A stretch of 64,000 nucleotides of DNA from Planctomycetota bacterium. Its GTDB lineage: Bacteria > Planctomycetota > MHYJ01 > WSZJ01. The notes under the pieces were generated by a model, which saw nothing but the letters and a program-made list of their open reading frames with translations, was not told where the DNA came from and searched no databases. The translations under genes and the position numbers were made by a program. The stretch lies in the NCBI GenBank assembly GCA_038060895.1, contig JBBTCT010000005.1, positions 63,551 to 127,550 on the forward strand. Reading direction: 5' to 3'. Each line of letters starts with the position of its first letter. Within the stretch, counting starts at the first letter, position 1. This document shows positions 1 through 64,000 of this stretch, piece by piece.

Positions 1-789
1 CCCCAATTTCCGCTGCACCAGGTATCCGACGACGCCGGCGGGGAATAGAAGGAGCGCGATCCACTGCGATGTCATCAGGGGCCCGTACTCGCCGCGCGGG
101 TCGTCTCGCCAGAACTCGACCGTGAAGCGGGCGACCGCGTAGAGGGCGACGTACGACCACCAGACCTGGCCCCGGAACTTGCGTCTCGGCAGCAGCCACA
201 GGAGAAAGGCGCCTATGAGAAGCGCGGAGGCGACCTCGTAGAGTTGCGTCGGATGACGCGGAATCGGTGGAAACTCGTGCCGCTCCGGAATCGCAATCCC
301 CCACGCGACCTCGTGCCCGTAACAGCAGCCGTTCATGAAACAGCCCAAACGCCCGATCGCGTAGCCGAACGAAATCGCGGGCGCGATGAAATCGCCGAGC
401 TGCCACGGGTGAATTCGGCGCCGCCAGACCATCCAGAAGCAGACGAGGAAGGCGCCGATGAAACCGCCGTACCAGACGAGGCCTCCTTCCCACACCTTGA
501 GGAACTTCAGCGGGTCCGCCAGAAATTCGCGCCAGACGTTTTCAAACAGAACGTGGAAAACGCGCGCCCCGACCACGGCCCCGATCATCGCGCCGAACCC
601 AAGGTCGTAGATCCATTCCAGGAACGCCTTCTTCTCTTCGTCGGTCGCGCCCGGCTTGAACGGCGGGTCACGCCGGTCGACCGCGATCAGCTTTCTCGTA
701 AGCCAGAACGCCTGCATGAACGCGAGGCAGATGGCCAGGCCGAACGCGTAGATCGGAAGAGGGCCAATATGGAAGAGGACGCTTCGCAT
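1..789 (-). CDS. lgt: Prolipoprotein diacylglyceryl transferase (3' end runs off the window)
   Basis: Manual minus-strand translation from ATG at 789 (MRSVLFHIGPLPIYAFG...) contains the Lgt motifs GGLVWYGGFIG, GRLGCFMNGCCYG and HPTQLYE. Absent from the ORF track because it is truncated. Confidence 0.92.
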   Translation of the reverse strand, partial: MRSVLFHIGPLPIYAFGLAICLAFMQAFWLTRKLIAVDRRDPPFKPGATDEEKKAFLEWIYDLGFGAMIGAVVGARVFHVLFENVWREFLADPLKFLKVWEGGLVWYGGFIGAFLVCFWMVWRRRIHPWQLGDFIAPAISFGYAIGRLGCFMNGCCYGHEVAWGIAIPERHEFPPIPRHPTQLYEVASALLIGAFLLWLLPRRKFRGQVWWSYVALYAVARFTVEFWRDDPRGEYGPLMTSQWIALLLFPAGVVGYLVQRKLG

Positions 790-972
790 CGGGGCCGAAT
801 TGTAGGGAGGCGGCGGCGATCCGACGATGAAGACTTTAGAATCAGGGGCGTCGGCGCGATTTTCCTTCTCCCGCCGCTGCATTTCCCTATCCTCCTCCGC
901 CCATCCCGGCGCGGGGCAGCCCGGACCGTGCTAAGCTTCCCCCCGCTCCGCGATCAACGAAAGGCCCGCGCC

Positions 973-3900
973 ATGTCCGCCCAGCCCATCCGCTCCGTGC
1001 TGTTTGGCAAGCTCGCTGTCAGCACGCGCTTCATCACCGAAGAGCAGCTCCAGGAGTGCCTTGCGTACCAGCGCGAGCTGGAGTCGCAGGGAGAAGCGCC
1101 GCCACGCCTGGGCGAGGTCCTGGAGCGGAAGGGCTATCTCACCAAGAACCAGGTCCAGATCGTGCTCGACTCGATGGCGAAGACGCAGAAGCGGCGCTTC
1201 GGCGAAATCGCGATGTCGTTCCAGTTCGTGTCGGAACGGCAGGTGGCCGAGGGGCTCGAGCTGCAGGCGCTTCTCGAAAAGGCGCCGCCCCCGGAGGAGA
1301 TCACACTTACGGCTCAGGCGCTGGTCGCTTACCGGAGGTTCTTCGCGCAGAAGAAGTCGCACGCGGATCGTCCGAAGCTCGGGGAGGCGCTGACGGCGCT
1401 GGGGCACCTGCGGACGCACCAGGTGGACGCGGTGGTCGAAGAGCAGTCGAAGGTCATCGTGAGCTGCGGCGAATGCCAGGCGAGCCTGAACATCACGAAT
1501 TTTGAACCGGGGCAGAAGCTGCGCTGCGCGCAGTGCGGCTCGGTGCTGACTGTGGAGAAGAACGAGAACGGCGCGATGTTCCTGCAGCTGCCGCCGCGGA
1601 CCGGGATGTTTACGTCGCCGGTCGCTCCGGCGGTGCCGACGCCGATGCCGGCGGAGGGCCAGCCGTCGGCGAGCCTCGAAGCGCCGCTTCGCGCGAGGGC
1701 GCAGGCCCCCGAAGAAGATCTGCCGGCATGGACGGGACTGCCCGTCGCGGACAGCGAAGTGAATGCCCCGGGCGCGCGGGCGCCGGCCGCACCTGCGGCC
1801 CCGCCTGCGGCGGCGGCCGCGGCTTCGGCCACCGATGCGCTCAAGAAGCAGGCGTCCGGCGCCGATTCGCAGGGTCCCCTTCCCTCCCGCCTCGGAGACT
1901 TCAAGCTCCTGCAGCGCCTCGGCGAGGATTCGAGCAGCCGCGTCGCGAAAGCGCTCCAGGTGTCCCGCGATCGCGTCGTGGCGCTTCGGGTGATGCGGCG
2001 CAGCGTGATGCTGGACGACGCGTTCCGCGAGAAGTTCCTCGAAGACGCGCGCAAGGCGGCGAACCTCGACCACCCGAACATCCGGAAAATCTTCAGCGTC
2101 ACGAAGATCGACGAGCGGTACTGCGTCGCGATGGAGTTCCTGGAGGGCGAGAGCGTCTATTCCATCCTTCAGAAAGAGCCGGCGATCCCCTGGCGGGACG
2201 CGGTCCAGATCATGCGTCCGATCCTGCAGGCTCTTTCGGTGGCGCATAAGGCCGGCGTCGTTCACGGCGACGTGCGGCCGTCGAACATCATGATCACTGC
2301 CGACGGGACGGTGAAGCTGGCGAACCTCGGGGTTTCGGCGAAGGCGGACGACAGCGTTCTCAAGGTCAGCGAGAGCGGTCGGGTCGCGCCGTTCTACATC
2401 GCGCCCGAATGCGTCACCGGGGACCGCCCCACGGACCAGCGCATCGACATCTACTCGGTCGGCGCAACCCTCTTCCACATGATCAGCGGGAAGCCGCCCT
2501 TCCAGGGCAAGAGCCCCTTCGAAGTGCTGGTCAAGGTGTCCACCGAGACCATCCCGCCGCTCAAGTTCTTCGATCCCGGGGTGCCCGACTCGCTGAACTC
2601 CATCGTGCATCGCATGCTCGATCCCGAACCGGACACCCGCTACGGGACCTGCGCGCAGGTTCTCGAGGATCTCGAAGCCGCCGTGAGTTCGCGGCCGATT
2701 CCGTCGGCCCCCGCAACGGCGACTCCGCCGCCGCCGAAGGGCCCCCTCGTTCCCGTCCTCGTCGTCGTGGGCATCCTCATCGCCGCCGGCATCGGCTGGC
2801 GCTTCTACCAGGCCACCGAACGCTCCGCCGCCTTCGAGGCCGCCCGCGCCCGCGCGACCAGCGCCCGCCAGTCCCGCGTCGAATTCAACACTGCCCGGGC
2901 GGAACTGAAGCGCTTCACGGACGCCTGGCCCGGCACATCCGAGGCCGAGGAGGCCGAGCGTCTCGTGTCCGAACTGCGGAGCCGGGAAGACGCGCTCGCG
3001 AGCAAGGAACTCGACGACGCCAGGACGGACGTCGCGTCCCTGATTTCGGCGGGCAAGTTCGGAACTGCTGCCACGCGCGTCAACACTCTCGTGTTCTGGA
3101 CGGATCCCTCGCCGAAACTCGATGAACTCCGGAAGCAGATCGAAACGGAAGCGTCGAAGGCCTGGGAAACCGTGGTGGCGGACGCGCTCAAACTGGCTGA
3201 GGACGGCAAGGTCGCCGAAGCCGACGCCATTGTGTCTGCGGCCATCTCGTTGCGCGCGCTTCAGTCCGATGAACGCCGCGCCGCGGAACTGAACAAGCAG
3301 CTGGGCGCCATCAAGGCGAAGATCGAGGAGCAGGCGAAGGCGGACAAGGCCGAGCGCGAGCGCAAGGAAGCGGCCGAGCGGCTGCTGCGAGAGACGGAGG
3401 CGGCGCGGAAGCGATGGGACCGGCTCTCGGGCGACTTCGACCGGGCGCTGGCGAAATGGGACCTGGCGATCGCGGCGAAAGTTGTCGAGACGCCGGAGGC
3501 CCAGCAGGCCGGGACGCAGGCCGATCGCGACCGGCTTGTGCGAATTTCGAAGTGGCTCCACGAGACGAAGCAGGCGGCGATGACGTCGCTGATCACGACT
3601 CACGCATCGTGGGACGGAAAGCCCGAGAACGACCGCCGTCTTCGCGCCCGGATCAACGGCGTGGAGTGCCGGGCGACGAGCGCCGACGAAATGGCCGTCA
3701 CGTTCATGCCGGCCGGGGGAATTGGCCAGGCGGTTCTCTGGATCAACATCGAGCCCGCCGTTGTCGCCGAGGCGCTTCGCCGCGGCGCGGAAGCGACCAA
3801 GAAGCCGGAGCACGAGCTCGCGGCCGCGGCCTGGTGTGCGGCTCGCGCCCCGGGCACGGAACCGGAAGTCGAGCGGGGACTCCTTGAGTCCGCGGAACGC

Positions 3901-4647
3901 CATCTCGCAAGAACCGCGGAGATCAAGGACGACGCGACTCCGCTCGGCTTCCGCCTGGCGCTCTGGGCGGAACGCCTGCAGAGTGAAGGGCTCGAGCGCC
4001 TCCGCGACCTCGTCGCGCAATCGAAGTTCGCTGAGGCCGCGCAGCACGATCGCGCCTTCCGGAACGGGTTCGGCCGGCGCCCCTGGTCGCTCGAGCACGC
4101 GGCCGACCTCGACGGGCTCCAGAAGTCGGCGCTCCTCGCCGGCTCGCCTGCAGAGAGAAGCGATTGGTCCGATTTCAATTCCGGCCCGGACCCCTTCAAG
4201 GTTTCCGAGGGGTGGAAAGCTGCGAATGGCGTCCTTGCCGGCAACGGCAAGGAGGAGACCCTCACGTTCAACGCTTCCGGGATCGAGGAAATCGCGTTTC
4301 TGTTCCGCTTCCCCAAGCCCGATTTCCGTCTCGTGCTCACGGCTGGAGACGCCGACCTGCGGCTCGAGCCGTCCCGCCCGCGCTTTGACCTGCTCGTGAA
4401 GCGCGAGGGCTCCACGCCTCTTCAGAAGGCCCTGAAGGAAAAGGGAGACGAGTTGCGCGCGCGCGATTGGCACCTGCTCCGCGCGCGGTTCGACGGCACC
4501 AACGTCACGGTCTGGCTGGATGGCGAAGAGTCGGGCTCGATGGCGATGGCATCGCGCCCGGACGGATTCACGCTGACGCTGGCGGGGGTGAGCCAGACGC
4601 AGACGGGGGTGGCTGATCTGGACTGCGTGCTCGTGAAGCGGAAGTAA
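973..4647 (+). CDS. Membrane-anchored Ser/Thr kinase-like protein, probable pseudokinase
   Basis: Start reassigned to MSAQPIRS (973). N-terminal 'LGEVL..KGYLT..QV' MshEN-like repeats, CxxC..CxxC finger, kinase fold (HPNI, MEFLEGE, YIAPE, DIYSVG), TM segment LVPVLVVVGILIAAGIGW, long helical C-terminal region. Confidence 0.8.
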   Translation: MSAQPIRSVLFGKLAVSTRFITEEQLQECLAYQRELESQGEAPPRLGEVLERKGYLTKNQVQIVLDSMAKTQKRRFGEIAMSFQFVSERQVAEGLELQALLEKAPPPEEITLTAQALVAYRRFFAQKKSHADRPKLGEALTALGHLRTHQVDAVVEEQSKVIVSCGECQASLNITNFEPGQKLRCAQCGSVLTVEKNENGAMFLQLPPRTGMFTSPVAPAVPTPMPAEGQPSASLEAPLRARAQAPEEDLPAWTGLPVADSEVNAPGARAPAAPAAPPAAAAAASATDALKKQASGADSQGPLPSRLGDFKLLQRLGEDSSSRVAKALQVSRDRVVALRVMRRSVMLDDAFREKFLEDARKAANLDHPNIRKIFSVTKIDERYCVAMEFLEGESVYSILQKEPAIPWRDAVQIMRPILQALSVAHKAGVVHGDVRPSNIMITADGTVKLANLGVSAKADDSVLKVSESGRVAPFYIAPECVTGDRPTDQRIDIYSVGATLFHMISGKPPFQGKSPFEVLVKVSTETIPPLKFFDPGVPDSLNSIVHRMLDPEPDTRYGTCAQVLEDLEAAVSSRPIPSAPATATPPPPKGPLVPVLVVVGILIAAGIGWRFYQATERSAAFEAARARATSARQSRVEFNTARAELKRFTDAWPGTSEAEEAERLVSELRSREDALASKELDDARTDVASLISAGKFGTAATRVNTLVFWTDPSPKLDELRKQIETEASKAWETVVADALKLAEDGKVAEADAIVSAAISLRALQSDERRAAELNKQLGAIKAKIEEQAKADKAERERKEAAERLLRETEAARKRWDRLSGDFDRALAKWDLAIAAKVVETPEAQQAGTQADRDRLVRISKWLHETKQAAMTSLITTHASWDGKPENDRRLRARINGVECRATSADEMAVTFMPAGGIGQAVLWINIEPAVVAEALRRGAEATKKPEHELAAAAWCAARAPGTEPEVERGLLESAERHLARTAEIKDDATPLGFRLALWAERLQSEGLERLRDLVAQSKFAEAAQHDRAFRNGFGRRPWSLEHAADLDGLQKSALLAGSPAERSDWSDFNSGPDPFKVSEGWKAANGVLAGNGKEETLTFNASGIEEIAFLFRFPKPDFRLVLTAGDADLRLEPSRPRFDLLVKREGSTPLQKALKEKGDELRARDWHLLRARFDGTNVTVWLDGEESGSMAMASRPDGFTLTLAGVSQTQTGVADLDCVLVKRK

Positions 4648-4707
4648 GGCGCGGGCAGCCGCTTCCGGTCTGGTGGTCCGGCGGTTCGGGGACTAAACTG
4701 GTCCCAA

Positions 4708-6462
4708 ATGCGCGTCTACCTCGTGGAATCCGCCGGTTTCTGCTGGGGCGTGAAGGAAGCCCTGGATCGCGCGCTCGAGATCGCCAAGAGCGACGGGCCG
4801 GTCTATTCATACGGGCCGCTGGTGCACAACAAGCAGGTGATGGCGGAGATGGAGAAAGAGCGCGTGTTCGGCGTCGAGGCCGATGACGCGGGAATCGGGG
4901 CGGCCGGAACGGCGACGATCGTGGTGCGCGCGCACGGCGTGCGCCCGGAAGTGATCCAGTCGCTCGAGCAGCGCGCGAGGGACACGGGCGCGAAATTTCA
5001 CGACCTCACCTGCCCTCTCGTCCGCATGGTGCACAACGTCATCGGCGGGAACGCGAAGCGCGGCTGGGACACGGTCATCGTCGGCGACGCGGACCACGCG
5101 GAAGTGATCGGGCTCGTGGGGTACGGCACGCCGGGGCGGACGCACGTCGTGGCGAACGCGAAGGAGGCCGAGAAGCTGCCCGCATTTGAGCGCGTCTGCG
5201 TCGTGAGCCAGACGACGCAGGACCGCGAGAATTTCGAGACGACTGCGGAAGAAGTGAAGAAAAAGGCGCGCACCTACCGCCAGGTCAACACCATCTGCCG
5301 CCCGACGCAGGAACGCCAGGAGGAAACGGAAAAGCTCGCGCACGAGGTCAAGCTCGTCGTCGTCGTGGGCGGCAAGCACAGCGCGAACACCGTGCGCCTC
5401 GTGGACCTGCTCAAGCAGTGGGGCTGCGCGGCGCTTCACGTCGAGACGGAGACGGAACTTCGCGAAGAGGATTTCAAGGGCCACGACACGGTCGGGGTTA
5501 CGGCAGGTCTTTCCACGCCGCAGTGGATGATCGACCGCGTCGTCGAGCGCCTCGAGAACATCGGCGGCCGCGCCCGCACGACGCTCGGCGACGTCGCTCG
5601 CGGCGCCGGATCCTTCCTCGTAAACACAAACCTCTACGTCGCGGCAGGAGCCGCCGGCCTCGCCGCCGCGGCGTGCACGCTGCAGAACATCCCCATCCAG
5701 TGGCCCTTCCTCGCCGTCCCGGCGCTGTTCGTGCAGTCCATGCACACGCTCAACCGCTTCATCGACCGCACCCGCCTCGATTTCTCCGACCGCGTCGCCA
5801 CGATCCTCTACAAGCGCCGCCCAGTCCCTCTCCTCGTCCTCGGCGCCGCCGCAGGCCTCGCTTCCGTCGGCATCGCCGCCCTCGCCGGCTGGCTGCCGTT
5901 CGCCCTGGCCTGCCTCGGCCTCGTCTGCGGCGGCGTGTACGGGTTCCGGGTTCTTCCGGAAGCGATCACGTTCCGCCTCGGGATCCGGCGCCTGAAGGAC
6001 ATCCCGGCATCCCGCGACCTTTCGACCGCGATCGGGTGGACGATGATGACGACCGTGTTCCCCTTCCTCTCCCTCGGGAAACTCCCCGGCGCGACGAACT
6101 TCCTCGTCTTCCTCGCAGTGTTCTGCATGGTTTTCCTCCGCACCACCGCTCTCGGCATTCGCGACGTCGCCGGCGACAAGATCGTCGGCCAGGAGACCGT
6201 CTTCAAGGCACTCGGCCGCGCCGCCGCGCGCAACCTCGCCATCTTCATCGGCTTCGCCCTCGCAGCATCGCTCGGCGCCCTGGCTTTCCCGCTTCACGTG
6301 CCGTCCGCCCTCTGGCTCATGCCCGTCGTCGCCTACGTCGCGCTCTACGCGGTCGCGTTTTTCCGCTGGGGCGCGCCGAAAGGATTCCTCGCGGAGATGG
6401 TGACGGACGGCCAGAACCTGCTCGTCGGGGCGATCGTCGCATTGATGCTGTGGCGGGGTTGA
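4708..6462 (+). CDS. ispH: 4-hydroxy-3-methylbut-2-enyl diphosphate reductase fused to a C-terminal UbiA-like multi-TM domain
   Basis: IspH motifs AGFCWGV, VHN, RAHG, DLTCP, SQTT, NTIC, SANT, TAGLSTP. The C-terminal ~290 aa are hydrophobic with 'IRDVAGDKIVG'. Confidence 0.88.
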   Translation: MRVYLVESAGFCWGVKEALDRALEIAKSDGPVYSYGPLVHNKQVMAEMEKERVFGVEADDAGIGAAGTATIVVRAHGVRPEVIQSLEQRARDTGAKFHDLTCPLVRMVHNVIGGNAKRGWDTVIVGDADHAEVIGLVGYGTPGRTHVVANAKEAEKLPAFERVCVVSQTTQDRENFETTAEEVKKKARTYRQVNTICRPTQERQEETEKLAHEVKLVVVVGGKHSANTVRLVDLLKQWGCAALHVETETELREEDFKGHDTVGVTAGLSTPQWMIDRVVERLENIGGRARTTLGDVARGAGSFLVNTNLYVAAGAAGLAAAACTLQNIPIQWPFLAVPALFVQSMHTLNRFIDRTRLDFSDRVATILYKRRPVPLLVLGAAAGLASVGIAALAGWLPFALACLGLVCGGVYGFRVLPEAITFRLGIRRLKDIPASRDLSTAIGWTMMTTVFPFLSLGKLPGATNFLVFLAVFCMVFLRTTALGIRDVAGDKIVGQETVFKALGRAAARNLAIFIGFALAASLGALAFPLHVPSALWLMPVVAYVALYAVAFFRWGAPKGFLAEMVTDGQNLLVGAIVALMLWRG

Positions 6463-6464
6463 CC

Positions 6465-7424
6465 ATGCCGGATCCTCAGTTCGCCCCCGTGGGGCGAGGG
6501 CACCTGTCGCCGCTCCCGCGGAAAAAAGGCTTCGGCTATTACGTTTCCCTCTTCGCCGCGGCCCTCGGCGTGTGCGTCGTTGCGGGCCTGTGGACCACGC
6601 TTCGGGGCGCGACCGGCCCCTCGCGCGACCGCCGCCGCGCGGGCGAACTCAACGACCAGGCCGTGGCCGAATTGAAGGGCGGAGACGTCAAACGCGCCCT
6701 CCATTCCCTGAACGAGGCCGCCCGACTCGACCCGAAAAACCCGCGGGTGCTCGCCAATCGCGCGTTCGCGAGGACAAAGGCCGGGGACATCGACGGCGCG
6801 CTGGCGGATTGCGAAGCGGCGCTTCGGCTGAATCCGAGCGAAGCGCTCGCGTTCGGGAATCGCGGGGTCGCGCGCGCCGCGCGGCACGAGTGGCCCGCGG
6901 CCAAGGCGGACCTCGACCGCGCGATCGCGCTGGACGCCAGCAACGCATGGGCCTGGGCCAACCGCGGCGCCGTCCGCCTCGTGACCGGCGACCTGGACGG
7001 CGCCCTGGCGGACTTCAATGAGGCGCTTCGCCGCGACGACGGAATCAGCGAGGCGTACGCGGGGAGAGCGATGGTGCGCGTGCAGAAGGGCGAATTCGAA
7101 CCCGCGCTCAAGGATGCGGAGGACGCCCTGCGACGGAACGCAAAAAGCGCCGACGCTCTCGGCGCGCGCGCGCTGGCCCATCTCGCGCTGGGGAATCCGA
7201 AGGAAGCGGAGGCCGACGTGACGGCCGCGATCGAGATCGACGACCAGCAGGGCATGTACCACCTGCTGCGCGCCCGCGTCCGCGTGTTCGCCGGCGACCT
7301 TCAGGGCGCGAACGAAGACATCGCCGCGGCCCGCAAGGCCGCGGGCGAGGGTACGCCCGGGCGGAAAGTCGTCGAGGAGGTCGCGAAGGAACTCCTGGGA
7401 ACCCAGGAGCCCGCCGAGAAGTAG
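6465..7424 (+). CDS. Single-TM TPR repeat protein
   Basis: ATG 2 nt after the ispH stop; TM helix followed by canonical TPRs (A..NRG..R...GDLDGALADF..AL). Confidence 0.85.
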   Translation: MPDPQFAPVGRGHLSPLPRKKGFGYYVSLFAAALGVCVVAGLWTTLRGATGPSRDRRRAGELNDQAVAELKGGDVKRALHSLNEAARLDPKNPRVLANRAFARTKAGDIDGALADCEAALRLNPSEALAFGNRGVARAARHEWPAAKADLDRAIALDASNAWAWANRGAVRLVTGDLDGALADFNEALRRDDGISEAYAGRAMVRVQKGEFEPALKDAEDALRRNAKSADALGARALAHLALGNPKEAEADVTAAIEIDDQQGMYHLLRARVRVFAGDLQGANEDIAAARKAAGEGTPGRKVVEEVAKELLGTQEPAEK

Positions 7425-7435
7425 CGAAGTCCGGC

Positions 7436-8962
7436 CTACCCGCCCATCACCCGCTTCAGCACCACCCGCAGCACGTCCACCGTGAACGGCTTCTTCACGA
7501 ACGCGTCCACGGCGCCGCCGTCGAAGTCGCGGACGGCGTCCTGTTCGTTGAAGCCGCTGATGAGAATCACTTTCGCGGCGGGGTTGAGCCGGCGCAGTTC
7601 GGGAAGCGCTTTGGAACCGCTCATGCGGGGCATCGTCAGGTCGAGCAGCACCGCCGAAACGGAACCCCCCATTTCGCGCATCCGTTCGATCGCTTCAAGG
7701 CCATCCCCCGCCGTGGCGGTCTTGAAGCCGAGGATCTGAAGGGCGTTCTGGGCAAACTCGCGGACCTTGGGCTCGTCGTCGACGACGAGGACGGTGCCGG
7801 CGCCACGCCAGGGGTCCTCGATGCGGGCGGATTCACCGCGGACGCGCGGGGCGAGCGAGGAACCGGCCGGGAACGCGACGGTAAAGGTGGTGCCCTTGCC
7901 CGGCTCCGAGTCGACGCGGATGGCGCCCTTGTGGCCGCGGACGATCCCGAGGACCGCCGAGAGGCCGAGGCCTCTTCCCGTCGATTTCGTCGTGAAGAAC
8001 GGGTCGAAGATTCGGGCCTTCGTGGCGGCGTCCATGCCGCATCCGGAGTCGCCGATCGAGAGAAAAACAAAGTCGCCTTCCGGGAGGTCTGCGGCGTGGG
8101 CGCAGCCGGCGAGCCAGTCACGGTCGGCGCGGGCGAGACGGGTGCCGACGGTGATCGTGCCGGGTTTGCCGCCGATCGCCTGGGCGGCGTTGATCACGAG
8201 GTTCATGACGACCTGTCGCAGCTGAGTCAGGTCCGCTTCGACCTTCGGCAGCATCGCGGCGAGGTCGTACTTGAGGGTGACGTCCTTCGACATCGACACG
8301 CGGAGCAGTTCGGCCATTTCCTGCGCGAGCCCGTTGAGATCGACGCGCTGCAGCACGAACATCCCGCGGCCCGAGTACGCCAGCATCTGGCCGGCGAGGT
8401 CCGCCGCCCTCTCGGCGGCCGTCTCGATGTCGTCGCACATGTCCCACTCGCGCGATCCGTGGGGGACGAGCGCCTTCAGCGTCGAAGCGTTTCCCATCAC
8501 GACCGTCAGCAGGTTGTTGAAGTCGTGCGCGATGCCGCCCGCCAGCAGCCCGAGGCTCTCCAGCACTTGCCCGTCCCGCAACTTCTTCTCCAGCGCCCGC
8601 CGGTCCGACATGTCACGAAGGATGGCAGACGCGCCGGTCGGCTGCCCGCCGTGGGTCACGGGCGAGAGCGTGAGCGAGACGTCAAGCTCCCCTCCCCCGG
8701 GCTTGCGGAGAGCGAGTTCCCGGCGCACGCGCTCCCCGCGCCGCACGGATTCGAGCAACGCCGCAGGCTCGGCCGCCCGCGCCGCGGGCCAGAGCCACGA
8801 CAGCGGCCGGCCGACCGCCTCGAGACGCGGCTTTCCGAACAGCCGCTCCGCCGCCGGGTTCCAGGAAACGATCGTCCCGTCGAGAGCCATGCCGACGATC
8901 GCGTCGTCGGAGGAGTCGACGATCATGGAAGACAGGTGGGCCAGGAGGCGGGAGTCGGACAT
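7436..8962 (-). CDS. PAS-domain hybrid sensor histidine kinase/receiver
   Basis: PAS (SSDDAIVG..WNPAAE), H-box AHDFNNLL, G2 FFTTK..GRGLGL, receiver VLVVDDE..DLTMP. Confidence 0.93.
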   Translation of the reverse strand: MSDSRLLAHLSSMIVDSSDDAIVGMALDGTIVSWNPAAERLFGKPRLEAVGRPLSWLWPAARAAEPAALLESVRRGERVRRELALRKPGGGELDVSLTLSPVTHGGQPTGASAILRDMSDRRALEKKLRDGQVLESLGLLAGGIAHDFNNLLTVVMGNASTLKALVPHGSREWDMCDDIETAAERAADLAGQMLAYSGRGMFVLQRVDLNGLAQEMAELLRVSMSKDVTLKYDLAAMLPKVEADLTQLRQVVMNLVINAAQAIGGKPGTITVGTRLARADRDWLAGCAHAADLPEGDFVFLSIGDSGCGMDAATKARIFDPFFTTKSTGRGLGLSAVLGIVRGHKGAIRVDSEPGKGTTFTVAFPAGSSLAPRVRGESARIEDPWRGAGTVLVVDDEPKVREFAQNALQILGFKTATAGDGLEAIERMREMGGSVSAVLLDLTMPRMSGSKALPELRRLNPAAKVILISGFNEQDAVRDFDGGAVDAFVKKPFTVDVLRVVLKRVMGG

Positions 8963-9044
8963 CTACGCGTGAATGATCAATTTTCCAATTTCAATACTCA
9001 ATGATCAATTGACGGCAGGTCAACGGCTGCAGCCGGAACAGCCG

Positions 9045-10475
9045 TTACTTCAGGTTCTTGAAATAGTCCTGGTACTCGCGGTCCAGCGCGTCCAGGTCGC
9101 CGAAACACCGCTCCGCCGCCTCCCGGCCGCCCTCCCCCTGCACTTCCAGGGTGAAGTACCCGAAGAATGCCTGCCTGTATCTCTTGTCCTCGTGTTTCAG
9201 CAGGAAATAGACGAGGGCCCAGGACTGCGCCGCTGTGTCCTGAATATAAGTTCGTTTCCTGGGATCGGCCCGTTCGCGCGCGTACTGCAGGAAGGACACG
9301 TCCATGAAGTCCCGGAGCTTTTTCTGCTTGCCGCTCGAAATCATCCTTCTCACGTACGGCATGTACTCCGCGGATCTCTCTCCAAGCACAAAGCCGCCCT
9401 TCACGTCGCGCTTGAAGCATTCGAAGTACGCCGAAAGTCCCTCGGAAAACCAGGCCATCTCGGAGTCGATCAGTTTTCTGCGGTCATCCAGCCGCGATCC
9501 CGAAATCGCGTGGACGACGGCGTGGGTGCACAGGTGAAAAAGTGTCTCATACAGCTGGATCGTGTCCTTGTAGAGGTGAATTTCGCCCGTCCGGTTGTCG
9601 AAGTGGCCCCCGGCCCATGGCGTCGGGTTCGAAATTGAGTGATACCTCTCGCTGGACTCAAAAATGTAGACGAGGGTCGCGTCGTCCGCGGCATGTGCGG
9701 AGGCATCGAACAGCGAGCCGTATTCACCGCAGAAGATCCCGTAAAACGTGTTCACCACGTCCTTGAAGTCCCGCAACATCAGTTCTGCGCTGTACGCGTC
9801 GGACTTCTCCATGCAGAGGAGAAACGGCGAATTCGGGGAACAGTCGAGCCAGACGCGGGAATCTTCGGGCCGATTGCCCAGGATCGAACACTCCCAGGTC
9901 AACACCGCTACTTTTCGTTCCCGCGCCGAGAGGGCAGACTCTTCAAGCCGTTTTGACTTCAGCCAGTCCGCCCAGGGTAGCCGGCCCGTGGCCCTGGCTT
10001 CAGCATCCCTCTCCTTTTCGACGACTTCGCGCGCAACCGCGTCATCCGGCCGGAGCTTCAGGATCTCCTGAGCGAGCGCAAGCGCTTCCTCGTGAAGCGC
10101 CGCCTTTTCCAGCCAGCGGACCACGAGCTGGAGGTTCTCCGGGTCCACGCCGGCAGCAGGAAGTTTGGTGTCGCGATAGATCACGCGCAGCCTGGCACGG
10201 GCTCGTGAGTGGTTTCGGTCGAGTTTCACGGTTTTGACGTAGTACTGCTCCGCCGCTTCCAGGTCGCCCAGCTTCTCGCAGATTTCGGCGTACTCGAAGG
10301 CCGCGGACGGGCTGTCGTCCGCGTATCGCCGGAGTCTTTCCCTGAGCGCGGCGGTGTCGTCCAGGGGCGCGGGCGCCTGCGGAGGAGGGCGATCGGGAAC
10401 GAAAAGCACGATCCCGACGATCACAAGCCCGGGAAGGGCGAGACAGAGAATCAGTGTCCGAAGGCGGCGATTCAT
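9045..10475 (-). CDS. Membrane-anchored DUF1570-like protein with degenerate HExxH (HLCTH)
   Basis: Close paralog of 12630..14606 (YADDSPSAA.E, YSAELML.DF, NPTPWAGGHF, WF.EG, AQSW). Start set at MNRRLRTL. Confidence 0.75.
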   Translation of the reverse strand: MNRRLRTLILCLALPGLVIVGIVLFVPDRPPPQAPAPLDDTAALRERLRRYADDSPSAAFEYAEICEKLGDLEAAEQYYVKTVKLDRNHSRARARLRVIYRDTKLPAAGVDPENLQLVVRWLEKAALHEEALALAQEILKLRPDDAVAREVVEKERDAEARATGRLPWADWLKSKRLEESALSARERKVAVLTWECSILGNRPEDSRVWLDCSPNSPFLLCMEKSDAYSAELMLRDFKDVVNTFYGIFCGEYGSLFDASAHAADDATLVYIFESSERYHSISNPTPWAGGHFDNRTGEIHLYKDTIQLYETLFHLCTHAVVHAISGSRLDDRRKLIDSEMAWFSEGLSAYFECFKRDVKGGFVLGERSAEYMPYVRRMISSGKQKKLRDFMDVSFLQYARERADPRKRTYIQDTAAQSWALVYFLLKHEDKRYRQAFFGYFTLEVQGEGGREAAERCFGDLDALDREYQDYFKNLK

Positions 10476-10549
10476 GCGGAAGCCATGATATCGCACGTGG
10501 TCGCCGCTCCTCATCCGGAGCCGTTTCGCCCATAATTGCGCTTCTCCCC

Positions 10550-11374
10550 ATGCGAATCCTCTTCGCCTCCGACTTCCACGGCACGATCCCCTACTTCGAT
10601 GCGTTCGCGAAGCTCGCGCGGCGCCTGAAGCCGGACGCGCTGCTTCTCGGCGGGGACCTCTTCGACAATTCCTCGCCGGTCGAAATCGCGCCGGTCGCGC
10701 AGCGGCAGACGGCGGAAGGGTGGTTCAAGGAGTGGTGCGACGGGGCGCCGGCGCCGGTGTACTGGATCGCCGGGAACCACGAGTGGAGGACGGTGACGGA
10801 TCCGCCGGCGCGGGCGGGAACGTACGTCGGGGAGCGGATGGTCGCGCTCGGCGACTGGGACCTGGTCGGCTTCTCCTTCTGTTCGCCGACGCCGTACTGG
10901 CTGATCGATCACGAGCGGCCGGAGGAAGCGCCGAACCGCCACGAGCCGAGATTCCGGTGCTATGCCTCGACCGGCGACAAGGCGGAACTGGTGGAGAAAC
11001 CGGAAGAGTGGCTCGCGAAGCGCCCGACGCTGGCGTCGATGCTGCGCGAGCTGCCGAGACCCCGGTCGTGGCGCAAGACGATCTTCATGGCGCACAATCC
11101 ACCGTTCGACTCCGGCCTGGACCTCCGTTACGGAAACCTGCCGGTCGGCAGCTCGGACATCCGCAATTTCATTCTCGCGACAAAGCCGGCCATCTCGCTT
11201 CATGGTCACATTCACGAAGCGCCGATTCTCACCGGCAAGCCGATGCACAAGGTCGGACGCACCTGGGGGTTCAATGCCGGCCGCGACCGCGACCACCAGG
11301 GGCTGCGCGCGCTCTGGATCGATCCTGACAAGCCTGAGGAACACGTGCTGCACGGCGGGAAGCCTATTGCTTAA
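10550..11374 (+). CDS. Calcineurin-like metallophosphoesterase (Icc-related)
   Basis: Motifs SDFHG, GGDLFD, GNHE, AHNPP, HGHIHE. Confidence 0.9.
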   Translation: MRILFASDFHGTIPYFDAFAKLARRLKPDALLLGGDLFDNSSPVEIAPVAQRQTAEGWFKEWCDGAPAPVYWIAGNHEWRTVTDPPARAGTYVGERMVALGDWDLVGFSFCSPTPYWLIDHERPEEAPNRHEPRFRCYASTGDKAELVEKPEEWLAKRPTLASMLRELPRPRSWRKTIFMAHNPPFDSGLDLRYGNLPVGSSDIRNFILATKPAISLHGHIHEAPILTGKPMHKVGRTWGFNAGRDRDHQGLRALWIDPDKPEEHVLHGGKPIA

Positions 11375-12527
11375 GCTGCTTCACGAACTCCCGGTACTCA
11401 CGGTCCAGCACCTCCAGATCTCCGAAGCACGCCTTCGCGGCCTCCAGGCCACCTTTCCCGCTGAGTTCGCTTTCCGCGTAACGGTCGAGCTCGCCGCGGC
11501 GTTTCCCGTCGCCGGACATCTCGAGGAAGGCGACGAAAGCCCAGCTCTGCGAGGCAACTGCAAACGCTTCACGGGGATCGGGGGAAGCGTCCAGGTCGGC
11601 GAACGTCGGTGCAAGCAGGGCGGGAAGGGGCTTCATTTTTTTCTCGCGGACCGCGGCGCGGACGTCGGTGAGATTCCGGGAGACGCCCTTGCCCGGGTGC
11701 AGGTGTGCCTGTCCGTCCGGGCGCGCGGCCGAGAGAAACTCTGCCGTGCCGTTCCAGAACCATGCGGCGAGCGAGGCCGTGGGAATCCCCTCGCGTGGCG
11801 CGCGAGCGCGGGCGAGCGCGATCCAGCACTGCCAGGTCGCTTCATGAAGCGCGCTCTCCTTCAGCTCGCGGCGGCCGCGGGACAGAAACGCCCAACCGGA
11901 GTGGAGATTCGTGTGGCTGATCGCAAACGCAGGCGGTTTCGCCCGCCGGAGGTATTCGTCCCGCGACGCCAGGACAACGACTGGCGCGATCCAGCCCGGA
12001 TCGGGGGGACGGGATTCAAAGAGGGACTTGAAGCGCGCCCGGAAGTCGGCGTGGAATTCACCCAGGGCAGCGGCGAGATCGGCTGCGATGACGGGAGCGG
12101 AAGCGTCGGGCGTTTCCTCGACGGCCACGATCCATGGCGCCCGGACGACGGGCAATTCGACGGCCTTCTTCGTCCCCCAGAGCAGATCCATCTCCCGCTT
12201 CGCCAGAGCCGCCCCGCGCAACAGTCCGGAGAGAACCGCAACCTCCCTGGAGGATTCATACAGGGCCAGCGCCGCCGAGATTTCCTTTCTCCCCTCGACG
12301 CCCACGCGCGCACCGCGCCATTCGTCGTCCGGGCCGGGGTTCGGTTCCACTCCCAGCAGGCTGACCGGCGGCTTCGGCGGTTCGTCGTTGGGTTTCGGCA
12401 CTTCGACGATTCCGGGCTGCGTCGGCGCCGGCGGTTTCTTCCCGGCCGGCCGCCCGCCCCAGAAAGCGGCTACGAGGATTCCGGTGAAGGCCGTGAGTGA
12501 GACGATGGAGAGGAGAGCACGGCGCAT
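11364..12527 (-). CDS. Exported DUF1570-like paralog with degenerate HExxH (HEATW)
   Basis: N-terminal hydrophobic anchor; C-terminus 'SQSWAFVAFL...AAKACFGDLEVLDREY' shared with the two neighbouring paralogs. Confidence 0.7.
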   Translation of the reverse strand: MRRALLSIVSLTAFTGILVAAFWGGRPAGKKPPAPTQPGIVEVPKPNDEPPKPPVSLLGVEPNPGPDDEWRGARVGVEGRKEISAALALYESSREVAVLSGLLRGAALAKREMDLLWGTKKAVELPVVRAPWIVAVEETPDASAPVIAADLAAALGEFHADFRARFKSLFESRPPDPGWIAPVVVLASRDEYLRRAKPPAFAISHTNLHSGWAFLSRGRRELKESALHEATWQCWIALARARAPREGIPTASLAAWFWNGTAEFLSAARPDGQAHLHPGKGVSRNLTDVRAAVREKKMKPLPALLAPTFADLDASPDPREAFAVASQSWAFVAFLEMSGDGKRRGELDRYAESELSGKGGLEAAKACFGDLEVLDREYREFVKQLKQ

Positions 12528-12577
12528 GGACTCGCATGATAACGACCCGGGAACCGTGAGGACGCGGCCCCATCCAT

Positions 12578-12609
12578 AAAAAAAACCGGCCCCGCTGGGG
12601 GGCCGGTTT
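12578..12609 (-). terminator. Rho-independent terminator of 12630..14606
   Basis: Hairpin aaaccggcccc-gctg-ggggccggttt flanked by an A-run (U-tract on the minus strand). Confidence 0.75.
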
Positions 12610-12629
12610 CGAAGGTCGTCCCGGAACTC

Positions 12630-14606
12630 TTACTTCATCGCCTTGTAGAAATCCTCGTACTCCTTGTTCAGTTTCTCGAGGTCCCCGAAGCACTCCTTCG
12701 CCCCGTCGAAACTCCCGCCCTTGTCCACCTCGATCTTGAAGTACTTGTTGAACGCGTCCTTGTACTTGCCGTTCTCGTAGGTGTACAGGAAGTACACGAC
12801 GGACCACGATTGCGCGTACATGTCCTGTACGTAAGTTCGTTTCGCCGGGTTCCTCGACTCCATGGCGAACTGCATGTAGTTGATGTTCATCAGGTCCTTC
12901 AGCTTCTTGTGCTTTCCGTCCGCGATCATCTTTTTCATGTACGGCTTGTAGTTGCTGGAGACCTCGCCCAGCAGGAAGCCGCCCTGCGCGTCGCGCTTGA
13001 AGCTCTCGAAGAACGTCGCGATCCCTTCCGTGAACCAGAACATGTTCACGCTGCGCCGCTCGCTCAGCTTCTCGACCTTCATCTGCGAGACGGTGTGGAC
13101 GAGCTGGTGAATGCCCTCGTGGAAGAGGGTCTCGTAGAGCTGGCTCGTGTCCTTGTAGATGAAAATCCTGCCGGTGCCGGGCTCGAAGTGACCGCCGGCC
13201 CACGGCGTCGGGTTGGCGATCTCGTGGTAACGCTGGCTCGATTCAAAGATGTAGATGAAGCAGACTTCGTTGGCGCCGAACGACTTGACGTCGAATAGTG
13301 CGCTGTACTTGTCGAAGAACAGCTTGTAGAGGTGGACCATGATGTCCCGGAAGTCCTTGAGCATCAGCTCGGCGCTGTAGCTCGAGGACTTCTCCATGCA
13401 CAGGACGTGCGGAGAGTCCGGAGCGCAGTCCAGGTAGACACGGTCGTCCGGGCCCTTGTTGCCGTAGGCCTTGAAGTCCTCCTTCATCGAGAAGACCTTC
13501 TTCTCGCGAGGCCCCAGCTTGTCGTAATCGGCGTTTTTGGCCGTGGCTGCCGTCGCCGTCTGGGCAAGGTCCGCTTCCATCTTGTCGTACCACTTGCCGT
13601 TCACCTTCACGTCGCCGATCAGCAGGTGCGCCTTCTCGGAGTCCGGGGCGTGAATCTTGACCATGGACGTTGCGAGTGCGAACGCCTCGTCGTCCAGCGC
13701 CGCCTTCTGGAGCCAGTCCAGGAGGCCGTCGAGCTTCGCAGGATCGCTTCCCGCTTCCTGCTTCTTCTGGTTCGTGTAGACCCAGCGCAGCTTGTCCTGC
13801 GCCTTCGTGTACTTCCGGTCGAGCTTGACGGCCTTCATGTAATACTGGACCGCCGTCTCGCGATCGCCCTTCTTCTCGCAAGCCTCGCCGAACTCATAAG
13901 CCGCGCTCGGGCTGTCGTCGGCGTACTTCCGCATCTTCTCGAACGCCTCGTCCTGTTTCGCGGACGAAGAGCCCTTTTCTCCCTTGCCGTCCTCGTCCTT
14001 CTTGCCGGCCATGACGAAACCGACGATGGCAATGACGACGACAAGGGCGCCTCCGCCGATGCCTGCGAACAACATCGTGTTGTTTTTCTTCGGGGCAACG
14101 GGCATTCCCGACCCGCTACGGCCACCGGCAGGAACTCCCGCGCGGCCACGACCCGGCGATGAGTGCGCGACCGGGGCGCTTCGGCCACGCGCGCCCGCCG
14201 AACGGCTCAGGCGCATCGGCTGCGATTCAGGTTCCGGCTCGGGTTCAGGCTCGGGCTCCGGCTCCGGCTCGGGCTCCGGCCGCCGCGCCGCCGAACGACG
14301 CATGGTCGGCGCCGTCGAAGAGGGTGCCGGGGGCCGCGGCCCGGAGCGCTGCGCGGCGGGCCGGGCTGCGGGGCGACCTGCGCTCGAAGGGCTCTCCGAT
14401 ACCTCCGAGCCCCGCTTGCGGAATACGTTCGTCGTCTGCGGGGAATCCTCGGGGAAGAAGTCGGCAGGCATCTCCTCGGTCGGCGCAGCGTCTTCGCCGG
14501 GGACCGTGAAGACCGACTTGCATTTGCCACATTTGAGCTGTTTGCCGGGAGTAAATGACGAAATGTCGAACCGGGCGCCGCATTCCTCGCACTCGTATAG
14601 CTTCAT
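12630..14606 (-). CDS. Zn-ribbon + Pro-rich linker + TM + DUF1570-like zincin domain with intact HEGIH
   Basis: CEEC..CGKC, (PE)n linker, TM helix, LFHEGIHQ...WFTEGIA. Confidence 0.8.
   Translation of the reverse strand: MKLYECEECGARFDISSFTPGKQLKCGKCKSVFTVPGEDAAPTEEMPADFFPEDSPQTTNVFRKRGSEVSESPSSAGRPAARPAAQRSGPRPPAPSSTAPTMRRSAARRPEPEPEPEPEPEPEPEPESQPMRLSRSAGARGRSAPVAHSSPGRGRAGVPAGGRSGSGMPVAPKKNNTMLFAGIGGGALVVVIAIVGFVMAGKKDEDGKGEKGSSSAKQDEAFEKMRKYADDSPSAAYEFGEACEKKGDRETAVQYYMKAVKLDRKYTKAQDKLRWVYTNQKKQEAGSDPAKLDGLLDWLQKAALDDEAFALATSMVKIHAPDSEKAHLLIGDVKVNGKWYDKMEADLAQTATAATAKNADYDKLGPREKKVFSMKEDFKAYGNKGPDDRVYLDCAPDSPHVLCMEKSSSYSAELMLKDFRDIMVHLYKLFFDKYSALFDVKSFGANEVCFIYIFESSQRYHEIANPTPWAGGHFEPGTGRIFIYKDTSQLYETLFHEGIHQLVHTVSQMKVEKLSERRSVNMFWFTEGIATFFESFKRDAQGGFLLGEVSSNYKPYMKKMIADGKHKKLKDLMNINYMQFAMESRNPAKRTYVQDMYAQSWSVVYFLYTYENGKYKDAFNKYFKIEVDKGGSFDGAKECFGDLEKLNKEYEDFYKAMK
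14229..14281 (-). repeat. 6-bp microsatellite encoding a (PE)n linker
   Basis: CCG/CCC/CCT-GAG/GAA units translating to PEPEPEPEPEPEPEPEPE. Confidence 0.8.
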
Positions 14607-14702
14607 CGGGCAGCTCCGTGCTGGGCCTGAAGAAACTCGGGGATGCCGGGATACTCCGGCACCATTAGAACGCCGCCGGAGACACACCCGTTCCCTGCAT
14701 TC

Positions 14703-15074
14703 TCATATTCTACGAAAATCCCAGGCCGGGCGTGGGCCGGGATTCCGGAATTCGAGCAGGAATTTTCCGGCGAGAAGCGCGCCCGAGAGCTCAAGGATAA
14801 TCCGGGTCTCTCCCCAGTCCGCGATGCAGGTCCCCGTGTCCAGCCGCTTCACCCTCCCGCGGCCTCCCGAAATCTCCCCCTCGTAGTCGAGGTAAGCGAG
14901 CCGGTGGTCGAAATGCTGAAGCGCTTCGATCGAAAACGCGCCAGGCACGGGCGGCGAAGCGAGCGACCACGTTTTCAGGGTGCCTTGACGCTCGATGAAG
15001 AGGTCCCAGTGAAGGGGCGTCGTGGAGTGTTCCGAAACCGTGAACCTCCCGCTCTGGATCCGCGCCACATCCAC
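14703..15074 (-). CDS. Stand-alone LigD 3'-phosphoesterase-like protein
   Basis: Motifs HWDLFIE..LKTW and DHRLAYLDYEGEISGGRG.V...D.G. Start codon uncertain. Confidence 0.75.
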   Translation of the reverse strand: MDVARIQSGRFTVSEHSTTPLHWDLFIERQGTLKTWSLASPPVPGAFSIEALQHFDHRLAYLDYEGEISGGRGRVKRLDTGTCIADWGETRIILELSGALLAGKFLLEFRNPGPRPAWDFRRI

Positions 15075-15110
15075 CCGCCTTTCGTCAGTGCCTTTCCTAC
15101 TCACTACCCC

Positions 15111-16511
15111 CTACCCACTACTCCCTGCGTCCTTCCCGATGTCCCCCAGCTTGTACTCCTTGATCTTCCTGTAAAGCGTGCGCTCGCCAATCCCCAGAAT
15201 CCTCGAAGCTTCCTCCCGGTTTCCCTTGGTCATTTCAAGCGTCGAGCGGATCAGCTCCGTCTCGGCGCGCTCGAGGCTCATCCCGGCGAACACGGCGGAC
15301 GTGCCGGGCGCCGCCGTTTCGCGCCGCTGGGCAATCTCCTCCGGGATGTCCTTGACGTCCAGCACGGGCTCCCGCGCCAGCACCACCATGGCTTCGAGCG
15401 TGTTCCGCAGTTCCCGCACGTTCCCCGGCCAGCGGTACGCGAGAAGCGCGGCTCGCGCGGCCGGCGAGATCCCGTCGATGCGGCGGTTGTGCTGCTGGGA
15501 GAAATCGCGGATGAAGTGATCGATGAGGAGCGCGATGTCGGACTGGCGGGCGCGGAGAGGCGGGAGATTGATCATGACGACGCGCAGGCGGTAGTAGAGG
15601 TCCTCGCGGAACTTCCCTTCGCGCACCATCTCTTCCAGGTGCCTGTTCGTGCTCGCGATCAGGCGGACGTCCACGGGAATGGGCAGATTCGAACCGACCC
15701 GGTAAACGCACCGTTCCTCAAGGACGCGCAGGAGTTTCGCCTGCGTGGAAAGCGGCATGTCGCCGATCTCGTCGAGCAGGAGCGTCCCGTGGTTGGCGAA
15801 TTCGAAGCGCCCCTTGCGCGCCCCGATGGCGCCGGTGAACGAGCCCTTCTCGTGCCCGAACAGCTCGGACTCGATCAGCCCTTCAGGCATCGCCGTGCAG
15901 TTGATGGGGATGAAATGGTGGTTGCGCCGCGGCGAATTCCGGTGGATCGCCTTCGCGACCAGTTCCTTTCCGGTTCCGCTTTCGCCGGTAATGAGGACGG
16001 TCGCCGAGGTCGGTGCAACCTGTTGAAGCGTGTTGAAGACCTTCTGCATTGCCTCGGAGTTTCCGATGATCCCGCCGAACCCGAACTTGCGGTCGAGTTC
16101 CTGGTGGAGAAACAGGTTTGAGCGCGAGAGATCCTGCTTCTCGACGACCTTCTCGATGACCGCGCGCAACTCGGCGATGTTGAGCGGCTTCTTCATGTAG
16201 GTCGAAGCGCCCTTTTTCATCGCCTCGACGGCGCTCTCGACGGAAGCGAAGCCGGTCATGACGACGACCTCGATGTCCGGGTGAAGGCGCCGGGCGGTCG
16301 TGAGGATTTCCATCCCGTCGATGTCGCGCATGACCAGGTCGGTCAGCACGACATCCACGTGCTCGGACTCCAGAAGTTCGAGCGCGGCCTTCCCGCCGCC
16401 GGCGACGAGCGTGCGGTAGCCGGTCCGGCGGAGGGATTCCGCCATGGTTTCGGCGTGTTCGGGGTCGTCATCGACCACGAGGATCGTGACGTCGGTGGAA
16501 GTGGGGGTCAT
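15111..16511 (-). CDS. Sigma-54-dependent response regulator (NtrC/AtoC family)
   Basis: Receiver domain, GESGTGKE, ESELFGHEKGSFTGA, FREDLYYRL, WPGNVREL, Fis-type HTH. Confidence 0.95.
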   Translation of the reverse strand: MTPTSTDVTILVVDDDPEHAETMAESLRRTGYRTLVAGGGKAALELLESEHVDVVLTDLVMRDIDGMEILTTARRLHPDIEVVVMTGFASVESAVEAMKKGASTYMKKPLNIAELRAVIEKVVEKQDLSRSNLFLHQELDRKFGFGGIIGNSEAMQKVFNTLQQVAPTSATVLITGESGTGKELVAKAIHRNSPRRNHHFIPINCTAMPEGLIESELFGHEKGSFTGAIGARKGRFEFANHGTLLLDEIGDMPLSTQAKLLRVLEERCVYRVGSNLPIPVDVRLIASTNRHLEEMVREGKFREDLYYRLRVVMINLPPLRARQSDIALLIDHFIRDFSQQHNRRIDGISPAARAALLAYRWPGNVRELRNTLEAMVVLAREPVLDVKDIPEEIAQRRETAAPGTSAVFAGMSLERAETELIRSTLEMTKGNREEASRILGIGERTLYRKIKEYKLGDIGKDAGSSG

Positions 16512-16544
16512 AGGCGGGGGGTTGGAAGGAGGGAAAGATTTAAC

Positions 16545-16652
16545 CCCAACCCCAACTCCAACTCCAAATTCCAACCTTCGATGAAAGGACCCGGTCCGTC
16601 AATGGCCACCCACTCAAGGAGTCGACCTCCCGATCGCCGAAATTGGGGTTGG
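16545..16652. repeat. Short hexamer repeats (CCCCAA/CTCCAA) with an inverted copy
   Basis: accccaaccccaactccaactccaaattccaac ... aattggggttggg in the kinase-regulator spacer. Confidence 0.5.
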
Positions 16653-16668
16653 GATCCGGAATTGTCTT

Positions 16669-17397
16669 TCAAAGCGGTATGGCCCCTCCCGCCCTGGGCG
16701 CCAACTCGCCTTCAACCGGAAGCCGTATCGTAAAGCAACTCCCCTTCCCCTCCTCGCTCGTCACTGTCAGCGTCCCGTCATGCTCGTGCACGATCCTCCT
16801 CGCCGTCGGCAACCCGAGCCCCGTCCCCGTCTTCTTCGTCGAGTAGTACACGTCGAAACACCTCGCCGCCGCCTCCGCCGACATCCCCGTCCCCGTATCG
16901 ATCACGTCCAGCTGGGCGAAATCACGCCACCTGGCCGTCTTCAGGATCAGTTCCCCCCCGTTCGGCATCGCCTGGATCGCGTTCATGACGAGGTTGAGCA
17001 GGGCCTGCTTGAAGAGGTTTGCATCGACAGAAACCTTCGGAAGTTCGCCGAGCGACCTCAGGACGCGGACTTTCTTCTGCGTCGCCTCCGGCGTGACGAA
17101 ATCCAGCACTTCCCCGATCACCCGGTTCAGGTCGGTCGGGCGGTTGTCCAGTTTGTGGCCGGCGGCGAACCGGAGGAAGTCGTTGAGGATTTCCTCGAGA
17201 CGGGCTGTTTCCTTGAGAAGGAGAGTGAGGCGCTGAAGCGCACGCCGCTCGCGTTCGTCGCGGGGCTCCTCGAAATCCTCCTGCAGCAGCTGCAGATTGG
17301 CCTGCAGAGTCGAGAGGGGGGTCCGGATCTCGTGCGCCAGCCCGGCGGCCAGCTGGCCGAGAAACGCGAGACGATCGCCTTCCTTGTTCTGAGACAC
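16669..17397 (-). CDS. Histidine kinase core (HisKA + HATPase) without a sensor domain
   Basis: AHEIRTPL about 20 aa from the start; N-box NLVMNAIQA; DTGTGM; GTGLGL. Confidence 0.88.
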   Translation of the reverse strand: MSQNKEGDRLAFLGQLAAGLAHEIRTPLSTLQANLQLLQEDFEEPRDERERRALQRLTLLLKETARLEEILNDFLRFAAGHKLDNRPTDLNRVIGEVLDFVTPEATQKKVRVLRSLGELPKVSVDANLFKQALLNLVMNAIQAMPNGGELILKTARWRDFAQLDVIDTGTGMSAEAAARCFDVYYSTKKTGTGLGLPTARRIVHEHDGTLTVTSEEGKGSCFTIRLPVEGELAPRAGGAIPL

Positions 17398-17547
17398 CGG
17401 GACATTCTGTTAAAGGTCGGCCCGCGCGTCTACCGCATGAACCTGCCGGCCGGCGCCCGCCGGTCGCATTCAGGTCAGATTGAACATCGCCGATCAGGGG
17501 CATATACTCCGATGCCGACATCGATTCCCGACCAAACCTCGAGGCCC

Positions 17548-19389
17548 ATGGCCGCCGACATCCAGGACTGGCTTTCCAATCGCGACATGTTCGCGCGCCG
17601 CGTCTCCTCGCACGAGGTGCTCGGCCTGCTGAAGCGGTCCTTCACGGTCCCCGCGCACACCATCGCGGCGGTCGTGGAGAACGGCTCGCGGCGCGTGGCC
17701 AAGGGCGGTGAACAACTCAGCGGCCGCTTCGACGCCGTCCTCATCAAAACCCAGGAAATGCCGGTCGCCTTCCAGATGGCCGGGCTGCGCTCCAAGGACG
17801 GGTTCGGCATGAACGCCGGGGTCCGCCTCACGCTTCAGCTCGAATCCTACGAGCCCGATCGCGTCGAGGACTTCTGCCGGAACTTCACCGCGGCCAACGC
17901 GACCACGTCGTCGGAGGACCTGCGGTCGTACCTGGCGGTGGACGTGAAGCGCGCGCTGTCCGAGTACATTTCTTCGCACGAGGCGGCCGACCTCCAGAAT
18001 TCCCAGGCGTCGTCCGACGTCGAAGGGGGGCTGCGAAGAGCGCTGGAAGGCCCGCTCTTCGGCAAGGGTCTCAACTTCCGGAAGCTCATGGAGCTCGAAT
18101 TCCACAGCGACTCCTTTGAGAAGTCGCGCGACGAAGCGCGGAAGCAGAACGAGAAGATCCGTGAGCACGAGGGAGTTCTTCTCGACCAGCAGCGGCGCGA
18201 GGAGAAGCTGAAGAATCTCGCGGCGCTGATGAAGAGCGCGGACGCGCAGGAGGTCTTCAAGGAGATCCGCGACGAGCGCGTCAAGTCGCTGCTGTACGCG
18301 AAGCTCATGGAGAACGACCTGAAGGACCTCTCGAGCGAGGACCTGCGCGCGAAGCTGAACCAGTGGGGAGACGACCTGATCGGCGTCGTGCTCAAGGCTT
18401 ACGCGGCGCTGGCGGAGGCGCCGGATGCGCCGGTGGAGCCCGGGAAGACCGGGAAGCTGGCGCGCGTCGTGGTCACGGCGGGATCGCGGGTGTTGCTGTT
18501 CAATCCCGTCGATTTCACCGGCTCGTGCCGGCTGATCGACGCGGGATTCAACCTGCGCAGCGCGAGAATTCATCCCTGGAAAGGGCGCGGTCTGATTTTC
18601 GCGGGTGGAAAGCGGCAGATTTCGGCGATCGACCCGGAGACCACGCAGTCCGTCGCCGCGTACCCGCTTCCCCAGGAGAAAAAACCCAAGGGCGGCGTGA
18701 ATGCTTCGGCGGTCTGGAAGCACCGGATGTTCGCGACGCACAGCGAGCTGGGGCTGATCGAGTGGGACCTGAACAGGCCGGGCGTTCCGGGAGTGACGAT
18801 CAACGCCGACCTGACGGCACTTTCCGCGACGGTGCGGGCCGCGGTGACGACCGCGGACGGATGGCTGTATTTCGCGAGCGGACGGACGGTGTACGGGATG
18901 GACCTGGAAAAGGGAACGCCTCCGGTCGCGTTCGGGCCGCAGACGCCGAGCGGCGTGACGGCGCTGGCGGTCGGCGAGCGGCTGATCGTGGCGGGGTGCG
19001 GAAGCGGGAACGAGGGCGCGTTGTCGATATGGGACCGGCGCGATCCGTCGCGCGCCGTCGGCGTGATCCGCAGGAATGCGCCGATCGGGAGCGTGCGCCT
19101 GACGTCGATCGGAGGCGTGCCGCACATGCTGTTCACGTGCCGCGACCACGGCGTCACGGCGCGCGTGATCGGGCAGACTCTTGAGACCCACTACGATGCG
19201 GGCGAGCACTCCGTGATCCTCGCCGAGGGCGGCTCCGATCATGTCGTCGCCATCGACCACAACGGGCGCTTCCTCATCGCCTGGGACGCCGCGCGCCCTG
19301 CGAAGCCGCGGAAGATCCTGGACCTGAACGCGTACACGGACCAGGCGGTGTACGACCTGGCGCCTGTTTTCGGGGAGGGCGGCGCGTGA
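17548..19389 (+). CDS. SPFH/Band-7-like N-terminal domain + coiled coil + WD40-like beta-propeller
   Basis: 'FTVPAHTIAAVVENG' and 'LRSKDGFGMNAGVRL' resemble SPFH strands; charged coiled coil; C-terminal blade-like motifs (LIEWD, LSIWD, LIAWD). Alternative start at 17512. Confidence 0.6.
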   Translation: MAADIQDWLSNRDMFARRVSSHEVLGLLKRSFTVPAHTIAAVVENGSRRVAKGGEQLSGRFDAVLIKTQEMPVAFQMAGLRSKDGFGMNAGVRLTLQLESYEPDRVEDFCRNFTAANATTSSEDLRSYLAVDVKRALSEYISSHEAADLQNSQASSDVEGGLRRALEGPLFGKGLNFRKLMELEFHSDSFEKSRDEARKQNEKIREHEGVLLDQQRREEKLKNLAALMKSADAQEVFKEIRDERVKSLLYAKLMENDLKDLSSEDLRAKLNQWGDDLIGVVLKAYAALAEAPDAPVEPGKTGKLARVVVTAGSRVLLFNPVDFTGSCRLIDAGFNLRSARIHPWKGRGLIFAGGKRQISAIDPETTQSVAAYPLPQEKKPKGGVNASAVWKHRMFATHSELGLIEWDLNRPGVPGVTINADLTALSATVRAAVTTADGWLYFASGRTVYGMDLEKGTPPVAFGPQTPSGVTALAVGERLIVAGCGSGNEGALSIWDRRDPSRAVGVIRRNAPIGSVRLTSIGGVPHMLFTCRDHGVTARVIGQTLETHYDAGEHSVILAEGGSDHVVAIDHNGRFLIAWDAARPAKPRKILDLNAYTDQAVYDLAPVFGEGGA

Positions 19390-20411
19390 GCGACGGCGCG
19401 GGGACGTGCGCGGCCTGCGGGCGGACGTATCTGTCGCGAGTCGGGATTTTTCGCGATGACGCGGCGTGCGCGACGTGCGGCAAGCCGATCTGCGCGGCGT
19501 GCTGGAGCGACAAGACCACGTTCTGCCAGGAGCACGAGGACGTACCGGTGGCGACGCTGGCCGACGCGCCGAAACCCGGGGACATCCCCACGGGGCAGGT
19601 GCCGGCAGGGTCGATCAGCCGCCAGTCGGCTCGCGAAATGGAAGAGGGATTCCTTTCGCGGGTGAGGAAGAACTTCCGCCAGCTCGCGGGGATTTACAAC
19701 CCGCTGGATGGCCGCTGGTACGACGTCATCGAGCGAAATACGGGCGAGTACGTCGTCGACCTGGGGGCCGAGGCCGCGAAAAACGCGGTTCGCGATCGCG
19801 CGAAATCGGGCTTCAACGAAATCCTCGCTTCGATGCCCACCAACCGCGCCGCCGTCTGCGACGTCTTCGCGCGGGACTTTCTCGGCGCGAAAGTGAAGAA
19901 GATCTGCCTCGCCGGGGTGTCGCTCTCCCCGCTCGACGAACTCGTAAAGCCGGGCTGGTCGAGCCAGCCGCTCGGGTACGCGGCGGTTGCCCAGGCCCAG
20001 CGGCGCATCGTCACGGATCCGGGCGTCTTCTATTACCTCTGCTATTTCGCGACGACGGGCTGGTCCGGAGAAGCGCGCGACATCCTCGCGAACGGGCCGA
20101 ATTTCGTCTCGTGCCTCGTCGAAAAGCAGGCGGATTCGTGGCGCATCACCGCGAAGGACGACGGCCGATGGGGCGATGCGCTGGCGGTGTACGACCTGGA
20201 GACGTACTCGGAGAAGCGCGACCGGGTGCAAATTTTCGTGAAGCGGCACACGTACGAGCTGCTGATGGACCGTTTGAGCGACCGGTATGTGTGCGAGAAG
20301 ACGGGGCTGCCGCTGGACGTCGTGAGGGCGTCATTCCGGGATCTTTCGCAGGATCCGTTTGTGCACCTGACGGCGGATGAGGAGCAGTTCCGGATATCGC
20401 GGGTTTACTGA
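19386..20411 (+). CDS. Zn-finger protein with alpha/beta middle domain and possible C-terminal winged helix
   Basis: CAAC..CATC..CAAC..CQEH; GTGA overlap with the upstream gene; C-terminal helix-helix-helix-hairpin pattern. Confidence 0.65.
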   Translation: MSDGAGTCAACGRTYLSRVGIFRDDAACATCGKPICAACWSDKTTFCQEHEDVPVATLADAPKPGDIPTGQVPAGSISRQSAREMEEGFLSRVRKNFRQLAGIYNPLDGRWYDVIERNTGEYVVDLGAEAAKNAVRDRAKSGFNEILASMPTNRAAVCDVFARDFLGAKVKKICLAGVSLSPLDELVKPGWSSQPLGYAAVAQAQRRIVTDPGVFYYLCYFATTGWSGEARDILANGPNFVSCLVEKQADSWRITAKDDGRWGDALAVYDLETYSEKRDRVQIFVKRHTYELLMDRLSDRYVCEKTGLPLDVVRASFRDLSQDPFVHLTADEEQFRISRVY

Positions 20412-20431
20412 AGACGGAGGCGAGCCAGGAC

Positions 20432-20535
20432 AATTCTGAATATCGAATATCTAATATCGAATTCTGAATGAACGGCACCCTTCAAACGATGTCGTTCATT
20501 CATGATTCAATATTAGATATTCGATATTCAAAATT
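20432..20535. repeat. AT-rich ~104-bp imperfect palindrome built from heptamers
   Basis: aattctgaatatcgaatatctaatatcgaat pairs with attcaatattagatattcgatattcaaaatt (2 mismatches); inner arms tgaatgaacggca/tgtcgttcattca. Confidence 0.85.
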
Positions 20536-20630
20536 ACTCCTTCCCCCTGATTCACGCGAAAGCCCTTTCTACGTAAGCACCATATAGGCGCAGGGGTTAG
20601 AATGCTCCTCGGCCTGCACCCGGAGACCGC

Positions 20631-21332
20631 ATGATCCTCGACAAGATCAAGAAGCTGATGGGCCTCGGCTCGATCCCCGACGAGGTCGCCCCGATCTACA
20701 AGGGCGCCAAGTCGGAACGCGAGGCTCTCGAACTCCTCCGCGACGCCCGCCGCCGCGACGAGGACCGCCGTAACCGCGCCCTCGAGGACGTCGAAATCCT
20801 CCAGGGCAAGGAAGGCGAGCTCATGGAGGAGGGCAAGCGCGAAACCGACCAGAACCGCCGGCTCTCCCTCGCCCGCAAGATCAAGGACGTCCGCTGGAAG
20901 GTCGAGGAGATCGAAACCAAGGTCGAAAACATCTTCAACAAGCGCATCCGCATCTACAAAGAACACGTCGCGTCGCTCGAAACCCTCGTCGCGCTCGCGG
21001 AAGAGCCGCTTCCGTCGTCCAAGCAGCTGGAAGACGCGGCGATCAAGGCGAAAGAGAAGCGCGAGGACCTGGACAAGACCGTCGCGATGGCGGAGGGAAT
21101 GTCGCTCGACAAGAACGCGGAGCCGGTGCTGGACGAAGAAGAGAAGTCGATTCTGGCGGAGTTCGAGAAGCACGATGACTCCAAGCTGGAGCAGGACGAG
21201 CTGGCCGCGCTGACGAAGCAGAGGCCGGAAGACGAGTTCGCGAAGCTGGAGAAGACGGCGCGCAAGAAGGAGCGGCCGTCGAAAGAAGCGCCGAAGAAGC
21301 AGGCTGAGTCAGAAGAGGAGGAGCTCGAATGA
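20631..21332 (+). CDS. ESCRT-III/Snf7-like helical protein 1
   Basis: Amphipathic N-terminus MILDKIKKLMG, long helical hairpin, acidic tail; RBS GGAG; in the cluster with the Vps4-like ATPase. Confidence 0.55.
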   Translation: MILDKIKKLMGLGSIPDEVAPIYKGAKSEREALELLRDARRRDEDRRNRALEDVEILQGKEGELMEEGKRETDQNRRLSLARKIKDVRWKVEEIETKVENIFNKRIRIYKEHVASLETLVALAEEPLPSSKQLEDAAIKAKEKREDLDKTVAMAEGMSLDKNAEPVLDEEEKSILAEFEKHDDSKLEQDELAALTKQRPEDEFAKLEKTARKKERPSKEAPKKQAESEEEELE

Positions 21333-21994
21333 GCGCGGCCAGCGACATGATGGACTGGCTGTTCAAGCGGCGCCGCCGCATCACGGACTTCAAGCCGGAG
21401 GAGTTGCGGCGCGAGGAAAAGCGGCTGGAGATCCGTGAAAACCAGCTCGTGGCGCAGCAGGAAAAACTCGACCGCGAGAAGGAAGACATCTTCCAGCAGG
21501 GCGTGAAGAACAAATCGGTCGTGCGCCGGCGGATGTACGCGCGGCGCTTCAATGATCTGATGAGCCGCCTGCGGCTGATGGACCGCGAGCTGTCGCGGGT
21601 TTCGAAAGAGGTGATGACGCTGTCGCGGATCCGCGCGCTGGTGGAACGCACGAAGAGCCCGAAGTCTGTCACCGGAATCCTGAACAAACTGACGGATTCC
21701 AATCTCGACGAACTGCAGGCGCTGCTGGAAGACGACAAGATCGGCGAAGAGTTCTACCTGCAGAAGCTGGACATGCTTCTGGGCGTGGCCAACGACCCCG
21801 CGTACGACGCGACCGAGATCGGATCCGAGGGGATGGAAGTCCTCAAGACGTGGGAGGCGATGGACGAGGGGGAGATGGAGTTCGACGAAGGCCTGAAACA
21901 GGCTGAAACGGGGATCAAGGAACGCGGAGAGGGACGCAAAGAAAAGCCGCAGCACGAGAAGGAGAAGGACGAGGAGCAGGAGGAGGCCACCTAG
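21329..21994 (+). CDS. ESCRT-III/Snf7-like helical protein 2
   Basis: MMDWLFKR start, basic helical N-half and acidic C-half; ATGA overlap; paralog of the next gene. Confidence 0.6.
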   Translation: MSAASDMMDWLFKRRRRITDFKPEELRREEKRLEIRENQLVAQQEKLDREKEDIFQQGVKNKSVVRRRMYARRFNDLMSRLRLMDRELSRVSKEVMTLSRIRALVERTKSPKSVTGILNKLTDSNLDELQALLEDDKIGEEFYLQKLDMLLGVANDPAYDATEIGSEGMEVLKTWEAMDEGEMEFDEGLKQAETGIKERGEGRKEKPQHEKEKDEEQEEAT

Positions 21995-22603
21995 ATGAGC
22001 CTGATCGACCTTTTCAAGCGGCCGAAGCGGATGGCCGACCTGAAGCTGGAGGAAGTGAGACGGGAAGAAGCCCGCCTTTCGCTGCGCGAGACGCAGGCGA
22101 TTGCGCGGCTCGAGCAGATGGAGCGCGACAAGGAGGAGATTTTCCGCAAGGGGACGAAGATAAAGTCCGGCATCAGGCGGAAACAGCTCGCCCGCCAGTT
22201 CGAGCAGAAGAAGAACGAGATCGCGATTTCAGAGCGCGAGCTGAACCGGCTCGGCAAGGAAGCGGTGACGATCGCGGCGATCCGGACGGCCATCCAGCGC
22301 AAGACGGACATGAAGAAGAGCGTGCTGTCGATCCTGAACCTGGCCGAGGAAGGAGAGCTGCAGCGACTCCTCGAGGACGACAAGATTTCGTACGACCTCT
22401 ACATGGAGCGCCTCGGCGAAATCGCCGACACCGCCAACGATCCTTCGAGGGACATCATCAGCGAGGTCGGCAAGGAAGGGGCCGAGCTCCTCGACATCTG
22501 GCAGAAGATGGACGACGGCGAGATCGAGTCGTTCGACACGGGGTTGAAACTCGCGGAAGAAAAAGCCAGGGAGAAGCCGCTGCCTGAAGAAGAAACAGAG
22601 TGA
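21995..22603 (+). CDS. ESCRT-III/Snf7-like helical protein 3 (tandem paralog of protein 2)
   Basis: Shares LFKR, RREE.RL..RE.Q, LLEDDKI, ANDP, G.EG.E.L..W..MD.GE with 21329..21994; TAG-ATG junction. Confidence 0.6.
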   Translation: MSLIDLFKRPKRMADLKLEEVRREEARLSLRETQAIARLEQMERDKEEIFRKGTKIKSGIRRKQLARQFEQKKNEIAISERELNRLGKEAVTIAAIRTAIQRKTDMKKSVLSILNLAEEGELQRLLEDDKISYDLYMERLGEIADTANDPSRDIISEVGKEGAELLDIWQKMDDGEIESFDTGLKLAEEKAREKPLPEEETE

Positions 22604-22610
22604 TCCTGCG

Positions 22611-23102
22611 ATGAGAGTGGCGACGAGCGGCGACCCGACCGTGGCGATGTGGGCGGCGCAGCGTTACGACCCCGCGTCGGCGCTTCGAACGGCCTGGGGG
22701 AAACTGTTCCGCATCGTGGCGTGGTGCACGGCGGCGCCCTCATTCGGGCTGCTCGCATGGAGCACCATCGCATACGCGCGCCTCGACGGGCCTTCGGGTC
22801 TCCAGACGCTCGGCTACTTCCTGAACGACTACGTCGCCGCGTGCGGCGTCGGGCTCGCCGCGCTTTTCGCGTCGATCGCACTCCCCCGCCTCCGGCGCCG
22901 CGACGTGCCGATGCTCTTCGGCGGGTGCGCGGCCGCCATCCTGCTCCTTTACCTGCCGAGTCTCTTCAACGCCTGGCCCGTGCTGCGCGAGAAGAAAATG
23001 CCCGCCACTGCCGTCGTCCCGCTGGCTTTCCCGTTCGCGCTCCTCTCGATCGCGGCTGCGGCCGCGGTGCTGGCGAAGCGCCCCAGGCCAAGGGCGGCGT
23101 AA
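22611..23102 (+). CDS. Small integral membrane protein (~4 TM)
   Basis: Four hydrophobic stretches; lies 7 nt after the upstream stop and 3 nt before the ATPase start. Confidence 0.65.
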   Translation: MRVATSGDPTVAMWAAQRYDPASALRTAWGKLFRIVAWCTAAPSFGLLAWSTIAYARLDGPSGLQTLGYFLNDYVAACGVGLAALFASIALPRLRRRDVPMLFGGCAAAILLLYLPSLFNAWPVLREKKMPATAVVPLAFPFALLSIAAAAAVLAKRPRPRAA

Positions 23103-23105
23103 ACC

Positions 23106-24329
23106 ATGGACCTCTACACGCCCATCAAGCAGGCGCTGACGAAAGCCAAGGAACTCTACGAGGCGCGCGAGCACGACAAGGCCGCCGCTTCCTACGACAA
23201 GGCCGCTTCCCTCATGTCGATCTACGCCGAGCAGGCGATCGGGCGCGACGCGGAGATGAGGCGGCGCAAGAAGGCGGTGGAGTACCGCGAGATCGCCAAG
23301 AAGCTGCGCAGCGGCGAGATTGAAGCGCCCGGCGCGAAAGACGACCGCGATGACAATGGAAGCGCCGCACCGGCGGCGGCCGCCGCGGAAGGCAAGCAGG
23401 CAAAAGCCGCCGGCGAGGTCAAGGCGGCCGTGCTCTCGCTGATCAAGACCTCTTCGATCGGCTGGGGAGACATCGGCGGACTGGAGCCGACAAAGGAAGA
23501 AATCAAGTTTGCGCTCGGGATCACTCTGGCGAAGCAGCCGGCGAACGTGCAGCTCTCGGCCTGGACGAACATCCTGTTCTACGGACCGCCCGGGACCGGG
23601 AAGACGCTTCTCGCCGCCGCGACGTCGCACGCGATCCGGAACTCGGACGACATCCAGGCGGTGTTTTTCAACGTGAAGGTGTCGTCGATCCTCTCGAAGT
23701 ACTTCGGCGAGTCGTCGAAGATCATCAGCGAGCTCTACGGCACGGCCCGTGACACGTCGCCGGCCGTCATCTTCCTCGACGAATTTGAGTCGGTCGCTGG
23801 GAAGCGCGACGACCAGGACTCGGGGCCGGAGCGGCGGATCATGTCGACGCTGCTTTCCGAGCTGGACGGGATGGAGGCGAAGGGGCGCCGGGACATCTAC
23901 GTGCTGACGATTGCGGCGACGAACCGGCCGTGGGATCTCGACCCCGCGGTGCTGAGCCGGTTTGAGAAGAAGATCCTGATTCCGCTTCCGGACATGGTCG
24001 CGCGGCGTGAAATCCTGAGGATCCACCTCGACAAGCGCGGCTTCCAGGTGAACGCGGACGCCGCGCAACTGGCCACCGCGACGGAGGGGTACAGCGGGCG
24101 CGAGATCGAGCGGCTGTGCAAGGAGGTCACCACGCGGATGGTGGCGGAGATGAACCGGGAGATTCCGGGGCTGATCGACAAGGGGCTGGACACGGTGAGG
24201 ACCTACCAGCTCAAAGTGAGGCCGCTGGGAATGGGGGATTTCCAGAAAGCGATCGCGAAGCTCCATCCGCAGACGACGGCGGCCGACGTGAAGAAGTACA
24301 ACGAGTGGAGAGAGGCGCAAGTGGAGTAA
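23106..24329 (+). CDS. Vps4/CdvC-like AAA+ ATPase with N-terminal MIT-like domain
   Basis: Three-helix N-terminus (QALTKAKELYEAREHDKAAASYDKA...KKAVEYREIAKKL); W.DIGGLE; Walker A GPPGTGKT; pore loop SKYFGES; Walker B IFLDE; SRH AATNRPWDLDPAVLSRFEKKILIPLPD; GYSG.EI; C-terminal helix DVKKYNEW. Confidence 0.85.
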   Translation: MDLYTPIKQALTKAKELYEAREHDKAAASYDKAASLMSIYAEQAIGRDAEMRRRKKAVEYREIAKKLRSGEIEAPGAKDDRDDNGSAAPAAAAAEGKQAKAAGEVKAAVLSLIKTSSIGWGDIGGLEPTKEEIKFALGITLAKQPANVQLSAWTNILFYGPPGTGKTLLAAATSHAIRNSDDIQAVFFNVKVSSILSKYFGESSKIISELYGTARDTSPAVIFLDEFESVAGKRDDQDSGPERRIMSTLLSELDGMEAKGRRDIYVLTIAATNRPWDLDPAVLSRFEKKILIPLPDMVARREILRIHLDKRGFQVNADAAQLATATEGYSGREIERLCKEVTTRMVAEMNREIPGLIDKGLDTVRTYQLKVRPLGMGDFQKAIAKLHPQTTAADVKKYNEWREAQVE

Positions 24330-24340
24330 CAACGCTTTCG

Positions 24341-24420
24341 CCCTTGCCCTTGCCCGTGCCCTTGCCCACATCACGATCGATGACTCGTGCGGTGGGCAAG
24401 GGCATGGGCAAGGGCAAGGG
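24341..24420. repeat. ~80-bp palindrome of (CCCTTG)n/(CAAGGG)n hexamers
   Basis: cccttgcccttgcccgtgcccttgcccac ... gtgggcaagggcatgggcaagggcaaggg, with inner cacga/tcgtg. Confidence 0.85.
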
Positions 24421-24477
24421 AAACGACCTGGACGCACCTGGCCGAGGTAGAATTACTACCCTTCCCCGGAGAAAACC

Positions 24478-25074
24478 ATGGGCATCTTCAAGTCCCGCGA
24501 AGAAAAACGCATCGAACGCGACCTCGAGGTCCGCAAGGGCATCGCTTCCATCAAGCGCAACCTCAAGGACATGGATAAGCACACGAAGGAATACATCGAC
24601 AAGGCCAAGAAGGCCAAGCGCATCGGCGACAACGACCAGCTCAAATTCATCAAGAGCGCTCTCAAGAAAACCGCTCTCGGCAAGAAGATGCGCGAGCGCC
24701 AGCTCCTCTCGCTCGAGACCGCCATGCAGATCAAAAACCAGGCGGAGTCCGACGGCGAATTCGCCCGGGCGATGATGGAAGTCTCCAAGTCGATCTCCGA
24801 GGTCTACGGCTCCACCGACCTGGCCAAGACCCAGAAGAATTTCGAACGCGCCATGATGCAGGCCGAAACGCTGCAGGACCGCATGCAGATCGTCGTCGAG
24901 TCCATGTCCGACACGCTCTCGACCTCCGACGAGGACGCCGAGAAGATCCTCAGCGACAAGGACATAGACAAGATGATCGACGACGAAGCGGTACACGAGG
25001 AGAAGGGCGAGCTGGACAAGGAGATCGAGAAGGGGCTGAAGGAGATCGAAGAGGAGATGGGGAAGGAGTCCTGA
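24478..25074 (+). CDS. ESCRT-III (Snf7/Vps2/Vps24/CdvB-like) protein 4
   Basis: MGIFK start; basic hairpin 'KAKKAKRIGD'; 'ARAMMEVSKSI...DLAKTQKNFE.AM' helix pattern; acidic 'DKDIDKMIDDEA'; MIM1-like tail DKEIEKGLKEI. Confidence 0.75.
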   Translation: MGIFKSREEKRIERDLEVRKGIASIKRNLKDMDKHTKEYIDKAKKAKRIGDNDQLKFIKSALKKTALGKKMRERQLLSLETAMQIKNQAESDGEFARAMMEVSKSISEVYGSTDLAKTQKNFERAMMQAETLQDRMQIVVESMSDTLSTSDEDAEKILSDKDIDKMIDDEAVHEEKGELDKEIEKGLKEIEEEMGKES

Positions 25075-25146
25075 AGTATGTAGGAAGTGGCCTTTTTGGA
25101 CGGGGATGAGGGATTTTCGAAGCTCAGAGCGAGCGCGAGAGTGACT

Positions 25147-26487
25147 ATGCCAGAACCATGGGAAGCAAAATGGCGGCTGATCCGTTCAATCGGAGAGGGT
25201 GGCCAAGGGGTTACCCACCTCGTTTCCGACAGGGCAGAGCCCTGCCGCATGGGCGCACTCAAATTGCTGAAAAACAACAAAAGCAGCGAAGCACGAACGC
25301 GGATGCTTCAAGAAGTGACGAATCTTCAAGTCGTCCACACTCAGAAGGGGCGAGTTCCGGACGTGCTCGATTCCAATGTTCAGTTCCACGCCGAGAACGT
25401 TCCTCTCTACTTTGTCATGGAGTACGTCGACGGCGTAACCCTGACCAAGCGAGTGAGGGAGTGCGGCGCCCTATCTGTTCAGGACTCGTTGAGCCTGTGT
25501 CTCTCGATCTGCAGAACGCTAGAGATCGCGCACCGGTTCAGCATTCAGCACCGCGATTTGAAACCGGACAATGTACTGATTCCGACCTCGCGTCCCGCGG
25601 AACCCATCCTTGTTGACTTCGGGCTCTCCTTCAATGAAGAAGACCACGACTCGGTCACGAGAACCAACGAGACGATTCAGAATCGGTTTCTAGCTCTCCC
25701 AGAACTTCGGGTACCTGGCGCGTCAAAACGCGACACCCGCTCCGATGTGACTGCAGTGTGCGGAATGCTCTACTTTTGCCTGACCGGATTCGAGCCCGTT
25801 GACTTGAGTGACGGGTCTGGCAGAGCCCCTCACCGCAGACCTGTTCCTCACGGCTTCCCGGTCGAATTGCAGAAGTCTCAACTGGCTGCGCTGTTCGACC
25901 GAGGATTTCAGATTGATATTGGAAACAGATTTCAGTCGATCGAAGAACTCATTCAGAGGGTTCTGCACGTTCAGAGTGATGCGCCCGACAAATCGGTCGA
26001 CCTGGTTGAGAAGGCAAGGGTGGCGAGTTCAGAGCTTCGCCGAAGAAGTAGCAAGCGCCGAGCCGCAGTCTTTCAGACTTGCGTTGGAGTCTTTGGGGCA
26101 AAGCTAGCCGACTTTGTCCAACGACTGAACGGCACCATCGCCGACTTCTCAGTAAGCCACGGATCAAAGACACCCGGAATGCCACTGCCAGCTGGAAGTG
26201 TTCAGATTCTCGACGTGAGCCACTCAGTAACGTTGAGCTTGAAGGGTCATCAAAACTCCTGTTCCTTTATCTACAACTGCGCGCTCGAGGAAAACCAGAT
26301 GGTCCTACTTCGAAGTCGGCTTAGATACGGAATTCCTGATCCTTGGAATCCCCCTTCTGAGAATTGGGAACGGGTCGCATATTTCCCCACGCCAGAAGAA
26401 CTTGATTTCGCTCCGATCGAAGCGGATCTCAGATCGACACTTGCGTTTGGGATGGAACTCATGGTCGACAAGCTCGGAGATGCCTAG
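25147..26487 (+). CDS. Ser/Thr protein kinase with lower GC content
   Basis: GEGGQG, ALK, HRDLKPDN, DFG, LPE, DV...CG; many A/T-ending codons relative to flanking genes. Confidence 0.88.
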   Translation: MPEPWEAKWRLIRSIGEGGQGVTHLVSDRAEPCRMGALKLLKNNKSSEARTRMLQEVTNLQVVHTQKGRVPDVLDSNVQFHAENVPLYFVMEYVDGVTLTKRVRECGALSVQDSLSLCLSICRTLEIAHRFSIQHRDLKPDNVLIPTSRPAEPILVDFGLSFNEEDHDSVTRTNETIQNRFLALPELRVPGASKRDTRSDVTAVCGMLYFCLTGFEPVDLSDGSGRAPHRRPVPHGFPVELQKSQLAALFDRGFQIDIGNRFQSIEELIQRVLHVQSDAPDKSVDLVEKARVASSELRRRSSKRRAAVFQTCVGVFGAKLADFVQRLNGTIADFSVSHGSKTPGMPLPAGSVQILDVSHSVTLSLKGHQNSCSFIYNCALEENQMVLLRSRLRYGIPDPWNPPSENWERVAYFPTPEELDFAPIEADLRSTLAFGMELMVDKLGDA

Positions 26488-26627
26488 TAACCAGTTTGCG
26501 ATTAGCGCGGAGATTGAGGATCTTCGCAGGTAGATTCGGCAGCTGGCAGTAGCTTGTCGAAGTCGCCGAGTCAGTTGATGATTCCGGTCTACCGGCGCCA
26601 AAGCCAACACTTGGAGACAACTAAATC

Positions 26628-28613
26628 ATGAATTCCCTAGGCATGATCATGCTGCCCGTCCTCGCTCTGGCCGCAGTCTCCGGATGCTCCGACGGCCCCG
26701 AGCCCTCCACGGTCTCCGCGCTGGGTGTCGGCGGTGCGCAGGAGGACGCGGAAGAGGCGGCGGCTGCGGACTTCGCGGCCGTGAAAGCGGGGGTGGAGAA
26801 GGCGGGACTTTTCGACGAGAAGGACCTCTTCATGTCGATCGACCCGGTGGAACCGCCAAAAGGCCGTGCGGGAGCGTGGCCGCGGGTGGCGCGGTTTGAA
26901 ATCCTGCGCAAGCCTGAGCTAAAGGTGATCGTCGGGACGTTCGACCTCGAGAAGGCAGCGGTGCTTGAATCGCGCGAGGTGAAGGACGTGGAGCCATGGC
27001 TCACGGACAGCGAACTGCTGGAGGACATCCAGCGGATCGTTCTGGCGGACGCCGGTGTGCAGGAAGAGCTGGCGCACCGGGGAATCCCTGTCGTGGATCA
27101 GCAGCGGCGCGTGCGGGTCGACCCTTGGGCGACGGGCGCACGGTCTGCGCCGTCGGGGCACGGGCAGCGGCTGGCGCGGTGTCTGTTCTTCGAGAGGTCG
27201 TCCGAGGGAACGTACTACACGCACCCGATCGAAGGCGTGACGGCGCTGGTGGACCTGGCATCCGAGAAAGTGCTCTCGGTCGAAAAGGACCCGGACCTCT
27301 TCCCTGTCTCGTCGCGTTCGCGGCTGCTCACCAGCGAACTCAAGGGCCTCCAGCGCCTGGAATCCAGCATGCCCGACGGCGTGTCGTTCGTGGCAGACGG
27401 GAACAACGTGGCCTGGTGGAAGTGGAAGCTCCGCTGGTCGTTCAATGCGCGCGAGGGGCTGGTGATCCACGGGGCGACGTTCGACGACGCCGAGGGGAAG
27501 GCGCACGACGTGCTGGCGCGCGGGTCGATTTCGGAAATCGCAGTGCCTTACGCGCCTTCGTCGCCGACATGGGGGTGGAGGTGCGCGATGGATGAGGGGG
27601 AATACGGGCTGGGGCGGTGCAGCACGCCGCTGACGCCGGGGAAGGTGACCCCCGCGTTCGCGAAATCGTTCCACTGCGCCATCGCCGACGAGTTCGGAGA
27701 CGTGTCGCTCAAGGAGCACGCGGTCGCGATCTACGAGCGGTCGCGTGGGCCGCTGTGGATGCATAACGAGGAATGGCCCGCGGACTCGGGATACGCCGTG
27801 ACGCCGTTCGAGGAAGACCGTGAGCTGGTGATCTGCACGCTGGCAACCGTCGGCAACTACGACTACCTCTTCGAGTGGTCGTTCACGCTCTCCGGCGCCG
27901 TGCGCCTGCGCGTTTCGCTTCACGGAATCCTGCTCTCGTCCGGAACCCAGGACAAGACCTGCGCCGAGTGCCGCGCGGTGGTGGACGCGGACGACACGCT
28001 CCTGTCCCGGCACCTCGTCGAGGCCAACACAGGGGCGCCGCTTCACCAGCACCTCATCAGTGTCCGCCTCGACCTCGATGTGGACGGTGAGAAGAACAGC
28101 GTGACGGAAGAGGACGCCGGGGGTGCGGACAAGGGGAAGGCGTACTACACGTGGAAGCGGCGGACGCTGAAAACGGAGAAGGACTCGGTGCGCGAGGCGG
28201 GCGCGTCGCCGGCGTTCGGGTGGAGAGTGGAGAATCCGGGCAAGACGACGTCGCTTGGGCACCATCCGTCGTACCGGGTGCTGCCTCATTCCCACGGCAA
28301 GCCCGTGATCGTGGCGGACGACCCTTTCGTGAAGAAGGCGTGGTTTGCGCGCCATGAACTCGCGGTGACGCGGTACGACGCTTCGCAGCTGTTCGCCTGC
28401 GGCGACTACGTGCTGAGCGAATCGCCGGGCGGGACGCTGGAGACCTGGGTTGCGGACGACCAGCCGGTGGCCGGCGAAGACGTCGTCTGCTGGGTGACGC
28501 TGTCGGCGGTGCACCTGCCGTGTGCGGAGCAGTGGCCGATCATGCCGCCGGTGACCGTGGGCGTGGACCTGATGCCGGACGACTTTCTTTCCGAAAGCCC
28601 CACGGTCCGGTGA
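26628..28613 (+). CDS. Copper/TPQ primary amine oxidase, probable lipoprotein
   Basis: TPQ consensus GNYDY, Cu ligands HQH and HLP, catalytic-base region MDEGEYG, WPIMP; lipobox-like AVSGC. Confidence 0.9.
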   Translation: MNSLGMIMLPVLALAAVSGCSDGPEPSTVSALGVGGAQEDAEEAAAADFAAVKAGVEKAGLFDEKDLFMSIDPVEPPKGRAGAWPRVARFEILRKPELKVIVGTFDLEKAAVLESREVKDVEPWLTDSELLEDIQRIVLADAGVQEELAHRGIPVVDQQRRVRVDPWATGARSAPSGHGQRLARCLFFERSSEGTYYTHPIEGVTALVDLASEKVLSVEKDPDLFPVSSRSRLLTSELKGLQRLESSMPDGVSFVADGNNVAWWKWKLRWSFNAREGLVIHGATFDDAEGKAHDVLARGSISEIAVPYAPSSPTWGWRCAMDEGEYGLGRCSTPLTPGKVTPAFAKSFHCAIADEFGDVSLKEHAVAIYERSRGPLWMHNEEWPADSGYAVTPFEEDRELVICTLATVGNYDYLFEWSFTLSGAVRLRVSLHGILLSSGTQDKTCAECRAVVDADDTLLSRHLVEANTGAPLHQHLISVRLDLDVDGEKNSVTEEDAGGADKGKAYYTWKRRTLKTEKDSVREAGASPAFGWRVENPGKTTSLGHHPSYRVLPHSHGKPVIVADDPFVKKAWFARHELAVTRYDASQLFACGDYVLSESPGGTLETWVADDQPVAGEDVVCWVTLSAVHLPCAEQWPIMPPVTVGVDLMPDDFLSESPTVR

Positions 28614-28838
28614 CTTCGATGTGGAGTTTGAATTGAACCTGGCGACAGGATCAAGCAAGGCAGGAGGCAGGGGGTAGGAATGGCCACTCGATCGATGGTC
28701 GTTCCTGCCTCCTACCAGTTACCCGCTACCCACTCGTTCTGCAATCGGCCCCTTGCGAAACCGTTTCCTTGATATACTTCGCCCCACGTTATGCCGGGCC
28801 TGAGACCTCTTCCCTGCCCCGCTCCCGGAAAGGTGCCG

Positions 28839-30494
28839 ATGACTCGCGCTCTGCTGGTGCACCCGGAGTTCAAGGTCGCTTCGTTCTGGAACTACCGCGA
28901 CACCTGCGAACTCGTGGACGCGAAGTACCCGGCGGCGCCGCTCGGGCTCTGCACCGTGGCCGCGATGCTCCCCCAGGACTGGGAGATGCGGCTGGTGGAC
29001 CGGAACGTCGAGAAGTGGGACGACTCGATGCTCGACTGGGCGGACGTGGTGCTGACAGGCGGGATGCTGCCGCAGCAGCTGGACTGCCTCGAAGTCGTCC
29101 GCGCCGCGAAGAAGAAGGGCAAGATCGTCCTCTGCGGCGGGCCGGACGTGACGTCTTCGCCGCACATCTACAAGGAAGCCACCCACCTGGTGCTCGGAGA
29201 AGCGGAAGTCACGCTCCCGAGGTTCCTGGCGGACTTCAAGCTGGGCGTTGCTCAGCCGGTCTACGTGGACCCGAAGATGGCCAACATGGCCGAGTCGCCG
29301 ACGCCGCGCTTCGACCTCCTGAAATTCGACGCGTACAACCACGTCGGCATCCAGTGGTGCCGCGGCTGTCCCTTCCTCTGCGAATTCTGCGACATTATCG
29401 AGCTGTACGGGCGGGTACCGCGGACGAAGACTCACGAGCAGCTGATCGCCGAGCTCCAGAAGCTGTACGACCTCGGCTATCGCGGACACGTCGATCTCGT
29501 CGACGACAACTTCATCGGCAACAAGAAGCTCGCGAAGGAATTCCTGCCGAAGCTCAAGGTGTGGCTCGAGGAGCGCAACTGGCCCTTCGAATTCACGACG
29601 GAAGCGTCGATCAACCTGGCGGACGACGAAGAGCTGATGCAGAAGATGCAGGACGTCGGGTTCTTCGCGATCTTCGTCGGAATCGAGAGCCCGGACGAGG
29701 CGACGCTGATTGCGATGAAGAAGAAGCAGAACACGGGGCGCTCGATCGCGGAAAGCGTCCACACGATCATGCGGCACGGGATGTGGGTGAACGCCGGGTT
29801 CATTCTCGGCTGCGACGGCGAGACGGGCAGCGTCGCGAAGGGCATCATCGACTGCATCGAGGACACGGGAATCCCGGTGAACATGGCAGGGCTCATGTTC
29901 GCGCTGCCGAACACGCAGCTCACGCGCCGCCTTAAGAAAGAGGGGCGCCTGCACGAGAATTTCGACGTCGCGGTGCCGACGGACGGCGACCAGTGCACGG
30001 CGGGGCTGAATTTCGACCCGAAGCGGTCGCGGCTGGACATTCTTCGCGACTACCTGACCGTGATCGAGACGACGTACGCGGCGAAGTCGTATTACGCACG
30101 CGTGCGCAAGACGGCGAGCATGATGAACTCGAAGAAGCGCCGGTTCAAGCCGACGCTGCACCAGATGTGGAAGGAGACGAAGGGGTTCTTCCGGATGGCG
30201 TGGAAGCTCGGGTGCAAGCCGGAGACGGCGTGGCACCACTGGCGCACGTTCATCGGGACGCTGTTCACGAACCCGAAGTCGATCCGCTACATCGGCTCGC
30301 TCTGCGCGCTTTACGTCCATTTCGGCCCGTTCTCGAAGTACGTGGCCGCAAGGATCCGCAAGGGAATCGAGATGATCGAGCGCGAAGAGGCGAACAAGCC
30401 GGTCGCTCCTCCGACGCCGGTCCAGGTGCAGGAAACCTCGACGGCCTCGGCGTCCCCTGCACCGGCAGGCGCGACGGCTTCGCCGGACGCGTAG
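28839..30494 (+). CDS. B12-binding radical SAM protein (HpnP/DUF4070-like)
   Basis: PLGLCTVAAMLP, RGCPFLCEFCDI (CxxxCxxC), VDDNFIGNK, GIESPD. Confidence 0.9.
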   Translation: MTRALLVHPEFKVASFWNYRDTCELVDAKYPAAPLGLCTVAAMLPQDWEMRLVDRNVEKWDDSMLDWADVVLTGGMLPQQLDCLEVVRAAKKKGKIVLCGGPDVTSSPHIYKEATHLVLGEAEVTLPRFLADFKLGVAQPVYVDPKMANMAESPTPRFDLLKFDAYNHVGIQWCRGCPFLCEFCDIIELYGRVPRTKTHEQLIAELQKLYDLGYRGHVDLVDDNFIGNKKLAKEFLPKLKVWLEERNWPFEFTTEASINLADDEELMQKMQDVGFFAIFVGIESPDEATLIAMKKKQNTGRSIAESVHTIMRHGMWVNAGFILGCDGETGSVAKGIIDCIEDTGIPVNMAGLMFALPNTQLTRRLKKEGRLHENFDVAVPTDGDQCTAGLNFDPKRSRLDILRDYLTVIETTYAAKSYYARVRKTASMMNSKKRRFKPTLHQMWKETKGFFRMAWKLGCKPETAWHHWRTFIGTLFTNPKSIRYIGSLCALYVHFGPFSKYVAARIRKGIEMIEREEANKPVAPPTPVQVQETSTASASPAPAGATASPDA

Positions 30495-30523
30495 CGGTTC
30501 CGATGGATTTGTGAGGCGAGCAG

Positions 30524-31207
30524 TTGCGGGGAACACTCCCCTTGCCCGCCGCGTTACACTTCCACCTTCCCACGTTCCCGGAAACAGCCATTCACCACGC
30601 CCGCCTGGTTCCCGCGCTCGCCGCCATCTTCGCCATCTCCCTCTTCGCCTTCGCCGAGGATCCGCCGAAAGACGACGGCAAGGCGCGCCAGGAATCCGAG
30701 GCCCGCTTCAATGAGTTCTGCCGTGCCTGGCGCCGGAGCGCGGCTCCCATGGAAGAAGGACTGACGAGAACCTTCACCTTCGAGGCGAAAGGCGGCGAGG
30801 TGCCGCTCACGGGAACGGTGGAGATTCTCACCCGGGTTCCGGACCCGGAATCCGTGGTCTTCGAGAAGAAGGTGAAGCTGGACAACGAAGAAGAACTGAA
30901 GGGCAAGCGAGTCGAGCTTCCTCCGCTGATCGCGGCGCGCGTCTGGGCGGAGCCGCCGCCCCTGATGTTCCCGGAAAAAGTGGTCGTGACGCTGGAGAAG
31001 GACGTGGAAGTAAAGGTCGGAGAGAAGACCCTGAAGTGCCTGAAGCTGACGCTCACGACGGGCGAAGATGCGCCGGTTCCGAACCTGAACATGTCGTACT
31101 GGATCTGCGAAGAGGAGCACCTCGGACTCGTGCGCGCAACGCAGTCCTCGGGGACCGGGAAATCCATGACTCTTCAACTGGCCGGCTGGAAGTCTGCCGA
31201 AAAATAG
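30524..31207 (+). CDS. Hypothetical exported protein (start uncertain)
   Basis: Signal-like LVPALAAIFAISLFAFA; coding-like codon usage. Confidence 0.55.
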   Translation: MRGTLPLPAALHFHLPTFPETAIHHARLVPALAAIFAISLFAFAEDPPKDDGKARQESEARFNEFCRAWRRSAAPMEEGLTRTFTFEAKGGEVPLTGTVEILTRVPDPESVVFEKKVKLDNEEELKGKRVELPPLIAARVWAEPPPLMFPEKVVVTLEKDVEVKVGEKTLKCLKLTLTTGEDAPVPNLNMSYWICEEEHLGLVRATQSSGTGKSMTLQLAGWKSAEK

Positions 31208-31219
31208 CAGGGACCCAGG

Positions 31220-31693
31220 ATGACAACGATCAAGCGACTTGCGCCGGTCCGGGGAATCGTCGTCCAGTCGGTGACGCGCATTCACGCCCCCCCGGCGAGG
31301 GTGTGGCGGGCGCTTACGCAGGAAACCCGGAAGTGGTGGCCGAAGGGGATGACGGTCAACCCGAAGGCCAGGGGAGTCACGATCGAATCGCGGCTCGGGG
31401 GGCGCTTCTTTGAGGACTGGGGCGGCGGTAACGGGCTGACGTGGTGGACGGTGATCGGCCTGCGAAAAGGCGGCTGGCTCGAGCTCTCGGGGGCCCTGGA
31501 AGCCGAGATGGGAGGGCCGGGGGTGACGCTTGCGCGAATTCTGCTGCGGGCGAACGGGAAGGACACCGACCTGCACCTCGTGGACAACCTGTGGGGCCCG
31601 ATCCCTCGCGGGGAAGAAAAGAACATCGCGCGCGGATGGGATGCCCTGGCGCGGGAGCTCAAGGCGTACGTGGAGAAGCGCGGAAAGCGATGA
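31220..31693 (+). CDS. SRPBCC/AHSA1-like protein
   Basis: I.APPARVWRALT..WW and C-terminal GW..L..ELKAYVE. Confidence 0.8.
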   Translation: MTTIKRLAPVRGIVVQSVTRIHAPPARVWRALTQETRKWWPKGMTVNPKARGVTIESRLGGRFFEDWGGGNGLTWWTVIGLRKGGWLELSGALEAEMGGPGVTLARILLRANGKDTDLHLVDNLWGPIPRGEEKNIARGWDALARELKAYVEKRGKR

Positions 31694-32568
31694 TCCGGAA
31701 CTCGCTCGTCCTGGTGCTTGTCCTTCCGTTTGCGTCCGCATGCGGCCGGTCGGAAAACGGCGGGCCGGCCTCCCCGGCAACGCCGGGAACTCCGGGGGCG
31801 ACGACCGCCTCGAATCCAGTGCCGGCGAAAGAACCGCCCGTCAAGCGCCCGCCCCTGGTCCGCCAGCAGGGCCGCTACTTCGCGTGGGCCATGCCGCAGG
31901 GCTGGAGATTCAACGAGACGGCCAACGGCGTAGACGTCTACGCGCCGGATGAAAAGGCGGGAGCGGGCGTCTCGGTCGTCTTCAATTATCCGGGGCAGAC
32001 GACGCCGGAGCGCGTCATCGACCGGGTGGATGAGCTTCTCGGGATCACCGACGCGAATGTCGTGAAAGAGAAACCGCTTCCCGACGTGATGGGCTACGGC
32101 GGGCTCCCGTGGAAGCTGCTCGAGCGCGATTACAAGTACACGTTTAAAGGGCTGAAGGCGCGGCGCAAGTCGACGGCAGGAGTTCAGTCGTACGGAAACG
32201 GGTTCCACGCGGCGCTGGGATACTACTCGTGCGAAGCGAAGAAGTGGGATGAGCTTTCGACGTGGCTGGTCGCTATCGTGAATTCGATCGTGGTCACGAA
32301 CCCACGGCAGCTGGCGAATCTCGACAAGGTGAGTCTTCCGAAGAACAACCCGATGGATCACGATGCGCTGCGGGGGTACTGGAAGGAGAAGGGTCTATCG
32401 GAGGACCGGATCGCGCAGGGGCAGCGCGAGGGAATGATGGGGTACGAGGAGATGGAGTCGCGCGATACCGGGAAGACCTTCCAGATGCCGCTGGAGACGT
32501 ACGACGCGACGAAGGGCGGGTACCACAATCCGGACAACTTTGACGAGATCCTGCAGAAGCCGGACTAG
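31690..32568 (+). CDS. Hypothetical lipoprotein
   Basis: ATGA overlap; signal ending FASAC; WAMPQGW. Confidence 0.65.
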   Translation: MIRNSLVLVLVLPFASACGRSENGGPASPATPGTPGATTASNPVPAKEPPVKRPPLVRQQGRYFAWAMPQGWRFNETANGVDVYAPDEKAGAGVSVVFNYPGQTTPERVIDRVDELLGITDANVVKEKPLPDVMGYGGLPWKLLERDYKYTFKGLKARRKSTAGVQSYGNGFHAALGYYSCEAKKWDELSTWLVAIVNSIVVTNPRQLANLDKVSLPKNNPMDHDALRGYWKEKGLSEDRIAQGQREGMMGYEEMESRDTGKTFQMPLETYDATKGGYHNPDNFDEILQKPD

Positions 32569-33740
32569 AAACCGTCCGTCGTGTAGGGGATCGGACCGGC
32601 GAACAGAGCCCGGAGGAGCGGCAACTTCGCTTCCGGAGCGTCGAGGAGCCCGGCGAGGTGAAGTTCGTCGGGACTCATGAAGCCCGCGTAGAGAGGCGCG
32701 AGGCCTCGAATTGGCAGGCGGATGCCGCCTGATCCTCCCCGCTCGACCCGTCCCCGGCCGTCCTTCACTCGCAGCCGCCACTTCCCTGCGTTGGACGGCA
32801 GAACGGAATCCTCAAGGTCGAAATCTATGGTGGCCTCGAATCCCGCGGGCCATCCGCGCTGCTCGAACGCCCGCTTCACGTCCACGATGCGCATCATCCA
32901 GCGCTTGGCGCGCTCCACTTCGAGGTGCTGTTCGTCGGCGAGCAGGTGGATGAGGTCCGCGGGTGAGCCGGTCCCCAGGATGGCGTCGCACACGGACCGC
33001 TGGTCGGAGAGATGGGTGAGGAGCCGGCGCGCGGCCGCAGGGGTCGTCGCGACGAAATCCCGGACGGCCAGGTCAAAGAAGCGGCCCGCCTTGGATTCGC
33101 GGAGCGCACAGACAACGTACCCTTCCGGCCGGCCGCCACGCAACGCGAGCGTCGTCTCGCGCGGCTCGTCCTTCGTGGACAGGACCCGCTTCCAGAACCA
33201 CTCCGTTCGCCGCAGCAGGCCTGATGTCCTCTTCGCCGCTTCGTCGTGAAGCCGCCGGAGGATTGCGCCGTCGCGCTTCGTCGCAAGCCGGACTTCGAGT
33301 GCGCGGTCGCGGAAGACGAAGTCGCGGGCGCGGACGCGCCAGGCCAGGTGGAGCCCCGCCTGTTCCCAGCCGGCGCCGCGGTAGAGGGGCTGCGTCGAGG
33401 GGAAGAGCGTCGAGACTGCGGCGCCGCGGCGGGCCATTTCGCGGAGGCATTCGGCCATGAGGGCGGGAGCGAGGCCGTGGCCGCGCGCTTCGGAAGCGGT
33501 CGCGACGCAGGCAATCCCGATGTTTGAAACGGAGCGCCCCCCGAACCAGATGCCGCAAGGAAGCATCACCAACCCGCCAACGGTCGTCCCGCCGTGGCGT
33601 ACGGCAAGGACCTGCCGCGCCCCGGCACCCCGGAGGTATCGCGCGAATCCGTCCGGTTTCCCGTTGTACGAGCGCGCCATGACGACCGCCGCAGCGCGGA
33701 GGCCGGAAGAGTTCCGGACGGGCGAAATGGCGGGTTTCAT
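32565..33740 (-). CDS. Eis-like GNAT acetyltransferase (with SCP2-like C-terminus)
   Basis: IACVAT..EARGHGLA, STLFPS..LYR..GW, M.RIVDV, D..LP.N.G.W. Confidence 0.88.
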   Translation of the reverse strand: MKPAISPVRNSSGLRAAAVVMARSYNGKPDGFARYLRGAGARQVLAVRHGGTTVGGLVMLPCGIWFGGRSVSNIGIACVATASEARGHGLAPALMAECLREMARRGAAVSTLFPSTQPLYRGAGWEQAGLHLAWRVRARDFVFRDRALEVRLATKRDGAILRRLHDEAAKRTSGLLRRTEWFWKRVLSTKDEPRETTLALRGGRPEGYVVCALRESKAGRFFDLAVRDFVATTPAAARRLLTHLSDQRSVCDAILGTGSPADLIHLLADEQHLEVERAKRWMMRIVDVKRAFEQRGWPAGFEATIDFDLEDSVLPSNAGKWRLRVKDGRGRVERGGSGGIRLPIRGLAPLYAGFMSPDELHLAGLLDAPEAKLPLLRALFAGPIPYTTDGF

Positions 33741-33864
33741 GGCCGGTGGATTCTACAAACCGAATCGAGGGAATACGGTTCCCTCTTCCGGCGTATTCAT
33801 TCTGTCGCTAGAATTCCCCTTCCCGTCCATGAGGCCGGGACATACCACAACCAGGAGATTTTCA

Positions 33865-34497
33865 ATGACGATGAGTTCCACGTGGGCCGCCCGGTTCGGC
33901 GCGGCTGTGTTCGGCGCCGTGCTGTCCTTCGCGATTCCCGCCTATGCCGGCGACGGCTGTTGCGGCGAAGCCAAGGAAGAGAAAGTTGTCTCGGCCGCCA
34001 CGCCGCAGGAATGCTTCAAGGAAGCGGCCTGCGCGATCCAGAAGGGCGACACGAAGGCGCTTGCTTCGCAGCTGAGCGTGAAGTCGAACGAGCTCGCGGC
34101 GAAGAAGGGCGAGGAGATGAAGGAAGGCGTGAGCAAGTGCGAGGCGACGCAGAAGAAGCTGAACGTGACGGCGGAGAAGGTGAAGGAGATGTCCGGCAAG
34201 GACCTCATGCTGACCATGATGATCTGCAAGGTGAAGGAAGCGATTGCGGCGGCGAAGAAGGGCGAGGCGGAGAAGGAAGCCGGCTGCGATGATGGCGGAT
34301 GCTGCGGCGAAGAGAAGAAGGACGAGTGCTGCGACATCAAGGACGTGAAGATCGACGGCGACAAGGCTACGGCGCTGTGCCCGCTCGGCCAGCCGCTGGC
34401 GTTCGTGAAGGAAGAAGGCGCCTGGAAGATGGACATCACCGGGATGCTCGAGAAGGGTTGCGACGGCGGCAAGTGCGAGGAAAAGGCGAGCGAGTAG
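33865..34497 (+). CDS. Exported Cys-rich hypothetical protein
   Basis: RBS AGGAG, signal peptide ending AYA, several CC motifs, 'IDGDKATA...FVKEEGAWK'. Confidence 0.7.
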   Translation: MTMSSTWAARFGAAVFGAVLSFAIPAYAGDGCCGEAKEEKVVSAATPQECFKEAACAIQKGDTKALASQLSVKSNELAAKKGEEMKEGVSKCEATQKKLNVTAEKVKEMSGKDLMLTMMICKVKEAIAAAKKGEAEKEAGCDDGGCCGEEKKDECCDIKDVKIDGDKATALCPLGQPLAFVKEEGAWKMDITGMLEKGCDGGKCEEKASE

Positions 34498-34519
34498 TCG
34501 CCCGAGGACAAGGAAGCAG

Positions 34520-34555
34520 AACGCCGGGCAGCGATGGCTGCCCGGCGTTTTTTTT
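34520..34555 (+). terminator. Rho-independent terminator
   Basis: aacgccgggcagc-gatg-gctgcccggcgtt followed by a T-run. Confidence 0.88.
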
Positions 34556-34816
34556 GCCCGTCCTGCCCGCGGAAGCCCCCGCGCGCTCGCTTCCAGGGGA
34601 ATTCGCGTGACCGGGGAGCGACTGCAGGTCCTCGAAGGGCACAGCGGCACGGTCATCGGCACGGCGTTCGCCAGGGACAGATCCCGCTGCCTGCCGACGG
34701 CCGCCGACGTGACCAGCCGCTGAGGGATACGACGACCGGGAATAGGGTTTCGGTCCTCGCCTGGCCTCGCATCCCGATGGCCGGAGGCGGCAGCGGCCAG
34801 GCCAAAGAAGCAGGGC

Positions 34817-35578
34817 CTATCGCGGTTTTGTCGCGACCGCGACCAGCCGTGCCGCGTTCACGCCGTACTCGCCGCCGTCGAGGCTGCCGAAGAGCCGAAC
34901 GCCGGTGAACCCGGCCGCTTCGAGCAGGTCCCGGAGCTCCTGGCCCGAATAAATGGTGTGGTGGAAGCGGAACGTGCGCGACTTCCCCTTGCGGATCACG
35001 ACCCACTCGTTCCGGATGCGTGTCCAATCGTCGAAGATTTCGTGCCGCTCGACGAGCCAGCCGCCGCCGGGGAGGCGCTGGGACGTGGTCGGCTGGAAAA
35101 TTTTCGCAAGGCGCTCCTTGCCGTTCAGTTCAATGACGAAAACCCCGCCGGGCTTGAGCGATGCAAACACGTTTCCGAGCACGCGACGGTCCTCTTCCTT
35201 CCTGTCGAAGTAACCGAAGGACGTGAAGAGGCTGATCGCGAGGTCGAACGTGTCCGGACGCACGAAGTCGCGCATGTCGGAGAACACCCATTCGATTTTC
35301 ACCCGCGCGGACTTCGCCAGCGTTTTCGCCTTGTCCATCAGGAAGCGCGTCCGATCGACGCCCGTGACTCGATACCCGCGCTTCGCCAGTTCCACCGAGC
35401 ACCGCCCGGGCCCGCTGCAGAGGTCGAGAACAGCCTTCCCGCGCGGCTTCGCGAGACGGAGAAGCGAGGTCATTTCCGCAGGCGTCGCTTCGAGTCGTGA
35501 AGTCGGGAACATGAACGGGTACGTCACGCGCCAGAACGACTCGTCGTCGAACCACTCGCGGGTGCGGGCTGAGGGCAT
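34817..35578 (-). CDS. Class I SAM-dependent methyltransferase
   Basis: VLDLCSGPGR, VTGVD, DMR, FTSFGYF, LKPGG. Confidence 0.9.
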   Translation of the reverse strand: MPSARTREWFDDESFWRVTYPFMFPTSRLEATPAEMTSLLRLAKPRGKAVLDLCSGPGRCSVELAKRGYRVTGVDRTRFLMDKAKTLAKSARVKIEWVFSDMRDFVRPDTFDLAISLFTSFGYFDRKEEDRRVLGNVFASLKPGGVFVIELNGKERLAKIFQPTTSQRLPGGGWLVERHEIFDDWTRIRNEWVVIRKGKSRTFRFHHTIYSGQELRDLLEAAGFTGVRLFGSLDGGEYGVNAARLVAVATKPR

Positions 35579-35719
35579 GAAGTTGATCTCCCGGGGGAAG
35601 CGGCCAATCTACCCCATGTCGCGGCGGGGAGTGCGACCGGCGCGGAATTCCGATTATTCGGGGGCATTGCCCGTACTCGTTCGTATCAGGATGAAATTCC
35701 ATCCCCACGGGAGGGCCCG

Positions 35720-36589
35720 ATGAAGGCATTGATGGCGATCACGTCCGTTCTCTCGCTCGCGCTGGTCTGCAGGGCTGAGGACGATCCCGTGGAGGTCCTG
35801 CGGGAAGCACTGAAGGCGACGGAGTCCGCGGGCGGGTTCCGCTGCGAGGGCGGCGTGAAGCGGGATGGCGGCAACGCGATGGTCCAGATCGGCGGGATGG
35901 GCGGTGGCGGCCGCGCCGTGACGGGGACGATGGAGTGCCGGGTGGATGCGGACGGCGACACCGAGTTCCGGCTGTCGAGCGGCGATGACGAGATTCTCGT
36001 CGTGCGCGCCGGCGGCAAGACGGTCAAGCAGGCGACCTGGACCGGACAGGCGCCCGACGTTGACGCATTCGCCGCGACGGCTTCGAAGCTGCTGTCCTGG
36101 AAATCGCTTCGCTCCGGGCTCAAGAAATCGAAGAAGGCGAAGCTGGTGCGCGATGGCGCGGTGGACGTCGTCACCCTGCGCCTCCCGAACACCTTCCTCG
36201 ACCAGGAAAGGGACGCCTCGGGCGGCCCGCAAATGAGCGCCCTGGTCGAGGGATCGTTCATCGAGACGCGCGGGATCGATGCACGCTTTGAGATCGACCA
36301 CGAGAGCGGCCTGTTGCGCGCGATGAAGTTCGAGGTCCGTCGTGGCTACGGCGACGCGATCCTCTCGGCGGTGGAGGAGCACGGCGGAAAGAAGCGCGGG
36401 TACGGGGAGTGGGGCGATGAGGACCCGGGGAAGGACGAGGAAGAGGACGACGAAACTGGCGAGGCCGAAGTGAAGAAAGCGGACGCGGCGGGCGCGCTGA
36501 AGATGTCGGACACGAAGACAACCTGGGAGTTCCGGGGGATCGATCTCGACGCGGACATCGACGTGAAACTTTCCAAGGCACGGAAATAG
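35720..36589 (+). CDS. Exported hypothetical protein
   Basis: Signal peptide; beta-rich sequence; acidic loop. Confidence 0.6.
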   Translation: MKALMAITSVLSLALVCRAEDDPVEVLREALKATESAGGFRCEGGVKRDGGNAMVQIGGMGGGGRAVTGTMECRVDADGDTEFRLSSGDDEILVVRAGGKTVKQATWTGQAPDVDAFAATASKLLSWKSLRSGLKKSKKAKLVRDGAVDVVTLRLPNTFLDQERDASGGPQMSALVEGSFIETRGIDARFEIDHESGLLRAMKFEVRRGYGDAILSAVEEHGGKKRGYGEWGDEDPGKDEEEDDETGEAEVKKADAAGALKMSDTKTTWEFRGIDLDADIDVKLSKARK

Positions 36590-36597
36590 GAGCCCCC

Positions 36598-37992
36598 ATG
36601 CTGACATCGCTGACCCTGCTGGCCGCCGCCACCGTGACGCTTGGCCTCCGCGCCGATGGAGACACCTGGGATGCCGCCAAGGCCGCGCGCGCCGTCCCCG
36701 GCGTCGAGAACACGCAGTCCGGCGAAGGCGAGCTGCGCTTCGACGTCAACAAACCGGTCTCCATGGCCGCCCTGCGCGAGTCGCTCGGCCTCGCCGGCTG
36801 GAAACTGGACGAGAAGCGCACGACGCTGCGCGCGCCTCTGTCGATCCGCGTGGACGGCCGCGGCGCGGACGCGACGGCGATTCTCGACACGAATCTCTGG
36901 CTCCTTCCCGCGCTGCGCGCTCTCGGCGGCGAAGCGAAAATCGAGGACCTCGATCCGCGGATGTGCCTGCGCATCCGCTTCTCCCCGCAGGACGGCGTGA
37001 CGTTTCGCCAGATCCGCGACGTCGTCGAAAAATCGAAAGCCTTCGCGCTGAGGGAGGGGCGCGCGTACGACCTCGTGGACGTTTCCGTGCTCCCAGAGGG
37101 AGGGCCGGATTCGTTGCGGTGGGAGAGGCTGCTTGAGCTGACGGGCGGGGTGAAGTGGGAAACGGATCCTGAGGCGGCGATCGCGCGCGCCGAGAAGGAG
37201 AATCGCCCGATCTTCCTCATGATCACGAGCGACTGCTGAGCGGGAGAGACCGCCTTGAGAGCCGTGCCGCTCTCCGAAAACGACCTGATCGACCTGCTTA
37301 ACCTGCGCTTCGTCGCGATCTCTTTCGACCTCAAGAGCGTGCAGACGAACCCGGGAGCGCTTCGCCGCATTGAGAAGCTCGACAAGTGCTTCAGCGCCCC
37401 GCAGATTTTCGTCGCGAAGCCCTCGGGAAAGCTCCTCTACCACACGCTGATGGCCGGCGCACCGTCGCTGATCAAGACTCTCAGGTGCGTTCTTTCGAAA
37501 AACCCTGAATTGAACCATCCGTCCGCCGAGGAAGAGAAGGCACCGGCCGCGCTCGACCGTCTCGAGCTGGCCCTGCGCGCGATGGACCGCAAGCTCGCGG
37601 AGACGATCATCGCCGGCATCCAGGAAAAGTCCGCGCGGCTCCAGATTCTCCGCGCCCGTCTCGCCCGCCGCCTCGGGAACACCGAAGAGGCGCTTCAGCA
37701 CCTCGACGGACTCGATGGCGTCGACGCCGGCCTCGAGCGCGTCGCGGTCCAGATGGGCGGGCGGAATTGGACGGACGCAGAAGCTGCGCTTGTGAAGCTC
37801 GAAGCGACCCCGCAGGTCCGCTATCTCCGGGGGCTGATTGCTTACCTCCAACGCGACGACGACCGCGCCGTAGACCTCTGGTCGAAAGCGATCGCGGCCG
37901 CGCCGGATGACCCGTGGAGCCTGCGCGCTTCGTGGAAGATGTTCGCGCTTGGGATGATCGGCGACAGCCACGTCACGGAAAGCCTGCGGTGA
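36598..37992 (+). CDS. Probable selenoprotein: thioredoxin-like domain with CU motif (SelN-like) + TPR; UGA at 37237-37239
   Basis: ORFs 36598..37239 and 37255..37992 are in frame and read 'W.TD.EAAIARAEKENRPIFLMITSDC-U-AGETALRAVPLSENDLIDLLNLRFV'; hairpin 37257-37274. Confidence 0.72.
37257..37274 (+). promoter_or_regulatory. Candidate bacterial SECIS hairpin
   Basis: GAGAGC-CGTGCC-GCTCTC starting 17 nt after the UGA. Confidence 0.5.
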
Positions 37993-38004
37993 CCGGTCCC
38001 CGCC

Positions 38005-38598
38005 ATGGAGATCGCCTTGCTGACGAAGGGTCCTCCCCAGGTCGCACCGGATCGCACGGACGAGGACCTCGTCCGCGACCTGGCCACCGGTTCGACGGCG
38101 GCGCTCGACGCGCTCATGGCCCGGCACGGGCGCGCGGTCGCGACGCTTCTCGACCGGACGCTTCACGACCGCTCGTGGATCGACGACATTTCGCAGGAGA
38201 CGTTCGTACGCGTGTTCCGGCGCGCCTCGACGTTCCGGCCGGGCATGACCTTCAAGCCGTGGCTCTACGCGATCGCGCTCAATCTTTCGCGGGACCAGAA
38301 TCGCCGGTGGGGCTTCTGGAAGCGATTTCTCAGGACGCATCCCATCCGCGAGGTGGCGCCGGCGGCGCCGGACACGGAGCGGGTGAGACTTGTGAGGGAA
38401 GCGCTTTCAGACCTGCCGGAGGATTTTCGGGAAGTGCTGGTGCTCTGCGAAATCGAGGGGTTGTCGTATGCGGAGGCATCCGAGGCGACGGGGAGTCCGG
38501 CAAAGACGGTGAGTTCGCGGCTGGCGAGGGCGCGCGACCGTTTCCGCGAAGCCTGGCTGCGTCGTCATCCGGGGGAGGGCGCCGATGAGTTGCGCTGA
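38005..38598 (+). CDS. ECF RNA polymerase sigma factor
   Basis: D.SQETFVRV, F.PWLY.IALN, L.E.FREVLVL..IEGLSY.E...TV.SRLARAR. Confidence 0.92.
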   Translation: MEIALLTKGPPQVAPDRTDEDLVRDLATGSTAALDALMARHGRAVATLLDRTLHDRSWIDDISQETFVRVFRRASTFRPGMTFKPWLYAIALNLSRDQNRRWGFWKRFLRTHPIREVAPAAPDTERVRLVREALSDLPEDFREVLVLCEIEGLSYAEASEATGSPAKTVSSRLARARDRFREAWLRRHPGEGADELR

Positions 38599-39937
38599 AA
38601 CCGTCGATCTTCTCTCGCGTCGTCGCGACAACGCGCTGGCGCCCGGGCAGCGCCGGGCGCTCGCGACGCATCTGGCGGACTGCCCGGCCTGCCGCCGCCG
38701 CGCGCAGGAACTGGACACGGCGATGACGGCTCTCTGGGATCTTCCGGCCGCAGCACCGCAGGCATTGCGCGACGGCGTCTACTCGAAGCTGGCGGCGCCG
38801 CGCCTTTCCTGGTCCCTTCTCCCGCTCGCCGCCGGCCTACTGATCGGATTCACCTCCGCCTACCTCTTCGTCGTCAAGCAAGGGTCACCCCCTCCCCACT
38901 CCCGACTCCCAACTCCCGTCTCCCAACTCCCTCCGTCCCATCCCCTACCCCCCACTGACTACACCCTGCAGTTAAGCGATCACGCCCGAAGGGCGGACGC
39001 CTTCGTCCGCCAGGCCGCCGCACTCGGGGACGACGGCGCGACATTTCTTCAGGCCGACTACAGCCTGTCGGACCTCGGCCCGCGGACGCGCCGCCTTGCG
39101 GCCGCGCCGGTCCCGGACGAGTACTCGAAGCGCATCCTGCAGCCGCTTGGTCCCGTCGTGGAAGCGCTCGACCGTCGCGATCCCGCCGCGCTCGCCGCGG
39201 TCCGCCGCATCGGCTCCGATGCCGGCTTCCGCGAGACGCTCGCTTCCTACGCGGGCCGGAGCTCCGAGCCGTCCCCCGTCGCGGTCCCGGAGATTTCGGA
39301 CGGCGAACTCAAGGACTTCCTCCAGGCGAAATCCCTCTTTTACGCCGGCCGCCCGGGCGAGGCTCTCTCCCGCTTCCAGGACTTCCGCGCGCGCCACCCC
39401 GAAAGCCCCTTCGCCGACGACGCCGCCTTCTGGATGGCTCGCGCGGCGGCCGAATCCGGCGACTATGCGCGGGCTCTCCCGCTCTACATCGAGGTCTCGG
39501 ACGCGATCTGGCTCGACCCGACCGAGCTCGAGCGCCTGAAATCCTGCGCCGGGGCGCTTCAGCTGCGCCTGGACGCGGGCGCGACGCTCGACGTGCAGCT
39601 CCCGGGCGACCTCGACCTCAACGAGATTCTCCGGGACATTCTCGCGAACCAGGTCCCGCACCTCCCCGCCGGGACGATCACCGCGGTGTACCAGGTCGTT
39701 CGGACGCAGCTCGACAAGGCGACGCTGGCCGCGCTGGAGCGGATTTCGGCCCGGTACCCCGCGCTGAAAGTAAGGGATTGCGGCAAGGGCGAGTGGGAGA
39801 TCACGGTGCCGACATCCCAGGTGCCGAAGATGCGCGAGGACGCGGCGGTTGCGGAGGACCTGAAGGCGGCAGAGAAGAAACTGCCGTTCCTCTTCAAGGC
39901 GCTCAAGATCAGGCCCTCTGGAAGCGAGGGCAGGTAG
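38585..39937 (+). CDS. Zinc-finger (HxxxCxxC) anti-sigma factor with TM and TPR-like region
   Basis: HLADCPAC, TM helix, 'F..RHPESPFADDAAFW'; overlaps the sigma gene. Confidence 0.85.
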   Translation: MSCAETVDLLSRRRDNALAPGQRRALATHLADCPACRRRAQELDTAMTALWDLPAAAPQALRDGVYSKLAAPRLSWSLLPLAAGLLIGFTSAYLFVVKQGSPPPHSRLPTPVSQLPPSHPLPPTDYTLQLSDHARRADAFVRQAAALGDDGATFLQADYSLSDLGPRTRRLAAAPVPDEYSKRILQPLGPVVEALDRRDPAALAAVRRIGSDAGFRETLASYAGRSSEPSPVAVPEISDGELKDFLQAKSLFYAGRPGEALSRFQDFRARHPESPFADDAAFWMARAAAESGDYARALPLYIEVSDAIWLDPTELERLKSCAGALQLRLDAGATLDVQLPGDLDLNEILRDILANQVPHLPAGTITAVYQVVRTQLDKATLAALERISARYPALKVRDCGKGEWEITVPTSQVPKMREDAAVAEDLKAAEKKLPFLFKALKIRPSGSEGR

Positions 39938-40079
39938 GGCGCCGGACCACCCGGATCAGAACCGCACGGACAGGCCCACGAACGCGCCGAAATCGCCGGC
40001 GGCCCTGGTCAGACCGGCGCGGACGCCGGAGTCGAGCTGGATGTCGGGGGTAAGGGCGTACGTCAGGGTTCGACCGGCG

Positions 40080-43000
40080 TCAGGGGTTCGACGCGGCTGG
40101 ACCAGAAGACCCCCGGAGCGCTTCAAGCTCATTCACTTCATGGTCCATTCGCAGCAGCCTGGCCGCCTCAAGAGCGCGACTGCACACGGCCCGCGACTCT
40201 TCCACACGCCCGGTGTCGCGATACGCCCGGGAGAGGAGGCTGAGGAGGCGGACGGATTCCCGGTGGAGCGGGATTTCAGGCCGGGGAACGTGGGGCTCAA
40301 GCACTGAAACGGCTTCGGCTGCCTGGCCGGCGCGTTGCAGGACGCTTCCGGTGTGGTAGGCGGCCGCCACCATCTGGGCCTGATTCCCGCTGGATCGCGC
40401 GAGGCCGAACGCCACCCGGAGGTGATCGAGCGCACCGTCGAAATCGCCGAGCGCGGCCGCGCTGCTTCCCGCGGCAAGGGAAGCGCTTTGTTCCGCGGCG
40501 GAGTTGCCGATCGATCTGGCGTCGTGCAGTACCGAGAGCGCGAGCTCAAGCGCCTCCTGCGGCCGGCCGGCCATTTCTACGATCTGGGCAAGCGACGCGA
40601 GGCCGAGCAATTCCCCGACACGGTCCCCGGCCTCCCGCTTGAGCGCGACTCCTTCGCGGACGAGCCGCTCTCCTTCCTCGATCTGCCGGAGCTCCGTGAG
40701 GCAGGCGCCGAGGTTCTCGAGGCAGTGACCGGCGGAAGCCTTGTCCCCTGCGCGACGCAAACCGTCCGCAGCCGCGCGGAACGTCTCGATGGCGCCCTCG
40801 ATGTCTCCGAGGCCGCGGCGCGCCTGCGCGGCGTAGACGAGCGCCTGGGCGGCGCGAAGCGGCCGGCCGAGGGCGAGAAGCCGCTCGTGCGCCGCCATGG
40901 CGTCGGCCAGCGCCTGGGCCGACCGGCCCAGGGCGTTTCCTGCGGAAGAACGATTCATCAGGACGAGGATCTCGATGTCAGTGAGTCCGTGCCGGCGCGC
41001 GAATTCGAGGGCCAGGTCGAATCGCTCCGCGCCCGCAGCCAGGTTTCCCGCCTTCAGGTGAACAAGGCCGGCATTGCTCAACCCGGCAACCTCGAGAGCT
41101 GCGTCCCCGATCTCCCTGCCAATGTTCCCGCATTTCTCGTAGTCCGCGAGCGACGATTCGAACTCGCCCCGGTCCATTGAGAGCGTGGCACGAAGCCGGA
41201 GATGGGCAGCCCGGCAATATCGCGTCAAACGGGGCTCGGACGGCCCGGGATCCACTCCGAGAATCGCTTCCACTTCCGCAATCGCCGCGTCGCGCTCCAG
41301 GGGCCGCGCGAGGCGTCGAAGCGCTTCGGCAGCCTGGAGCAAGGCCTTCGCGCGCCCGGGCCGCCCGGGGACGACGCGCGCCGCCTCTCGCGCCCACGTG
41401 ACCGACTCCTCGAGGTCGCCCGCGAGCGAGGCTTCCCACGACGCGTCGCGCCAGAGCGAACAGGCGGCTTCGACATCCCCGGCCGCTTCACGGTGGCCGG
41501 CGGCGAGGGCCATGAAGCGCCGTCCGCGATTCATGGCCACGAACTGTTCCGCGGCGGCGGAGTGAAGTCGGGCGCGCGACTTTTTCGTGATGAGCGAGTA
41601 AGCGGCATCGCGGAGAAGGGCGTGGCGGAAGGCGTGCTGCCTGTCTCCCGGGAGGAGGGTCTCGGGCTGGGCGGCAACCATGTCGTTGCGCGTTGCTGCG
41701 GCGATGGCCGGCGCGGAGTCGCGCTGGATCAGCTGCGTCAGAAACTCCTCCCAGAAAAATCTTCCGACGACGCTCGCTCCCTTGATGGCTTCCCGGTCCT
41801 CCTCGCCGAGAGCATCGAGCCTCGCCACGAGCAGCCCGTGCAACCCGTCGGGAATGCCGCCCGCGCCGCCCGCGAGCCTCAGCGGAATTCCCTCCAGCCG
41901 TCCGTGCAGGCGCAGGAAGCGAGCCAGCTCCTCGACGTAATACGGGTTCCCCGCGGCCTTTTCCGACAGGAAGCGCCGAAGTTCATTCGAAGGCTCGCCG
42001 CCGAGCGCGCGCGCCGCAACGCGCCCTGCCGCGGCGTCGTCGAGGTCCCCAAGGGCCTCGCGACCAAAGCCGGCGGGGAGCGCCGTCCCGGGACGGGCCG
42101 TCGCCGCGATCGCCACGGTGGAAGGAAGGACGGCCGCGAGATGCGAGAGGAGCGCAAGCGACGCCTCGTCCGCCCAATGCAGGTCCTCGACGCAGAGCGC
42201 GAAAGGCGCCAGCGAACGGAAGTACGACTCCCACGCCTCATGGGTCGCTTCGCGCCGCCGCCGGGGTTCGATGTCGGAAGCCTCCACTCCCGGCCAGCCG
42301 AGCGACTCCGCGATCAGCCGGGCGAAGCGCTCGCGATCCGGTCCGGGAAGCGCTTCAGCGAGAGCTGGGACCCCCGCAAATGTCCCGAGCAGTTCGCCGA
42401 ACGCGGCGTACGGGAGCCGCACGCCGTCCACAAAGCGTCCGACGCGGACGCGCGCCCCCGGCATCCACGCGCGCATCCGGTGGCGGGCCTCGGCCAGAAG
42501 GCGGCTCTTTCCGATTCCCGCGGGACCCTCGACGACGACGCGCTCGCCCTTCCGGAAGACTCGTTCCAGTCTCGCCAGCTCCGCTTCGCGCCCCTCCACG
42601 ACTCCGCTCGCGCCTGGGGCGATCCTCATTTCGGTCCGCCCCGGAATTGCTTCAAACGCCTCGAAGACGACGACCTCCGCCGCGCGTCCCTTCAGTGCGA
42701 GCGCCGGGTGCGAGCGCCACTCGACCGACGACCGCGCGAGTTGCTCGACGGCGGCTGTCGCCAGCACGCGCCCGGGATCTGCCGCGGACATGACGCGCTG
42801 GGCGACGTTTACGGGATCCCCCATGGCGGTTGCCCGGTCGCCGCCGATTCCGCCCCAGAGCACTTCTCCGCGATTCAGGCCCGCGCGAAGCGCCAGGCCG
42901 TCACCGCAGCGACGGGTCTCGCGCGCCATCTCGAGCGCGGCGCGCACGGCACGCGCCGGATCGTCTTCATGGGCGACCGGGGCGCCAAACACGGCCATGA

Positions 43001-43163
43001 CGACATCGCCGATGAACTTGTCCACGACGCCGCCGTGACGCTCGACGATGACGCGCAGAATGCTGAAGAGCCGGTCCGCGAGCACCGCCCGCTCCGCTTC
43101 GGGCCGGTCGGCGAGGCCGACGGCTTGCGCGAAAACGATGCAGATGGTGCGGCGTTCCTCCAC
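40080..43163 (-). CDS. Class III adenylate/guanylate cyclase-like domain + P-loop ATPase (STAND-like) + TPR
   Basis: VDKFIGDVVMAVFGAPVAHEDD, GDPVNVAQR, GREAEL, GPAGIGKSRL, EDLHWAD, GNPYYVEE, FRHALLRDAAY, TPRs. Confidence 0.9.
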   Translation of the reverse strand: MEERRTICIVFAQAVGLADRPEAERAVLADRLFSILRVIVERHGGVVDKFIGDVVMAVFGAPVAHEDDPARAVRAALEMARETRRCGDGLALRAGLNRGEVLWGGIGGDRATAMGDPVNVAQRVMSAADPGRVLATAAVEQLARSSVEWRSHPALALKGRAAEVVVFEAFEAIPGRTEMRIAPGASGVVEGREAELARLERVFRKGERVVVEGPAGIGKSRLLAEARHRMRAWMPGARVRVGRFVDGVRLPYAAFGELLGTFAGVPALAEALPGPDRERFARLIAESLGWPGVEASDIEPRRRREATHEAWESYFRSLAPFALCVEDLHWADEASLALLSHLAAVLPSTVAIAATARPGTALPAGFGREALGDLDDAAAGRVAARALGGEPSNELRRFLSEKAAGNPYYVEELARFLRLHGRLEGIPLRLAGGAGGIPDGLHGLLVARLDALGEEDREAIKGASVVGRFFWEEFLTQLIQRDSAPAIAAATRNDMVAAQPETLLPGDRQHAFRHALLRDAAYSLITKKSRARLHSAAAEQFVAMNRGRRFMALAAGHREAAGDVEAACSLWRDASWEASLAGDLEESVTWAREAARVVPGRPGRAKALLQAAEALRRLARPLERDAAIAEVEAILGVDPGPSEPRLTRYCRAAHLRLRATLSMDRGEFESSLADYEKCGNIGREIGDAALEVAGLSNAGLVHLKAGNLAAGAERFDLALEFARRHGLTDIEILVLMNRSSAGNALGRSAQALADAMAAHERLLALGRPLRAAQALVYAAQARRGLGDIEGAIETFRAAADGLRRAGDKASAGHCLENLGACLTELRQIEEGERLVREGVALKREAGDRVGELLGLASLAQIVEMAGRPQEALELALSVLHDARSIGNSAAEQSASLAAGSSAAALGDFDGALDHLRVAFGLARSSGNQAQMVAAAYHTGSVLQRAGQAAEAVSVLEPHVPRPEIPLHRESVRLLSLLSRAYRDTGRVEESRAVCSRALEAARLLRMDHEVNELEALRGSSGPAASNP

Positions 43164-43250
43164 GGGCGAAGAATCCTAGCACGCCCGGCGATGGCCGCCC
43201 GGCGCAGGAACGCGAGCGACCCGACGTCCCCGACAAAGTAGAATCCCGGC

Positions 43251-44519
43251 ATGCCGCAACTCTTCTGCGCACTCGCCATCCTCCTTCTATCCGCTCCCCT
43301 GTTCGCGCAGACACCACCCAAGGAAAAGCCGCCGCCGCCATCCCGCGAGCCTGAATACCGGAAGGCGATTGCGGCCGCGTGGGAAGGGCTGGCGACGTGG
43401 TGCGTGAAGTGGAAATTCCGTGCGGAGGCGCGCGCGGCGGCGGACGAAGCCCTGGCGTGCGACGCGGAGAACGCTAAAGCGAAGACGGCGCGCGACTGGG
43501 CGGAGAAGGAAGGCCCCGACGCGAACGAGTCGATCCGGAAGGACTACGAGAAGAAGCTCGACGCGACGAAGAAGCAGGTGGCCGCGATCTGGAAGCAGAT
43601 GGCGCAGGACCCCCAGGTCGGCAAGGATCCCGTCGCGGCAGACGCCGCGTGGGGCCGCGCGCTCGAGCTCGATCCGAAGACGATCCAGCCGCTTCACGAA
43701 TCCGAGATGCGCTCCGCAATGCAGAAGCAGGACTGGAAGCGCGCGCTTCGGCTGCTGGAGCAGGAGGAGAAGGCGCTCGGGGCGGACCCGGTGCGTGCCC
43801 GGACTGCGCGCGAGCTCGAAGCGAAACTGTCCGTCACGGACCCGGTCCTCAAGAAAACTTCCACCCAGGAACTGCGCTACTTCCTGTCGCTGCCCCCGGG
43901 CTGGACGCCGGACAGGAAATGGCCCGTCCTCGTCGTGTGCGAAGGGGCCGGCGGCAACTACCGCGACCAGTGCGCCCGCTTCGCAGGCTACCGCAAGGAA
44001 GTTCCCGTCATCATCATGGCGCCCTGCACATTTACGAATTCCGGCGGACCGCGGCAGGACAAGCACCCGTGGTACTCGCCCGAAGTGATCGCGGAGTGGA
44101 CGAAGAAGAACACGATGGAATTCGACGAGGCCGGGATGCTCGCCGGGCTCGCCGACCTGCGGCGCGATTACAACGCCGAGGAGAAGTTCTTCATCGCCGG
44201 CTATTCCGGCGGCGGGATCCTCACCTGGTGGACGATCTTCAGCCGCCCCGGCGAACTGCGCGGCGCCTTTCCCGCCTGCGCCAACTTCGGCGGCAGCCCG
44301 TCCGCGCCGCCCGAGGGCGGCCGTGACCTCGTGATCCGCGCGTTCCAGGGGGACAAGGACGGGCACCTCGAGATGCTGACGGCGTCCTGGGAGAGCGCGG
44401 AAGAGAAACTCCGGAAATGGGAATACACGGACTTCTCGCGCACCGTGCTCCCGGGCGTGGGGCACACGGCGTGCCACGAACCGATTTTCAAGGCGATCCA
44501 GGAGATCCTGAAAAAGTAG
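43251..44519 (+). CDS. Exported alpha/beta hydrolase
   Basis: Signal peptide; nucleophile motif GYSGG; GDKD; GVGH. Confidence 0.8.
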   Translation: MPQLFCALAILLLSAPLFAQTPPKEKPPPPSREPEYRKAIAAAWEGLATWCVKWKFRAEARAAADEALACDAENAKAKTARDWAEKEGPDANESIRKDYEKKLDATKKQVAAIWKQMAQDPQVGKDPVAADAAWGRALELDPKTIQPLHESEMRSAMQKQDWKRALRLLEQEEKALGADPVRARTARELEAKLSVTDPVLKKTSTQELRYFLSLPPGWTPDRKWPVLVVCEGAGGNYRDQCARFAGYRKEVPVIIMAPCTFTNSGGPRQDKHPWYSPEVIAEWTKKNTMEFDEAGMLAGLADLRRDYNAEEKFFIAGYSGGGILTWWTIFSRPGELRGAFPACANFGGSPSAPPEGGRDLVIRAFQGDKDGHLEMLTASWESAEEKLRKWEYTDFSRTVLPGVGHTACHEPIFKAIQEILKK

Positions 44520-44726
44520 GCGCGCCTGCCAGGAGGAGCGGTGGGGGGGCGCGGCTCGCCTCCGGAGAAGTGGGGCGCGTTCGGGCCTCGCGCCCCGCCG
44601 TCGAGCGTCCGCGCGAATCCGAAGTGCTCGATACCGTTGACTTGCAGCTCGCCGCGATCGACCCGCTTGATCCGGCCTCCGTCTGAGCCGTACTATTCTC
44701 CCCTGTCCTCTTTCTCGAGGGACCCC

Positions 44727-45743
44727 ATGCGACTCGTCTGCGCCGCCGCCCTTTTCCTCGCACTTCCCCTTTCCGCCTCGGCCCAGTGGTCACCGTCGCT
44801 GTCCAAGGCGGAGGCGGACGGAAAGGCGAAGCGACGCCCGGTGCTGATCCTGGTGTGGACCAAGGGCGACCCCGCGTCCGACCGCCTCGAGAAGGAAATC
44901 TGGTCGGTCGAGCCGGTGAAGACCGTCCTGCGGAGTTTCACCGGCGTGAAGGTCGAGAAGAGCGCGATCGCCGAAGCGAAAACGTGGGTCGCCGTGCCGC
45001 GCTGGAAGTCGCAGGGCGAAGGTGAGGCCGCTGTCCCCGAAATCCGGATCATCCACCCGTGGGGAACGGAGCTGGCGCGTTTCCCTCTCAAGGACGCGAC
45101 CGCCGCGGACCTCGGCGCGAAGCTGAAGGCGGAAACCGACGCATGGGAAGAGCGGCAGGCGCCGATTCGCCTGGATGCGCGGGCGCTGGAGCTGGCGCTT
45201 CGCGGCCAGGAAAAGGACCCGATTCACGAGGCCGTGAATAAAGTCATCGCGCATCGCGAGCCCTGGACGATTCCCATCGTCGCCGCCGCGCTGTACCAGT
45301 CGAGCGTCAAGATCCGCGCGACGGTCATTCCCGAGCTTCGCCGCATCGATGCCGAAGACGGGCTTTGGGCAATTCTCAAGTGGCTCGACGACGAGGCGAC
45401 GCAGGCCGGCTGCAACATCGGCTGGGAGGAGGTTGCTCGCGCCAACGACATTCGAACCCTTCCTCAAATCAAGGATGGCATCCTCAACAACTCCGTCTGC
45501 GCCGTTATCCGTGTCAAGGCGATCGGGCAGTTCAAGGACAAGTCGAACATCCCCTTCCTCATTGATCTTTTCCCGCGCGTCGGCCTACCCAAGGCTGAGC
45601 CCGGCAAACCGGAGCCGCGCTCGCTCCACGACGACATCGCCGCCTCGCTTCAGAAGCTGACGGGACAGAGTTTCGGCAAGGACTACAATCGCTGGAAGGA
45701 GTGGTGGAAGTCCGCGGGGCCGCAGTTCGAGTTTCCGAAGTAG
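44727..45743 (+). CDS. Exported thioredoxin-like (no CxxC) + HEAT-repeat protein
   Basis: W..SL..A...RPVLI; HEAT-like region and LQKLTGQSFG.D...W.EWW. Confidence 0.65.
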   Translation: MRLVCAAALFLALPLSASAQWSPSLSKAEADGKAKRRPVLILVWTKGDPASDRLEKEIWSVEPVKTVLRSFTGVKVEKSAIAEAKTWVAVPRWKSQGEGEAAVPEIRIIHPWGTELARFPLKDATAADLGAKLKAETDAWEERQAPIRLDARALELALRGQEKDPIHEAVNKVIAHREPWTIPIVAAALYQSSVKIRATVIPELRRIDAEDGLWAILKWLDDEATQAGCNIGWEEVARANDIRTLPQIKDGILNNSVCAVIRVKAIGQFKDKSNIPFLIDLFPRVGLPKAEPGKPEPRSLHDDIAASLQKLTGQSFGKDYNRWKEWWKSAGPQFEFPK

Positions 45744-45802
45744 CAGGAGGCAGCGACCGCCAGCTCATGGATTCCGGCGTGTCGATCCAGTAGACTCCCG
45801 TC

Positions 45803-46264
45803 ATGGCAAACAAACCCCGCAGTCTGCGCCGTCGGCTCGCCTTCGGCGTTCTCACCCTGCTCGTTCTGTCCGTCGGCGGCTACCTCGTCGCCCTTAAGGC
45901 GTACAAGCCCGACCCGGCAAAGCTCGGCGCCTGGGGCACGGACCTGGACAAGGCTCTCGCCGAAGCAGGGAAATCGGACAAGCTCGTCCTCGTCAAGGCC
46001 GGCTCTGAGTACTGACTCGCCTGCCTCAGGATGGACAGCGGGACGCTGTCCGACGCCTCGGTCGACGCCTTCGTCCGCGAACGCTTCGTCGCGGTCCGCA
46101 TCGAGAAGGAACACCAGGGGGCGGTGTTCGAGGGCCTGAAGATCACGGACTTCCCTTCAACTATCCTCCTCCGCGCTGACAAAACGGAAGTGGCCCGACT
46201 GCCCGGATACCTGGGTCCGCAGGAGTTCATGGAAAAGCTGCGCGCCGCGACCGGCAAGAATTGA
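45803..46264 (+). CDS. Probable selenoprotein: membrane-anchored thioredoxin with UxxC (UGA at 46013-46015)
   Basis: In-frame read-through KLVLVKAGSEY-U-LAC-LRMDSGTLSD..V...V.ERFVAVRI...FPST; 8-bp hairpin downstream. Confidence 0.85.
46033..46051 (+). promoter_or_regulatory. Candidate bacterial SECIS hairpin
   Basis: GGACAGCG-GGA-CGCTGTCC, perfect 8-bp stem with G-rich loop, starting 17 nt after the UGA. Confidence 0.7.
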
Positions 46265-46344
46265 GAGCGCGCATGATGAGCGAGCGCCGTCACACGGTCA
46301 GGCCTCGCATCCCGCCGACGGCGGCGAGGGCATAGAATCCACTG

Positions 46345-47874
46345 GTGACTTCCGCAGAGACCGCGTATCTGTTCCGCCACGCCATCCTCCGCGAAGCCGC
46401 GTACCAGCTGCAGCTCCCCGGCGACCGGGCGCGCCTGCACGGACTGGCGTTCGCGCTGATCGAGGACCTCTGCGGGGGTCCGCCGCCCGGGTCGCCGCCG
46501 TTGGAGGCGGAAGAGGCGCCGCCGTTTCTTCCCCACACGACGGATCCTTTCGCGCTCGAACTGGCCGGACACGCCCGGAGCTCGGAGTGTGCGGCATCGG
46601 ACAAAGCGCGCCGCCTCTACCTCCGCCGCGCCGCCGAGTTCTCCCGGGCCCACTTCCGGAACGAGACGGCCCAGGATTGCTGGCTGCAGCTGGCGGCTCT
46701 CTGCGAGGGCGCGACGCGGGCGGAAGCGACCCGCCAGGCCGGAATCGCGGCGTTCACAAGGGGCCGGTCGAGCGAAGCGGAATCGCTTCTACGGGAGACG
46801 TCGGAGCTCTTCCGGGACATCGGCGACAGGCGCCGGGAAGGCGCGGCGATGGTCAACCTGGGGAATGTGTTCCAGCGGACCGGTCGTTCGGAGGAGGCCT
46901 TTCGCGCCTATGAGCAAGCGGTCGGGATCGCCCGCGACGCCGGCGACCTCCGGGGGGAAGGCGTGGCGAAGGGAGGGCTGATCTTCCTCAACCTGGAATT
47001 GGGTCGCGTCGAGCAGGCGGAGCGGAAGGGCGAGGAGGCGCTGGCCATCGCGCGGGAAGTCGGGGATCCCGCGAGGGAGGCCGCGTGGCTGGGGAGCATG
47101 GGCCACGTGTACCGCGGGACGGGAAGGGTCGAGCAGGCCGAGCGGGCGTTTGAGCAGGTGCTCGCCATTCAACGGAAGCGCGGCCATCGCGATGGCGAAG
47201 GAATCGCGCTGGGAAGCCTGGCGGCCGTCTGCCTGGAAACCGGCCGGGTGGAGCAGGCGGAAAAGTTCAGCGAGGAAGCGCTGGCCATCCACCGCGAGGT
47301 CGGGAATCGAGTCAGCGAGGGCGCCGCGCTGGAGACGCTGGCCATCGCCTTCAAGGAGACCGGCCGCACGGGCCAGGCGGAGGCGACCTTTGGGATGGCG
47401 ATCTCCATTGCCCGAGAAACCGGCAATCGCCGCGCCGAGGGCGGCGTGACGGGAAATCTGGCCGGGACTCTCCTGAACGCCGGCCGCGCGCTCGAGGCCG
47501 AGCAGACCTGGGAACGGGCCCTCGCGATCGCCCGCGAAGTCGGCAATCGCCGGACCGAGGGCGTCACCCTCGGAAACCTGGCGGGCCTGTACCGGGACTC
47601 CGGCCGACTCGAGGACGCCGACCGCGCTTTTCAACAGGCCCTCGAAATCCACCGCCAGATCCACAACCGGCGCTTCGAGGGAATCCACTCCTGCGATCAC
47701 GCCCTCTGCGCCGCTCTGCTGGGACGGCGAACCGAGGCCGAGGCCCTCTGGAAGGAGGGGGCTTCGATCCTCGAAAGCGTCCACGACGAGCGCGAATTGC
47801 ATCGCATGCGCGCCGGCATGCGCGAAACTTGCGCAAAGGCGGGGATCGCAGCGATCGACGAGTGCCAGGATTGA
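46345..47874 (+). CDS. TPR protein, 'FRHALLRDAAY' family copy 1
   Basis: YLFRHAILREAAYQLQLPGDRARLH + ~40-aa TPR repeats (GNRR.EG..LGNLA). Confidence 0.85.
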   Translation: MTSAETAYLFRHAILREAAYQLQLPGDRARLHGLAFALIEDLCGGPPPGSPPLEAEEAPPFLPHTTDPFALELAGHARSSECAASDKARRLYLRRAAEFSRAHFRNETAQDCWLQLAALCEGATRAEATRQAGIAAFTRGRSSEAESLLRETSELFRDIGDRRREGAAMVNLGNVFQRTGRSEEAFRAYEQAVGIARDAGDLRGEGVAKGGLIFLNLELGRVEQAERKGEEALAIAREVGDPAREAAWLGSMGHVYRGTGRVEQAERAFEQVLAIQRKRGHRDGEGIALGSLAAVCLETGRVEQAEKFSEEALAIHREVGNRVSEGAALETLAIAFKETGRTGQAEATFGMAISIARETGNRRAEGGVTGNLAGTLLNAGRALEAEQTWERALAIAREVGNRRTEGVTLGNLAGLYRDSGRLEDADRAFQQALEIHRQIHNRRFEGIHSCDHALCAALLGRRTEAEALWKEGASILESVHDERELHRMRAGMRETCAKAGIAAIDECQD

Positions 47875-47928
47875 GTGCGGAAGCGGAGTCTGGATTGCGC
47901 GGAAGAACCGCACACCACTGAGGCCCGC

Positions 47929-48168
47929 ATGATCTCGGCTGAAACGGATTACTTGTTTCGCCACGCGCTGCTGCGTGATGCGGCCTATCAGCTCCAGCTC
48001 CCCGGCGACCGCGCGCGGCTGCACGCGCCTGCATTTTCCGTGCTGGAGGAATTGTACGGAGGTCGGCCGCCGATTCCCGCGCCTCCCGACGCCGGCCGCG
48101 CATCACGGGGCCTGGCTCGCAAGGCGGCCGAGCTCTGGCGCGGATGCGGGGGTGTCCGCCTTCAGTGA
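47929..48168 (+). pseudogene. Truncated 'FRHALLRDAAY' family fragment (copy 2)
   Basis: Only the conserved N-terminal cassette, then a stop after 79 codons; no TPRs. Confidence 0.65.
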
Positions 48169-48252
48169 GGAGTGTTGGGAATTGGTGACGGACCCCCATC
48201 GAGCAAGGCAACCTGCGAAGTCCTGCCCGACTCCTCTCCGCCTCATCTGCTC

Positions 48253-48288
48253 CCTACTCAACCCTCAAAACTCAACTCTCAACACTTC
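48253..48288. repeat. Degenerate heptamer tandem repeat
   Basis: ctactca-accctca-aaactca-actctca-acacttc. Confidence 0.55.
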
Positions 48289-48290
48289 CG

Positions 48291-50054
48291 ATGAACGCGG
48301 AGAACTTCTACCTGTTCCGGCACGCCCTGCTGCGCGACGCCGCGTACCAGTTGCAGATGCCCGCGGACCGCGCGCGGCTGCACGGGCTGGCCATCGACCT
48401 GATGGAGGCCCTGTCTGACGGGCGCGCGCCGGAGCTCCCTCCTCTCGACGGCAGCGATCGGCTGCGGGTCGCGCCGCATGCCAGCGATCCGTGGGCGGCG
48501 GAGCTCGCCAGCCACGCGCGGCTCGCGGGGGACGCCGGTACACACGCTTCGGCGCTGCGCCTTTACCTGCGCCGCGCCGCCGAGATCGCCGAGCGGGAGT
48601 CCGCGTTCGAGTCCGCGGCCAGGCTCTGGTCAGAACTCGCGGAAGAGCTCGGGGAGGGGCAGGAGGGCGAAGCGCTTCGAAGAGCCGGCGGCGCTGCGCG
48701 GCTGTGCGGGCGGCAGTCGGAAGCGCTGTCGCTGACGGAGCGTGCCGTCGCGATTGCCCGGGAGCGTCTCGACGAGCGCCTCGAAGGCGTCGCGCTCTCC
48801 TGCGCCGCGTCGATGAAGGACGTCCTCGGGCACTCCGAGGACGCCGAGCGGGATTTTCGGAGAGCGCTGGATCTCCACCGCGCCAGCGGCGACGGCCGCT
48901 CCGAGGGTCCGACGCTCGCCAACTTCGCGTCGTTTCAACAAAAGCGTGGCCGCACTGCCGCCGCGATGGAACTCATCGAGCAGGCGCTCGCAAGACTACG
49001 CGAGTCGGGCAACCGCCAGGCCGAGGGAAGCCTCCTCGGCAACCTCGGGATGCTCCACAGCATCACCGGCAATCCCGCTTCCGGCGCCCGCCTCATGGAG
49101 GAGTCCATTGCGATTCACCGCGAATGCCGGAACCTGCGTTCCGAAGCCCTGACGACCATGAACCTCGCCGCCGCGACCCGCACGGATGGGAGGATCGAAG
49201 GCGCGCTGGAGATGGTCGAGCGGGCGATGGCAATGCTGCGCAAGCTCGGAGACCGATGGACCGAGGCGACGGGCGCCGGATTCCTGGGAGTCCTGTTGAA
49301 GGACCTCGGACGGGTGGACGAGGCGGAAGAGAAGCTGCGGCGCGCCCTGGAGATGAATCGTGAGTGCGGCAACTCAGGCCAGGAAGGCACCATTCTCGGA
49401 AACCTCGGCGGCGTGTACGCGGCGACGGGTCGCAACGCGGAGGCCGAACGGGCCTACCGGCAGGCCCTGGAAATCTTTCGCGGGATGAATTACCCGAGAG
49501 GCGAGGGCGTCATCCTGGGAGACCTCGCCGACCTTCTCCACGCCGCGGGACGCCGCGAGGAAGCGCACGCGGCGCTGGGCCAGGCACTCTCGCTCCACCG
49601 GGCCTCGGGGAACCGGACCTTCGAAGGACAGGCGCTTCAGAGCCTCGCCACGTTCCACCAGAGGGAAGGCCGGGCTGAAGAAGCCGAGCGGGCGTTCGAC
49701 GAAGCTCTGGCGATCCAGCGGTCGGCGGGAAACCGCCGCGCCGTCGGCGTGGCGCTCGGATCGCGCGCTTCGGTCTATGCCGCGACGGGCCGGCCCGAAC
49801 AGGCGGAGCGAGGCTGGGAGGAAGCGCTGGCGATCCACCGCGAAGTGAAAAATCCCCTCGGGGAGGGGCGGCACGGGGCAGAGCTGGCCCTGCATCACCT
49901 GGCTGGCGGACGGATCGAAACGGCGCGAGAGGTCTGGAAAGGAGTGGAGGCAGTCCTGCGCGGGTGCGGCAACGCCGACGACCTCCGGCGTCTCATGCGG
50001 GAGGCATGCGCGCGGGCGCACATCGCGCCGTTTGATGAAGAGGCGGCACGATGA
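48291..50054 (+). CDS. TPR protein, family copy 3
   Basis: MNAENFYLFRHALLRDAAYQLQMPADRARLH + TPRs. Confidence 0.85.
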   Translation: MNAENFYLFRHALLRDAAYQLQMPADRARLHGLAIDLMEALSDGRAPELPPLDGSDRLRVAPHASDPWAAELASHARLAGDAGTHASALRLYLRRAAEIAERESAFESAARLWSELAEELGEGQEGEALRRAGGAARLCGRQSEALSLTERAVAIARERLDERLEGVALSCAASMKDVLGHSEDAERDFRRALDLHRASGDGRSEGPTLANFASFQQKRGRTAAAMELIEQALARLRESGNRQAEGSLLGNLGMLHSITGNPASGARLMEESIAIHRECRNLRSEALTTMNLAAATRTDGRIEGALEMVERAMAMLRKLGDRWTEATGAGFLGVLLKDLGRVDEAEEKLRRALEMNRECGNSGQEGTILGNLGGVYAATGRNAEAERAYRQALEIFRGMNYPRGEGVILGDLADLLHAAGRREEAHAALGQALSLHRASGNRTFEGQALQSLATFHQREGRAEEAERAFDEALAIQRSAGNRRAVGVALGSRASVYAATGRPEQAERGWEEALAIHREVKNPLGEGRHGAELALHHLAGGRIETAREVWKGVEAVLRGCGNADDLRRLMREACARAHIAPFDEEAAR

Positions 50055-51682
50055 ACGCGGAGCGGGCCTACTTATTCAGGCACGCGCTTATTCGCGAAGC
50101 GGCCTACCAGCTCCAGCTCCCTGGCGACCGCGCGCGGCTGCACGGGATTGCGCTGGAGATGATGGAAGGGCTTGCTGGCGGGCGGCCGGCGCGGGAGGCG
50201 GACGGATGGGACACGAAGCCGTCGCCTCACCCGTCGGACGGCTGGGCCGCGGATATGGCGATGCACGCCCGCGGGTCCGGCGACGGCGAGGGCGAGGTCC
50301 TCTATGCCCACCGCGCGGCCGCGCATGCCGACCGCCAGTTCCGCTCGCTCGACGCGGAAATCCTCTGGAGGCAGCTCGCCACGCTGCTCGCGGGCGGCGA
50401 CCGCGCCGATGCGCTGCGCCGCGCGGGCATCGCCGCGACCGCCGGCGCGCGCGGATCCCCGGCCGAGGCGCTCTTCCTGGAGGCCCTTGCCCTCGAGCGC
50501 GCCGCGGGCGACCGCTCCCGCGAGCGCCGCACCTTGTCCCGCCTCGCAATCCTCTACAAGGACCTCCTGCGGCCCCGCGACGCCGAGCGCCTTTTCCACG
50601 AGGCCATCGCTCTTCATCGCGCCGCAGGCGACCGGCAGTCCGAAGGGGCCGCTCTCTCGGGCCTCGCTGCAGTCCTGAGCGACACCGGCCGCAACGAGGA
50701 GTCGGACAGGCTTTTCCGGGAAGCGCTCGTCCTTCACCGCTCCTGCGGGGACGTGCACTCGGAATTGATCACGCTGTCAAACCTGTGCGCCGAAGCGCTG
50801 AAGCGAGGGGACGTGGCGGAAGCGGAGGCGGATCTGATGGAAGCAGAGCGGCTGACGTCGGAGCTGGACGACCTGCCCGCGCTGGGCCTGCTCAAGACGC
50901 GCCGCGGAACGCTGATGCTCGAAACCGGCCGGCCGGCGGAGGCGGAGCGGGCGCAGCTCGAGGCGCTGGAGCTGCTGCGCCGTGTCGGAGACCGGCGGTC
51001 CGAGGGCCGCACGCTGGGGAATCTCGGCAACAACTTCCGCGAGTCCGGCCGGCTCGACGAAGCGGCGCGGGCTTACGCCGCGGCGCTCGACATTCACCGC
51101 GGCATCGGAAACCGCCGCGGTGAAGGCATCGTCCTCGGCAATATGGCGAGTCTCCGGTCGCTTCATGGTGACGACGCCGCGGCCGAGGTGATGTGGCGCG
51201 AGGCTCTCCGGATTCACCGTGACTTACTGAACCACACTTCTGCCGCCGCCACGCTCATCTGCCTCGGCCAACTCTGTCGCGAAAACGGACGGGCAGGCGA
51301 GTCCGAGGCGTTCTACTCCGAGGCCCTCGAGTTCAGCCGCACCTACCAGGCCGCTCGCGCCCGCGGAGTATCTCTCGCCGGCCTCGCGGCCCTGCGCCTC
51401 GCCGACGGCCGCTTCGCCGAGGCCGAGCCGCTGTTCGACGAAGCGGTCTCCATCCTGCGCGCCGCGCGCGACGTCCGCAACGAGGCCGCCGTCCTCTCCG
51501 CCGCCCTGGAGCTCCACCTGGTTACCGGCAGAACCGCCCGCGCCCGCGAGGCCTGGCTCCGGCTTGTGGAGATCTACCGCTCACTTGGCGACGCCGTCCG
51601 GCAGGAATCGGCGCGGGCGGAGATGCAGAAGGCATGCGCGAGGGCGGGGGTTCCGGCGCTGGACGAAGAAGGCACGGCGTGA
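50051..51682 (+). CDS. TPR protein, family copy 4
   Basis: MNAERAYLFRHALIREAAYQLQLPGDRARLH + TPRs; ATGA overlap. Confidence 0.85.
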   Translation: MNAERAYLFRHALIREAAYQLQLPGDRARLHGIALEMMEGLAGGRPAREADGWDTKPSPHPSDGWAADMAMHARGSGDGEGEVLYAHRAAAHADRQFRSLDAEILWRQLATLLAGGDRADALRRAGIAATAGARGSPAEALFLEALALERAAGDRSRERRTLSRLAILYKDLLRPRDAERLFHEAIALHRAAGDRQSEGAALSGLAAVLSDTGRNEESDRLFREALVLHRSCGDVHSELITLSNLCAEALKRGDVAEAEADLMEAERLTSELDDLPALGLLKTRRGTLMLETGRPAEAERAQLEALELLRRVGDRRSEGRTLGNLGNNFRESGRLDEAARAYAAALDIHRGIGNRRGEGIVLGNMASLRSLHGDDAAAEVMWREALRIHRDLLNHTSAAATLICLGQLCRENGRAGESEAFYSEALEFSRTYQAARARGVSLAGLAALRLADGRFAEAEPLFDEAVSILRAARDVRNEAAVLSAALELHLVTGRTARAREAWLRLVEIYRSLGDAVRQESARAEMQKACARAGVPALDEEGTA

Positions 51683-51744
51683 AGGGCCGCCACGGCGCAC
51701 GGTGCAAGGCGCCATCGTGCAGGCTCGGGTACACTCTCCGGTCC

Positions 51745-53727
51745 GTGCGCGCCCTGACACTCCTGGTTTTCCTGACCGCTCTCGCCGGTTGCAAGACCAG
51801 CGTCGAACAGCAGCGCGAGTCGTTCGCCGGCCACGAAGGGACGAAGATCGGCGGCGTCGGCGTGGAAGAGTACTTTCGCGTCCGCAAGGTGCGAATCGAA
51901 GCCGGCGCGCTCATCACGGCAGCTCGGCGCGGGGAGGACGGCACGATCGGCTTCACGTACCTGTTTCGGCCGGATCCCTCCAGATCGTCGGGGAACTCGT
52001 TTCAATTTTCGATGCCGGCCATCGGCCACTGCCTGGCGATACCGCTCGAACAGCCTGGGCTTTTCCTCACGGCCGGCCATGCGACGTCGCTTCGCCCGAT
52101 CAACCTGATCTACGAAGCGGGACCCGAAGTTCGATTCGCCGAAGCGCACGTCGTGTGGGTGGACGAGGAGATTGACCTCGCGCTACTGCAGGCGGATCTT
52201 GGAACTCTCCCCTGTTTCCCGCTGGCTCCGGAGATCACCGACGACGCGGCCGTCTTCGCGGGATGTGCCGCGGGGCCCTCGGCGGGAACGATCCGCTCGC
52301 ATGATCCGGAGGAATCCGGTGGCGGGAAGCCTCTTCCGTTCCTCGAAGTGATGCACGACGCGCCGATGCGAGACGGCGACAGCGGTGCGCCTCTCATCGA
52401 CGCGGAAGGACGGCTGGTCGGCGTCCATTCTTCGACGGGTCTGCGGCTCGCGGGCCTGCGCAAATCGCGGCGCGCGTTCCTGCCGGCGGCGCGGACTCTC
52501 GAAGCGATGCTGGCCCAGGCGCCCAACGCGGCGGTTGAGTACGAGCGCATGTTCGCGCTTCTGGCCAAAGCCGCGGATGCCGGCCGGGAGGTCCGCGAGG
52601 AAGCGTATCCGCTCGTGGGAAACGACAAGCCTTACGACCCCGAGCGGTGGGGGCGCTCCGTGGCCATCGTCGGCGAAATCCTCCAGGGGATGGACGGCGC
52701 GTCGAGCATCGGCTTCTGCCGGTTCTCTCCGCCCCGGGACGCCCCGAACGAACGCCCCTGGCTGGGGGAGGCCCGCAACCTCGCCCGGGTGAACATGGTC
52801 TGGACCTGGCACCGGGTGGTCACGGGGAAATTCGAGAAAGCCATGGCCGGCTGGTGGCGTGGATTCGCGCTCGCACGGCACATCGCGCAGGATGGCGACC
52901 TCGTGGACGGCCTCGTCGGAATTGCTATCGCGAGCATCCAGATCGACACGATGCGCAGGGCATTGTTGGAGGACCGCCTCGACCTTCACCAGCTTGGGGA
53001 CCTGTCGGAGTTCCTCCAGGAACAGCCGTACGGGGTCCTTTCACTGAGGCCCGCCTTCCGCGGCGAACGCCTTAACATGGCCCGCCTGGGCGATCAATGG
53101 ATGGCCTCCTCTGATCCGCTCGTCGCCTGCGACGAGTACTTTCGGGGAATGCGGATCGAGCCCGACTATCGCCCCGAGACCGCCCTGGACAGGATGTCTC
53201 CCCGCCAACGCCAGTTGACCCTCCACGGCCTTCCCGCCGGCATGAAGGACGACATCGCGGCCACGCGCGACGTCGTGAGAAAGGAGATCGACGACCTCCT
53301 CGACCGCATCGCGGCGGCGGAGGGACCGGCGACTCTCCCGTGGGACGAAGCCCGCGAAGCCATGCGGTCGGCGCTGGAGGTCGACGCCCCGGCCGGTTCA
53401 CCGGAGAACCTCCTGGCCCGCATCCTGTGCCCTGCCCTCCTCGCGTCGATGAAGAGCCGCATGAAGTGCGAATCGAGGCTCCGCGGCGTTATAGGAATGA
53501 TCTCCCTGCGGCAGTCGATGAAACAGTTCAACCGCGTTCCCGCGCCCGACAAAACGCGGCTTCCCCACGACACCTGCACGGGAGAGAAGATGACGCTGGA
53601 GGTCACCGACTCGGAGCTCGTTTTCCGCTGCAACCTCGAAGAAAACGACCCCGAAGGACAGCGCCGCGATCCGTTCTACAACGGCGTCTATCGCCTTCCG
53701 ATCCCGGAGACGCTCAGGAAGAAATAG
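51745..53727 (+). CDS. Lipoprotein: trypsin-like serine protease fused to an unknown helical domain
   Basis: Lipobox LAGC; TAGHA, DLALL and GDSGAP catalytic-triad motifs. Confidence 0.78.
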   Translation: MRALTLLVFLTALAGCKTSVEQQRESFAGHEGTKIGGVGVEEYFRVRKVRIEAGALITAARRGEDGTIGFTYLFRPDPSRSSGNSFQFSMPAIGHCLAIPLEQPGLFLTAGHATSLRPINLIYEAGPEVRFAEAHVVWVDEEIDLALLQADLGTLPCFPLAPEITDDAAVFAGCAAGPSAGTIRSHDPEESGGGKPLPFLEVMHDAPMRDGDSGAPLIDAEGRLVGVHSSTGLRLAGLRKSRRAFLPAARTLEAMLAQAPNAAVEYERMFALLAKAADAGREVREEAYPLVGNDKPYDPERWGRSVAIVGEILQGMDGASSIGFCRFSPPRDAPNERPWLGEARNLARVNMVWTWHRVVTGKFEKAMAGWWRGFALARHIAQDGDLVDGLVGIAIASIQIDTMRRALLEDRLDLHQLGDLSEFLQEQPYGVLSLRPAFRGERLNMARLGDQWMASSDPLVACDEYFRGMRIEPDYRPETALDRMSPRQRQLTLHGLPAGMKDDIAATRDVVRKEIDDLLDRIAAAEGPATLPWDEAREAMRSALEVDAPAGSPENLLARILCPALLASMKSRMKCESRLRGVIGMISLRQSMKQFNRVPAPDKTRLPHDTCTGEKMTLEVTDSELVFRCNLEENDPEGQRRDPFYNGVYRLPIPETLRKK

Positions 53728-53818
53728 TCGCTGCGAAGTCGGCGATCGTCCCATCCCGCTGCCCCCCTCCTCAATTCGTTCCTGCTCCCTGCTCCATACT
53801 CAATACTCCCCACTCCCG

Positions 53819-55222
53819 ATGAATGCGGAATCAGCCTATGTCTTTCGGCACGCCCTTCTCCGTGACGCCGCCTATCAACTCCAGCTCCCCGGCGATCGCG
53901 CGCGGCTCCACGGCTTCGCCCTTGACGTCATCACGGCGCTCGCCGGTTCTCCCCCGCCGCCGGGCCCTCTCGATCCGGACGAGCCGGCGGCCCGGCCGCA
54001 CCCCGCCGATCCCTTCGCAGGCGAGCTCGCCCGGCACGCCGCGCTCGCCGGGCCGAATTTCGCCGAGGCCCGCCTCGCCTGGCTGCGGCGCTTCGCGGAC
54101 GTCTCCGATCGCGCAGGAGACGTCGCCGCGGCGGCGGAAGCGTGGCTGGAGGCGGCGGGGTTGCTCGGGAAGCGCGGCGGCGCGGAAGCCAGGAGACGCG
54201 CGGCCGAGATGCTTCGCCTGCGCGGGCGCAACCGGGAGGCGGAGGGATTGCTGGAAGAAGCGCTGAAGGCGACCCGCGACGCCGGCGACGCCCGTCACGA
54301 GGGGATCGTCCTCGGCTCGCTGGCGAACCTCGTTTCCGAAACCGGCCGCGTCCCGGAAGCCGAGGAGATGCTGGACCGGTCGGTCGAGCTGCTTCGGCGC
54401 GCCGGAGACCGGAAGTGGGAGAGCACGGAGCTGGCGAACCTTGGGAATCTCTATGTCACCACCGGCCGCTCGGATCTCGCCGGCGAGACCTACCGGCGCG
54501 CCGCCGCGATTCGCCCCGCCTCTGCGGACCGGAGGTCCGAGGGAGTGGCGCTCATCAACCTCGCCAACATCGATCGCGTCCAGGGGCGGCTCGAGGACGC
54601 CGAGCGCGGCCTTCGCCAGGGCGTCGGGATATTCCGCGCCATGAACGACGGGCGAGCGCTCAGCCTTTCCCTCTCGAACCTCGCGGGCCTGCTCTGGGCC
54701 CGGAACGACGCCGCGGCCGCCGAGCCGATCTTTCTCGAGGCGCTCGACCTGTGCCGGCAGACCGGAAACCGCCGCTCCGAGGGCATCGCGCTCGGCCACC
54801 TCGCCGACATCCGCCAGGAGTCGCAGCGCTTCGACGAAGCCGACCGCCTCTACGACGCTTCCCTCGCCATCCTGCGCGAAGCGGGCGTCGTCCTGTTCGA
54901 AGGCGGCGTCCTGGGAAATCGCGCCCGCCTGCGCCACAAGTCGGGCAGGCTCGCCGAAGCGCATTCCGATTACGAGCGCGCGATCGAACTCCTCCGGTCC
55001 GCCCGCGAGCGCCGCATGCTCGGAGGCCACCTCCTCGGCTTCGCCGCCCTCCTCGTTGCCGTCGGCCTCCACCAAGCCGCGCGCGCCGCCGCCCTGGAAG
55101 GCGCTTCCCTCCTCAAGTCCGAAAGAGATACCGCCAGCCTGGCTGAAGGGGCCGCGTGGCTGCGGACGGCATGCGACCTGGCGGGAATCGCGCCCATCGA
55201 GACCGGCGGGGAGGACGCGTGA
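53819..55222 (+). CDS. TPR protein, family copy 5
   Basis: MNAESAYVFRHALLRDAAYQLQLPGDRARLH + TPRs. Confidence 0.85.
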   Translation: MNAESAYVFRHALLRDAAYQLQLPGDRARLHGFALDVITALAGSPPPPGPLDPDEPAARPHPADPFAGELARHAALAGPNFAEARLAWLRRFADVSDRAGDVAAAAEAWLEAAGLLGKRGGAEARRRAAEMLRLRGRNREAEGLLEEALKATRDAGDARHEGIVLGSLANLVSETGRVPEAEEMLDRSVELLRRAGDRKWESTELANLGNLYVTTGRSDLAGETYRRAAAIRPASADRRSEGVALINLANIDRVQGRLEDAERGLRQGVGIFRAMNDGRALSLSLSNLAGLLWARNDAAAAEPIFLEALDLCRQTGNRRSEGIALGHLADIRQESQRFDEADRLYDASLAILREAGVVLFEGGVLGNRARLRHKSGRLAEAHSDYERAIELLRSARERRMLGGHLLGFAALLVAVGLHQAARAAALEGASLLKSERDTASLAEGAAWLRTACDLAGIAPIETGGEDA

Positions 55223-55286
55223 ATTCGGTGGAAGAGAGATCCCGTGTCCGCTGTGTAACAACAAGAATGACTCGTACGATAGCCGC

Positions 55287-56807
55287 GTGCACGCAGAGTC
55301 CGCCTATCTCTTCAGACACGCGCTCCTGCGCGACGCCGCCTACCAGCTCCAGCTCCCCGGCGATCGCGCGCGGCTGCACGGGCTGGCATTCGCCGTCATC
55401 GAATCGCTGTGCGGCGGCCGGGCGCCCCAGCCTGAGGAATCTGCGGGCGGAAAGCCAGCGGCATTGCGACCGCACCCGACGGACGCGTTCGCGGAAGAGC
55501 TGGCGGCCCACGCTGCCGCGGCGAACGAGGCCGGCCTGGCGGAAGCGCTGACGCTGTACCTCTCGCGCGGAGCGGAGCTGGCCGACCGGCAGTTCCGCGT
55601 CGAAGCGGCCGCGAGGCTCTGGCGGGCGCACGCGGGGCTCGCGGGCGCTGGTTCCCGTGGAGAGTCGTTCCGGCGGGCCGCGTTGTCGTCGAAACTCGCA
55701 GGCCGGTCGCGAGACGCCGAGGCGCTCTTCGAGGAGGCGCTGCACGCCATTCGTGACGCCGGCGACCTGCGCCGCGAGGGCATCGTGCTGGAGAATCAGG
55801 CGCTCTTCTTCCAGGAAACGGGCCGCGTCGTCGACGCCGAGCGGCTACACGCGCGGGCGCTCGAGATTCACCGGAGGTGCGGTGATCGGCGCTCCGAGGG
55901 ATTCGCCCTCGGCAATCTCTCGAGTCTCCTCAAGGAAACCGGCCGCGTCCAGGAGGCGGAAGAGCGAATGAAGGAAGCGCTGGCGCTGTTTCGAAACATG
56001 GGCGACCACGTCTCGGAGGGAATCGTCCTGGGAAACCTGGCGAGCCTGCTTCGCGAGACGGGACGGATGAGGAAGTCGGAGCGGCTCTTCGCGGAATCCC
56101 TGAAGATCCACGTCAAGACCCGCAACCGGAGGTCCGAGGGCCTCACGCGGGACAATCTCTCCGTCCTGCACGCGCTGACGGGCCGCGCTCGCAGCGCCGA
56201 GCGCGGCTTTCGCGAGGCCCTCGCGATTCATCGCGAAGTCGGGAACCGGCGGCTGCAGGGCACGGCGCTGGACAACCTGGCCGGGCTGCTTCGGCGGAAC
56301 GGAAAGCTGGAGGAGGCGGAGCGGCACCACGAGGCCGCGCTGTCTCTCCTGCAGGACGTCGGCGACCGGCGCTCGGAGGGCATCGCCCTCAACAACCTGG
56401 CCGGCCTTTACCAGGCGACCGGGCGGCTCGACCTCGCGCGGGAGACATACGAACGCGCCCTGCAGCGGCACCGCGAGGTTCGCAATCGCCGATCCGAGGG
56501 CGTCACCATCGGCTGCCTCGCAACCCTCCTCACGGACGCGGGCCATCTCTCCGACGCCGGGCCGATGTTCGAGCAGTCGCTCGCGATTCTCCGCGAAACG
56601 CGCGAGCGACGCTTCGAGGGCATCCACCTCTGCGCCCTCGCCCGTCTGCGCCTGGCCCAGGGGCGCGAGGCAGAAGCGCGGAAAACCTGGAAGGTCGGTG
56701 AGGCCATCCTGCGGAAGCTCGGGGACAAGAGGGAAATCCGGACCCAGCGGGCCGCGATGATGGAAGCGTGCGCGAGGGCCGGCGTCCCGGCCCTTGACTT
56801 ACAGTGA
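55287..56807 (+). CDS. TPR protein, family copy 6
   Basis: GTG start, (M)HAESAYLFRHALLRDAAYQLQLPGDRARLH + TPRs. Confidence 0.85.
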   Translation: MHAESAYLFRHALLRDAAYQLQLPGDRARLHGLAFAVIESLCGGRAPQPEESAGGKPAALRPHPTDAFAEELAAHAAAANEAGLAEALTLYLSRGAELADRQFRVEAAARLWRAHAGLAGAGSRGESFRRAALSSKLAGRSRDAEALFEEALHAIRDAGDLRREGIVLENQALFFQETGRVVDAERLHARALEIHRRCGDRRSEGFALGNLSSLLKETGRVQEAEERMKEALALFRNMGDHVSEGIVLGNLASLLRETGRMRKSERLFAESLKIHVKTRNRRSEGLTRDNLSVLHALTGRARSAERGFREALAIHREVGNRRLQGTALDNLAGLLRRNGKLEEAERHHEAALSLLQDVGDRRSEGIALNNLAGLYQATGRLDLARETYERALQRHREVRNRRSEGVTIGCLATLLTDAGHLSDAGPMFEQSLAILRETRERRFEGIHLCALARLRLAQGREAEARKTWKVGEAILRKLGDKREIRTQRAAMMEACARAGVPALDLQ

Positions 56808-56908
56808 CTCGCGGCGGCGGCCGCGTCATTCCTCTTCCGGGACGGGCGCGCGGAAAGTCCGAAGAGTCGCTGATACAATTCACCGACTCCATCCCGAGAG
56901 GTCCCGCC

Positions 56909-59545
56909 ATGCTCCGCCTCCCCGGAACCGCTCTCATCATTTTCGCCACGCTCGGCCTTCGGGCTTCTGCTGACCCCGCCAGGGCGGAGCAACTGAGGGA
57001 AGAGGCCCGGCAGTGCGAGCGCGCCGGCGACCCGGACGGCGCGATCCGAAAAATGGGTGAGGCCATTGATGAAGCGCCGGAGGACCCGGACATGCGGATG
57101 TCCCGAGCCTGGTTCCGGTCGCGCGGCGGCGACAAGGCGGGAGCTATCCTGGACGCCGGCGACTGCATCCGGCTGTGGAAGAAGAACCCTGGGTACTCCG
57201 CCGAGCGAGTGGCGCACGACCACCTGGACCGCGCCGCGTTTTTCTGCTTCCAGGATCGTTACGCGGACAGCCTGCCCGACTGTGACGAAGCGATCCGGCT
57301 GGTCCCCGGGAAAAAGTGGCCGCTGTCAGGCCGCGGCGTGGCGCTGATCGGGCTCGGGGACCACGACGCCGGGGTTGCGCTTCTCCAGGAAGCCGCGACC
57401 GAGGAAGCCTCGGCACACGGGCAGCTCGCCCCGGCGGCGTTCCTTCGCTGCGACTGGGCGGCGGTGCTGTCGCACGCCGAAGCCGTGGACGACGACTCCA
57501 CTCGCGACCTGTGGAACTCCATCGCTTGGGCCGAGCAGGGACGCTTCGAGGAAGCCTGGAACGCCGCCCGGGAAGCGCGCCGGCTCCGTCCCGGAAACTC
57601 CCTGGGTTTCCTGGCCCACGCCTGGGTCGAGGGCACTCCCGGGCACGCCCGCACGAACATCGAGAACTCCATCACCATCTGGAAGATGATCCTCACCTAC
57701 CCGGTGTCGTCCCAGTACATCGCCGGTTACGCCAGAACTCTCTTTCTCCTCGGCCGGTACGGCGAGTGCCGGGATGTCCTGACGACGCGCGGAAGCGAAC
57801 GCTCCTTCCACGTCCGCTTCTGGCTCGGCGCGGCGCAATGGAAGCTGGACCAGGCGGCGGAAGCGCGGGAGAACTTTCGGCAGGCGAGGCGCCTGAACCC
57901 GTACGCGAAGGCGTGGGCGGCGAAGGTGCCGGGACTCGCGGAGTTTTTCGCGACGGTCGATGCGGAGGTTGCCTCCGAAGCCGGGGCGAAGGGCGGCACC
58001 CTCGCGATCGCGAAGGAGGGCGCGACGTGGCTCATGTCGGCCGCGGAGGTGGAGACGATCGTGAGGCGCTACCAGTTCGCGCGCGCGGTGACGGAGTACG
58101 GGAAGCTGCTTCCCGCGACGGTCTCCCCGGTCCGCAGGAAAGGGATCGAGACGCGCGTGGCCGAGATCAAGCTCATGGCGGCGGCGCTGGACAAGCTCGT
58201 GGCCGCGGTGAACCGGAAGCCGGGCACGCTCAAGACCCGGGTCGCCGGACAGGAGCTCGCGCTGGTGAAAGCCGATGCGAACTCGTTCGAATTCACGATC
58301 GCCAGGGGAACCGGCAAGTTCCCGTGGGCCTACCTCGAACTGGCCGAGTTCCTGAAATTTGCCGCCGACCAGACCCTCACGCCCGAGGAGCGCTTCGGCA
58401 TCGCCGTCCTCCAGTGGGACCTCGGCGAAACGCGCACCGCGCAGGAGGCCCTCATCGCGCTGCTCAAGGCCTCCCCCTCCCTCAAGGACAAGGTCTCCCG
58501 TGTCGTCGCGCGCAAGCGCGGCCTTCCGGAGCCTGCGACAGGATTCGTTCCGTACAAGGGGCGGTTCGTCACGGGTGAAGAGAAGGAGAACTTCGAGAAG
58601 GGCCTCGTCCGTTACAACGGCGATTGGATCCCCGCCGCCGACCGTGACAGCCTCGCTAAGGGCCTGGTGAAGGCGGGCGACAAGTGGGTCCCCGCCGAGG
58701 AGAAGAAGCTCCTCGACGCCGGCTTCCGCAAGCAGGGCGGCAAATGGGTCACCGGCGAAGAGGACGACGCGCTGACCTCGGACTGGGCGAACGCGATCGT
58801 CCATGAGACGGCCCACTACACGATCCGGAGCAACGCCGGCCGCGCATTCGTCGGCGAACTCGCGCTGGTCGTCGAGCTGGCCTACGGCGAGCTCAAGGCG
58901 TTCTACAACGGCCGCGAGCCGAAGCTCCCCGGCAGCGAGAAGATGACCCTGTACGCCTACCGCACCTACGAGGATTACCGTCGCTACTGCGTCGAAAAGA
59001 AGGCCGAGAGCAGCCTGAACGCCGCCGGATTCGCTGCGAGCGACACCAACATCGTCGTCGGCTGGAACAAGACCGGCGACCAGAAGCTCTTCCTCCAGAC
59101 AATGGTCCACGAAGCGGCCCACCTCTACTTCTACCGCACGTCCACCATGACCCGCTGGCCCTCCTGGTTCATGGAAGGAATGGCCACCTACTTCGAGGGT
59201 TTCCAGGGCAGCACCGGCGCCTGGCGCTTCAGCTACAACAACGATTCCCGCGTCGCGCTCGCGAAACAGGCGCTGGGCGGGACGGGATTCATCCCCCTGA
59301 AGGACCTCCTCGGCGGCGATGCCGGAGCGCTCATCAACAGCGACGCTTCGAAGGCGCTCGTGTTCTATTCCGAATGCTGGGCGCTGAATTACTTCCTGAC
59401 GCGCACCAGCGACAAGGCGCTCGCCAACGCCTACAAGGACTTCAGGGACGCGATGGCGGCCGGGAAGAACGAGGAGTTCACGAAGTACTTTCCCGACCTG
59501 GATGGGCTGGAAAAAGCGTGGAAAGAGTTCGGGGCGGGGATGTAG
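56909..59545 (+). CDS. Exported TPR + DUF1570/peptidase MA-like protein
   Basis: Signal peptide, TPRs, 'GLV.Y.G.W' repeats, HEAAH...WFMEGMA. Confidence 0.8.
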   Translation: MLRLPGTALIIFATLGLRASADPARAEQLREEARQCERAGDPDGAIRKMGEAIDEAPEDPDMRMSRAWFRSRGGDKAGAILDAGDCIRLWKKNPGYSAERVAHDHLDRAAFFCFQDRYADSLPDCDEAIRLVPGKKWPLSGRGVALIGLGDHDAGVALLQEAATEEASAHGQLAPAAFLRCDWAAVLSHAEAVDDDSTRDLWNSIAWAEQGRFEEAWNAAREARRLRPGNSLGFLAHAWVEGTPGHARTNIENSITIWKMILTYPVSSQYIAGYARTLFLLGRYGECRDVLTTRGSERSFHVRFWLGAAQWKLDQAAEARENFRQARRLNPYAKAWAAKVPGLAEFFATVDAEVASEAGAKGGTLAIAKEGATWLMSAAEVETIVRRYQFARAVTEYGKLLPATVSPVRRKGIETRVAEIKLMAAALDKLVAAVNRKPGTLKTRVAGQELALVKADANSFEFTIARGTGKFPWAYLELAEFLKFAADQTLTPEERFGIAVLQWDLGETRTAQEALIALLKASPSLKDKVSRVVARKRGLPEPATGFVPYKGRFVTGEEKENFEKGLVRYNGDWIPAADRDSLAKGLVKAGDKWVPAEEKKLLDAGFRKQGGKWVTGEEDDALTSDWANAIVHETAHYTIRSNAGRAFVGELALVVELAYGELKAFYNGREPKLPGSEKMTLYAYRTYEDYRRYCVEKKAESSLNAAGFAASDTNIVVGWNKTGDQKLFLQTMVHEAAHLYFYRTSTMTRWPSWFMEGMATYFEGFQGSTGAWRFSYNNDSRVALAKQALGGTGFIPLKDLLGGDAGALINSDASKALVFYSECWALNYFLTRTSDKALANAYKDFRDAMAAGKNEEFTKYFPDLDGLEKAWKEFGAGM

Positions 59546-59553
59546 GCCGTGAG

Positions 59554-60255
59554 TTGCTGAAGATCGCGGACTGGTTCGACCGCGCGCGGCTCCACGGGCT
59601 GGCGATCGACGCCATCGAAATGCTGGCGGGAGGGCGCCCGCCGGAAGCGCCGTCGGGTGGCGGGCCGGAGGACAGCCCTCCACCGCACTCGACCGATGCG
59701 TTTGCCGAGGAGCTCGCGAACTACGCCGGCCTCCTCGAGCAAACGGGCCGCGTGGCGGAAGCCGAGGCGAGCTTCGAGCGCGCCATCGTCCTGGATCGCG
59801 ACGCCGGCGACCTTCGTCTCGAGGGGAACGCCCTGCTGGGCCTCGCCGGGCTGCGGCACACGGCCGGCAGGCTCGAAGACGCGGAACGCACCTTCAACCA
59901 GTCCCTCGCGCTCTTCCGCAAAATCGGGGATCGACGCACCGAAGGCGTCACGGTGGGAAACCTGGCGAGCCTGTACGCGGCGACGGATCGGCCGCGGGAG
60001 GCCGAGCAGGCGTTCCGGGAAGCGCTCGACATCCACCGGAGTGTCGGGCACCGGAGATTCGAGGGAGCGCACGCCTGCAACTACGCGGAGCTTCTCGTCC
60101 GGGAGGGCCGGGTCGAGGAAGCGCGCGCGCGCTGGTGCGACGGCGCCGCAATTCTCCGCGACATGGGGCTCACGCGCGATCTGACCGTGAAGACGGAGGC
60201 GATGAAGAAAGCCTGCGAACGTGCCGGGGTCCCGGCGCTGGACGATGGCGTGTGA
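59554..60255 (+). pseudogene. Shortened TPR family copy 7 (lacks first half of the cassette; internal deletion)
   Basis: Begins at DRARLHGLA, jumps from H.TD.FAEELA directly to ~4 TPRs, and retains the ACERAGVPALD end. Start uncertain; may still be functional. Confidence 0.55.
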
Positions 60256-60320
60256 GGCTGAGAACGCGAGAAAAAGCCCCGGTGGAACCTCATGTGGTTG
60301 AGATGCTACATTTTCAGGCC

Positions 60321-61082
60321 ATGAAACCGATTCTCGTTCCTCTGCTGGCATCCCTCGTTTGCGTGACCGTTCACGCCGCCGATCCGATCTTGCTGGAGGC
60401 GCCTGCCGAGACGAAGAAGGCCGACCTGGACGCCTGCGCGGCCATGATGAACAAGCGGATCGCAGCACTGGCCCTGAAGGACCTCAAGGCAACCGTAGTC
60501 CAGAAGGACGGCAAGTCCAGCGTCGAAGTCGCCTCCCCTCGCGACGTCGCTGACGACGCCTTCAAGAAGATCCGCATCCTGGCCCTCTTTGCGGGCAAGG
60601 CCGGCGGCGTACGATTCCCTCACGTCAACACGAAGGAAGAGGAAGCCGAGTGCGAGTGGCCGACGCTCACCACGCCCGGCAAGCCGCCAAAGGGGTTTCA
60701 GTTCTTCCGGATGATGCGCCCCGACTTCGCCGTCTTCGATGAGTTCCGCGTCCGAAACGATCCTCCCTTCGCGACGTGGTCGGACGTCTCGGTGAAGACC
60801 CGCGCGGCGGACAAATGGACCTTCCAGTTTGCGCCCGCGGCGTCAAAGCGCCTCGTGGCCGAAGTCGACAAGAACTTCGATGCCGCTCACTCTTCGTACT
60901 CGGGCTTCTGCTTCACGGTCGACGACAAGGGATTCCCGGACCAGATCGAGGTTCACCTGAAGACGCAGCAAGTCCCGTTGAAGAACGCCGAATTTACGAT
61001 GCCCGCGGAACAGGCGGCGCTGATGGAAGCGATTCTGCGGAATCCGATGCCGCTGAGCCTGAAGCCGCCCGCCGCCAGGTAA
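60321..61082 (+). CDS. Exported protein resembling an isolated SecD P1 domain
   Basis: Signal peptide; 'AMMNKRIAALAL...V...G.SSVEV.SP' and 'F...QAALMEAILR.PMPL.L' resemble SecD periplasmic segments. Confidence 0.45.
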   Translation: MKPILVPLLASLVCVTVHAADPILLEAPAETKKADLDACAAMMNKRIAALALKDLKATVVQKDGKSSVEVASPRDVADDAFKKIRILALFAGKAGGVRFPHVNTKEEEAECEWPTLTTPGKPPKGFQFFRMMRPDFAVFDEFRVRNDPPFATWSDVSVKTRAADKWTFQFAPAASKRLVAEVDKNFDAAHSSYSGFCFTVDDKGFPDQIEVHLKTQQVPLKNAEFTMPAEQAALMEAILRNPMPLSLKPPAAR

Positions 61083-61101
61083 GCATTGCGAGAGCGAACA
61101 G

Positions 61102-62298
61102 TCAGGTCGTTTCCCGCTCCCGCCAGTACCGCACCTTCAGCCGCTCCGACATCGACGGGATCCCAAGTTCCTTCCGTCGCAAACAAACTGCCGGGCCCGT
61201 CCGCCCGATCCGCTTGCCGATCTTCACGTCGGAGTCCGTCCCAAGGAGCTTGTCCATCTCGGGCGTCCAGATGAGCCCCTGCTCAAACGGCGCCAGCGGG
61301 CGCCCGAGCTCCACGCGCTTCCTGTGCACCGTCTGGCGATCCGTGTTCAGCCGCCGGGCCACCTCCGAATCCGTGTACCGGCCCAGCAGCTCCAGCTCCT
61401 CCCCCGTCCAGCGCCGCTGGTTCTTGGGCGGCGGCGAAATTCCCAGCGCGTTGCGGCGAACCGTGACCGAAGCCGGGGAGCATCCGAGAATTTGCGCGAT
61501 CTCCGTGTCCGACTTGTGCCCCATCAGCGCTTCGACCTGCGGCGACCAGTCGATTCGCTTCTGTTCCTCCACCACCGGAATCCCCAGCTTCAGGCGCTTG
61601 AAGCGCACCCCCTCGAGCGAGCAGCCCCACTCCCGCGCCAGCTCCCCGTCGGTCTTCGTCCCCAGGAGACGAATGTGCGCCGGGGTCCATTTCATGCGGA
61701 AGAGCCCCGTCGGCAGGCCCTGGACGACGTGGCGGCGGTCGTTCGCCGACCGGACGCCGATCCGCCACTTCGCCGCGATCTGTTCATCGGTCATGGAAGC
61801 GAAGTCCGCGTCCATCTCCGGTGTCCACTCGACCGCGGGTGCGTGCGGCTTGAAAGGAGGTTTCCCCAGTTGCTTCCGCTTCGTCCGCACCGTCACCTGG
61901 GACAGCCCCAGGGCTTCCGCGACGGCGGCGTCCGGCCTCCTGCCCAGCATCTCGATCGCCTCGGCGGGCCACGGGTATTTCCGCGCGCCGACGCCCCTCG
62001 ACGACATGATTCCCAGCTGGGATCGCTTGATCGACACCGTCGACGTCGTCGTGCCGATCTTTTCTGCCACGACCCGGTCCGGCACCTTCCCCAGCATCCC
62101 CAGCGCCTCGTCCGTCCAGTTCACCGGAGGCACCTGCGCCACGAACGGCTTAATCCCGCGGCGCTTCCGCTCAACCTGCACGGCGCGACCGGAAGTCCCG
62201 ACCTGCTCGGCGATCTCGCCGTCCGGCGCCGTGCCCAGGAGCTGCACGCGCTCGGGAGTCCATTCGAAGCGTTCGAGTTTTCCAGGGGACGCGGCCAT
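61102..62298 (-). CDS. Tandem-repeat HTH-like protein (8 repeats of ~47 aa)
   Basis: Consensus WTxE...LLG..xD.EIA..lG.S...V..kR..LGI repeated 8 times. Confidence 0.75.
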   Translation of the reverse strand: MAASPGKLERFEWTPERVQLLGTAPDGEIAEQVGTSGRAVQVERKRRGIKPFVAQVPPVNWTDEALGMLGKVPDRVVAEKIGTTTSTVSIKRSQLGIMSSRGVGARKYPWPAEAIEMLGRRPDAAVAEALGLSQVTVRTKRKQLGKPPFKPHAPAVEWTPEMDADFASMTDEQIAAKWRIGVRSANDRRHVVQGLPTGLFRMKWTPAHIRLLGTKTDGELAREWGCSLEGVRFKRLKLGIPVVEEQKRIDWSPQVEALMGHKSDTEIAQILGCSPASVTVRRNALGISPPPKNQRRWTGEELELLGRYTDSEVARRLNTDRQTVHRKRVELGRPLAPFEQGLIWTPEMDKLLGTDSDVKIGKRIGRTGPAVCLRRKELGIPSMSERLKVRYWRERETT

Positions 62299-62343
62299 TC
62301 GGAAGGCATCTTAGCGCGGAGCCCGCCGATATCATTGCGCCGC

Positions 62344-63759
62344 ATGAACGCCGAGTCCGCGTACTTGTTCCGCCACGCACTCCTCCGCGACGCCGCATAT
62401 CAGCTCCAGCTCCCTGGCGACCGCGCACGGATGCACGGGCTGGCGCTGGCCGTCCTGGAAGCGCTCTTCGGCGGCCGCCCTCCGGAACCGCCGCCGCTCG
62501 ATGGAGAGACGGCGCAGCCCCTGGGACGGCACGCGACGGACCCTTTTGCGGAAGAGCTCGCGGAGCACGCGCGGATCGCGTCCGGGTCCGTGAAGGACGG
62601 GCGCGAAGAGCTGCGCCGGGCGCGCCGCCTTTATCTCCGCCGCGCCGGCCCGCTCCTCGAGCGCCGTTATCGCTTCGCGGCCGCCGTGTCCTGCTGGCTC
62701 GCCCTGGCGGCGGAGTCGACGGGCGTGGAACACATCGAGTCGCTTCGCCGCGCCGCCGACATCGCCCGGTCGGCAGGAAGGCTGGCCGAGGCCGAGACGC
62801 TGGCGGAGCAGGCTTGCGGAAAGGCGCGGGAAGCGGGCATCCGGAAGCTCGAGGGAATGGCGCTCGGGTCCCTGGCCGTGATTTTCCGCGAGACCGGCCG
62901 CACCGCGCGAGCGCAGGAGGCACAGGAGCAGGCCCTGGCGATCCATCGGGAGGTCGGCAACCGGCGCTACGAGGCGTTCGCACTCGGCAACCTGTCGAAT
63001 GTCCGGCGCAACGCGGGCCTCGTCGAGGAAGCGGTGCGCCTGGGCGAATCGGCGCTGGCGATCGACCGCGAGCTGGGGGAGCACCACGCGGCGGCGGTCG
63101 TCCTCGGCAACCTCGCCAGCCTGCGCCAGCTCCAGGGGCGGTTTGACGACGCCGAGCGACTGATGCGGGAGGCCCTGGCGGTCTTCCGCTCGCGCGGCAA
63201 CCGGGGCCTCGAGGGCCTCACGCTGTCCAACCTCGCGCATCTCTTCCAGGTCTCCGGCCGGCCCGCGGAGGCTGAACGGCTCTACGGCGAGGCACTCGCC
63301 CTGATTCGCGAAGTAGGAGACCGCCGGACGGAAGCGATTTCCCTCGGGACGCTGGGCGTGCTGTACCTCAACGAAGGCCGCATGGAGGACGCGGAGTGGA
63401 CGCTCCGGCGCTCCATCGCCCTTCACATCGACGTCGGCAATCGCCGCGACGAAGGCGTCGTGACCGGCAGCCTCGCCTGCCTCTATCGCGAAACGGGCCG
63501 CTGGGAAATGGGGGAAGCGTCCTTCGCCGCGGCGCTCGACCTCCACCGCCAGACCGGGCACCGCCGTTTCGAGGGCGGCCACCTGTGCGACCTCGCGCTT
63601 CTCCGCCTCGCGCAGGGCCGGGTGGACGACGCGCGCGAGACCTGGCGCGCGGGCGCAGCGATTCTCCGCGGCATCGGAGACCTCCCGGCCGTTGAGGCGA
63701 TGAAGCGCGAAATGGCGGGAGCGTGCGCGAAGGCAGGGGTGGCGGCGTTTGACGAGTAG
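62344..63759 (+). CDS. TPR protein, family copy 8
   Basis: MNAESAYLFRHALLRDAAYQLQLPGDRARMH + TPRs; ends ACAKAGVAAFDE. Confidence 0.85.
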   Translation: MNAESAYLFRHALLRDAAYQLQLPGDRARMHGLALAVLEALFGGRPPEPPPLDGETAQPLGRHATDPFAEELAEHARIASGSVKDGREELRRARRLYLRRAGPLLERRYRFAAAVSCWLALAAESTGVEHIESLRRAADIARSAGRLAEAETLAEQACGKAREAGIRKLEGMALGSLAVIFRETGRTARAQEAQEQALAIHREVGNRRYEAFALGNLSNVRRNAGLVEEAVRLGESALAIDRELGEHHAAAVVLGNLASLRQLQGRFDDAERLMREALAVFRSRGNRGLEGLTLSNLAHLFQVSGRPAEAERLYGEALALIREVGDRRTEAISLGTLGVLYLNEGRMEDAEWTLRRSIALHIDVGNRRDEGVVTGSLACLYRETGRWEMGEASFAAALDLHRQTGHRRFEGGHLCDLALLRLAQGRVDDARETWRAGAAILRGIGDLPAVEAMKREMAGACAKAGVAAFDE

Positions 63760-63880
63760 CGGCGGCGAGCTTGTCGAGCGTAGCGGGAAGCCTGTTCGAA
63801 AGCGGGGCTGGCGGAGTCCGGCGACTCACTCGACGCGTCGGCGGCTTTCCCGGAAGAACGACCAGGACTAACCACAGAGT

Positions 63881-63996
63881 GCGCGCGAAGAAATCGATCG
63901 ACGGCGCGTGATCGGGCCTCGCGCCCCGCCGTCGGGCATTTACGACGGCGGGTTGCGAGGCCCGATTGCGCGTTGGCGATCGATTTCTTCGCGCGC
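63881..63996 (+). repeat. ~116-nt near-perfect hairpin
   Basis: gcgcgcgaagaaatcgatcg...cccgccgtcg-ggcattta-cgacggcggg...cgatcgatttcttcgcgcgc. Confidence 0.85.
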
Positions 63997-64000
63997 TCTC

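Follow-up and report, generated by a model that had tools for sequence, protein, structure and literature searches.

A candidate ESCRT-III/Vps4-type membrane-remodelling gene cluster conserved in Planctomycetota

The tails of ESCRT-III proteins are known partners of MIT domains, and recent reviews describe the combination of a Snf7 protein with a Vps4/katanin-type ATPase as missing from bacteria. The operon considered here, of which literature searches returned no description, runs contrary to this picture, as it pairs a Snf7 protein and a Vps4/katanin-type ATPase in a planctomycete. Archaea possess the Cdv system, which comprises CdvB paralogues and CdvC (PMC7615534, PMC10936438).

The operon lies in a window of 64,000 nucleotides, the whole stretch of DNA that was analyzed, from a Planctomycetota MAG of 47 contigs (86.5% complete, 1.51% estimated contamination), the near-identical relatives of which all carry Planctomycetota MAG titles. 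It occupies window positions 17548-25074 and comprises eight co-directional genes, mostly overlapping or abutting. The features, in window coordinates, are the following:

16-795, minus strand: lgt, flanking the cluster
4714-5562, plus strand: ispH, flanking the cluster
15570-16070, minus strand: sigma-54 activator domain, flanking the cluster
17480-17508, plus strand: sigma-70-like promoter match (TTGAAC, 17 nt, TATACT), 40 nt upstream of g1
17548-19389, plus strand: g1, 613 aa; SPFH/Band-7-like domain (residues ~34-187), charged coiled coil and WD40-like beta-propeller (~330-600)
19386-20411, plus strand: g2, 341 aa, GTG start, overlapping g1 by 4 nt; protein with a Cys-rich Zn-finger at the N-terminus
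20631-21332, plus strand: g3, 233 aa; predicted helical-hairpin protein
21329-21994, plus strand: g4, 221 aa, ATG start, overlapping g3 by 4 nt; predicted helical-hairpin protein
21995-22603, plus strand: g5, 202 aa, 0-nt gap after g4; predicted helical-hairpin protein
22611-23102, plus strand: g6, 163 aa, 7-nt gap after g5; predicted small membrane protein
23106-24329, plus strand: g7, 407 aa, 3-nt gap after g6; MIT domain (~1-75), Ala/Pro-rich linker, AAA domain (156-294), lid and Vps4_C helix (357-402)
24478-25074, plus strand: g8, 198 aa; Snf7-family protein

The first-pass annotation of this DNA had described eight co-directional, mostly tightly coupled genes beginning at 17548 and flanked by lgt, ispH and a sigma-54 regulator. 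This layout is borne out, the exceptions to the tight coupling being the gaps between g2 and g3 (219 nt) and between g7 and g8 (148 nt); the start of g1 is the one conserved among its orthologues, and all three flanking features are located in the window. The promoter assignment upstream of g1 is a consensus match only, with two overlapping matches against 1.1 expected from shuffles.

The two genes at the end of the cluster, read at first as a MIT-like AAA ATPase and a Snf7-like protein, retain these assignments. By its family profiles, g8, which ends in a conserved C-terminal motif, belongs to the Snf7 (ESCRT-III) family, as indicated by (i) Pfam Snf7 matches in 14 of 21 family members, with a best E of 1.5e-9; (ii) the precomputed PF03357 annotation in 73 of the 120 listed homologues by manual count, one of the listed homologues being named 'Snf7 family protein'; and (iii) the family profile A1, whose only three PDB matches are CHMP3, again CHMP3, and CHMP2A (E 0.011-0.098), aligned collinearly over ~150 residues (13-167 against 14-164). 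The g8 sequence of the window alone reaches E 0.04 and 15.2 bits against Pfam Snf7, for a cut-off of 27.3, and gave no match at E 0.1 in another Pfam search.

The MIT-AAA-Vps4_C architecture of g7 is based on Pfam matches to AAA (119.7 bits) and Vps4_C (28.7 bits, above the cut-off of 21.3), the latter present in 18 of 19 orthologues, together with a profile of its N-terminal domain. The Walker A (GPPGTGKT at 160) and Walker B (VIFLDE at 221) motifs and the pore loop (KYFG at 198) are intact. The N-domain profile A7, built from 33 sequences, matches the MIT domains of VPS4B/SKD1 and VPS4A over the full domain with E 1e-4 to 6.9e-4 and, once short repeated TPR matches are set aside, most of its full-domain single-stretch matches fall on MIT domains (VPS4B, VPS4A, chitin synthase MIT, yeast Vps4, MITD1, katanin and CdvC; E 1e-4 to 0.12). 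Taken singly, the N-domains give weak matches to Pfam MIT, in 3 of 18 cases and with a best E of 0.077. The NCBIfam scores for CDC48 (179.8), PAN (176.3) and CdvC (167.6) do not discriminate. Among single-domain PDB matches katanin p60 ranks first (170.5 bits), the alignment reaching the katanin C-terminus; since the small domain aligns with that of katanin without a Vps4-type insertion, g7 may be a katanin/spastin-like relative and not a Vps4 orthologue.

The three charged helical proteins of the initial reading correspond to g3, g4 and g5, which comprise 43-47% charged residues. Sequence comparison shows that all three are mutually homologous, g4 and g5 being paralogues (45% identity, E 2e-51) and g3 a distant homologue, the extended g3 alignment matching that of g4/g5 in hhalign with a probability of 89.3% (E 2.2e-6, 84 columns). 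The predicted layout, seen in the AF2 models of g3 and g5, is a hairpin followed by three to four helices. The model of g3 (pLDDT 76.8) displays helices at 2-10, 29-70, 74-124, 130-157 and 169-196, the N-terminal one being short, and the protein turns from basic in its N-half to acidic in its C-half. The model of g5 (pLDDT 72.2) displays a hairpin formed by 18-55 and 59-105, followed by helices at 116-127, 133-147, 150-173 and 180-192. The net charge of the N- and C-halves is +3 and -14 in g3 and +11 and -19 in g4, the three proteins spanning +3 to +11 and -14 to -19, and g8 is split likewise (+11 and -16). This charge asymmetry and the helix layout resemble those of ESCRT-III.

Among the first 14 PDB rows returned by Foldseek for g3, eight are Vipp1, two CdvB and one CHMP2A-CHMP3 (E 0.07-0.37, probability up to 0.99), and for g5 CdvB/CdvB2 appear at ranks 4, 8, 9, 10, 26 and 47 (E 1-3); no Foldseek match of either model reaches E 0.001, and VIA-align of g5 gives no distinction between ESCRT-III and hairpins of other kinds. 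A long homologue of g3 in the group-3 loci (g3 HMM E 1.5e-14) matches Pfam Snf7 collinearly (297-446 against 3-152 of 171; E 0.0046). Neither g3 nor g4/g5 matched the g8 family when their profiles were compared (probability 0.2%), and the search for homologues of g5 found only 33, the named ones all from Planctomycetota. ESCRT-III family membership stands for g8, and the ESCRT-III fold is suggestive for g3, g4 and g5.

The g1 product, retained in all three locus groups, has an SPFH-like domain followed by a coiled coil and, towards the C-terminus, a WD40-like propeller, in agreement with its first description as an SPFH-like/propeller protein. The single sequence has no Pfam match; the first 250 residues of its family (A6, 14 sequences) align in hhalign with 18 Band_7 domains taken from relatives at a probability of 88.9% (E 2.4e-6, 139 columns), and the A6 profile matches WD40 chains at positions ~397-577 (E 8.4e-15 to 1e-4). 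Residues 1-300 fall with SPFH clusters of the ESM Atlas at 0.91 and 0.90, which is taken as a lead only. A hydrophobicity scan found no TM or hydrophobic segment in g1. The Zn-finger reported in g2 is recovered as eight ligands between residues 8 and 50 (C8, C11, C28, C31, C36, C39, C47 and H50), with a Pfam FYVE match under the cut-off (E 0.0059, 17.1 bits against 27.8); it occurs only in the window and in loci L004, L006 and L007, and is followed by a conserved domain of ~270 aa, 30-34% identical in the group-2 loci. The g2 profile found no relative in the PDB (best E 0.31). The g6 product is predicted to be a small, lineage-specific membrane protein with about four TM segments; of the four originally proposed, a script places hydrophobic stretches at 73-94, 98-125 (two overlapping matches) and 130-156, and that near 31-55 is judged by eye. 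It was found only in L001, L002, L004, L005, L006 and L007, and is not located between g5 and g7 in the group-2 loci.

The cluster genes form a unit conserved over deep Planctomycetota lineages. Across 28 fetched loci on independently assembled MAG contigs, all with Planctomycetota-lineage titles, the g7 orthologue is directly upstream of g8 in 22, one more locus ending at the contig edge, and the full order g1-g5, g7, g8 is preserved in 14. Five further loci display a second variant, in which g3-like, g4/5-like and Snf7-like genes precede a g1-like gene and an ATPase of MIT-like AAA-Vps4_C type that is paralogous to g7 (the Phycisphaerae-type L025 and L026, and partly L024, L027 and L028), so that the link between ATPase and Snf7 spans two ATPase paralogues in the tree. 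Of the 401 genomes of the phylum that were sampled, 75 yielded a member of the Snf7-like family; by genus, the count is 54 of 288.

Taken together, we assign a probability of roughly 65% to the reading of the cluster as a bacterial ESCRT-III/Vps4-type membrane-remodelling module acting at the cytoplasmic membrane. The multi-subunit ESCRT-like system proposed from the letters alone is supported by the Snf7-family gene beside a MIT-AAA-Vps4_C ATPase in a bacterium with Planctomycetota relatives, by the conserved synteny and by the finding of no FtsZ in its genome. In the proposed mechanism, g8 would form a copolymer with g3, g4 and g5 at the inner membrane, on its cytoplasmic side, contacting it via the N-terminal halves, which are basic, and via N-termini that are short and hydrophobic/basic. 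As a soluble SPFH-WD40 protein, g1 would mark or organize the membrane site and recruit the polymer, a role likened to that of the SPFH proteins partnering PspA and some archaeal ESCRT loci, and g2, plus the 4-TM protein g6 in this lineage, may assist it. The MIT domain of g7 would dock on the acidic, conserved C-terminal tails, and the g7 hexamer would thread subunits through its pore, leading to polymer turnover and shape change and thereby to constriction, scission or resealing of the membrane. The role judged most likely is the maintenance or scission of membrane, either cytoplasmic or intracytoplasmic, dedicated division being less likely.

An unlikely alternative is that g7 is an AAA+ unfoldase with coiled-coil partners acting in a stress, protein-quality-control or conflict (defence) module without membrane remodelling, the helical proteins being adaptors, substrates or sensors and the ESCRT-III resemblance being confined to g8. 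Consistent with it, neither sequence nor structure comparison links g3, g4 and g5 significantly to ESCRT-III; g7 is also matched by the PADLOC models of the defence ATPases IetA (124.2 bits) and TRIP13 (67.9 bits) and by IteA of NCBIfam, in each case through the AAA core only; and a PD-T4-6 defence-type kinase (331.8 bits, PADLOC) is encoded directly downstream in this genome. However, this kinase is missing from the locus of the closest relative, L001, and from the conserved unit, PADLOC models match none of g1-g6 or g8, and the cluster, present in a single copy, keeps its synteny with a housekeeping-type neighbourhood from genus to genus and is not island-like. The Snf7 family membership of g8, the MIT domain of g7 with its known ESCRT-III partners and the SPFH-like, membrane-microdomain-type domain of g1 also argue against it.

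A dedicated scission machine for division or budding, a bacterial Cdv analogue replacing FtsZ in these planctomycetes with g1 placing the ring in a CdvA-like role, is regarded as quite improbable. Several ESCRT-III-like paralogues and a MIT-AAA ATPase do mirror the CdvB paralogues and CdvC, and no FtsZ turned up either in the host genome, which is 86.5% complete, or in any of the 75 carriers of the Snf7-like gene, including 0 of 30 of high quality; conversely, all 24 of the 401 genomes with an FtsZ-like match are without the Snf7-like gene, an exclusion that is based on a small number of related families and lacks phylogenetic independence. Against this, 326 of the 401 sampled genomes have no Snf7-like gene and 302 of these also have no FtsZ match, implying that most FtsZ-less planctomycetes divide without this system and making a general role as the FtsZ substitute of the phylum unlikely.

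A chimeric assembly, or the binning of archaeal or eukaryotic DNA into this bacterial MAG, would fit its 47 contigs and 1.51% estimated contamination and a dip in GC content (0.58-0.60 within the cluster, 0.63-0.70 around it). Recurrence on the 28 contigs, in L001, L004, L006 and L007 with the same order and the same upstream histidine kinase, effectively refutes this reading. The cluster also sits in the interior of its contig, with lgt, ispH and a sigma-54 two-component pair to one side and an amine oxidase to the other, the stretch is present in DNA runs of several studies, and the lower GC is in keeping with Lys/Glu-rich proteins of 43-47% charged residues.

Two RNA libraries from one aquifer sample contain short contigs identical to g1, g3, g4, g5, g6, g7 and g8, some of them crossing the g5-g6, g6-g7 and g7-g8 junctions; without amounting to proof, these contigs are consistent with expression of the cluster.

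Window positions 17548-25074 contain a genuine bacterial gene cluster that is conserved and that centres on a Snf7-family protein and a MIT-AAA ATPase of the Vps4/katanin type, together with new accessory parts. The first-pass annotation, which had taken it for a candidate bacterial ESCRT-III/Vps4 membrane-remodelling system, described eight genes; these (g1 to g8, in order) are confirmed, all on the plus strand within this interval, and the flanking genes it had named, lgt, ispH and a sigma-54 activator, are present as well.

Genes of the cluster and its flanks (window coordinates)
16-795, minus strand: lgt
4714-5562, plus strand: ispH
15111-16574, minus strand: sigma-54-dependent activator gene (activator domain 15570-16070)
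16669-17397, minus strand: histidine kinase
17548-19389, plus strand: g1, 613 aa
19386-20411, plus strand: g2, 341 aa
20631-21332, plus strand: g3, 233 aa
21329-21994, plus strand: g4, 221 aa
21995-22603, plus strand: g5, 202 aa
22611-23102, plus strand: g6, 163 aa
23106-24329, plus strand: g7, 407 aa
24478-25074, plus strand: g8, 198 aa
25087-26487, plus strand: g9, Ser/Thr kinase (PADLOC PD-T4-6, 331.8 bits, E 1.6e-99, residues 23-333)
26628-28613, plus strand: copper amine oxidase (Cu_amine_oxid, 324.9 bits; N-terminal signal-like segment)

The pairs g1/g2 and g3/g4 overlap by 4 nt, the spacing is 0 nt for g4/g5, 7 nt for g5/g6 and 3 nt for g6/g7, and real gaps occur only between g2 and g3 (219 nt) and between g7 and g8 (148 nt). 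The sigma-54 activator gene and the histidine kinase are divergent and lie just upstream of g1, the kinase being syntenic in four of the fetched loci that carry a g8 relative (L001, L004, L006 and L007; 74-93% identity). On the downstream side, g9 starts 12 nt after g8 and belongs by its PADLOC match to PD-T4-6, a single-gene anti-phage defence family; it is absent from the locus of the closest relative (L001), where an amine oxidase follows g8. It looks like an independent insertion and is outside the conserved unit. The GC content is 0.58-0.60 inside the cluster (window 20001-26000) compared to 0.63-0.70 around it, with GC skew and AT skew both positive, a dip that probably reflects Lys/Glu-rich proteins rather than foreign origin.

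Judged by its sequence and that of its relatives, g8 is a Snf7-family protein. The single sequence scores 15.2 bits (E 0.04; cut-off 27.3) against Pfam Snf7 (PF03357) in a six-frame search, and a direct Pfam scan of g8 alone gives no Snf7 match at E 0.1. At the family level, Pfam detects Snf7 in 14 of 21 aligned members (58-99% identical to g8; best E 1.5e-9), a precomputed PF03357 domain is present on 73 among the 120 homologues of g8 listed, and one homologue bears the NCBI name 'Snf7 family protein'. The family is tight, with a mean column identity of 78%, and its profile, compared with the PDB at E up to 10, returns only three matches, CHMP3 twice and CHMP2A once (E 0.011-0.098), collinear over positions 13-167, so that the likeness to eukaryotic ESCRT-III extends end to end at modest E-values. 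The C-terminal tail contains a motif in which D180, I183, G186, L187, K188, I190 and E193 show a conservation of at least 90%, and its 'GLK' core is common to g4 and g5 in groups 1 and 2, the loci that keep the cluster order. This motif fits the MIM1 consensus only loosely and is not a clear MIM1. Predicting a complex between the MIT domain of g7 and the tail of g8 (residues 150-198) gave a score of 0.01, which speaks neither for nor against binding.

The ATPase g7 is filed by its predicted architecture as a Vps4/katanin-type MIT-AAA enzyme, rather than as a proven Vps4 orthologue; Vps4, katanin, spastin and fidgetin together form the 'meiotic-clade' AAA ATPases. It matches Pfam AAA with 119.7 bits and Pfam Vps4_C over residues 357-402 with 28.7 bits against a cut-off of 21.3, and all but one of 19 orthologues show Vps4_C at E up to 0.1. 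The Walker A motif (GPPGTGKT at 160), the Walker B motif (VIFLDE at 221) and the pore loop (KYFG at 198) occupy positions that are invariant in the 19 orthologues. Two-domain Cdc48/p97 chains top the PDB list because two stretches add up, and the best single-domain match is katanin p60 (170.5 bits, residues 114-401 against 22-304 of 309). The last 112 residues alone also place katanin p60 first (43.6 bits), aligned up to the katanin C-terminus, and no Vps4 chain occurs among the best 60 of 69 PDB rows. The alignment hints at a small AAA domain that runs with katanin and, compared to eukaryotic VPS4, is devoid of the Vps4-type β-domain insertion. Compared to archaeal CdvC, g7 reaches 167.6 bits on the CdvC equivalog model, far under its 650-bit cut-off, and the NCBIfam CDC48, PAN and CdvC scores are too close to decide between them. 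The microtubule-severing enzymes katanin p60 and spastin display the same MIT-AAA-C-helix architecture as g7, the p60 match including the C-terminal helix, and the automatic JGI name 'katanin p60 ATPase-containing subunit A1' is attached to 2 of 20 g7 orthologues; in contrast to these enzymes, the gene neighbours of g7 are Snf7-like, not tubulin-like, and we know of no microtubule substrate in bacteria in the katanin sense.

The N-terminal 75 residues of g7 read as a MIT domain. A profile of 33 g7 N-domains, including the N-termini of 25 representative homologues from a 1.8-billion-protein library, aligns with (i) SKD1/VPS4B (1wr0; E 1e-4, 6-75 against 9-78), (ii) VPS4B (4u7y and 2jqh; E 1.8e-4 and 1.9e-4), (iii) VPS4A (2jq9 and 1yxr; E 6.7e-4 and 6.9e-4), and (iv) lower in the list, the chitin synthase MIT, yeast Vps4, MITD1, the katanin p60 MIT and CdvC (4lcb, 0.12), at E 0.002-0.12. 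These MIT matches, including those to eukaryotic VPS4A/B, are single stretches across the whole domain, with modest E-values; the rows ranked above them are consensus-TPR designs, to which a short piece of 22 residues aligns repeatedly. Single g7 N-domains match Pfam MIT in 3 of 18 cases (best E 0.077) and TPR_2 in 12 of 18, and a shallower profile aligns with the VPS4A MIT at E 0.8-1.4. A homologue search with g7 residues 1-100 returned only 20 orthologues, none of them with a precomputed MIT domain. A flexible linker, rich in Ala and Pro, separates the MIT and AAA domains of g7.

The association of the two central genes is conserved. A g7 orthologue (61-94% identical) lies directly upstream of g8 in 22 of the 28 fetched loci, one further locus (L003) being cut at a contig end, and the whole order g1-g2-g3-g4-g5-(g6)-g7-g8 is found in 14 loci of groups 1 and 2, two of them truncated in g1; the remaining loci of these groups are interrupted by contig ends. 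Just downstream of g8, 15 of the 16 loci in group 2 carry another ATPase paralogue, AAA2. It displays the architecture of g7, comprising a MIT-like N-terminus (by eye), an AAA domain and Vps4_C (21.7 bits in L008:11134-12264). In the genome of the window the AAA2 gene is unlinked to the cluster (contig C15, G000:C15:137779-138954, minus strand, equivalent to L030:3780-4955, minus strand; Vps4_C 24.4 bits) and adjoins a 1284-aa cyclase/STAND/TPR protein. The five loci of group 3 (L024-L028, a Phycisphaerae MAG among them) are more divergent and comprise a long g3-like gene, a g4/5-like gene and a Snf7-like gene, followed by an AAA2-type ATPase in L025, L026 and L027; L025 and L026 also contain a g1-like gene. 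The g3-like genes of this group encode 497-688 aa (L024:652-2163, L025:7171-8796, L026:107-1600, L027:4517-6040 and L028:7279-9345), with the g3-like region at the C-terminus, after an N-terminal extension of ~300-500 aa in which no Pfam family is found. In a quick tree (SH-aLRT, midpoint root, built without named references), the g7 orthologues form one clade (support 99) nested in a large family of ~390-aa MIT-like AAA proteins, and AAA2 together with the group-3 ATPases forms a separate clade (support 100). Thus, the conservation across groups 1-3 and the tree indicate that ESCRT-III-like, MIT-AAA and SPFH-WD40 genes have stayed linked through deep divergence and even where one ATPase paralogue has given way to the other.

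Some loci contain further genes or insertions. Group-2 loci, with L008 as the example, have additional small genes: a possible lipoprotein-like ORF in the g3-g4 interval (L008:6990-7523), a single-TM protein in the g8-AAA2 interval (L008:10657-11130) and, immediately before g1, a gene resembling dual-specificity phosphatases (L008:3106-3600; Tc-R-P, E 1e-7). Insertions of ~3 kb separate g7 from g8 in L021 (6953-10000), with an opposite-strand kinase-like gene inside, and the g4/5-like from the Snf7-like gene in L027 (6849-9979). The best library matches to g7 also include giant proteins (P0156-P0162 and others), which are 1,000-2,350 aa long and contain three to six AAA stretches.

The three proteins encoded between g2 and g6 are candidate ESCRT-III proteins, their membership being probable. 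The protein g5 is a paralogue of g4 (45% identity, E 2e-51), and the g3 family, with the long group-3 homologues added, aligns with the g4/g5 family by hhalign at a probability of 89.3% (E 2.2e-6, 84 columns); therefore g3, g4 and g5 form one family. The AF2 models of g5 (pLDDT 72.2) and g3 (pLDDT 76.8) show a long hairpin that leads into three to four helices, with an extra short N-terminal helix in g3. The net charge of g3, g4, g5 and g8 is +3 to +11 in the N-half and -14 to -19 in the C-half. This hairpin and charge-split layout is needed for ESCRT-III membership but is unspecific; the basic N-half and acidic C-half are shared with eukaryotic ESCRT-III, as the flexible MIT-AAA linker is with VPS4. 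Among the best 14 Foldseek PDB rows of the g3 model, eight are Vipp1, two CdvB and one CHMP2A-CHMP3, with probabilities up to 0.99 and E-values of only 0.07-0.37; bacterial Vipp1 (IM30) chains thus lead the list. For g5, archaeal CdvB/CdvB2 chains appear at ranks 4, 8, 9, 10, 26 and 47 (E 1-3), so that CdvB and CdvB2 are among the weak matches of both models. In addition, a 503-aa group-3 homologue of g3 aligns with Pfam Snf7 at E 0.0046, collinear over 297-446 against 3-152 of 171. Searches of other kinds are silent or generic: no similarity of g3 or g4/g5 to the g8 family emerges by hhalign (probability 0.2%), even from extended alignments; Pfam scans of 25 and 16 members of the g3/g4/g5 family at E up to 10 give no Snf7 and no PspA; and rigid-body VIA-align of the g3 and g5 models returns generic helical-hairpin lists in which ESCRT-III chains are tied with unrelated hairpins.

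Among the accessory proteins, g1 combines an SPFH-like/Band 7-homologous N-terminal domain, a charged coiled-coil stretch in the middle and a WD40-like propeller. Its N-terminal alignment matches that of 18 Band_7 domains of related genomes, each scoring at least 43.8 bits by PF01145, at an hhalign probability of 88.9% (E 2.4e-6, 139 collinear columns); Pfam on the single g1 sequence gives no match. As a lead only, the ESM Atlas returns SPFH scores of 0.91 and 0.90 for the N-terminal part, with 10 of the 10 best named matches in the same family, and for whole g1 its own cluster and a β-propeller lead at 0.85. The g1-family profile aligns with WD40 chains, some of them designed and others natural, over several stretches each (E 8.4e-15 to 1.4e-4), and no hydrophobic segment is found in g1. 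The protein g2 contains an eight-ligand Cys/His finger confined to this lineage and, besides it, a conserved domain of 270 aa for which neither Pfam nor the PDB offers a relative; the C-terminal part of g2 has, by eye, a winged-helix look. Finally, g6, present only in the closest six loci, is small and contains about four TM segments.

Taken as one machine, the products could work as follows: (i) g8, g3, g4 and g5 would build a joint polymer of the ESCRT-III type on the cytoplasmic side of the inner membrane; (ii) g1, as a soluble SPFH-WD40 protein, would mark the site with g2 and g6; (iii) the MIT domain of g7 would dock on the acidic conserved tails; and (iv) a g7 hexamer would extract subunits and so drive remodelling. 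Known traits of Planctomycetota are the lack of FtsZ, budding and complex inner membranes. The full reading is that several deep FtsZ-less lineages of the phylum run a genuine ESCRT-III/Vps4 machine, with Snf7, three divergent ESCRT-III paralogues and an SPFH-WD40 scaffold placing them, for membrane scission in division or budding, vesicle release or the shaping of intracytoplasmic membranes; we give it a probability of roughly one in five. If it holds, the partnership between Snf7-type ESCRT-III and a MIT-AAA ATPase would not be an archaeal-eukaryotic invention, and would either predate the split of the domains or go back to an ancient inter-domain transfer followed by independent elaboration. 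As it stands, the cluster makes a Snf7-family gene and a MIT-AAA-Vps4_C ATPase fixed neighbours in bacteria, accompanied by three hairpin proteins and an SPFH-WD40 protein, and renders testable ATP-driven ESCRT-III remodelling in bacteria, the role of an SPFH-ESCRT-III link and the origin of the Vps4-ESCRT-III partnership. In the text available from a 2025 review, a Vps4-like ATPase 'appears absent in bacteria' (PMC7619361), and passages of a 2024 survey describe ESCRT components as identifiable in archaea 'but not in bacteria' (PMC10936438); the excerpts of PMC7615534 and PMC8281802 add nothing on bacterial Vps4. The novelty of the operon is judged from full-text literature searches only, in which no description of a Snf7/Vps4 operon from a planctomycete turned up; such loci may be listed in the supplementary tables of PMC11237479.

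Archaeal systems are among the closest parallels. The CdvB paralogues with CdvC, and Asgard ESCRT-IIIA/B with Vps4, likewise cluster one or more Snf7-family genes with a MIT-AAA-Vps4_C ATPase, and likewise comprise several ESCRT-III-like paralogues in tandem. In the sections available from Makarova et al. 2024 (PMC10936438), a coiled-coil SPFH protein and a zinc ribbon occur near the archaeal 'Meth_adaptin' ESCRT loci, and the present cluster resembles them, as described there, in having an SPFH and coiled-coil protein and a Zn-binding module in the neighbourhood. In contrast to the archaeal systems, the cluster belongs to a bacterium, with neither ESCRT-I nor ESCRT-II components identified; g1 as an SPFH-WD40 fusion, g2 and g6 lack a described archaeal counterpart open to testing here. 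Compared to the eukaryotic system, no Vta1, ESCRT-I or ESCRT-II component was identified, and a recognisable MIM1/MIM2 motif, as in eukaryotic ESCRT-III, is not shown in the cluster proteins.

Among bacterial systems, the PspA/Vipp1 branch offers a comparison. PspF is the sigma-54 activator at the proteobacterial psp locus, and here a sigma-54 activator gene likewise lies just upstream of g1; unlike in PspA regulation, no sigma-54 promoter match is found upstream of g1 with up to 2 mismatches allowed, and the window contains 11 such matches compared to 16.4 expected. A further likeness is the SPFH-type partner, g1 here and YdjI in some PspA loci according to the available text of PMC10936438. 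Unlike PspA, g8 falls in the Snf7 branch, and PspA/Vipp1 is described, in the part seen of PMC7619361, as working without a Vps4-type partner. The proposal that Snf7 replaces PspA was rejected: PspA_IM30 occurs in 3 of 3 same-genus genomes, as genes separate from the cluster, and in 33 of 75 Snf7-positive genomes, and because of this coexistence the cluster is no simple PspA replacement. In the genome of the window itself, searched in six frames with the operon included, Pfam PspA_IM30 gives 0 matches at E 0.01; the same model matched in 9 of 14 control genomes.

Bacterial relatives of the ATPase have been described as well. The available passages of Ravi et al. 2024 (mSystems, PMC11237479) report VPS4-like AAA+ ATPases that reached several bacterial lineages by transfer, a TPR-6TM gene having taken the place of snf7, and also some PspA/Snf7 homologues of bacteria whose genes adjoin transporter genes and one for a protein with two AAA+ domains. 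In L008, a TM and TPR protein follows directly after AAA2, and this pair resembles, as far as that text goes, their 'TPR and 6TM' pair (PMC11237479). Compared by description, the present cluster differs from the VPS4-like cases of PMC11237479 in that a Snf7-family gene and three hairpin proteins stand beside the ATPase, and from the Snf7-with-AAA+ case in comprising one AAA domain and no transporter.

The Snf7-like family is found in 75 of 401 sampled genomes of the phylum, corresponding to 54 of 288 genera, and in 30 of 243 high-quality genomes. A single family accounts for 19 positive genomes, several of which are assembled into 3-6 contigs. No FtsZ was found in the genome of the window, nor an FtsZ match in any of the 75 Snf7-positive genomes. 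Replacement of FtsZ by Snf7 across the phylum was rejected as a general rule: an FtsZ-like match is present in only 24 of the 401 genomes, none above the cut-off, and therefore the cluster cannot be a general FtsZ substitute. As for anti-phage defence, the PADLOC 2.0 models give 0 families for g1-g6 and g8, AAA-core matches only for g7 (IetA, TRIP13, mad8 and DolB) and no defence-system assignment for the operon.

The genome of the window spans 5.4 Mb in 47 contigs, with an estimated completeness of 86.5% and contamination of 1.5%, the window lying on contig C5. The named relatives of g8 and g5, and all 28 contigs with a g8 relative, carry titles of Planctomycetota-lineage MAGs, namely Planctomycetota, Planctomycetia, Planctomycetales, Candidatus Brocadiia and Phycisphaerae. 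The DNA runs containing the stretch are labelled as groundwater or aquifer metagenomes. No RNA-library contig falls on g9 or g10, the next genes downstream (25016-27000), which a DNA run of the same study does cover, an absence that in contigs proves nothing. Two RNA libraries from one aquifer sample contain short contigs identical to g1, g3, g4, g5, g6, g7 and g8; these are compatible with expression of the cluster and are not proof of it, because DNA can occur in such libraries. The contig pieces span three gene junctions of the cluster.

Follow-up and report, generated by a model that had tools for sequence, protein, structure and literature searches.

A Vps4-like AAA+ ATPase encoded beside a Snf7-family protein in a conserved operon of Planctomycetota

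Gene content of the locus

The DNA examined here is a window of 64,000 nucleotides from a Planctomycetota bacterium (assembly GCA_038060895.1, contig JBBTCT010000005.1, positions 63,551-127,550, forward strand), whose genome assembly spans 5.4 Mb and is 86.5% complete. The genes and protein segments that concern us are listed below by their positions in the window.

17521-19389, plus strand: big622, about 610-622 aa (start at 17521, or at about 17557 by orthologue consensus), which opens the syntenic block in the window's class; weakly assigned as an N-terminal SPFH/Band-7-like region, a coiled coil and a C-terminal beta-propeller-like region
19386-20411, plus strand: zn341, 341 aa, with a start that overlaps the big622 stop; a Cys-rich N-terminal zinc-ribbon and a conserved core of ~270 aa without a family match
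20631-21332, plus strand: H1, an acidic helical protein of 233 aa, possibly a divergent relative of H2 and H3
21329-21994, plus strand: H2, a helical protein of 221 aa and paralogue of H3, with a start that overlaps the H1 stop
21995-22603, plus strand: H3, a helical protein of 202 aa
22611-23102, plus strand: TM163, 163 aa with four hydrophobic segments, ending 3 bp upstream of the ATPase gene
23106-24329, plus strand: open frame of the ATPase PlaVps4, 407 aa
23106-23315, plus strand: PlaVps4 aa 1-70, MIT-like three-helix N-domain
23316-23435, plus strand: PlaVps4 aa 71-110, flexible Ala/acid-rich linker (pLDDT 30-41)
23436-24140, plus strand: PlaVps4 aa 111-345, single classical AAA cassette and lid, with Walker A GPPGTGKT (160-167), pore loop 1 KYFG (198-201), Walker B DE (225-226), sensor-1 N273, and a second region of homology (SRH, 271-296) with a single Arg (S284-R285)
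24141-24329, plus strand: PlaVps4 C-terminal part, with an insert at the position of the Vps4 beta-domain (aa 346-391), a helix (aa 392-407) and the stop
24478-25074, plus strand: H4, a Snf7/ESCRT-III-family protein by family profile, 198 aa, closest to CHMP2/CHMP3
25087-26487: a Ser/Thr kinase gene directly downstream of H4

The junctions H1/H2, H2/H3, H3/TM163 and TM163/ATPase are overlaps or gaps of 0-7 bp. A first-pass annotation of the sequence had placed four helical proteins around the ATPase, and these exist as the frames of H1 to H4. It had also judged the codon usage of the ATPase gene to be native, which agrees with a GC3 of 0.88 that falls within the range of the neighbouring genes (0.82-0.90). 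The long residence that it proposed is backed by this native GC3 together with orthologues that are 44-67% identical across the phylum. GC3 in the operon genes is 0.85-0.89, and in the downstream kinase gene it is 0.60.

RNA-library contigs from one aquifer sample match the operon at no less than 99% identity and cover H1, H2, H3, the TM163-ATPase junction, the ATPase, the ATPase-H4 spacer, and H4. These contigs are a weak hint of expression, as DNA carry-over is possible, and the operon parts without such contigs should not be read as silent. Scans for promoter-like and terminator-like sequences gave nothing above shuffled expectation.

The ATPase and its relatives

PlaVps4 had been proposed to be a Vps4-type ATPase from motifs in its core and features at both of its ends. 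Eukaryotic Vps4 proteins carry SKW(L/M)GESE and ATNxPWxLDxAxxRRFEKRIYIPLP, and the strings that had been quoted as counterparts are all present in the frame: SKYFGES at aa 197-203, ATNRPWDLDPAVLSRFEKKILIPLPD at aa 271-296, and the terminal DVKKYNEW at aa 394-401. There is indeed a single AAA domain (Pfam AAA, E = 1.5e-34; AAA_lid_3, E = 4e-6), and its GPPGTGKT, KYFG, DE, N273 and SRH residues, including S284-R285, are invariant in 25 homologues with 59-95% identity. The pore loop KYFG aligns with SKWLGE of Asgard Vps4 and CdvC. Moreover, the SRH matches that of Vps4/CdvC in length and lacks two residues relative to Cdc48 D1/D2, PAN and FtsH. The respective strings are VL--SRFEKKI in PlaVps4, VLR--RFEKKIY in Asgard Vps4, LR--RFTKRIY in CdvC, and LLRPGRFDR in Cdc48 D2/PAN/FtsH. 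The RFEKKI of PlaVps4 is identical to that of Asgard Vps4, and the PW after sensor 1 is common to PlaVps4 and Vps4/CdvC; neither motif is shared with Cdc48, PAN or FtsH. The adjacent pair of arginine fingers (RR before F) is absent, with the first Arg being an invariant Ser in the 25 homologues and also in the alphaproteobacterial relatives. Because of this substitution, we treat the protein as belonging to a Vps4-like branch in bacteria and not as an orthologue.

The C-terminal helix of Vps4 type that had been anticipated is recovered by Pfam Vps4_C at aa 357-402 (E = 1.3e-6; 28.7 bits vs a curated cut-off of 21.3), which is similar to the range given by archaeal Vps4/CdvC (E = 1.3e-8 to 4.7e-6). 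This helix lines up with the terminal helices of both Asgard Vps4 and CdvC, which also have the insert at the beta-domain site. The insert is absent from PAN, FtsH and AAA2, the last being a second MIT-AAA paralogue that is encoded on another contig of the same genome (C15) with no module genes around it. In eukaryotic VPS4 the beta-domain insert is probably longer than that of PlaVps4. In the PDB, the last 112 aa of the ATPase best match katanin p60 (3.7e-10), with an alignment that reaches the C-terminal end. BLASTP alignments to Asgard Vps4 and thaumarchaeal CdvC run nearly the full length of the protein (residues 12-402 and 23-403, respectively) at 29-30% identity. Among NCBIfam models, PlaVps4 scores 167.6 bits with CdvC, 179.8 with CDC48, and 176.3 with PAN; the CdvC cut-off of 650 is also missed by Asgard Vps4 (285.7 bits) and by thaumarchaeal CdvC itself (504 bits).

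At the N-terminus, AlphaFold2 predicts helices at residues 4-19, 23-42 and 47-69 with pLDDT 85-92, in agreement with the proposed three-helix segment of ~70 aa. The Ala-rich linker that follows has a pLDDT below 50 at residues 73-126 and is the sole length-variable part in the 25 homologues. The N-terminus is a candidate MIT domain. A profile built from 14 ATPase N-termini weakly finds the MIT domain of NRBF2 in the PDB at 0.0017 and those of SKD1/VPS4A/VPS4B at 0.009-0.06 over nearly the whole domain, and Pfam MIT matches the N-termini of 4 of the 14 relatives (best 0.0016), with weak TPR_2 matches in 10 of the 14. However, the window's own N-terminus matches no MIT model or chain, and archaeal Vps4/CdvC, at 3.4e-7 to 6.9e-11, match Pfam MIT much more strongly than the PlaVps4 family does. 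The AlphaFold2 model of the AAA core is poor, with pLDDT below 50 over residues 152-291. The Foldseek list obtained with the whole-ATPase model (katanin, crenarchaeal Vps4, p97) does not discriminate (TM 0.2, rmsd about 20) and was set aside. When the N-domain (aa 1-78) and the H4 tail (aa 150-198) were modelled as a complex, without controls, the score was 0.01, which is uninformative either way.

Two phylogenetic trees tentatively place the ATPase next to archaeal Vps4/CdvC. The tree from all columns joins PlaVps4 and two alphaproteobacterial homologues as the sister group of archaeal Vps4/CdvC (SH-aLRT 86) within a clade whose support is 97. With the AAA core columns only, the grouping with Vps4/CdvC is supported at 88/64, and Cdc48 D1, Cdc48 D2, PAN and FtsH split off at 100/94; here PlaVps4 forms its own deep clade (100/100) that is not nested in the sampled archaeal sequences. 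The sampling comprised these families and left out eukaryotic Vps4, katanin, spastin, fidgetin and Msp1. Support for the grouping is moderate, and long branches meet at it. The two alphaproteobacterial homologues, full length and at 41-43% identity, sit isolated amid unrelated genes. Some sources automatically annotate relatives of the ATPase as 'katanin p60'. A scan of contigs with generic P-loop patterns yielded, among the matches listed, mostly Cdc48/FtsH-type loci and no planctomycete. Taken together, the N-terminus, the C-terminus, the core motifs, the tree position and the Snf7-family neighbour described below all agree with the original Vps4-type reading.

Neighbouring proteins and their conservation

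By family-level profile, H4 belongs to the Snf7/ESCRT-III family. A profile of 77 H4 family members matches CHMP2A in the PDB at 2.9e-7 (positions 12-147 against 9-144), followed by CHMP3 (2.9e-4), Snf7 (3.5e-3), CHMP1B (0.02) and CdvB (0.1). Only this deep, 77-row alignment worked; a PDB profile search with a small alignment of H4 orthologues found nothing relevant. Pfam Snf7 matches 22 of the 77 members (best 1.4e-8). The window's own H4 reaches E values of 0.15 and 0.04 (12.1-15.2 bits), below the cut-off of 27.3, which was reached by no match in the control genomes either, Sulfolobus included. When all six frames of the 5.4-Mb genome were scanned for Snf7, H4 was the sole match, and PspA_IM30 has no match in this genome at its 86.5% completeness. 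An ESM Atlas model of H4 (pTM 0.53) compares with a eukaryotic Snf7 cluster at a TM of 0.56, which serves as a lead only. Conserved parts of H4 are an N-terminal MGxFKS and a terminal helix, DxxI(E/D)KGLKxI, that lies 6-10 residues before the end. A regular expression for this terminal motif finds 9 of 10 H4, 6 of 11 H2, 0 of 11 H3 and 0 of 11 H1 sequences; as the pattern was written after the sequences had been seen, these counts reveal conservation and not independent significance. The H4-type tail may resemble the MIM1 consensus.

H2 and H3, which are 42-47% identical by BLASTP, are probably divergent ESCRT-III-like subunits. Comparison of the H2/H3 and H4 families by hhalign gives a probability of 68% (E 4.7e-5, 139 columns) in one run and 51% (E 1.5e-4, 166 columns) in a second, whereas a shallow H4 alignment found nothing. 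The aligned columns are collinear. The AlphaFold2 model of H3 (mean pLDDT 71.9) has a long hairpin (18-55/59-108) at pLDDT 87-96 followed by helices at 110-127, 133-147, 154-173 and 180-192, a pattern that is ESCRT-III-like. With this model, 22 of 36 Foldseek PDB hits among the matches listed are ESCRT-III, PspA or Vipp1 chains, at E values of 0.17-2.0, none of which is significant; no match listed has an E value below 0.12. A wide VIA-align search with the same model proved non-specific and was discarded: generic helical hairpins score Z 10-12.6, and ESCRT-III chains are tied among them. Neither H2 nor H3 has a sequence match in Pfam or the PDB, including a PDB search with a 50-row H2/H3 alignment. 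For H1, hhalign against the H2/H3 profile gives 53% probability (E 1.4e-4) over 58 columns at the hairpin; the comparison with the H4 family is empty, and there is no Pfam, NCBIfam or PDB family match. The kinship of H1 with ESCRT-III is uncertain.

Among the accessory proteins, big622 yields Pfam Band_7 matches in 2 of 11 orthologues (best 2.4e-4) and single weak matches to PQQ_2 and WD40. These matches are sparse, and the window's own copy has no Pfam domain match, so the domain assignment is weak. The zinc-ribbon of zn341 is weakly FYVE-like, and in some lineages only: FYVE is matched in 3 of 11 members, the best at E 0.0027, below the cut-off. TM163 has no family match and occurs in just 3 of the 11 related loci, all of the same genus; it is a genus-specific insertion in the operon.

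The wider arrangement is conserved. Orthologues of PlaVps4 with intact frames and 44-67% identity occur in 38 of the 251 Planctomycetota genomes sampled. Ten of 11 related loci keep the order big622-zn341-H1-H2-H3-ATPase, and the remaining one is cut by a contig end; H4 is likewise present in 10 of the 11. Among 10 more distant loci of the phylum, nine have H4 next to the ATPase, six have AAA2 there and seven have big622; zn341 is found in five at E no higher than 1e-26, with one further weak match, and a weak H1-like gene lies upstream of the ATPase in three. Counting both sets, 19 of 21 loci carry H4 no more than about 3 kb from the ATPase gene. Neither CdvA nor a winged-helix gene of ESCRT-II type was recognised, and there was no sign of Vta1, ESCRT-0/I/II or a link to ubiquitin. 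Canonical FtsZ was found in none of the 251 sampled Planctomycetota genomes.

A candidate ESCRT-III/Vps4-like module

We consider it likely that PlaVps4 belongs, as a bacterial representative, to the Vps4/CdvC branch of the classical AAA+ ATPases and that it serves as the motor of a conserved, ESCRT-III/Vps4-like membrane-remodelling module of Planctomycetota. Its resemblance to archaeal Vps4/CdvC extends over the order of parts (MIT-like domain, linker, one AAA cassette, short insert and C-terminal helix), the SRH length, the PW after sensor 1 and the aromatic-hydrophobic pore loop, with RFEKKI as in Asgard Vps4. As in the archaeal Cdv and Asgard systems, the ATPase gene adjoins a Snf7-family gene, with several paralogues probably present per operon. 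Unlike archaeal Vps4/CdvC, PlaVps4 resides in a bacterial host, shares only 29-30% identity with them, has Ser in place of the first arginine finger, gives a much weaker MIT signal, and falls far below the CdvC equivalog cut-off. The accessories also differ from those of archaeal Cdv, as they comprise an SPFH-like/propeller protein, a zinc-ribbon protein and a second MIT-AAA paralogue.

On the eukaryotic side, the H4 family profile aligns best with the ESCRT-III proteins CHMP2A and CHMP3 over the helical core, and the N-terminal profile of the ATPase finds the MIT domains of VPS4A/VPS4B. The planctomycete subunits also bear a terminal helix at the place where eukaryotic ESCRT-III subunits, as described in PMC7618577 and PMC9477494, have their MIM elements. 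Katanin p60, which like spastin is an MIT-bearing AAA ATPase of the meiotic clade, is the best match among solved structures for the last 112 residues of PlaVps4, through the terminal helix; however, the conserved neighbour of PlaVps4 is a Snf7-family protein and not a tubulin-like one. Within bacteria, operons that pair PspA or TM-Snf7 with tandem AAA proteins have been described (Ravi et al. 2024; PMC10936438, PMC11237479), and SPFH partners are known for PspA (PMC10936438, PMC11237479). The planctomycete module shares with PspA/Vipp1 and with these operons the encoding of ESCRT-III-superfamily proteins together with an AAA+ ATPase. Unlike in the PspA/Vipp1 systems, H4 stands on the Snf7 side and not on the PspA side, and unlike in the operons of Ravi et al. 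2024, the ATPase is a single-cassette MIT-AAA protein with Vps4_C, neither PspF nor a two-cassette AAA. In the bacterial VPS4-like examples given by Ravi et al. 2024, a TPR + 6TM gene replaces snf7, which again differs from the planctomycete arrangement.

By analogy with archaeal and eukaryotic Vps4, it is reasonable to propose that H4 polymerises at the cytoplasmic face of the membrane and that, in the window's class, H2, H3 and perhaps H1 probably join the polymer. The three-helix N-domain of PlaVps4 might then dock onto the conserved acidic C-terminal helices of the H subunits. The ATPase would form a ring, assisted by its C-terminal helix, and would use ATP to thread subunits through its pore by way of the KYFG loop. 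Such threading could remodel or disassemble the polymer and thereby lead to membrane constriction, scission or repair. [quoted passage not shown] A bolder proposal is that, in some FtsZ-less Planctomycetota rich in endomembranes, the module is a working bacterial ESCRT machine that carries out scission proper, either closing the neck of a dividing or budding cell or pinching off the invaginations of the cytoplasmic membrane and the vesicles that are characteristic of the phylum. At present we regard this as improbable, though not so improbable as to be set aside.

Perhaps PlaVps4 has no role in membrane remodelling and is instead an AAA+ unfoldase devoted to recycling a coiled-coil scaffold, such as a cytoskeletal or stress-granule-like polymer, in which case it would resemble Vps4 through shared ancestry in the classical AAA clade and through the convergent use of a small helical N-domain. 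The equidistance of the AAA core from the CdvC, CDC48 and PAN models is compatible with this explanation, as are the TPR_2 matches in the N-domains, the lack of a significant match of H1-H3 to known families, and the generic helical hairpins that dominate the fold search with H3. Against this stand the most constant neighbour, H4, which profile search places in the Snf7 family, an ATPase that passes Vps4_C, and the presence of the SRH deletion that is specific to Vps4/CdvC. Furthermore, the weak SPFH/Band-7 matches in 2 of 11 big622 orthologues and the four-segment TM163 in the operon point to membranes. We therefore give a scaffold-recycling unfoldase a small but real chance.

The presence of a kinase gene after H4 that strongly matches the defence kinase PD-T4-6 (E 1.6e-99), together with scores of 107-124 bits for the ATPase core against the PADLOC IetA models, raises the matter of whether the locus is an anti-phage cassette whose AAA ATPase and helical effectors work together with the neighbouring Ser/Thr kinase. 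However, the IetA match is confined to the generic AAA core (aa 146-353), the NCBIfam IteA score is 115.9 bits vs a cut-off of 510, and PADLOC matches none of H1-H4, TM163, big622 or zn341. The kinase also departs from the operon in GC3, and a close relative of it lies beside H4 in none of the 11 related loci, where kinase matches are 22-29% identical and located elsewhere. The module, moreover, is chromosomal and syntenic and has spread vertically across the phylum, and we judge a defence role to be very unlikely. Another alternative is that the genes were recently gained from archaea or eukaryotes and are decaying or functionless here, as the missing arginine finger and the patchy distribution of the module (38 of 251 genomes) might suggest. 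Yet GC3 is native, frames are intact, catalytic motifs are invariant across the 25 homologues at 59-95% identity, gene order is conserved across families of the phylum, and the ATPase forms its own deep clade (100/100) outside the archaeal sequences sampled. A recent transfer of this kind seems highly improbable.

We regard the module as a bacterial form of the ESCRT-III/Vps4 system that differs from those known so far, with a function that we infer from its parts. A 2025 review (PMC7619361) comments that a Vps4-like ATPase appears to be absent in bacteria and that PspA/Vipp1 polymers are consequently regulated in other ways, and recent reviews speak of the membrane-cutting ESCRT-III/Vps4 machine as missing from bacteria. 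A native and conserved planctomycete operon with a Vps4-type MIT-AAA protein, a Snf7-type protein and additional helical paralogues contradicts this view as it is put in those accounts (Makarova et al.; PMC7619361). We found no description in the literature of a planctomycete or other bacterial Vps4 + Snf7 operon of this type, although the supplements of PMC11237479 and PMC10936438 might list such loci.

Planctomycetota have elaborate membrane invaginations, and PMC5147048 treats their division and membrane shaping as an open question. With a presence in only about one-seventh of the genomes, the module is too rare to serve as a division machine for the phylum at large, though it may act in scission or repair within particular lineages. 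The module would offer a bacterial system in which to study ATP-driven ESCRT-III remodelling, and some carriers, with genomes in 3-5 contigs, may be cultured, which would open the way to genetics. Should the scission proposal prove to be true, the pairing of ESCRT-III with Vps4 would either predate the archaeal-bacterial split or have crossed between domains very early, the early pair would already have had several specialised subunits and two MIT-AAA motors, and ESCRT-based scission would not be an invention of archaea and eukaryotes.

Domain architecture and type of the ATPase

The open reading frame at 23106-24329 (+) encodes a 407-residue protein, here called PlaVps4. The genes from H1 through the ATPase gene overlap or lie 0-7 bp apart.

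Genes around the ATPase gene
17521-19389, +, big622
19386-20411, +, zn341
20631-21332, +, helical protein H1
21329-21994, +, helical protein H2
21995-22603, +, helical protein H3
22611-23102, +, TM163
23106-24329, +, Vps4-like ATPase (PlaVps4)
24478-25074, +, helical protein H4
25087-26487, +, Ser/Thr kinase directly 3' of H4, PADLOC PD-T4-6 match

The first-pass annotation had reported Vps4-type signatures in this protein, and its observation is confirmed. The strings that it quoted are present (SKYFGES at residues 197-203, ATNRPWDLDPAVLSRFEKKILIPLPD at 271-296, and DVKKYNEW close to the C-terminal end). There is a single AAA domain (Pfam AAA, E 1.5e-34, plus AAA_lid_3), and the claimed C-terminal Vps4 helix is detected by Pfam Vps4_C at 28.7 bits against a curated cut-off of 21.3. 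An AlphaFold2 model built from 25 homologues, in which the AAA core is poorly modelled, predicts the proposed three-helix N-terminus (helices 4-19, 23-42, and 47-69; pLDDT 85-92) and, after it, a disordered stretch matching the suggested flexible linker. These homologues align at 59-95% identity, are all about 400 residues long, and come from Planctomycetota wherever named. Length variation among them is confined to the linker, and Walker A, Walker B, sensor 1, pore loop 1, and the entire second region of homology (SRH) are invariant.

The annotation had also described the N-terminus as resembling MIT, the N-terminal three-helix domain of Vps4. The signal for this reading comes from the family and not from the window's own copy, whose 80-105 N-terminal residues match no MIT model or chain. 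Pfam MIT is matched by 4 of 14 family N-termini (best 0.0016), and TPR_2 weakly by 10 of them. A profile of all 14 finds the MIT domain of NRBF2 (0.0017) and those of SKD1, VPS4A, and VPS4B (0.009-0.06), with alignments that span nearly the entire N-domain. Because of these family-level matches and the confident three-helix prediction, the N-domain is likely to be MIT-like.

NCBIfam scores for the ATPase are near-equal for CDC48 (179.8 bits), PAN (176.3), and CdvC (167.6), all far below the cut-offs, none of which is reached. Because these scores are so alike, natural proteins were brought in as comparators: thaumarchaeal CdvC, the Vps4 of the Asgard archaeon Promethearchaeum syntrophicum MK-D1, archaeal Cdc48 and PAN, and FtsH and other AAA proteins from the window's own genome. 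The archaeal Vps4/CdvC proteins comprise MIT, AAA, lid, and Vps4_C in Pfam. Their Vps4_C E-values run from 1.3e-8 to 4.7e-6, with the window protein in a similar range, and BLASTP aligns it to them over nearly its full length (residues 12-402 and 23-403).

Alignment of motifs with these comparators is the most telling evidence on the type of ATPase. The SRH reads LLRPGRFDR in Cdc48 D2, PAN, and FtsH, VLR--RFEKKIY in Asgard Vps4, LR--RFTKRIY in CdvC, and VL--SRFEKKI in the planctomycete family. The two-residue shortening is therefore common to the planctomycete family and archaeal Vps4/CdvC, and RFEKKI is shared with Asgard Vps4. Three further features are held in common: PW after sensor 1, an insertion where the beta-domain would lie, and a C-terminal helix with KYNEW in this family and KFEKW or AYYKW in the archaeal proteins. 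In one conspicuous difference, the planctomycete family has an invariant serine in place of the first member of the adjacent arginine pair.

Trees were computed from rows that do not include eukaryotic meiotic-clade proteins, and they carry the program's warning that long branches meet. With all columns (42 rows), the planctomycete clade and two alphaproteobacterial homologues are sister to archaeal Vps4/CdvC (SH-aLRT 86) within a clade of support 97. In the AAA-core tree (residues 112-345 of the window protein; 41 rows, with an Asgard AAA protein of unknown type removed for its very long branch), this grouping is kept (88/64), and Cdc48 D1, Cdc48 D2, PAN, and FtsH are separated at 100/94. Among solved structures, katanin p60 is the best match to the last 112 residues (3.7e-10). 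From these comparisons, PlaVps4 is probably a member of the Vps4/CdvC-katanin ("meiotic") division of classical AAA proteins and appears to resemble archaeal Vps4/CdvC most. We regard it as a bacterial branch of its own and not as an orthologue.

The two alphaproteobacterial homologues, sister to the planctomycete clade in the trees, are full-length proteins from MAGs (loci L001:7977-9209 and L002:7968-9200) with 41-43% identity and the same Ser-Arg SRH. Their neighbours are unrelated metabolic genes, without a helical partner, and the motor alone may have been transferred.

Helical proteins of the operon

The window's H4 alone matches Pfam Snf7 weakly (E 0.15). A profile search of the whole library returned 486 representative relatives of H4, and 22 of 77 full-length relatives match Pfam Snf7 (best 1.4e-8). 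Against the PDB, the 77-row profile finds CHMP2A (2.9e-7; residues 12-147 versus 9-144), CHMP3 (2.9e-4), Snf7 (3.5e-3), CHMP1B (0.02), and crenarchaeal CdvB and CdvB2 (0.1). A six-frame Snf7 scan of the entire 5.4-Mb genome yields H4 as its sole match. The same scan gives no match at the Pfam cut-off in control genomes, Sulfolobus included, and the Pfam model is therefore insensitive for prokaryotes. Given the profile and Pfam matches of the family and the genome scan, H4 is, as judged by sequence, a Snf7/ESCRT-III-family protein nearest to CHMP2/3. The sole stronger PDB row, a designed repeat protein matched through eight tiny repeats, was taken as an artefact.

H2 and H3 are paralogues (42-47% identity) with no match in Pfam or PDB sequence searches. 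Profile-profile alignment of the pair to the H4 family is collinear (probability 68% over 139 columns and 51% over 166). In the H3 model, four shorter helices come after a long hairpin (pLDDT 87-96). Among the Foldseek rows shown for it, 22 of 36 are ESCRT-III/PspA/Vipp1 chains, none significant, and a Foldseek-independent fold search was non-specific. H2 and H3 are probably ESCRT-III-like proteins. H1 matches only the H2/H3 hairpin (53% probability, 58 columns), and its standing as an ESCRT-III relative is uncertain.

At the N-terminus of H4 proteins an invariant F-K-S follows M-G, and a terminal helix, DxxI(E/D)KGLKxI, is conserved 6-10 residues from the C-terminal end. A similar (E/D)F(D/E)xGLKxA in H2 is aligned with this helix by hhalign. 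As candidate docking motifs these two are the natural choice, and they may resemble the eukaryotic MIM1 consensus.

Eight of the 10 long H4 relatives scanned (P0336, P0343, P0352, P0353, P0355, P0361, P0366, and P0378) are FtsK/SpoIIIE-type ATPases with an N-terminal H4/Snf7-like domain. One of them matches Pfam Snf7 (0.0013), and a ninth long relative is a fusion to RuvB. We found no paper linking ESCRT-III, FtsK, and Snf7 in bacteria.

Band_7 is matched by 2 of 11 big622 orthologues (best 2.4e-4), and beta-propeller matches are isolated. The protein thus looks weakly SPFH-like, which recalls the SPFH partners that passages of PMC10936438 describe for PspA and some archaeal ESCRT systems.

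Conservation of the module

The ATPase is present in 22 of 41 relatives; these include all 7 from the genus and, in one further family of the class, 10 of 11. Of 11 related loci, 10 have the full big622-zn341-H1-H2-H3-ATPase series, and a contig edge cuts the eleventh. H4 occurs in 10, and TM163 is limited to 3 same-genus loci. AAA2, a second MIT-AAA paralogue (31-34% identical), lies 3' of H4 in six. One genome, of the same order as the window's, has a tandem ATPase duplicate (L105, G009:C79): Vps4-like copies at 8938-10176 and 10894-12132 have H4 between them, and the N-domain of the second has diverged (21% identical to the window's).

AAA2 proteins (372-391 residues) score above the Vps4_C cut-off, and CdvC is their best or second-best NCBIfam model (225-234 bits). 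In one copy the CdvC match starts at the N-terminus (residues 7-367 versus model positions 8-363). Their SRH retains the RPGR form. AAA2 follows H4 in many lineages (AAA2 loci L102, L103, L106-L109, L140, L141, L143, L144, L146, and L147), and in the window's genome (G000) it stands alone on another contig (C15; L124/L148). Contig C11 of that genome (L123) encodes a 446-residue TPR + AAA protein, whose very long branch falls next to AAA2 in the trees.

At E<=1e-90, a search across the phylum finds the ATPase in 38 of 251 genomes; among the 160 genomes of high quality, 17 have it. In 10 distant loci, H4 lies beside the ATPase in nine, and big622 is found in seven, AAA2 in six, zn341 in five plus one weak match, an H1-like gene weakly in three, and H2/H3 in none. 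From these counts, the phylum-wide core is zn341, a helical protein, the ATPase, H4, AAA2, and big622, and H2 and H3 are additions of the window's class.

Possible function and precedents

Passages of PMC7618577 and PMC9477494 describe MIT docking and ATP-driven subunit extraction by Vps4. By analogy, we infer for the most part that H4, joined in the window's class by H2, H3, and perhaps H1, would polymerise on a membrane. MIT-like domains of a PlaVps4 ring would dock on the terminal helices of the subunits, and the pore loops would extract these with ATP, such that the polymer is remodelled and the membrane constricted, cut, or mended. More speculatively, having only one arginine finger and a second motor, AAA2, may point to ring chemistry that is altered or shared.

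A coiled-coil recycling system unconnected with membranes is an unlikely, though not negligible, alternative to this membrane-remodelling scheme. That the operon is a defence cassette is suggested by the adjoining kinase, which matches the single-gene anti-phage kinase PD-T4-6 in PADLOC (E 1.6e-99, 331.8 bits). However, its GC3 is 0.60 versus 0.85-0.89 in the operon, it has no close relative beside H4 in any related locus, and it occupies the position of AAA2 in other families. These features suggest that a defence gene of foreign origin was inserted at the end of the operon, and we consider a defence cassette very improbable. Slightly less probable still is a recent, decaying transfer; the native codon usage noted in the first-pass annotation is borne out by a GC3 of 0.88 for the ATPase gene versus 0.82-0.90 for its neighbours. 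Just upstream of the operon and divergent from it, two ORFs (15111-16574, -, and 16669-17397, -) were assigned, by reading their translations, as a response regulator of the sigma-54 type and a fragment of a histidine kinase.

FtsZ was not found in the window's genome (86.5% complete), nor was any match above the family cut-off in 251 genomes of the phylum; weak matches occur in 15, none among the 38 ATPase carriers. PspA_IM30 has no match in the window's genome. Because the module is absent from six in seven genomes, it cannot be the machine by which the phylum divides in general. Contigs of RNA libraries from a single aquifer sample (at least 99% identity) map to most operon genes and span the TM163-ATPase and ATPase-H4 boundaries, with DNA carry-over possible.

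A Vps4-like ATPase is apparently absent in bacteria according to a passage of a 2025 review (PMC7619361), and Liu et al. (2021) assigned CdvB/CHMP/Snf7-type proteins to eukaryotes and archaea. Ravi et al. (2024) describe VPS4-like ATPases that bacteria gained by transfer and in which a TPR-6TM gene takes the place of snf7, whereas the planctomycete ATPase lies beside the Snf7-family H4; they also describe scattered Snf7 homologues in bacteria, which come with an AAA of another, two-cassette kind. Where papers on planctomycetes bring up ESCRT, they regard it as archaeal, and our search of full-text literature, supplementary tables aside, found no description of the planctomycete operon. In our judgement the module is real and native, and represents a bacterial form of the ESCRT-III/Vps4 system that spans the phylum, with a function that we infer.
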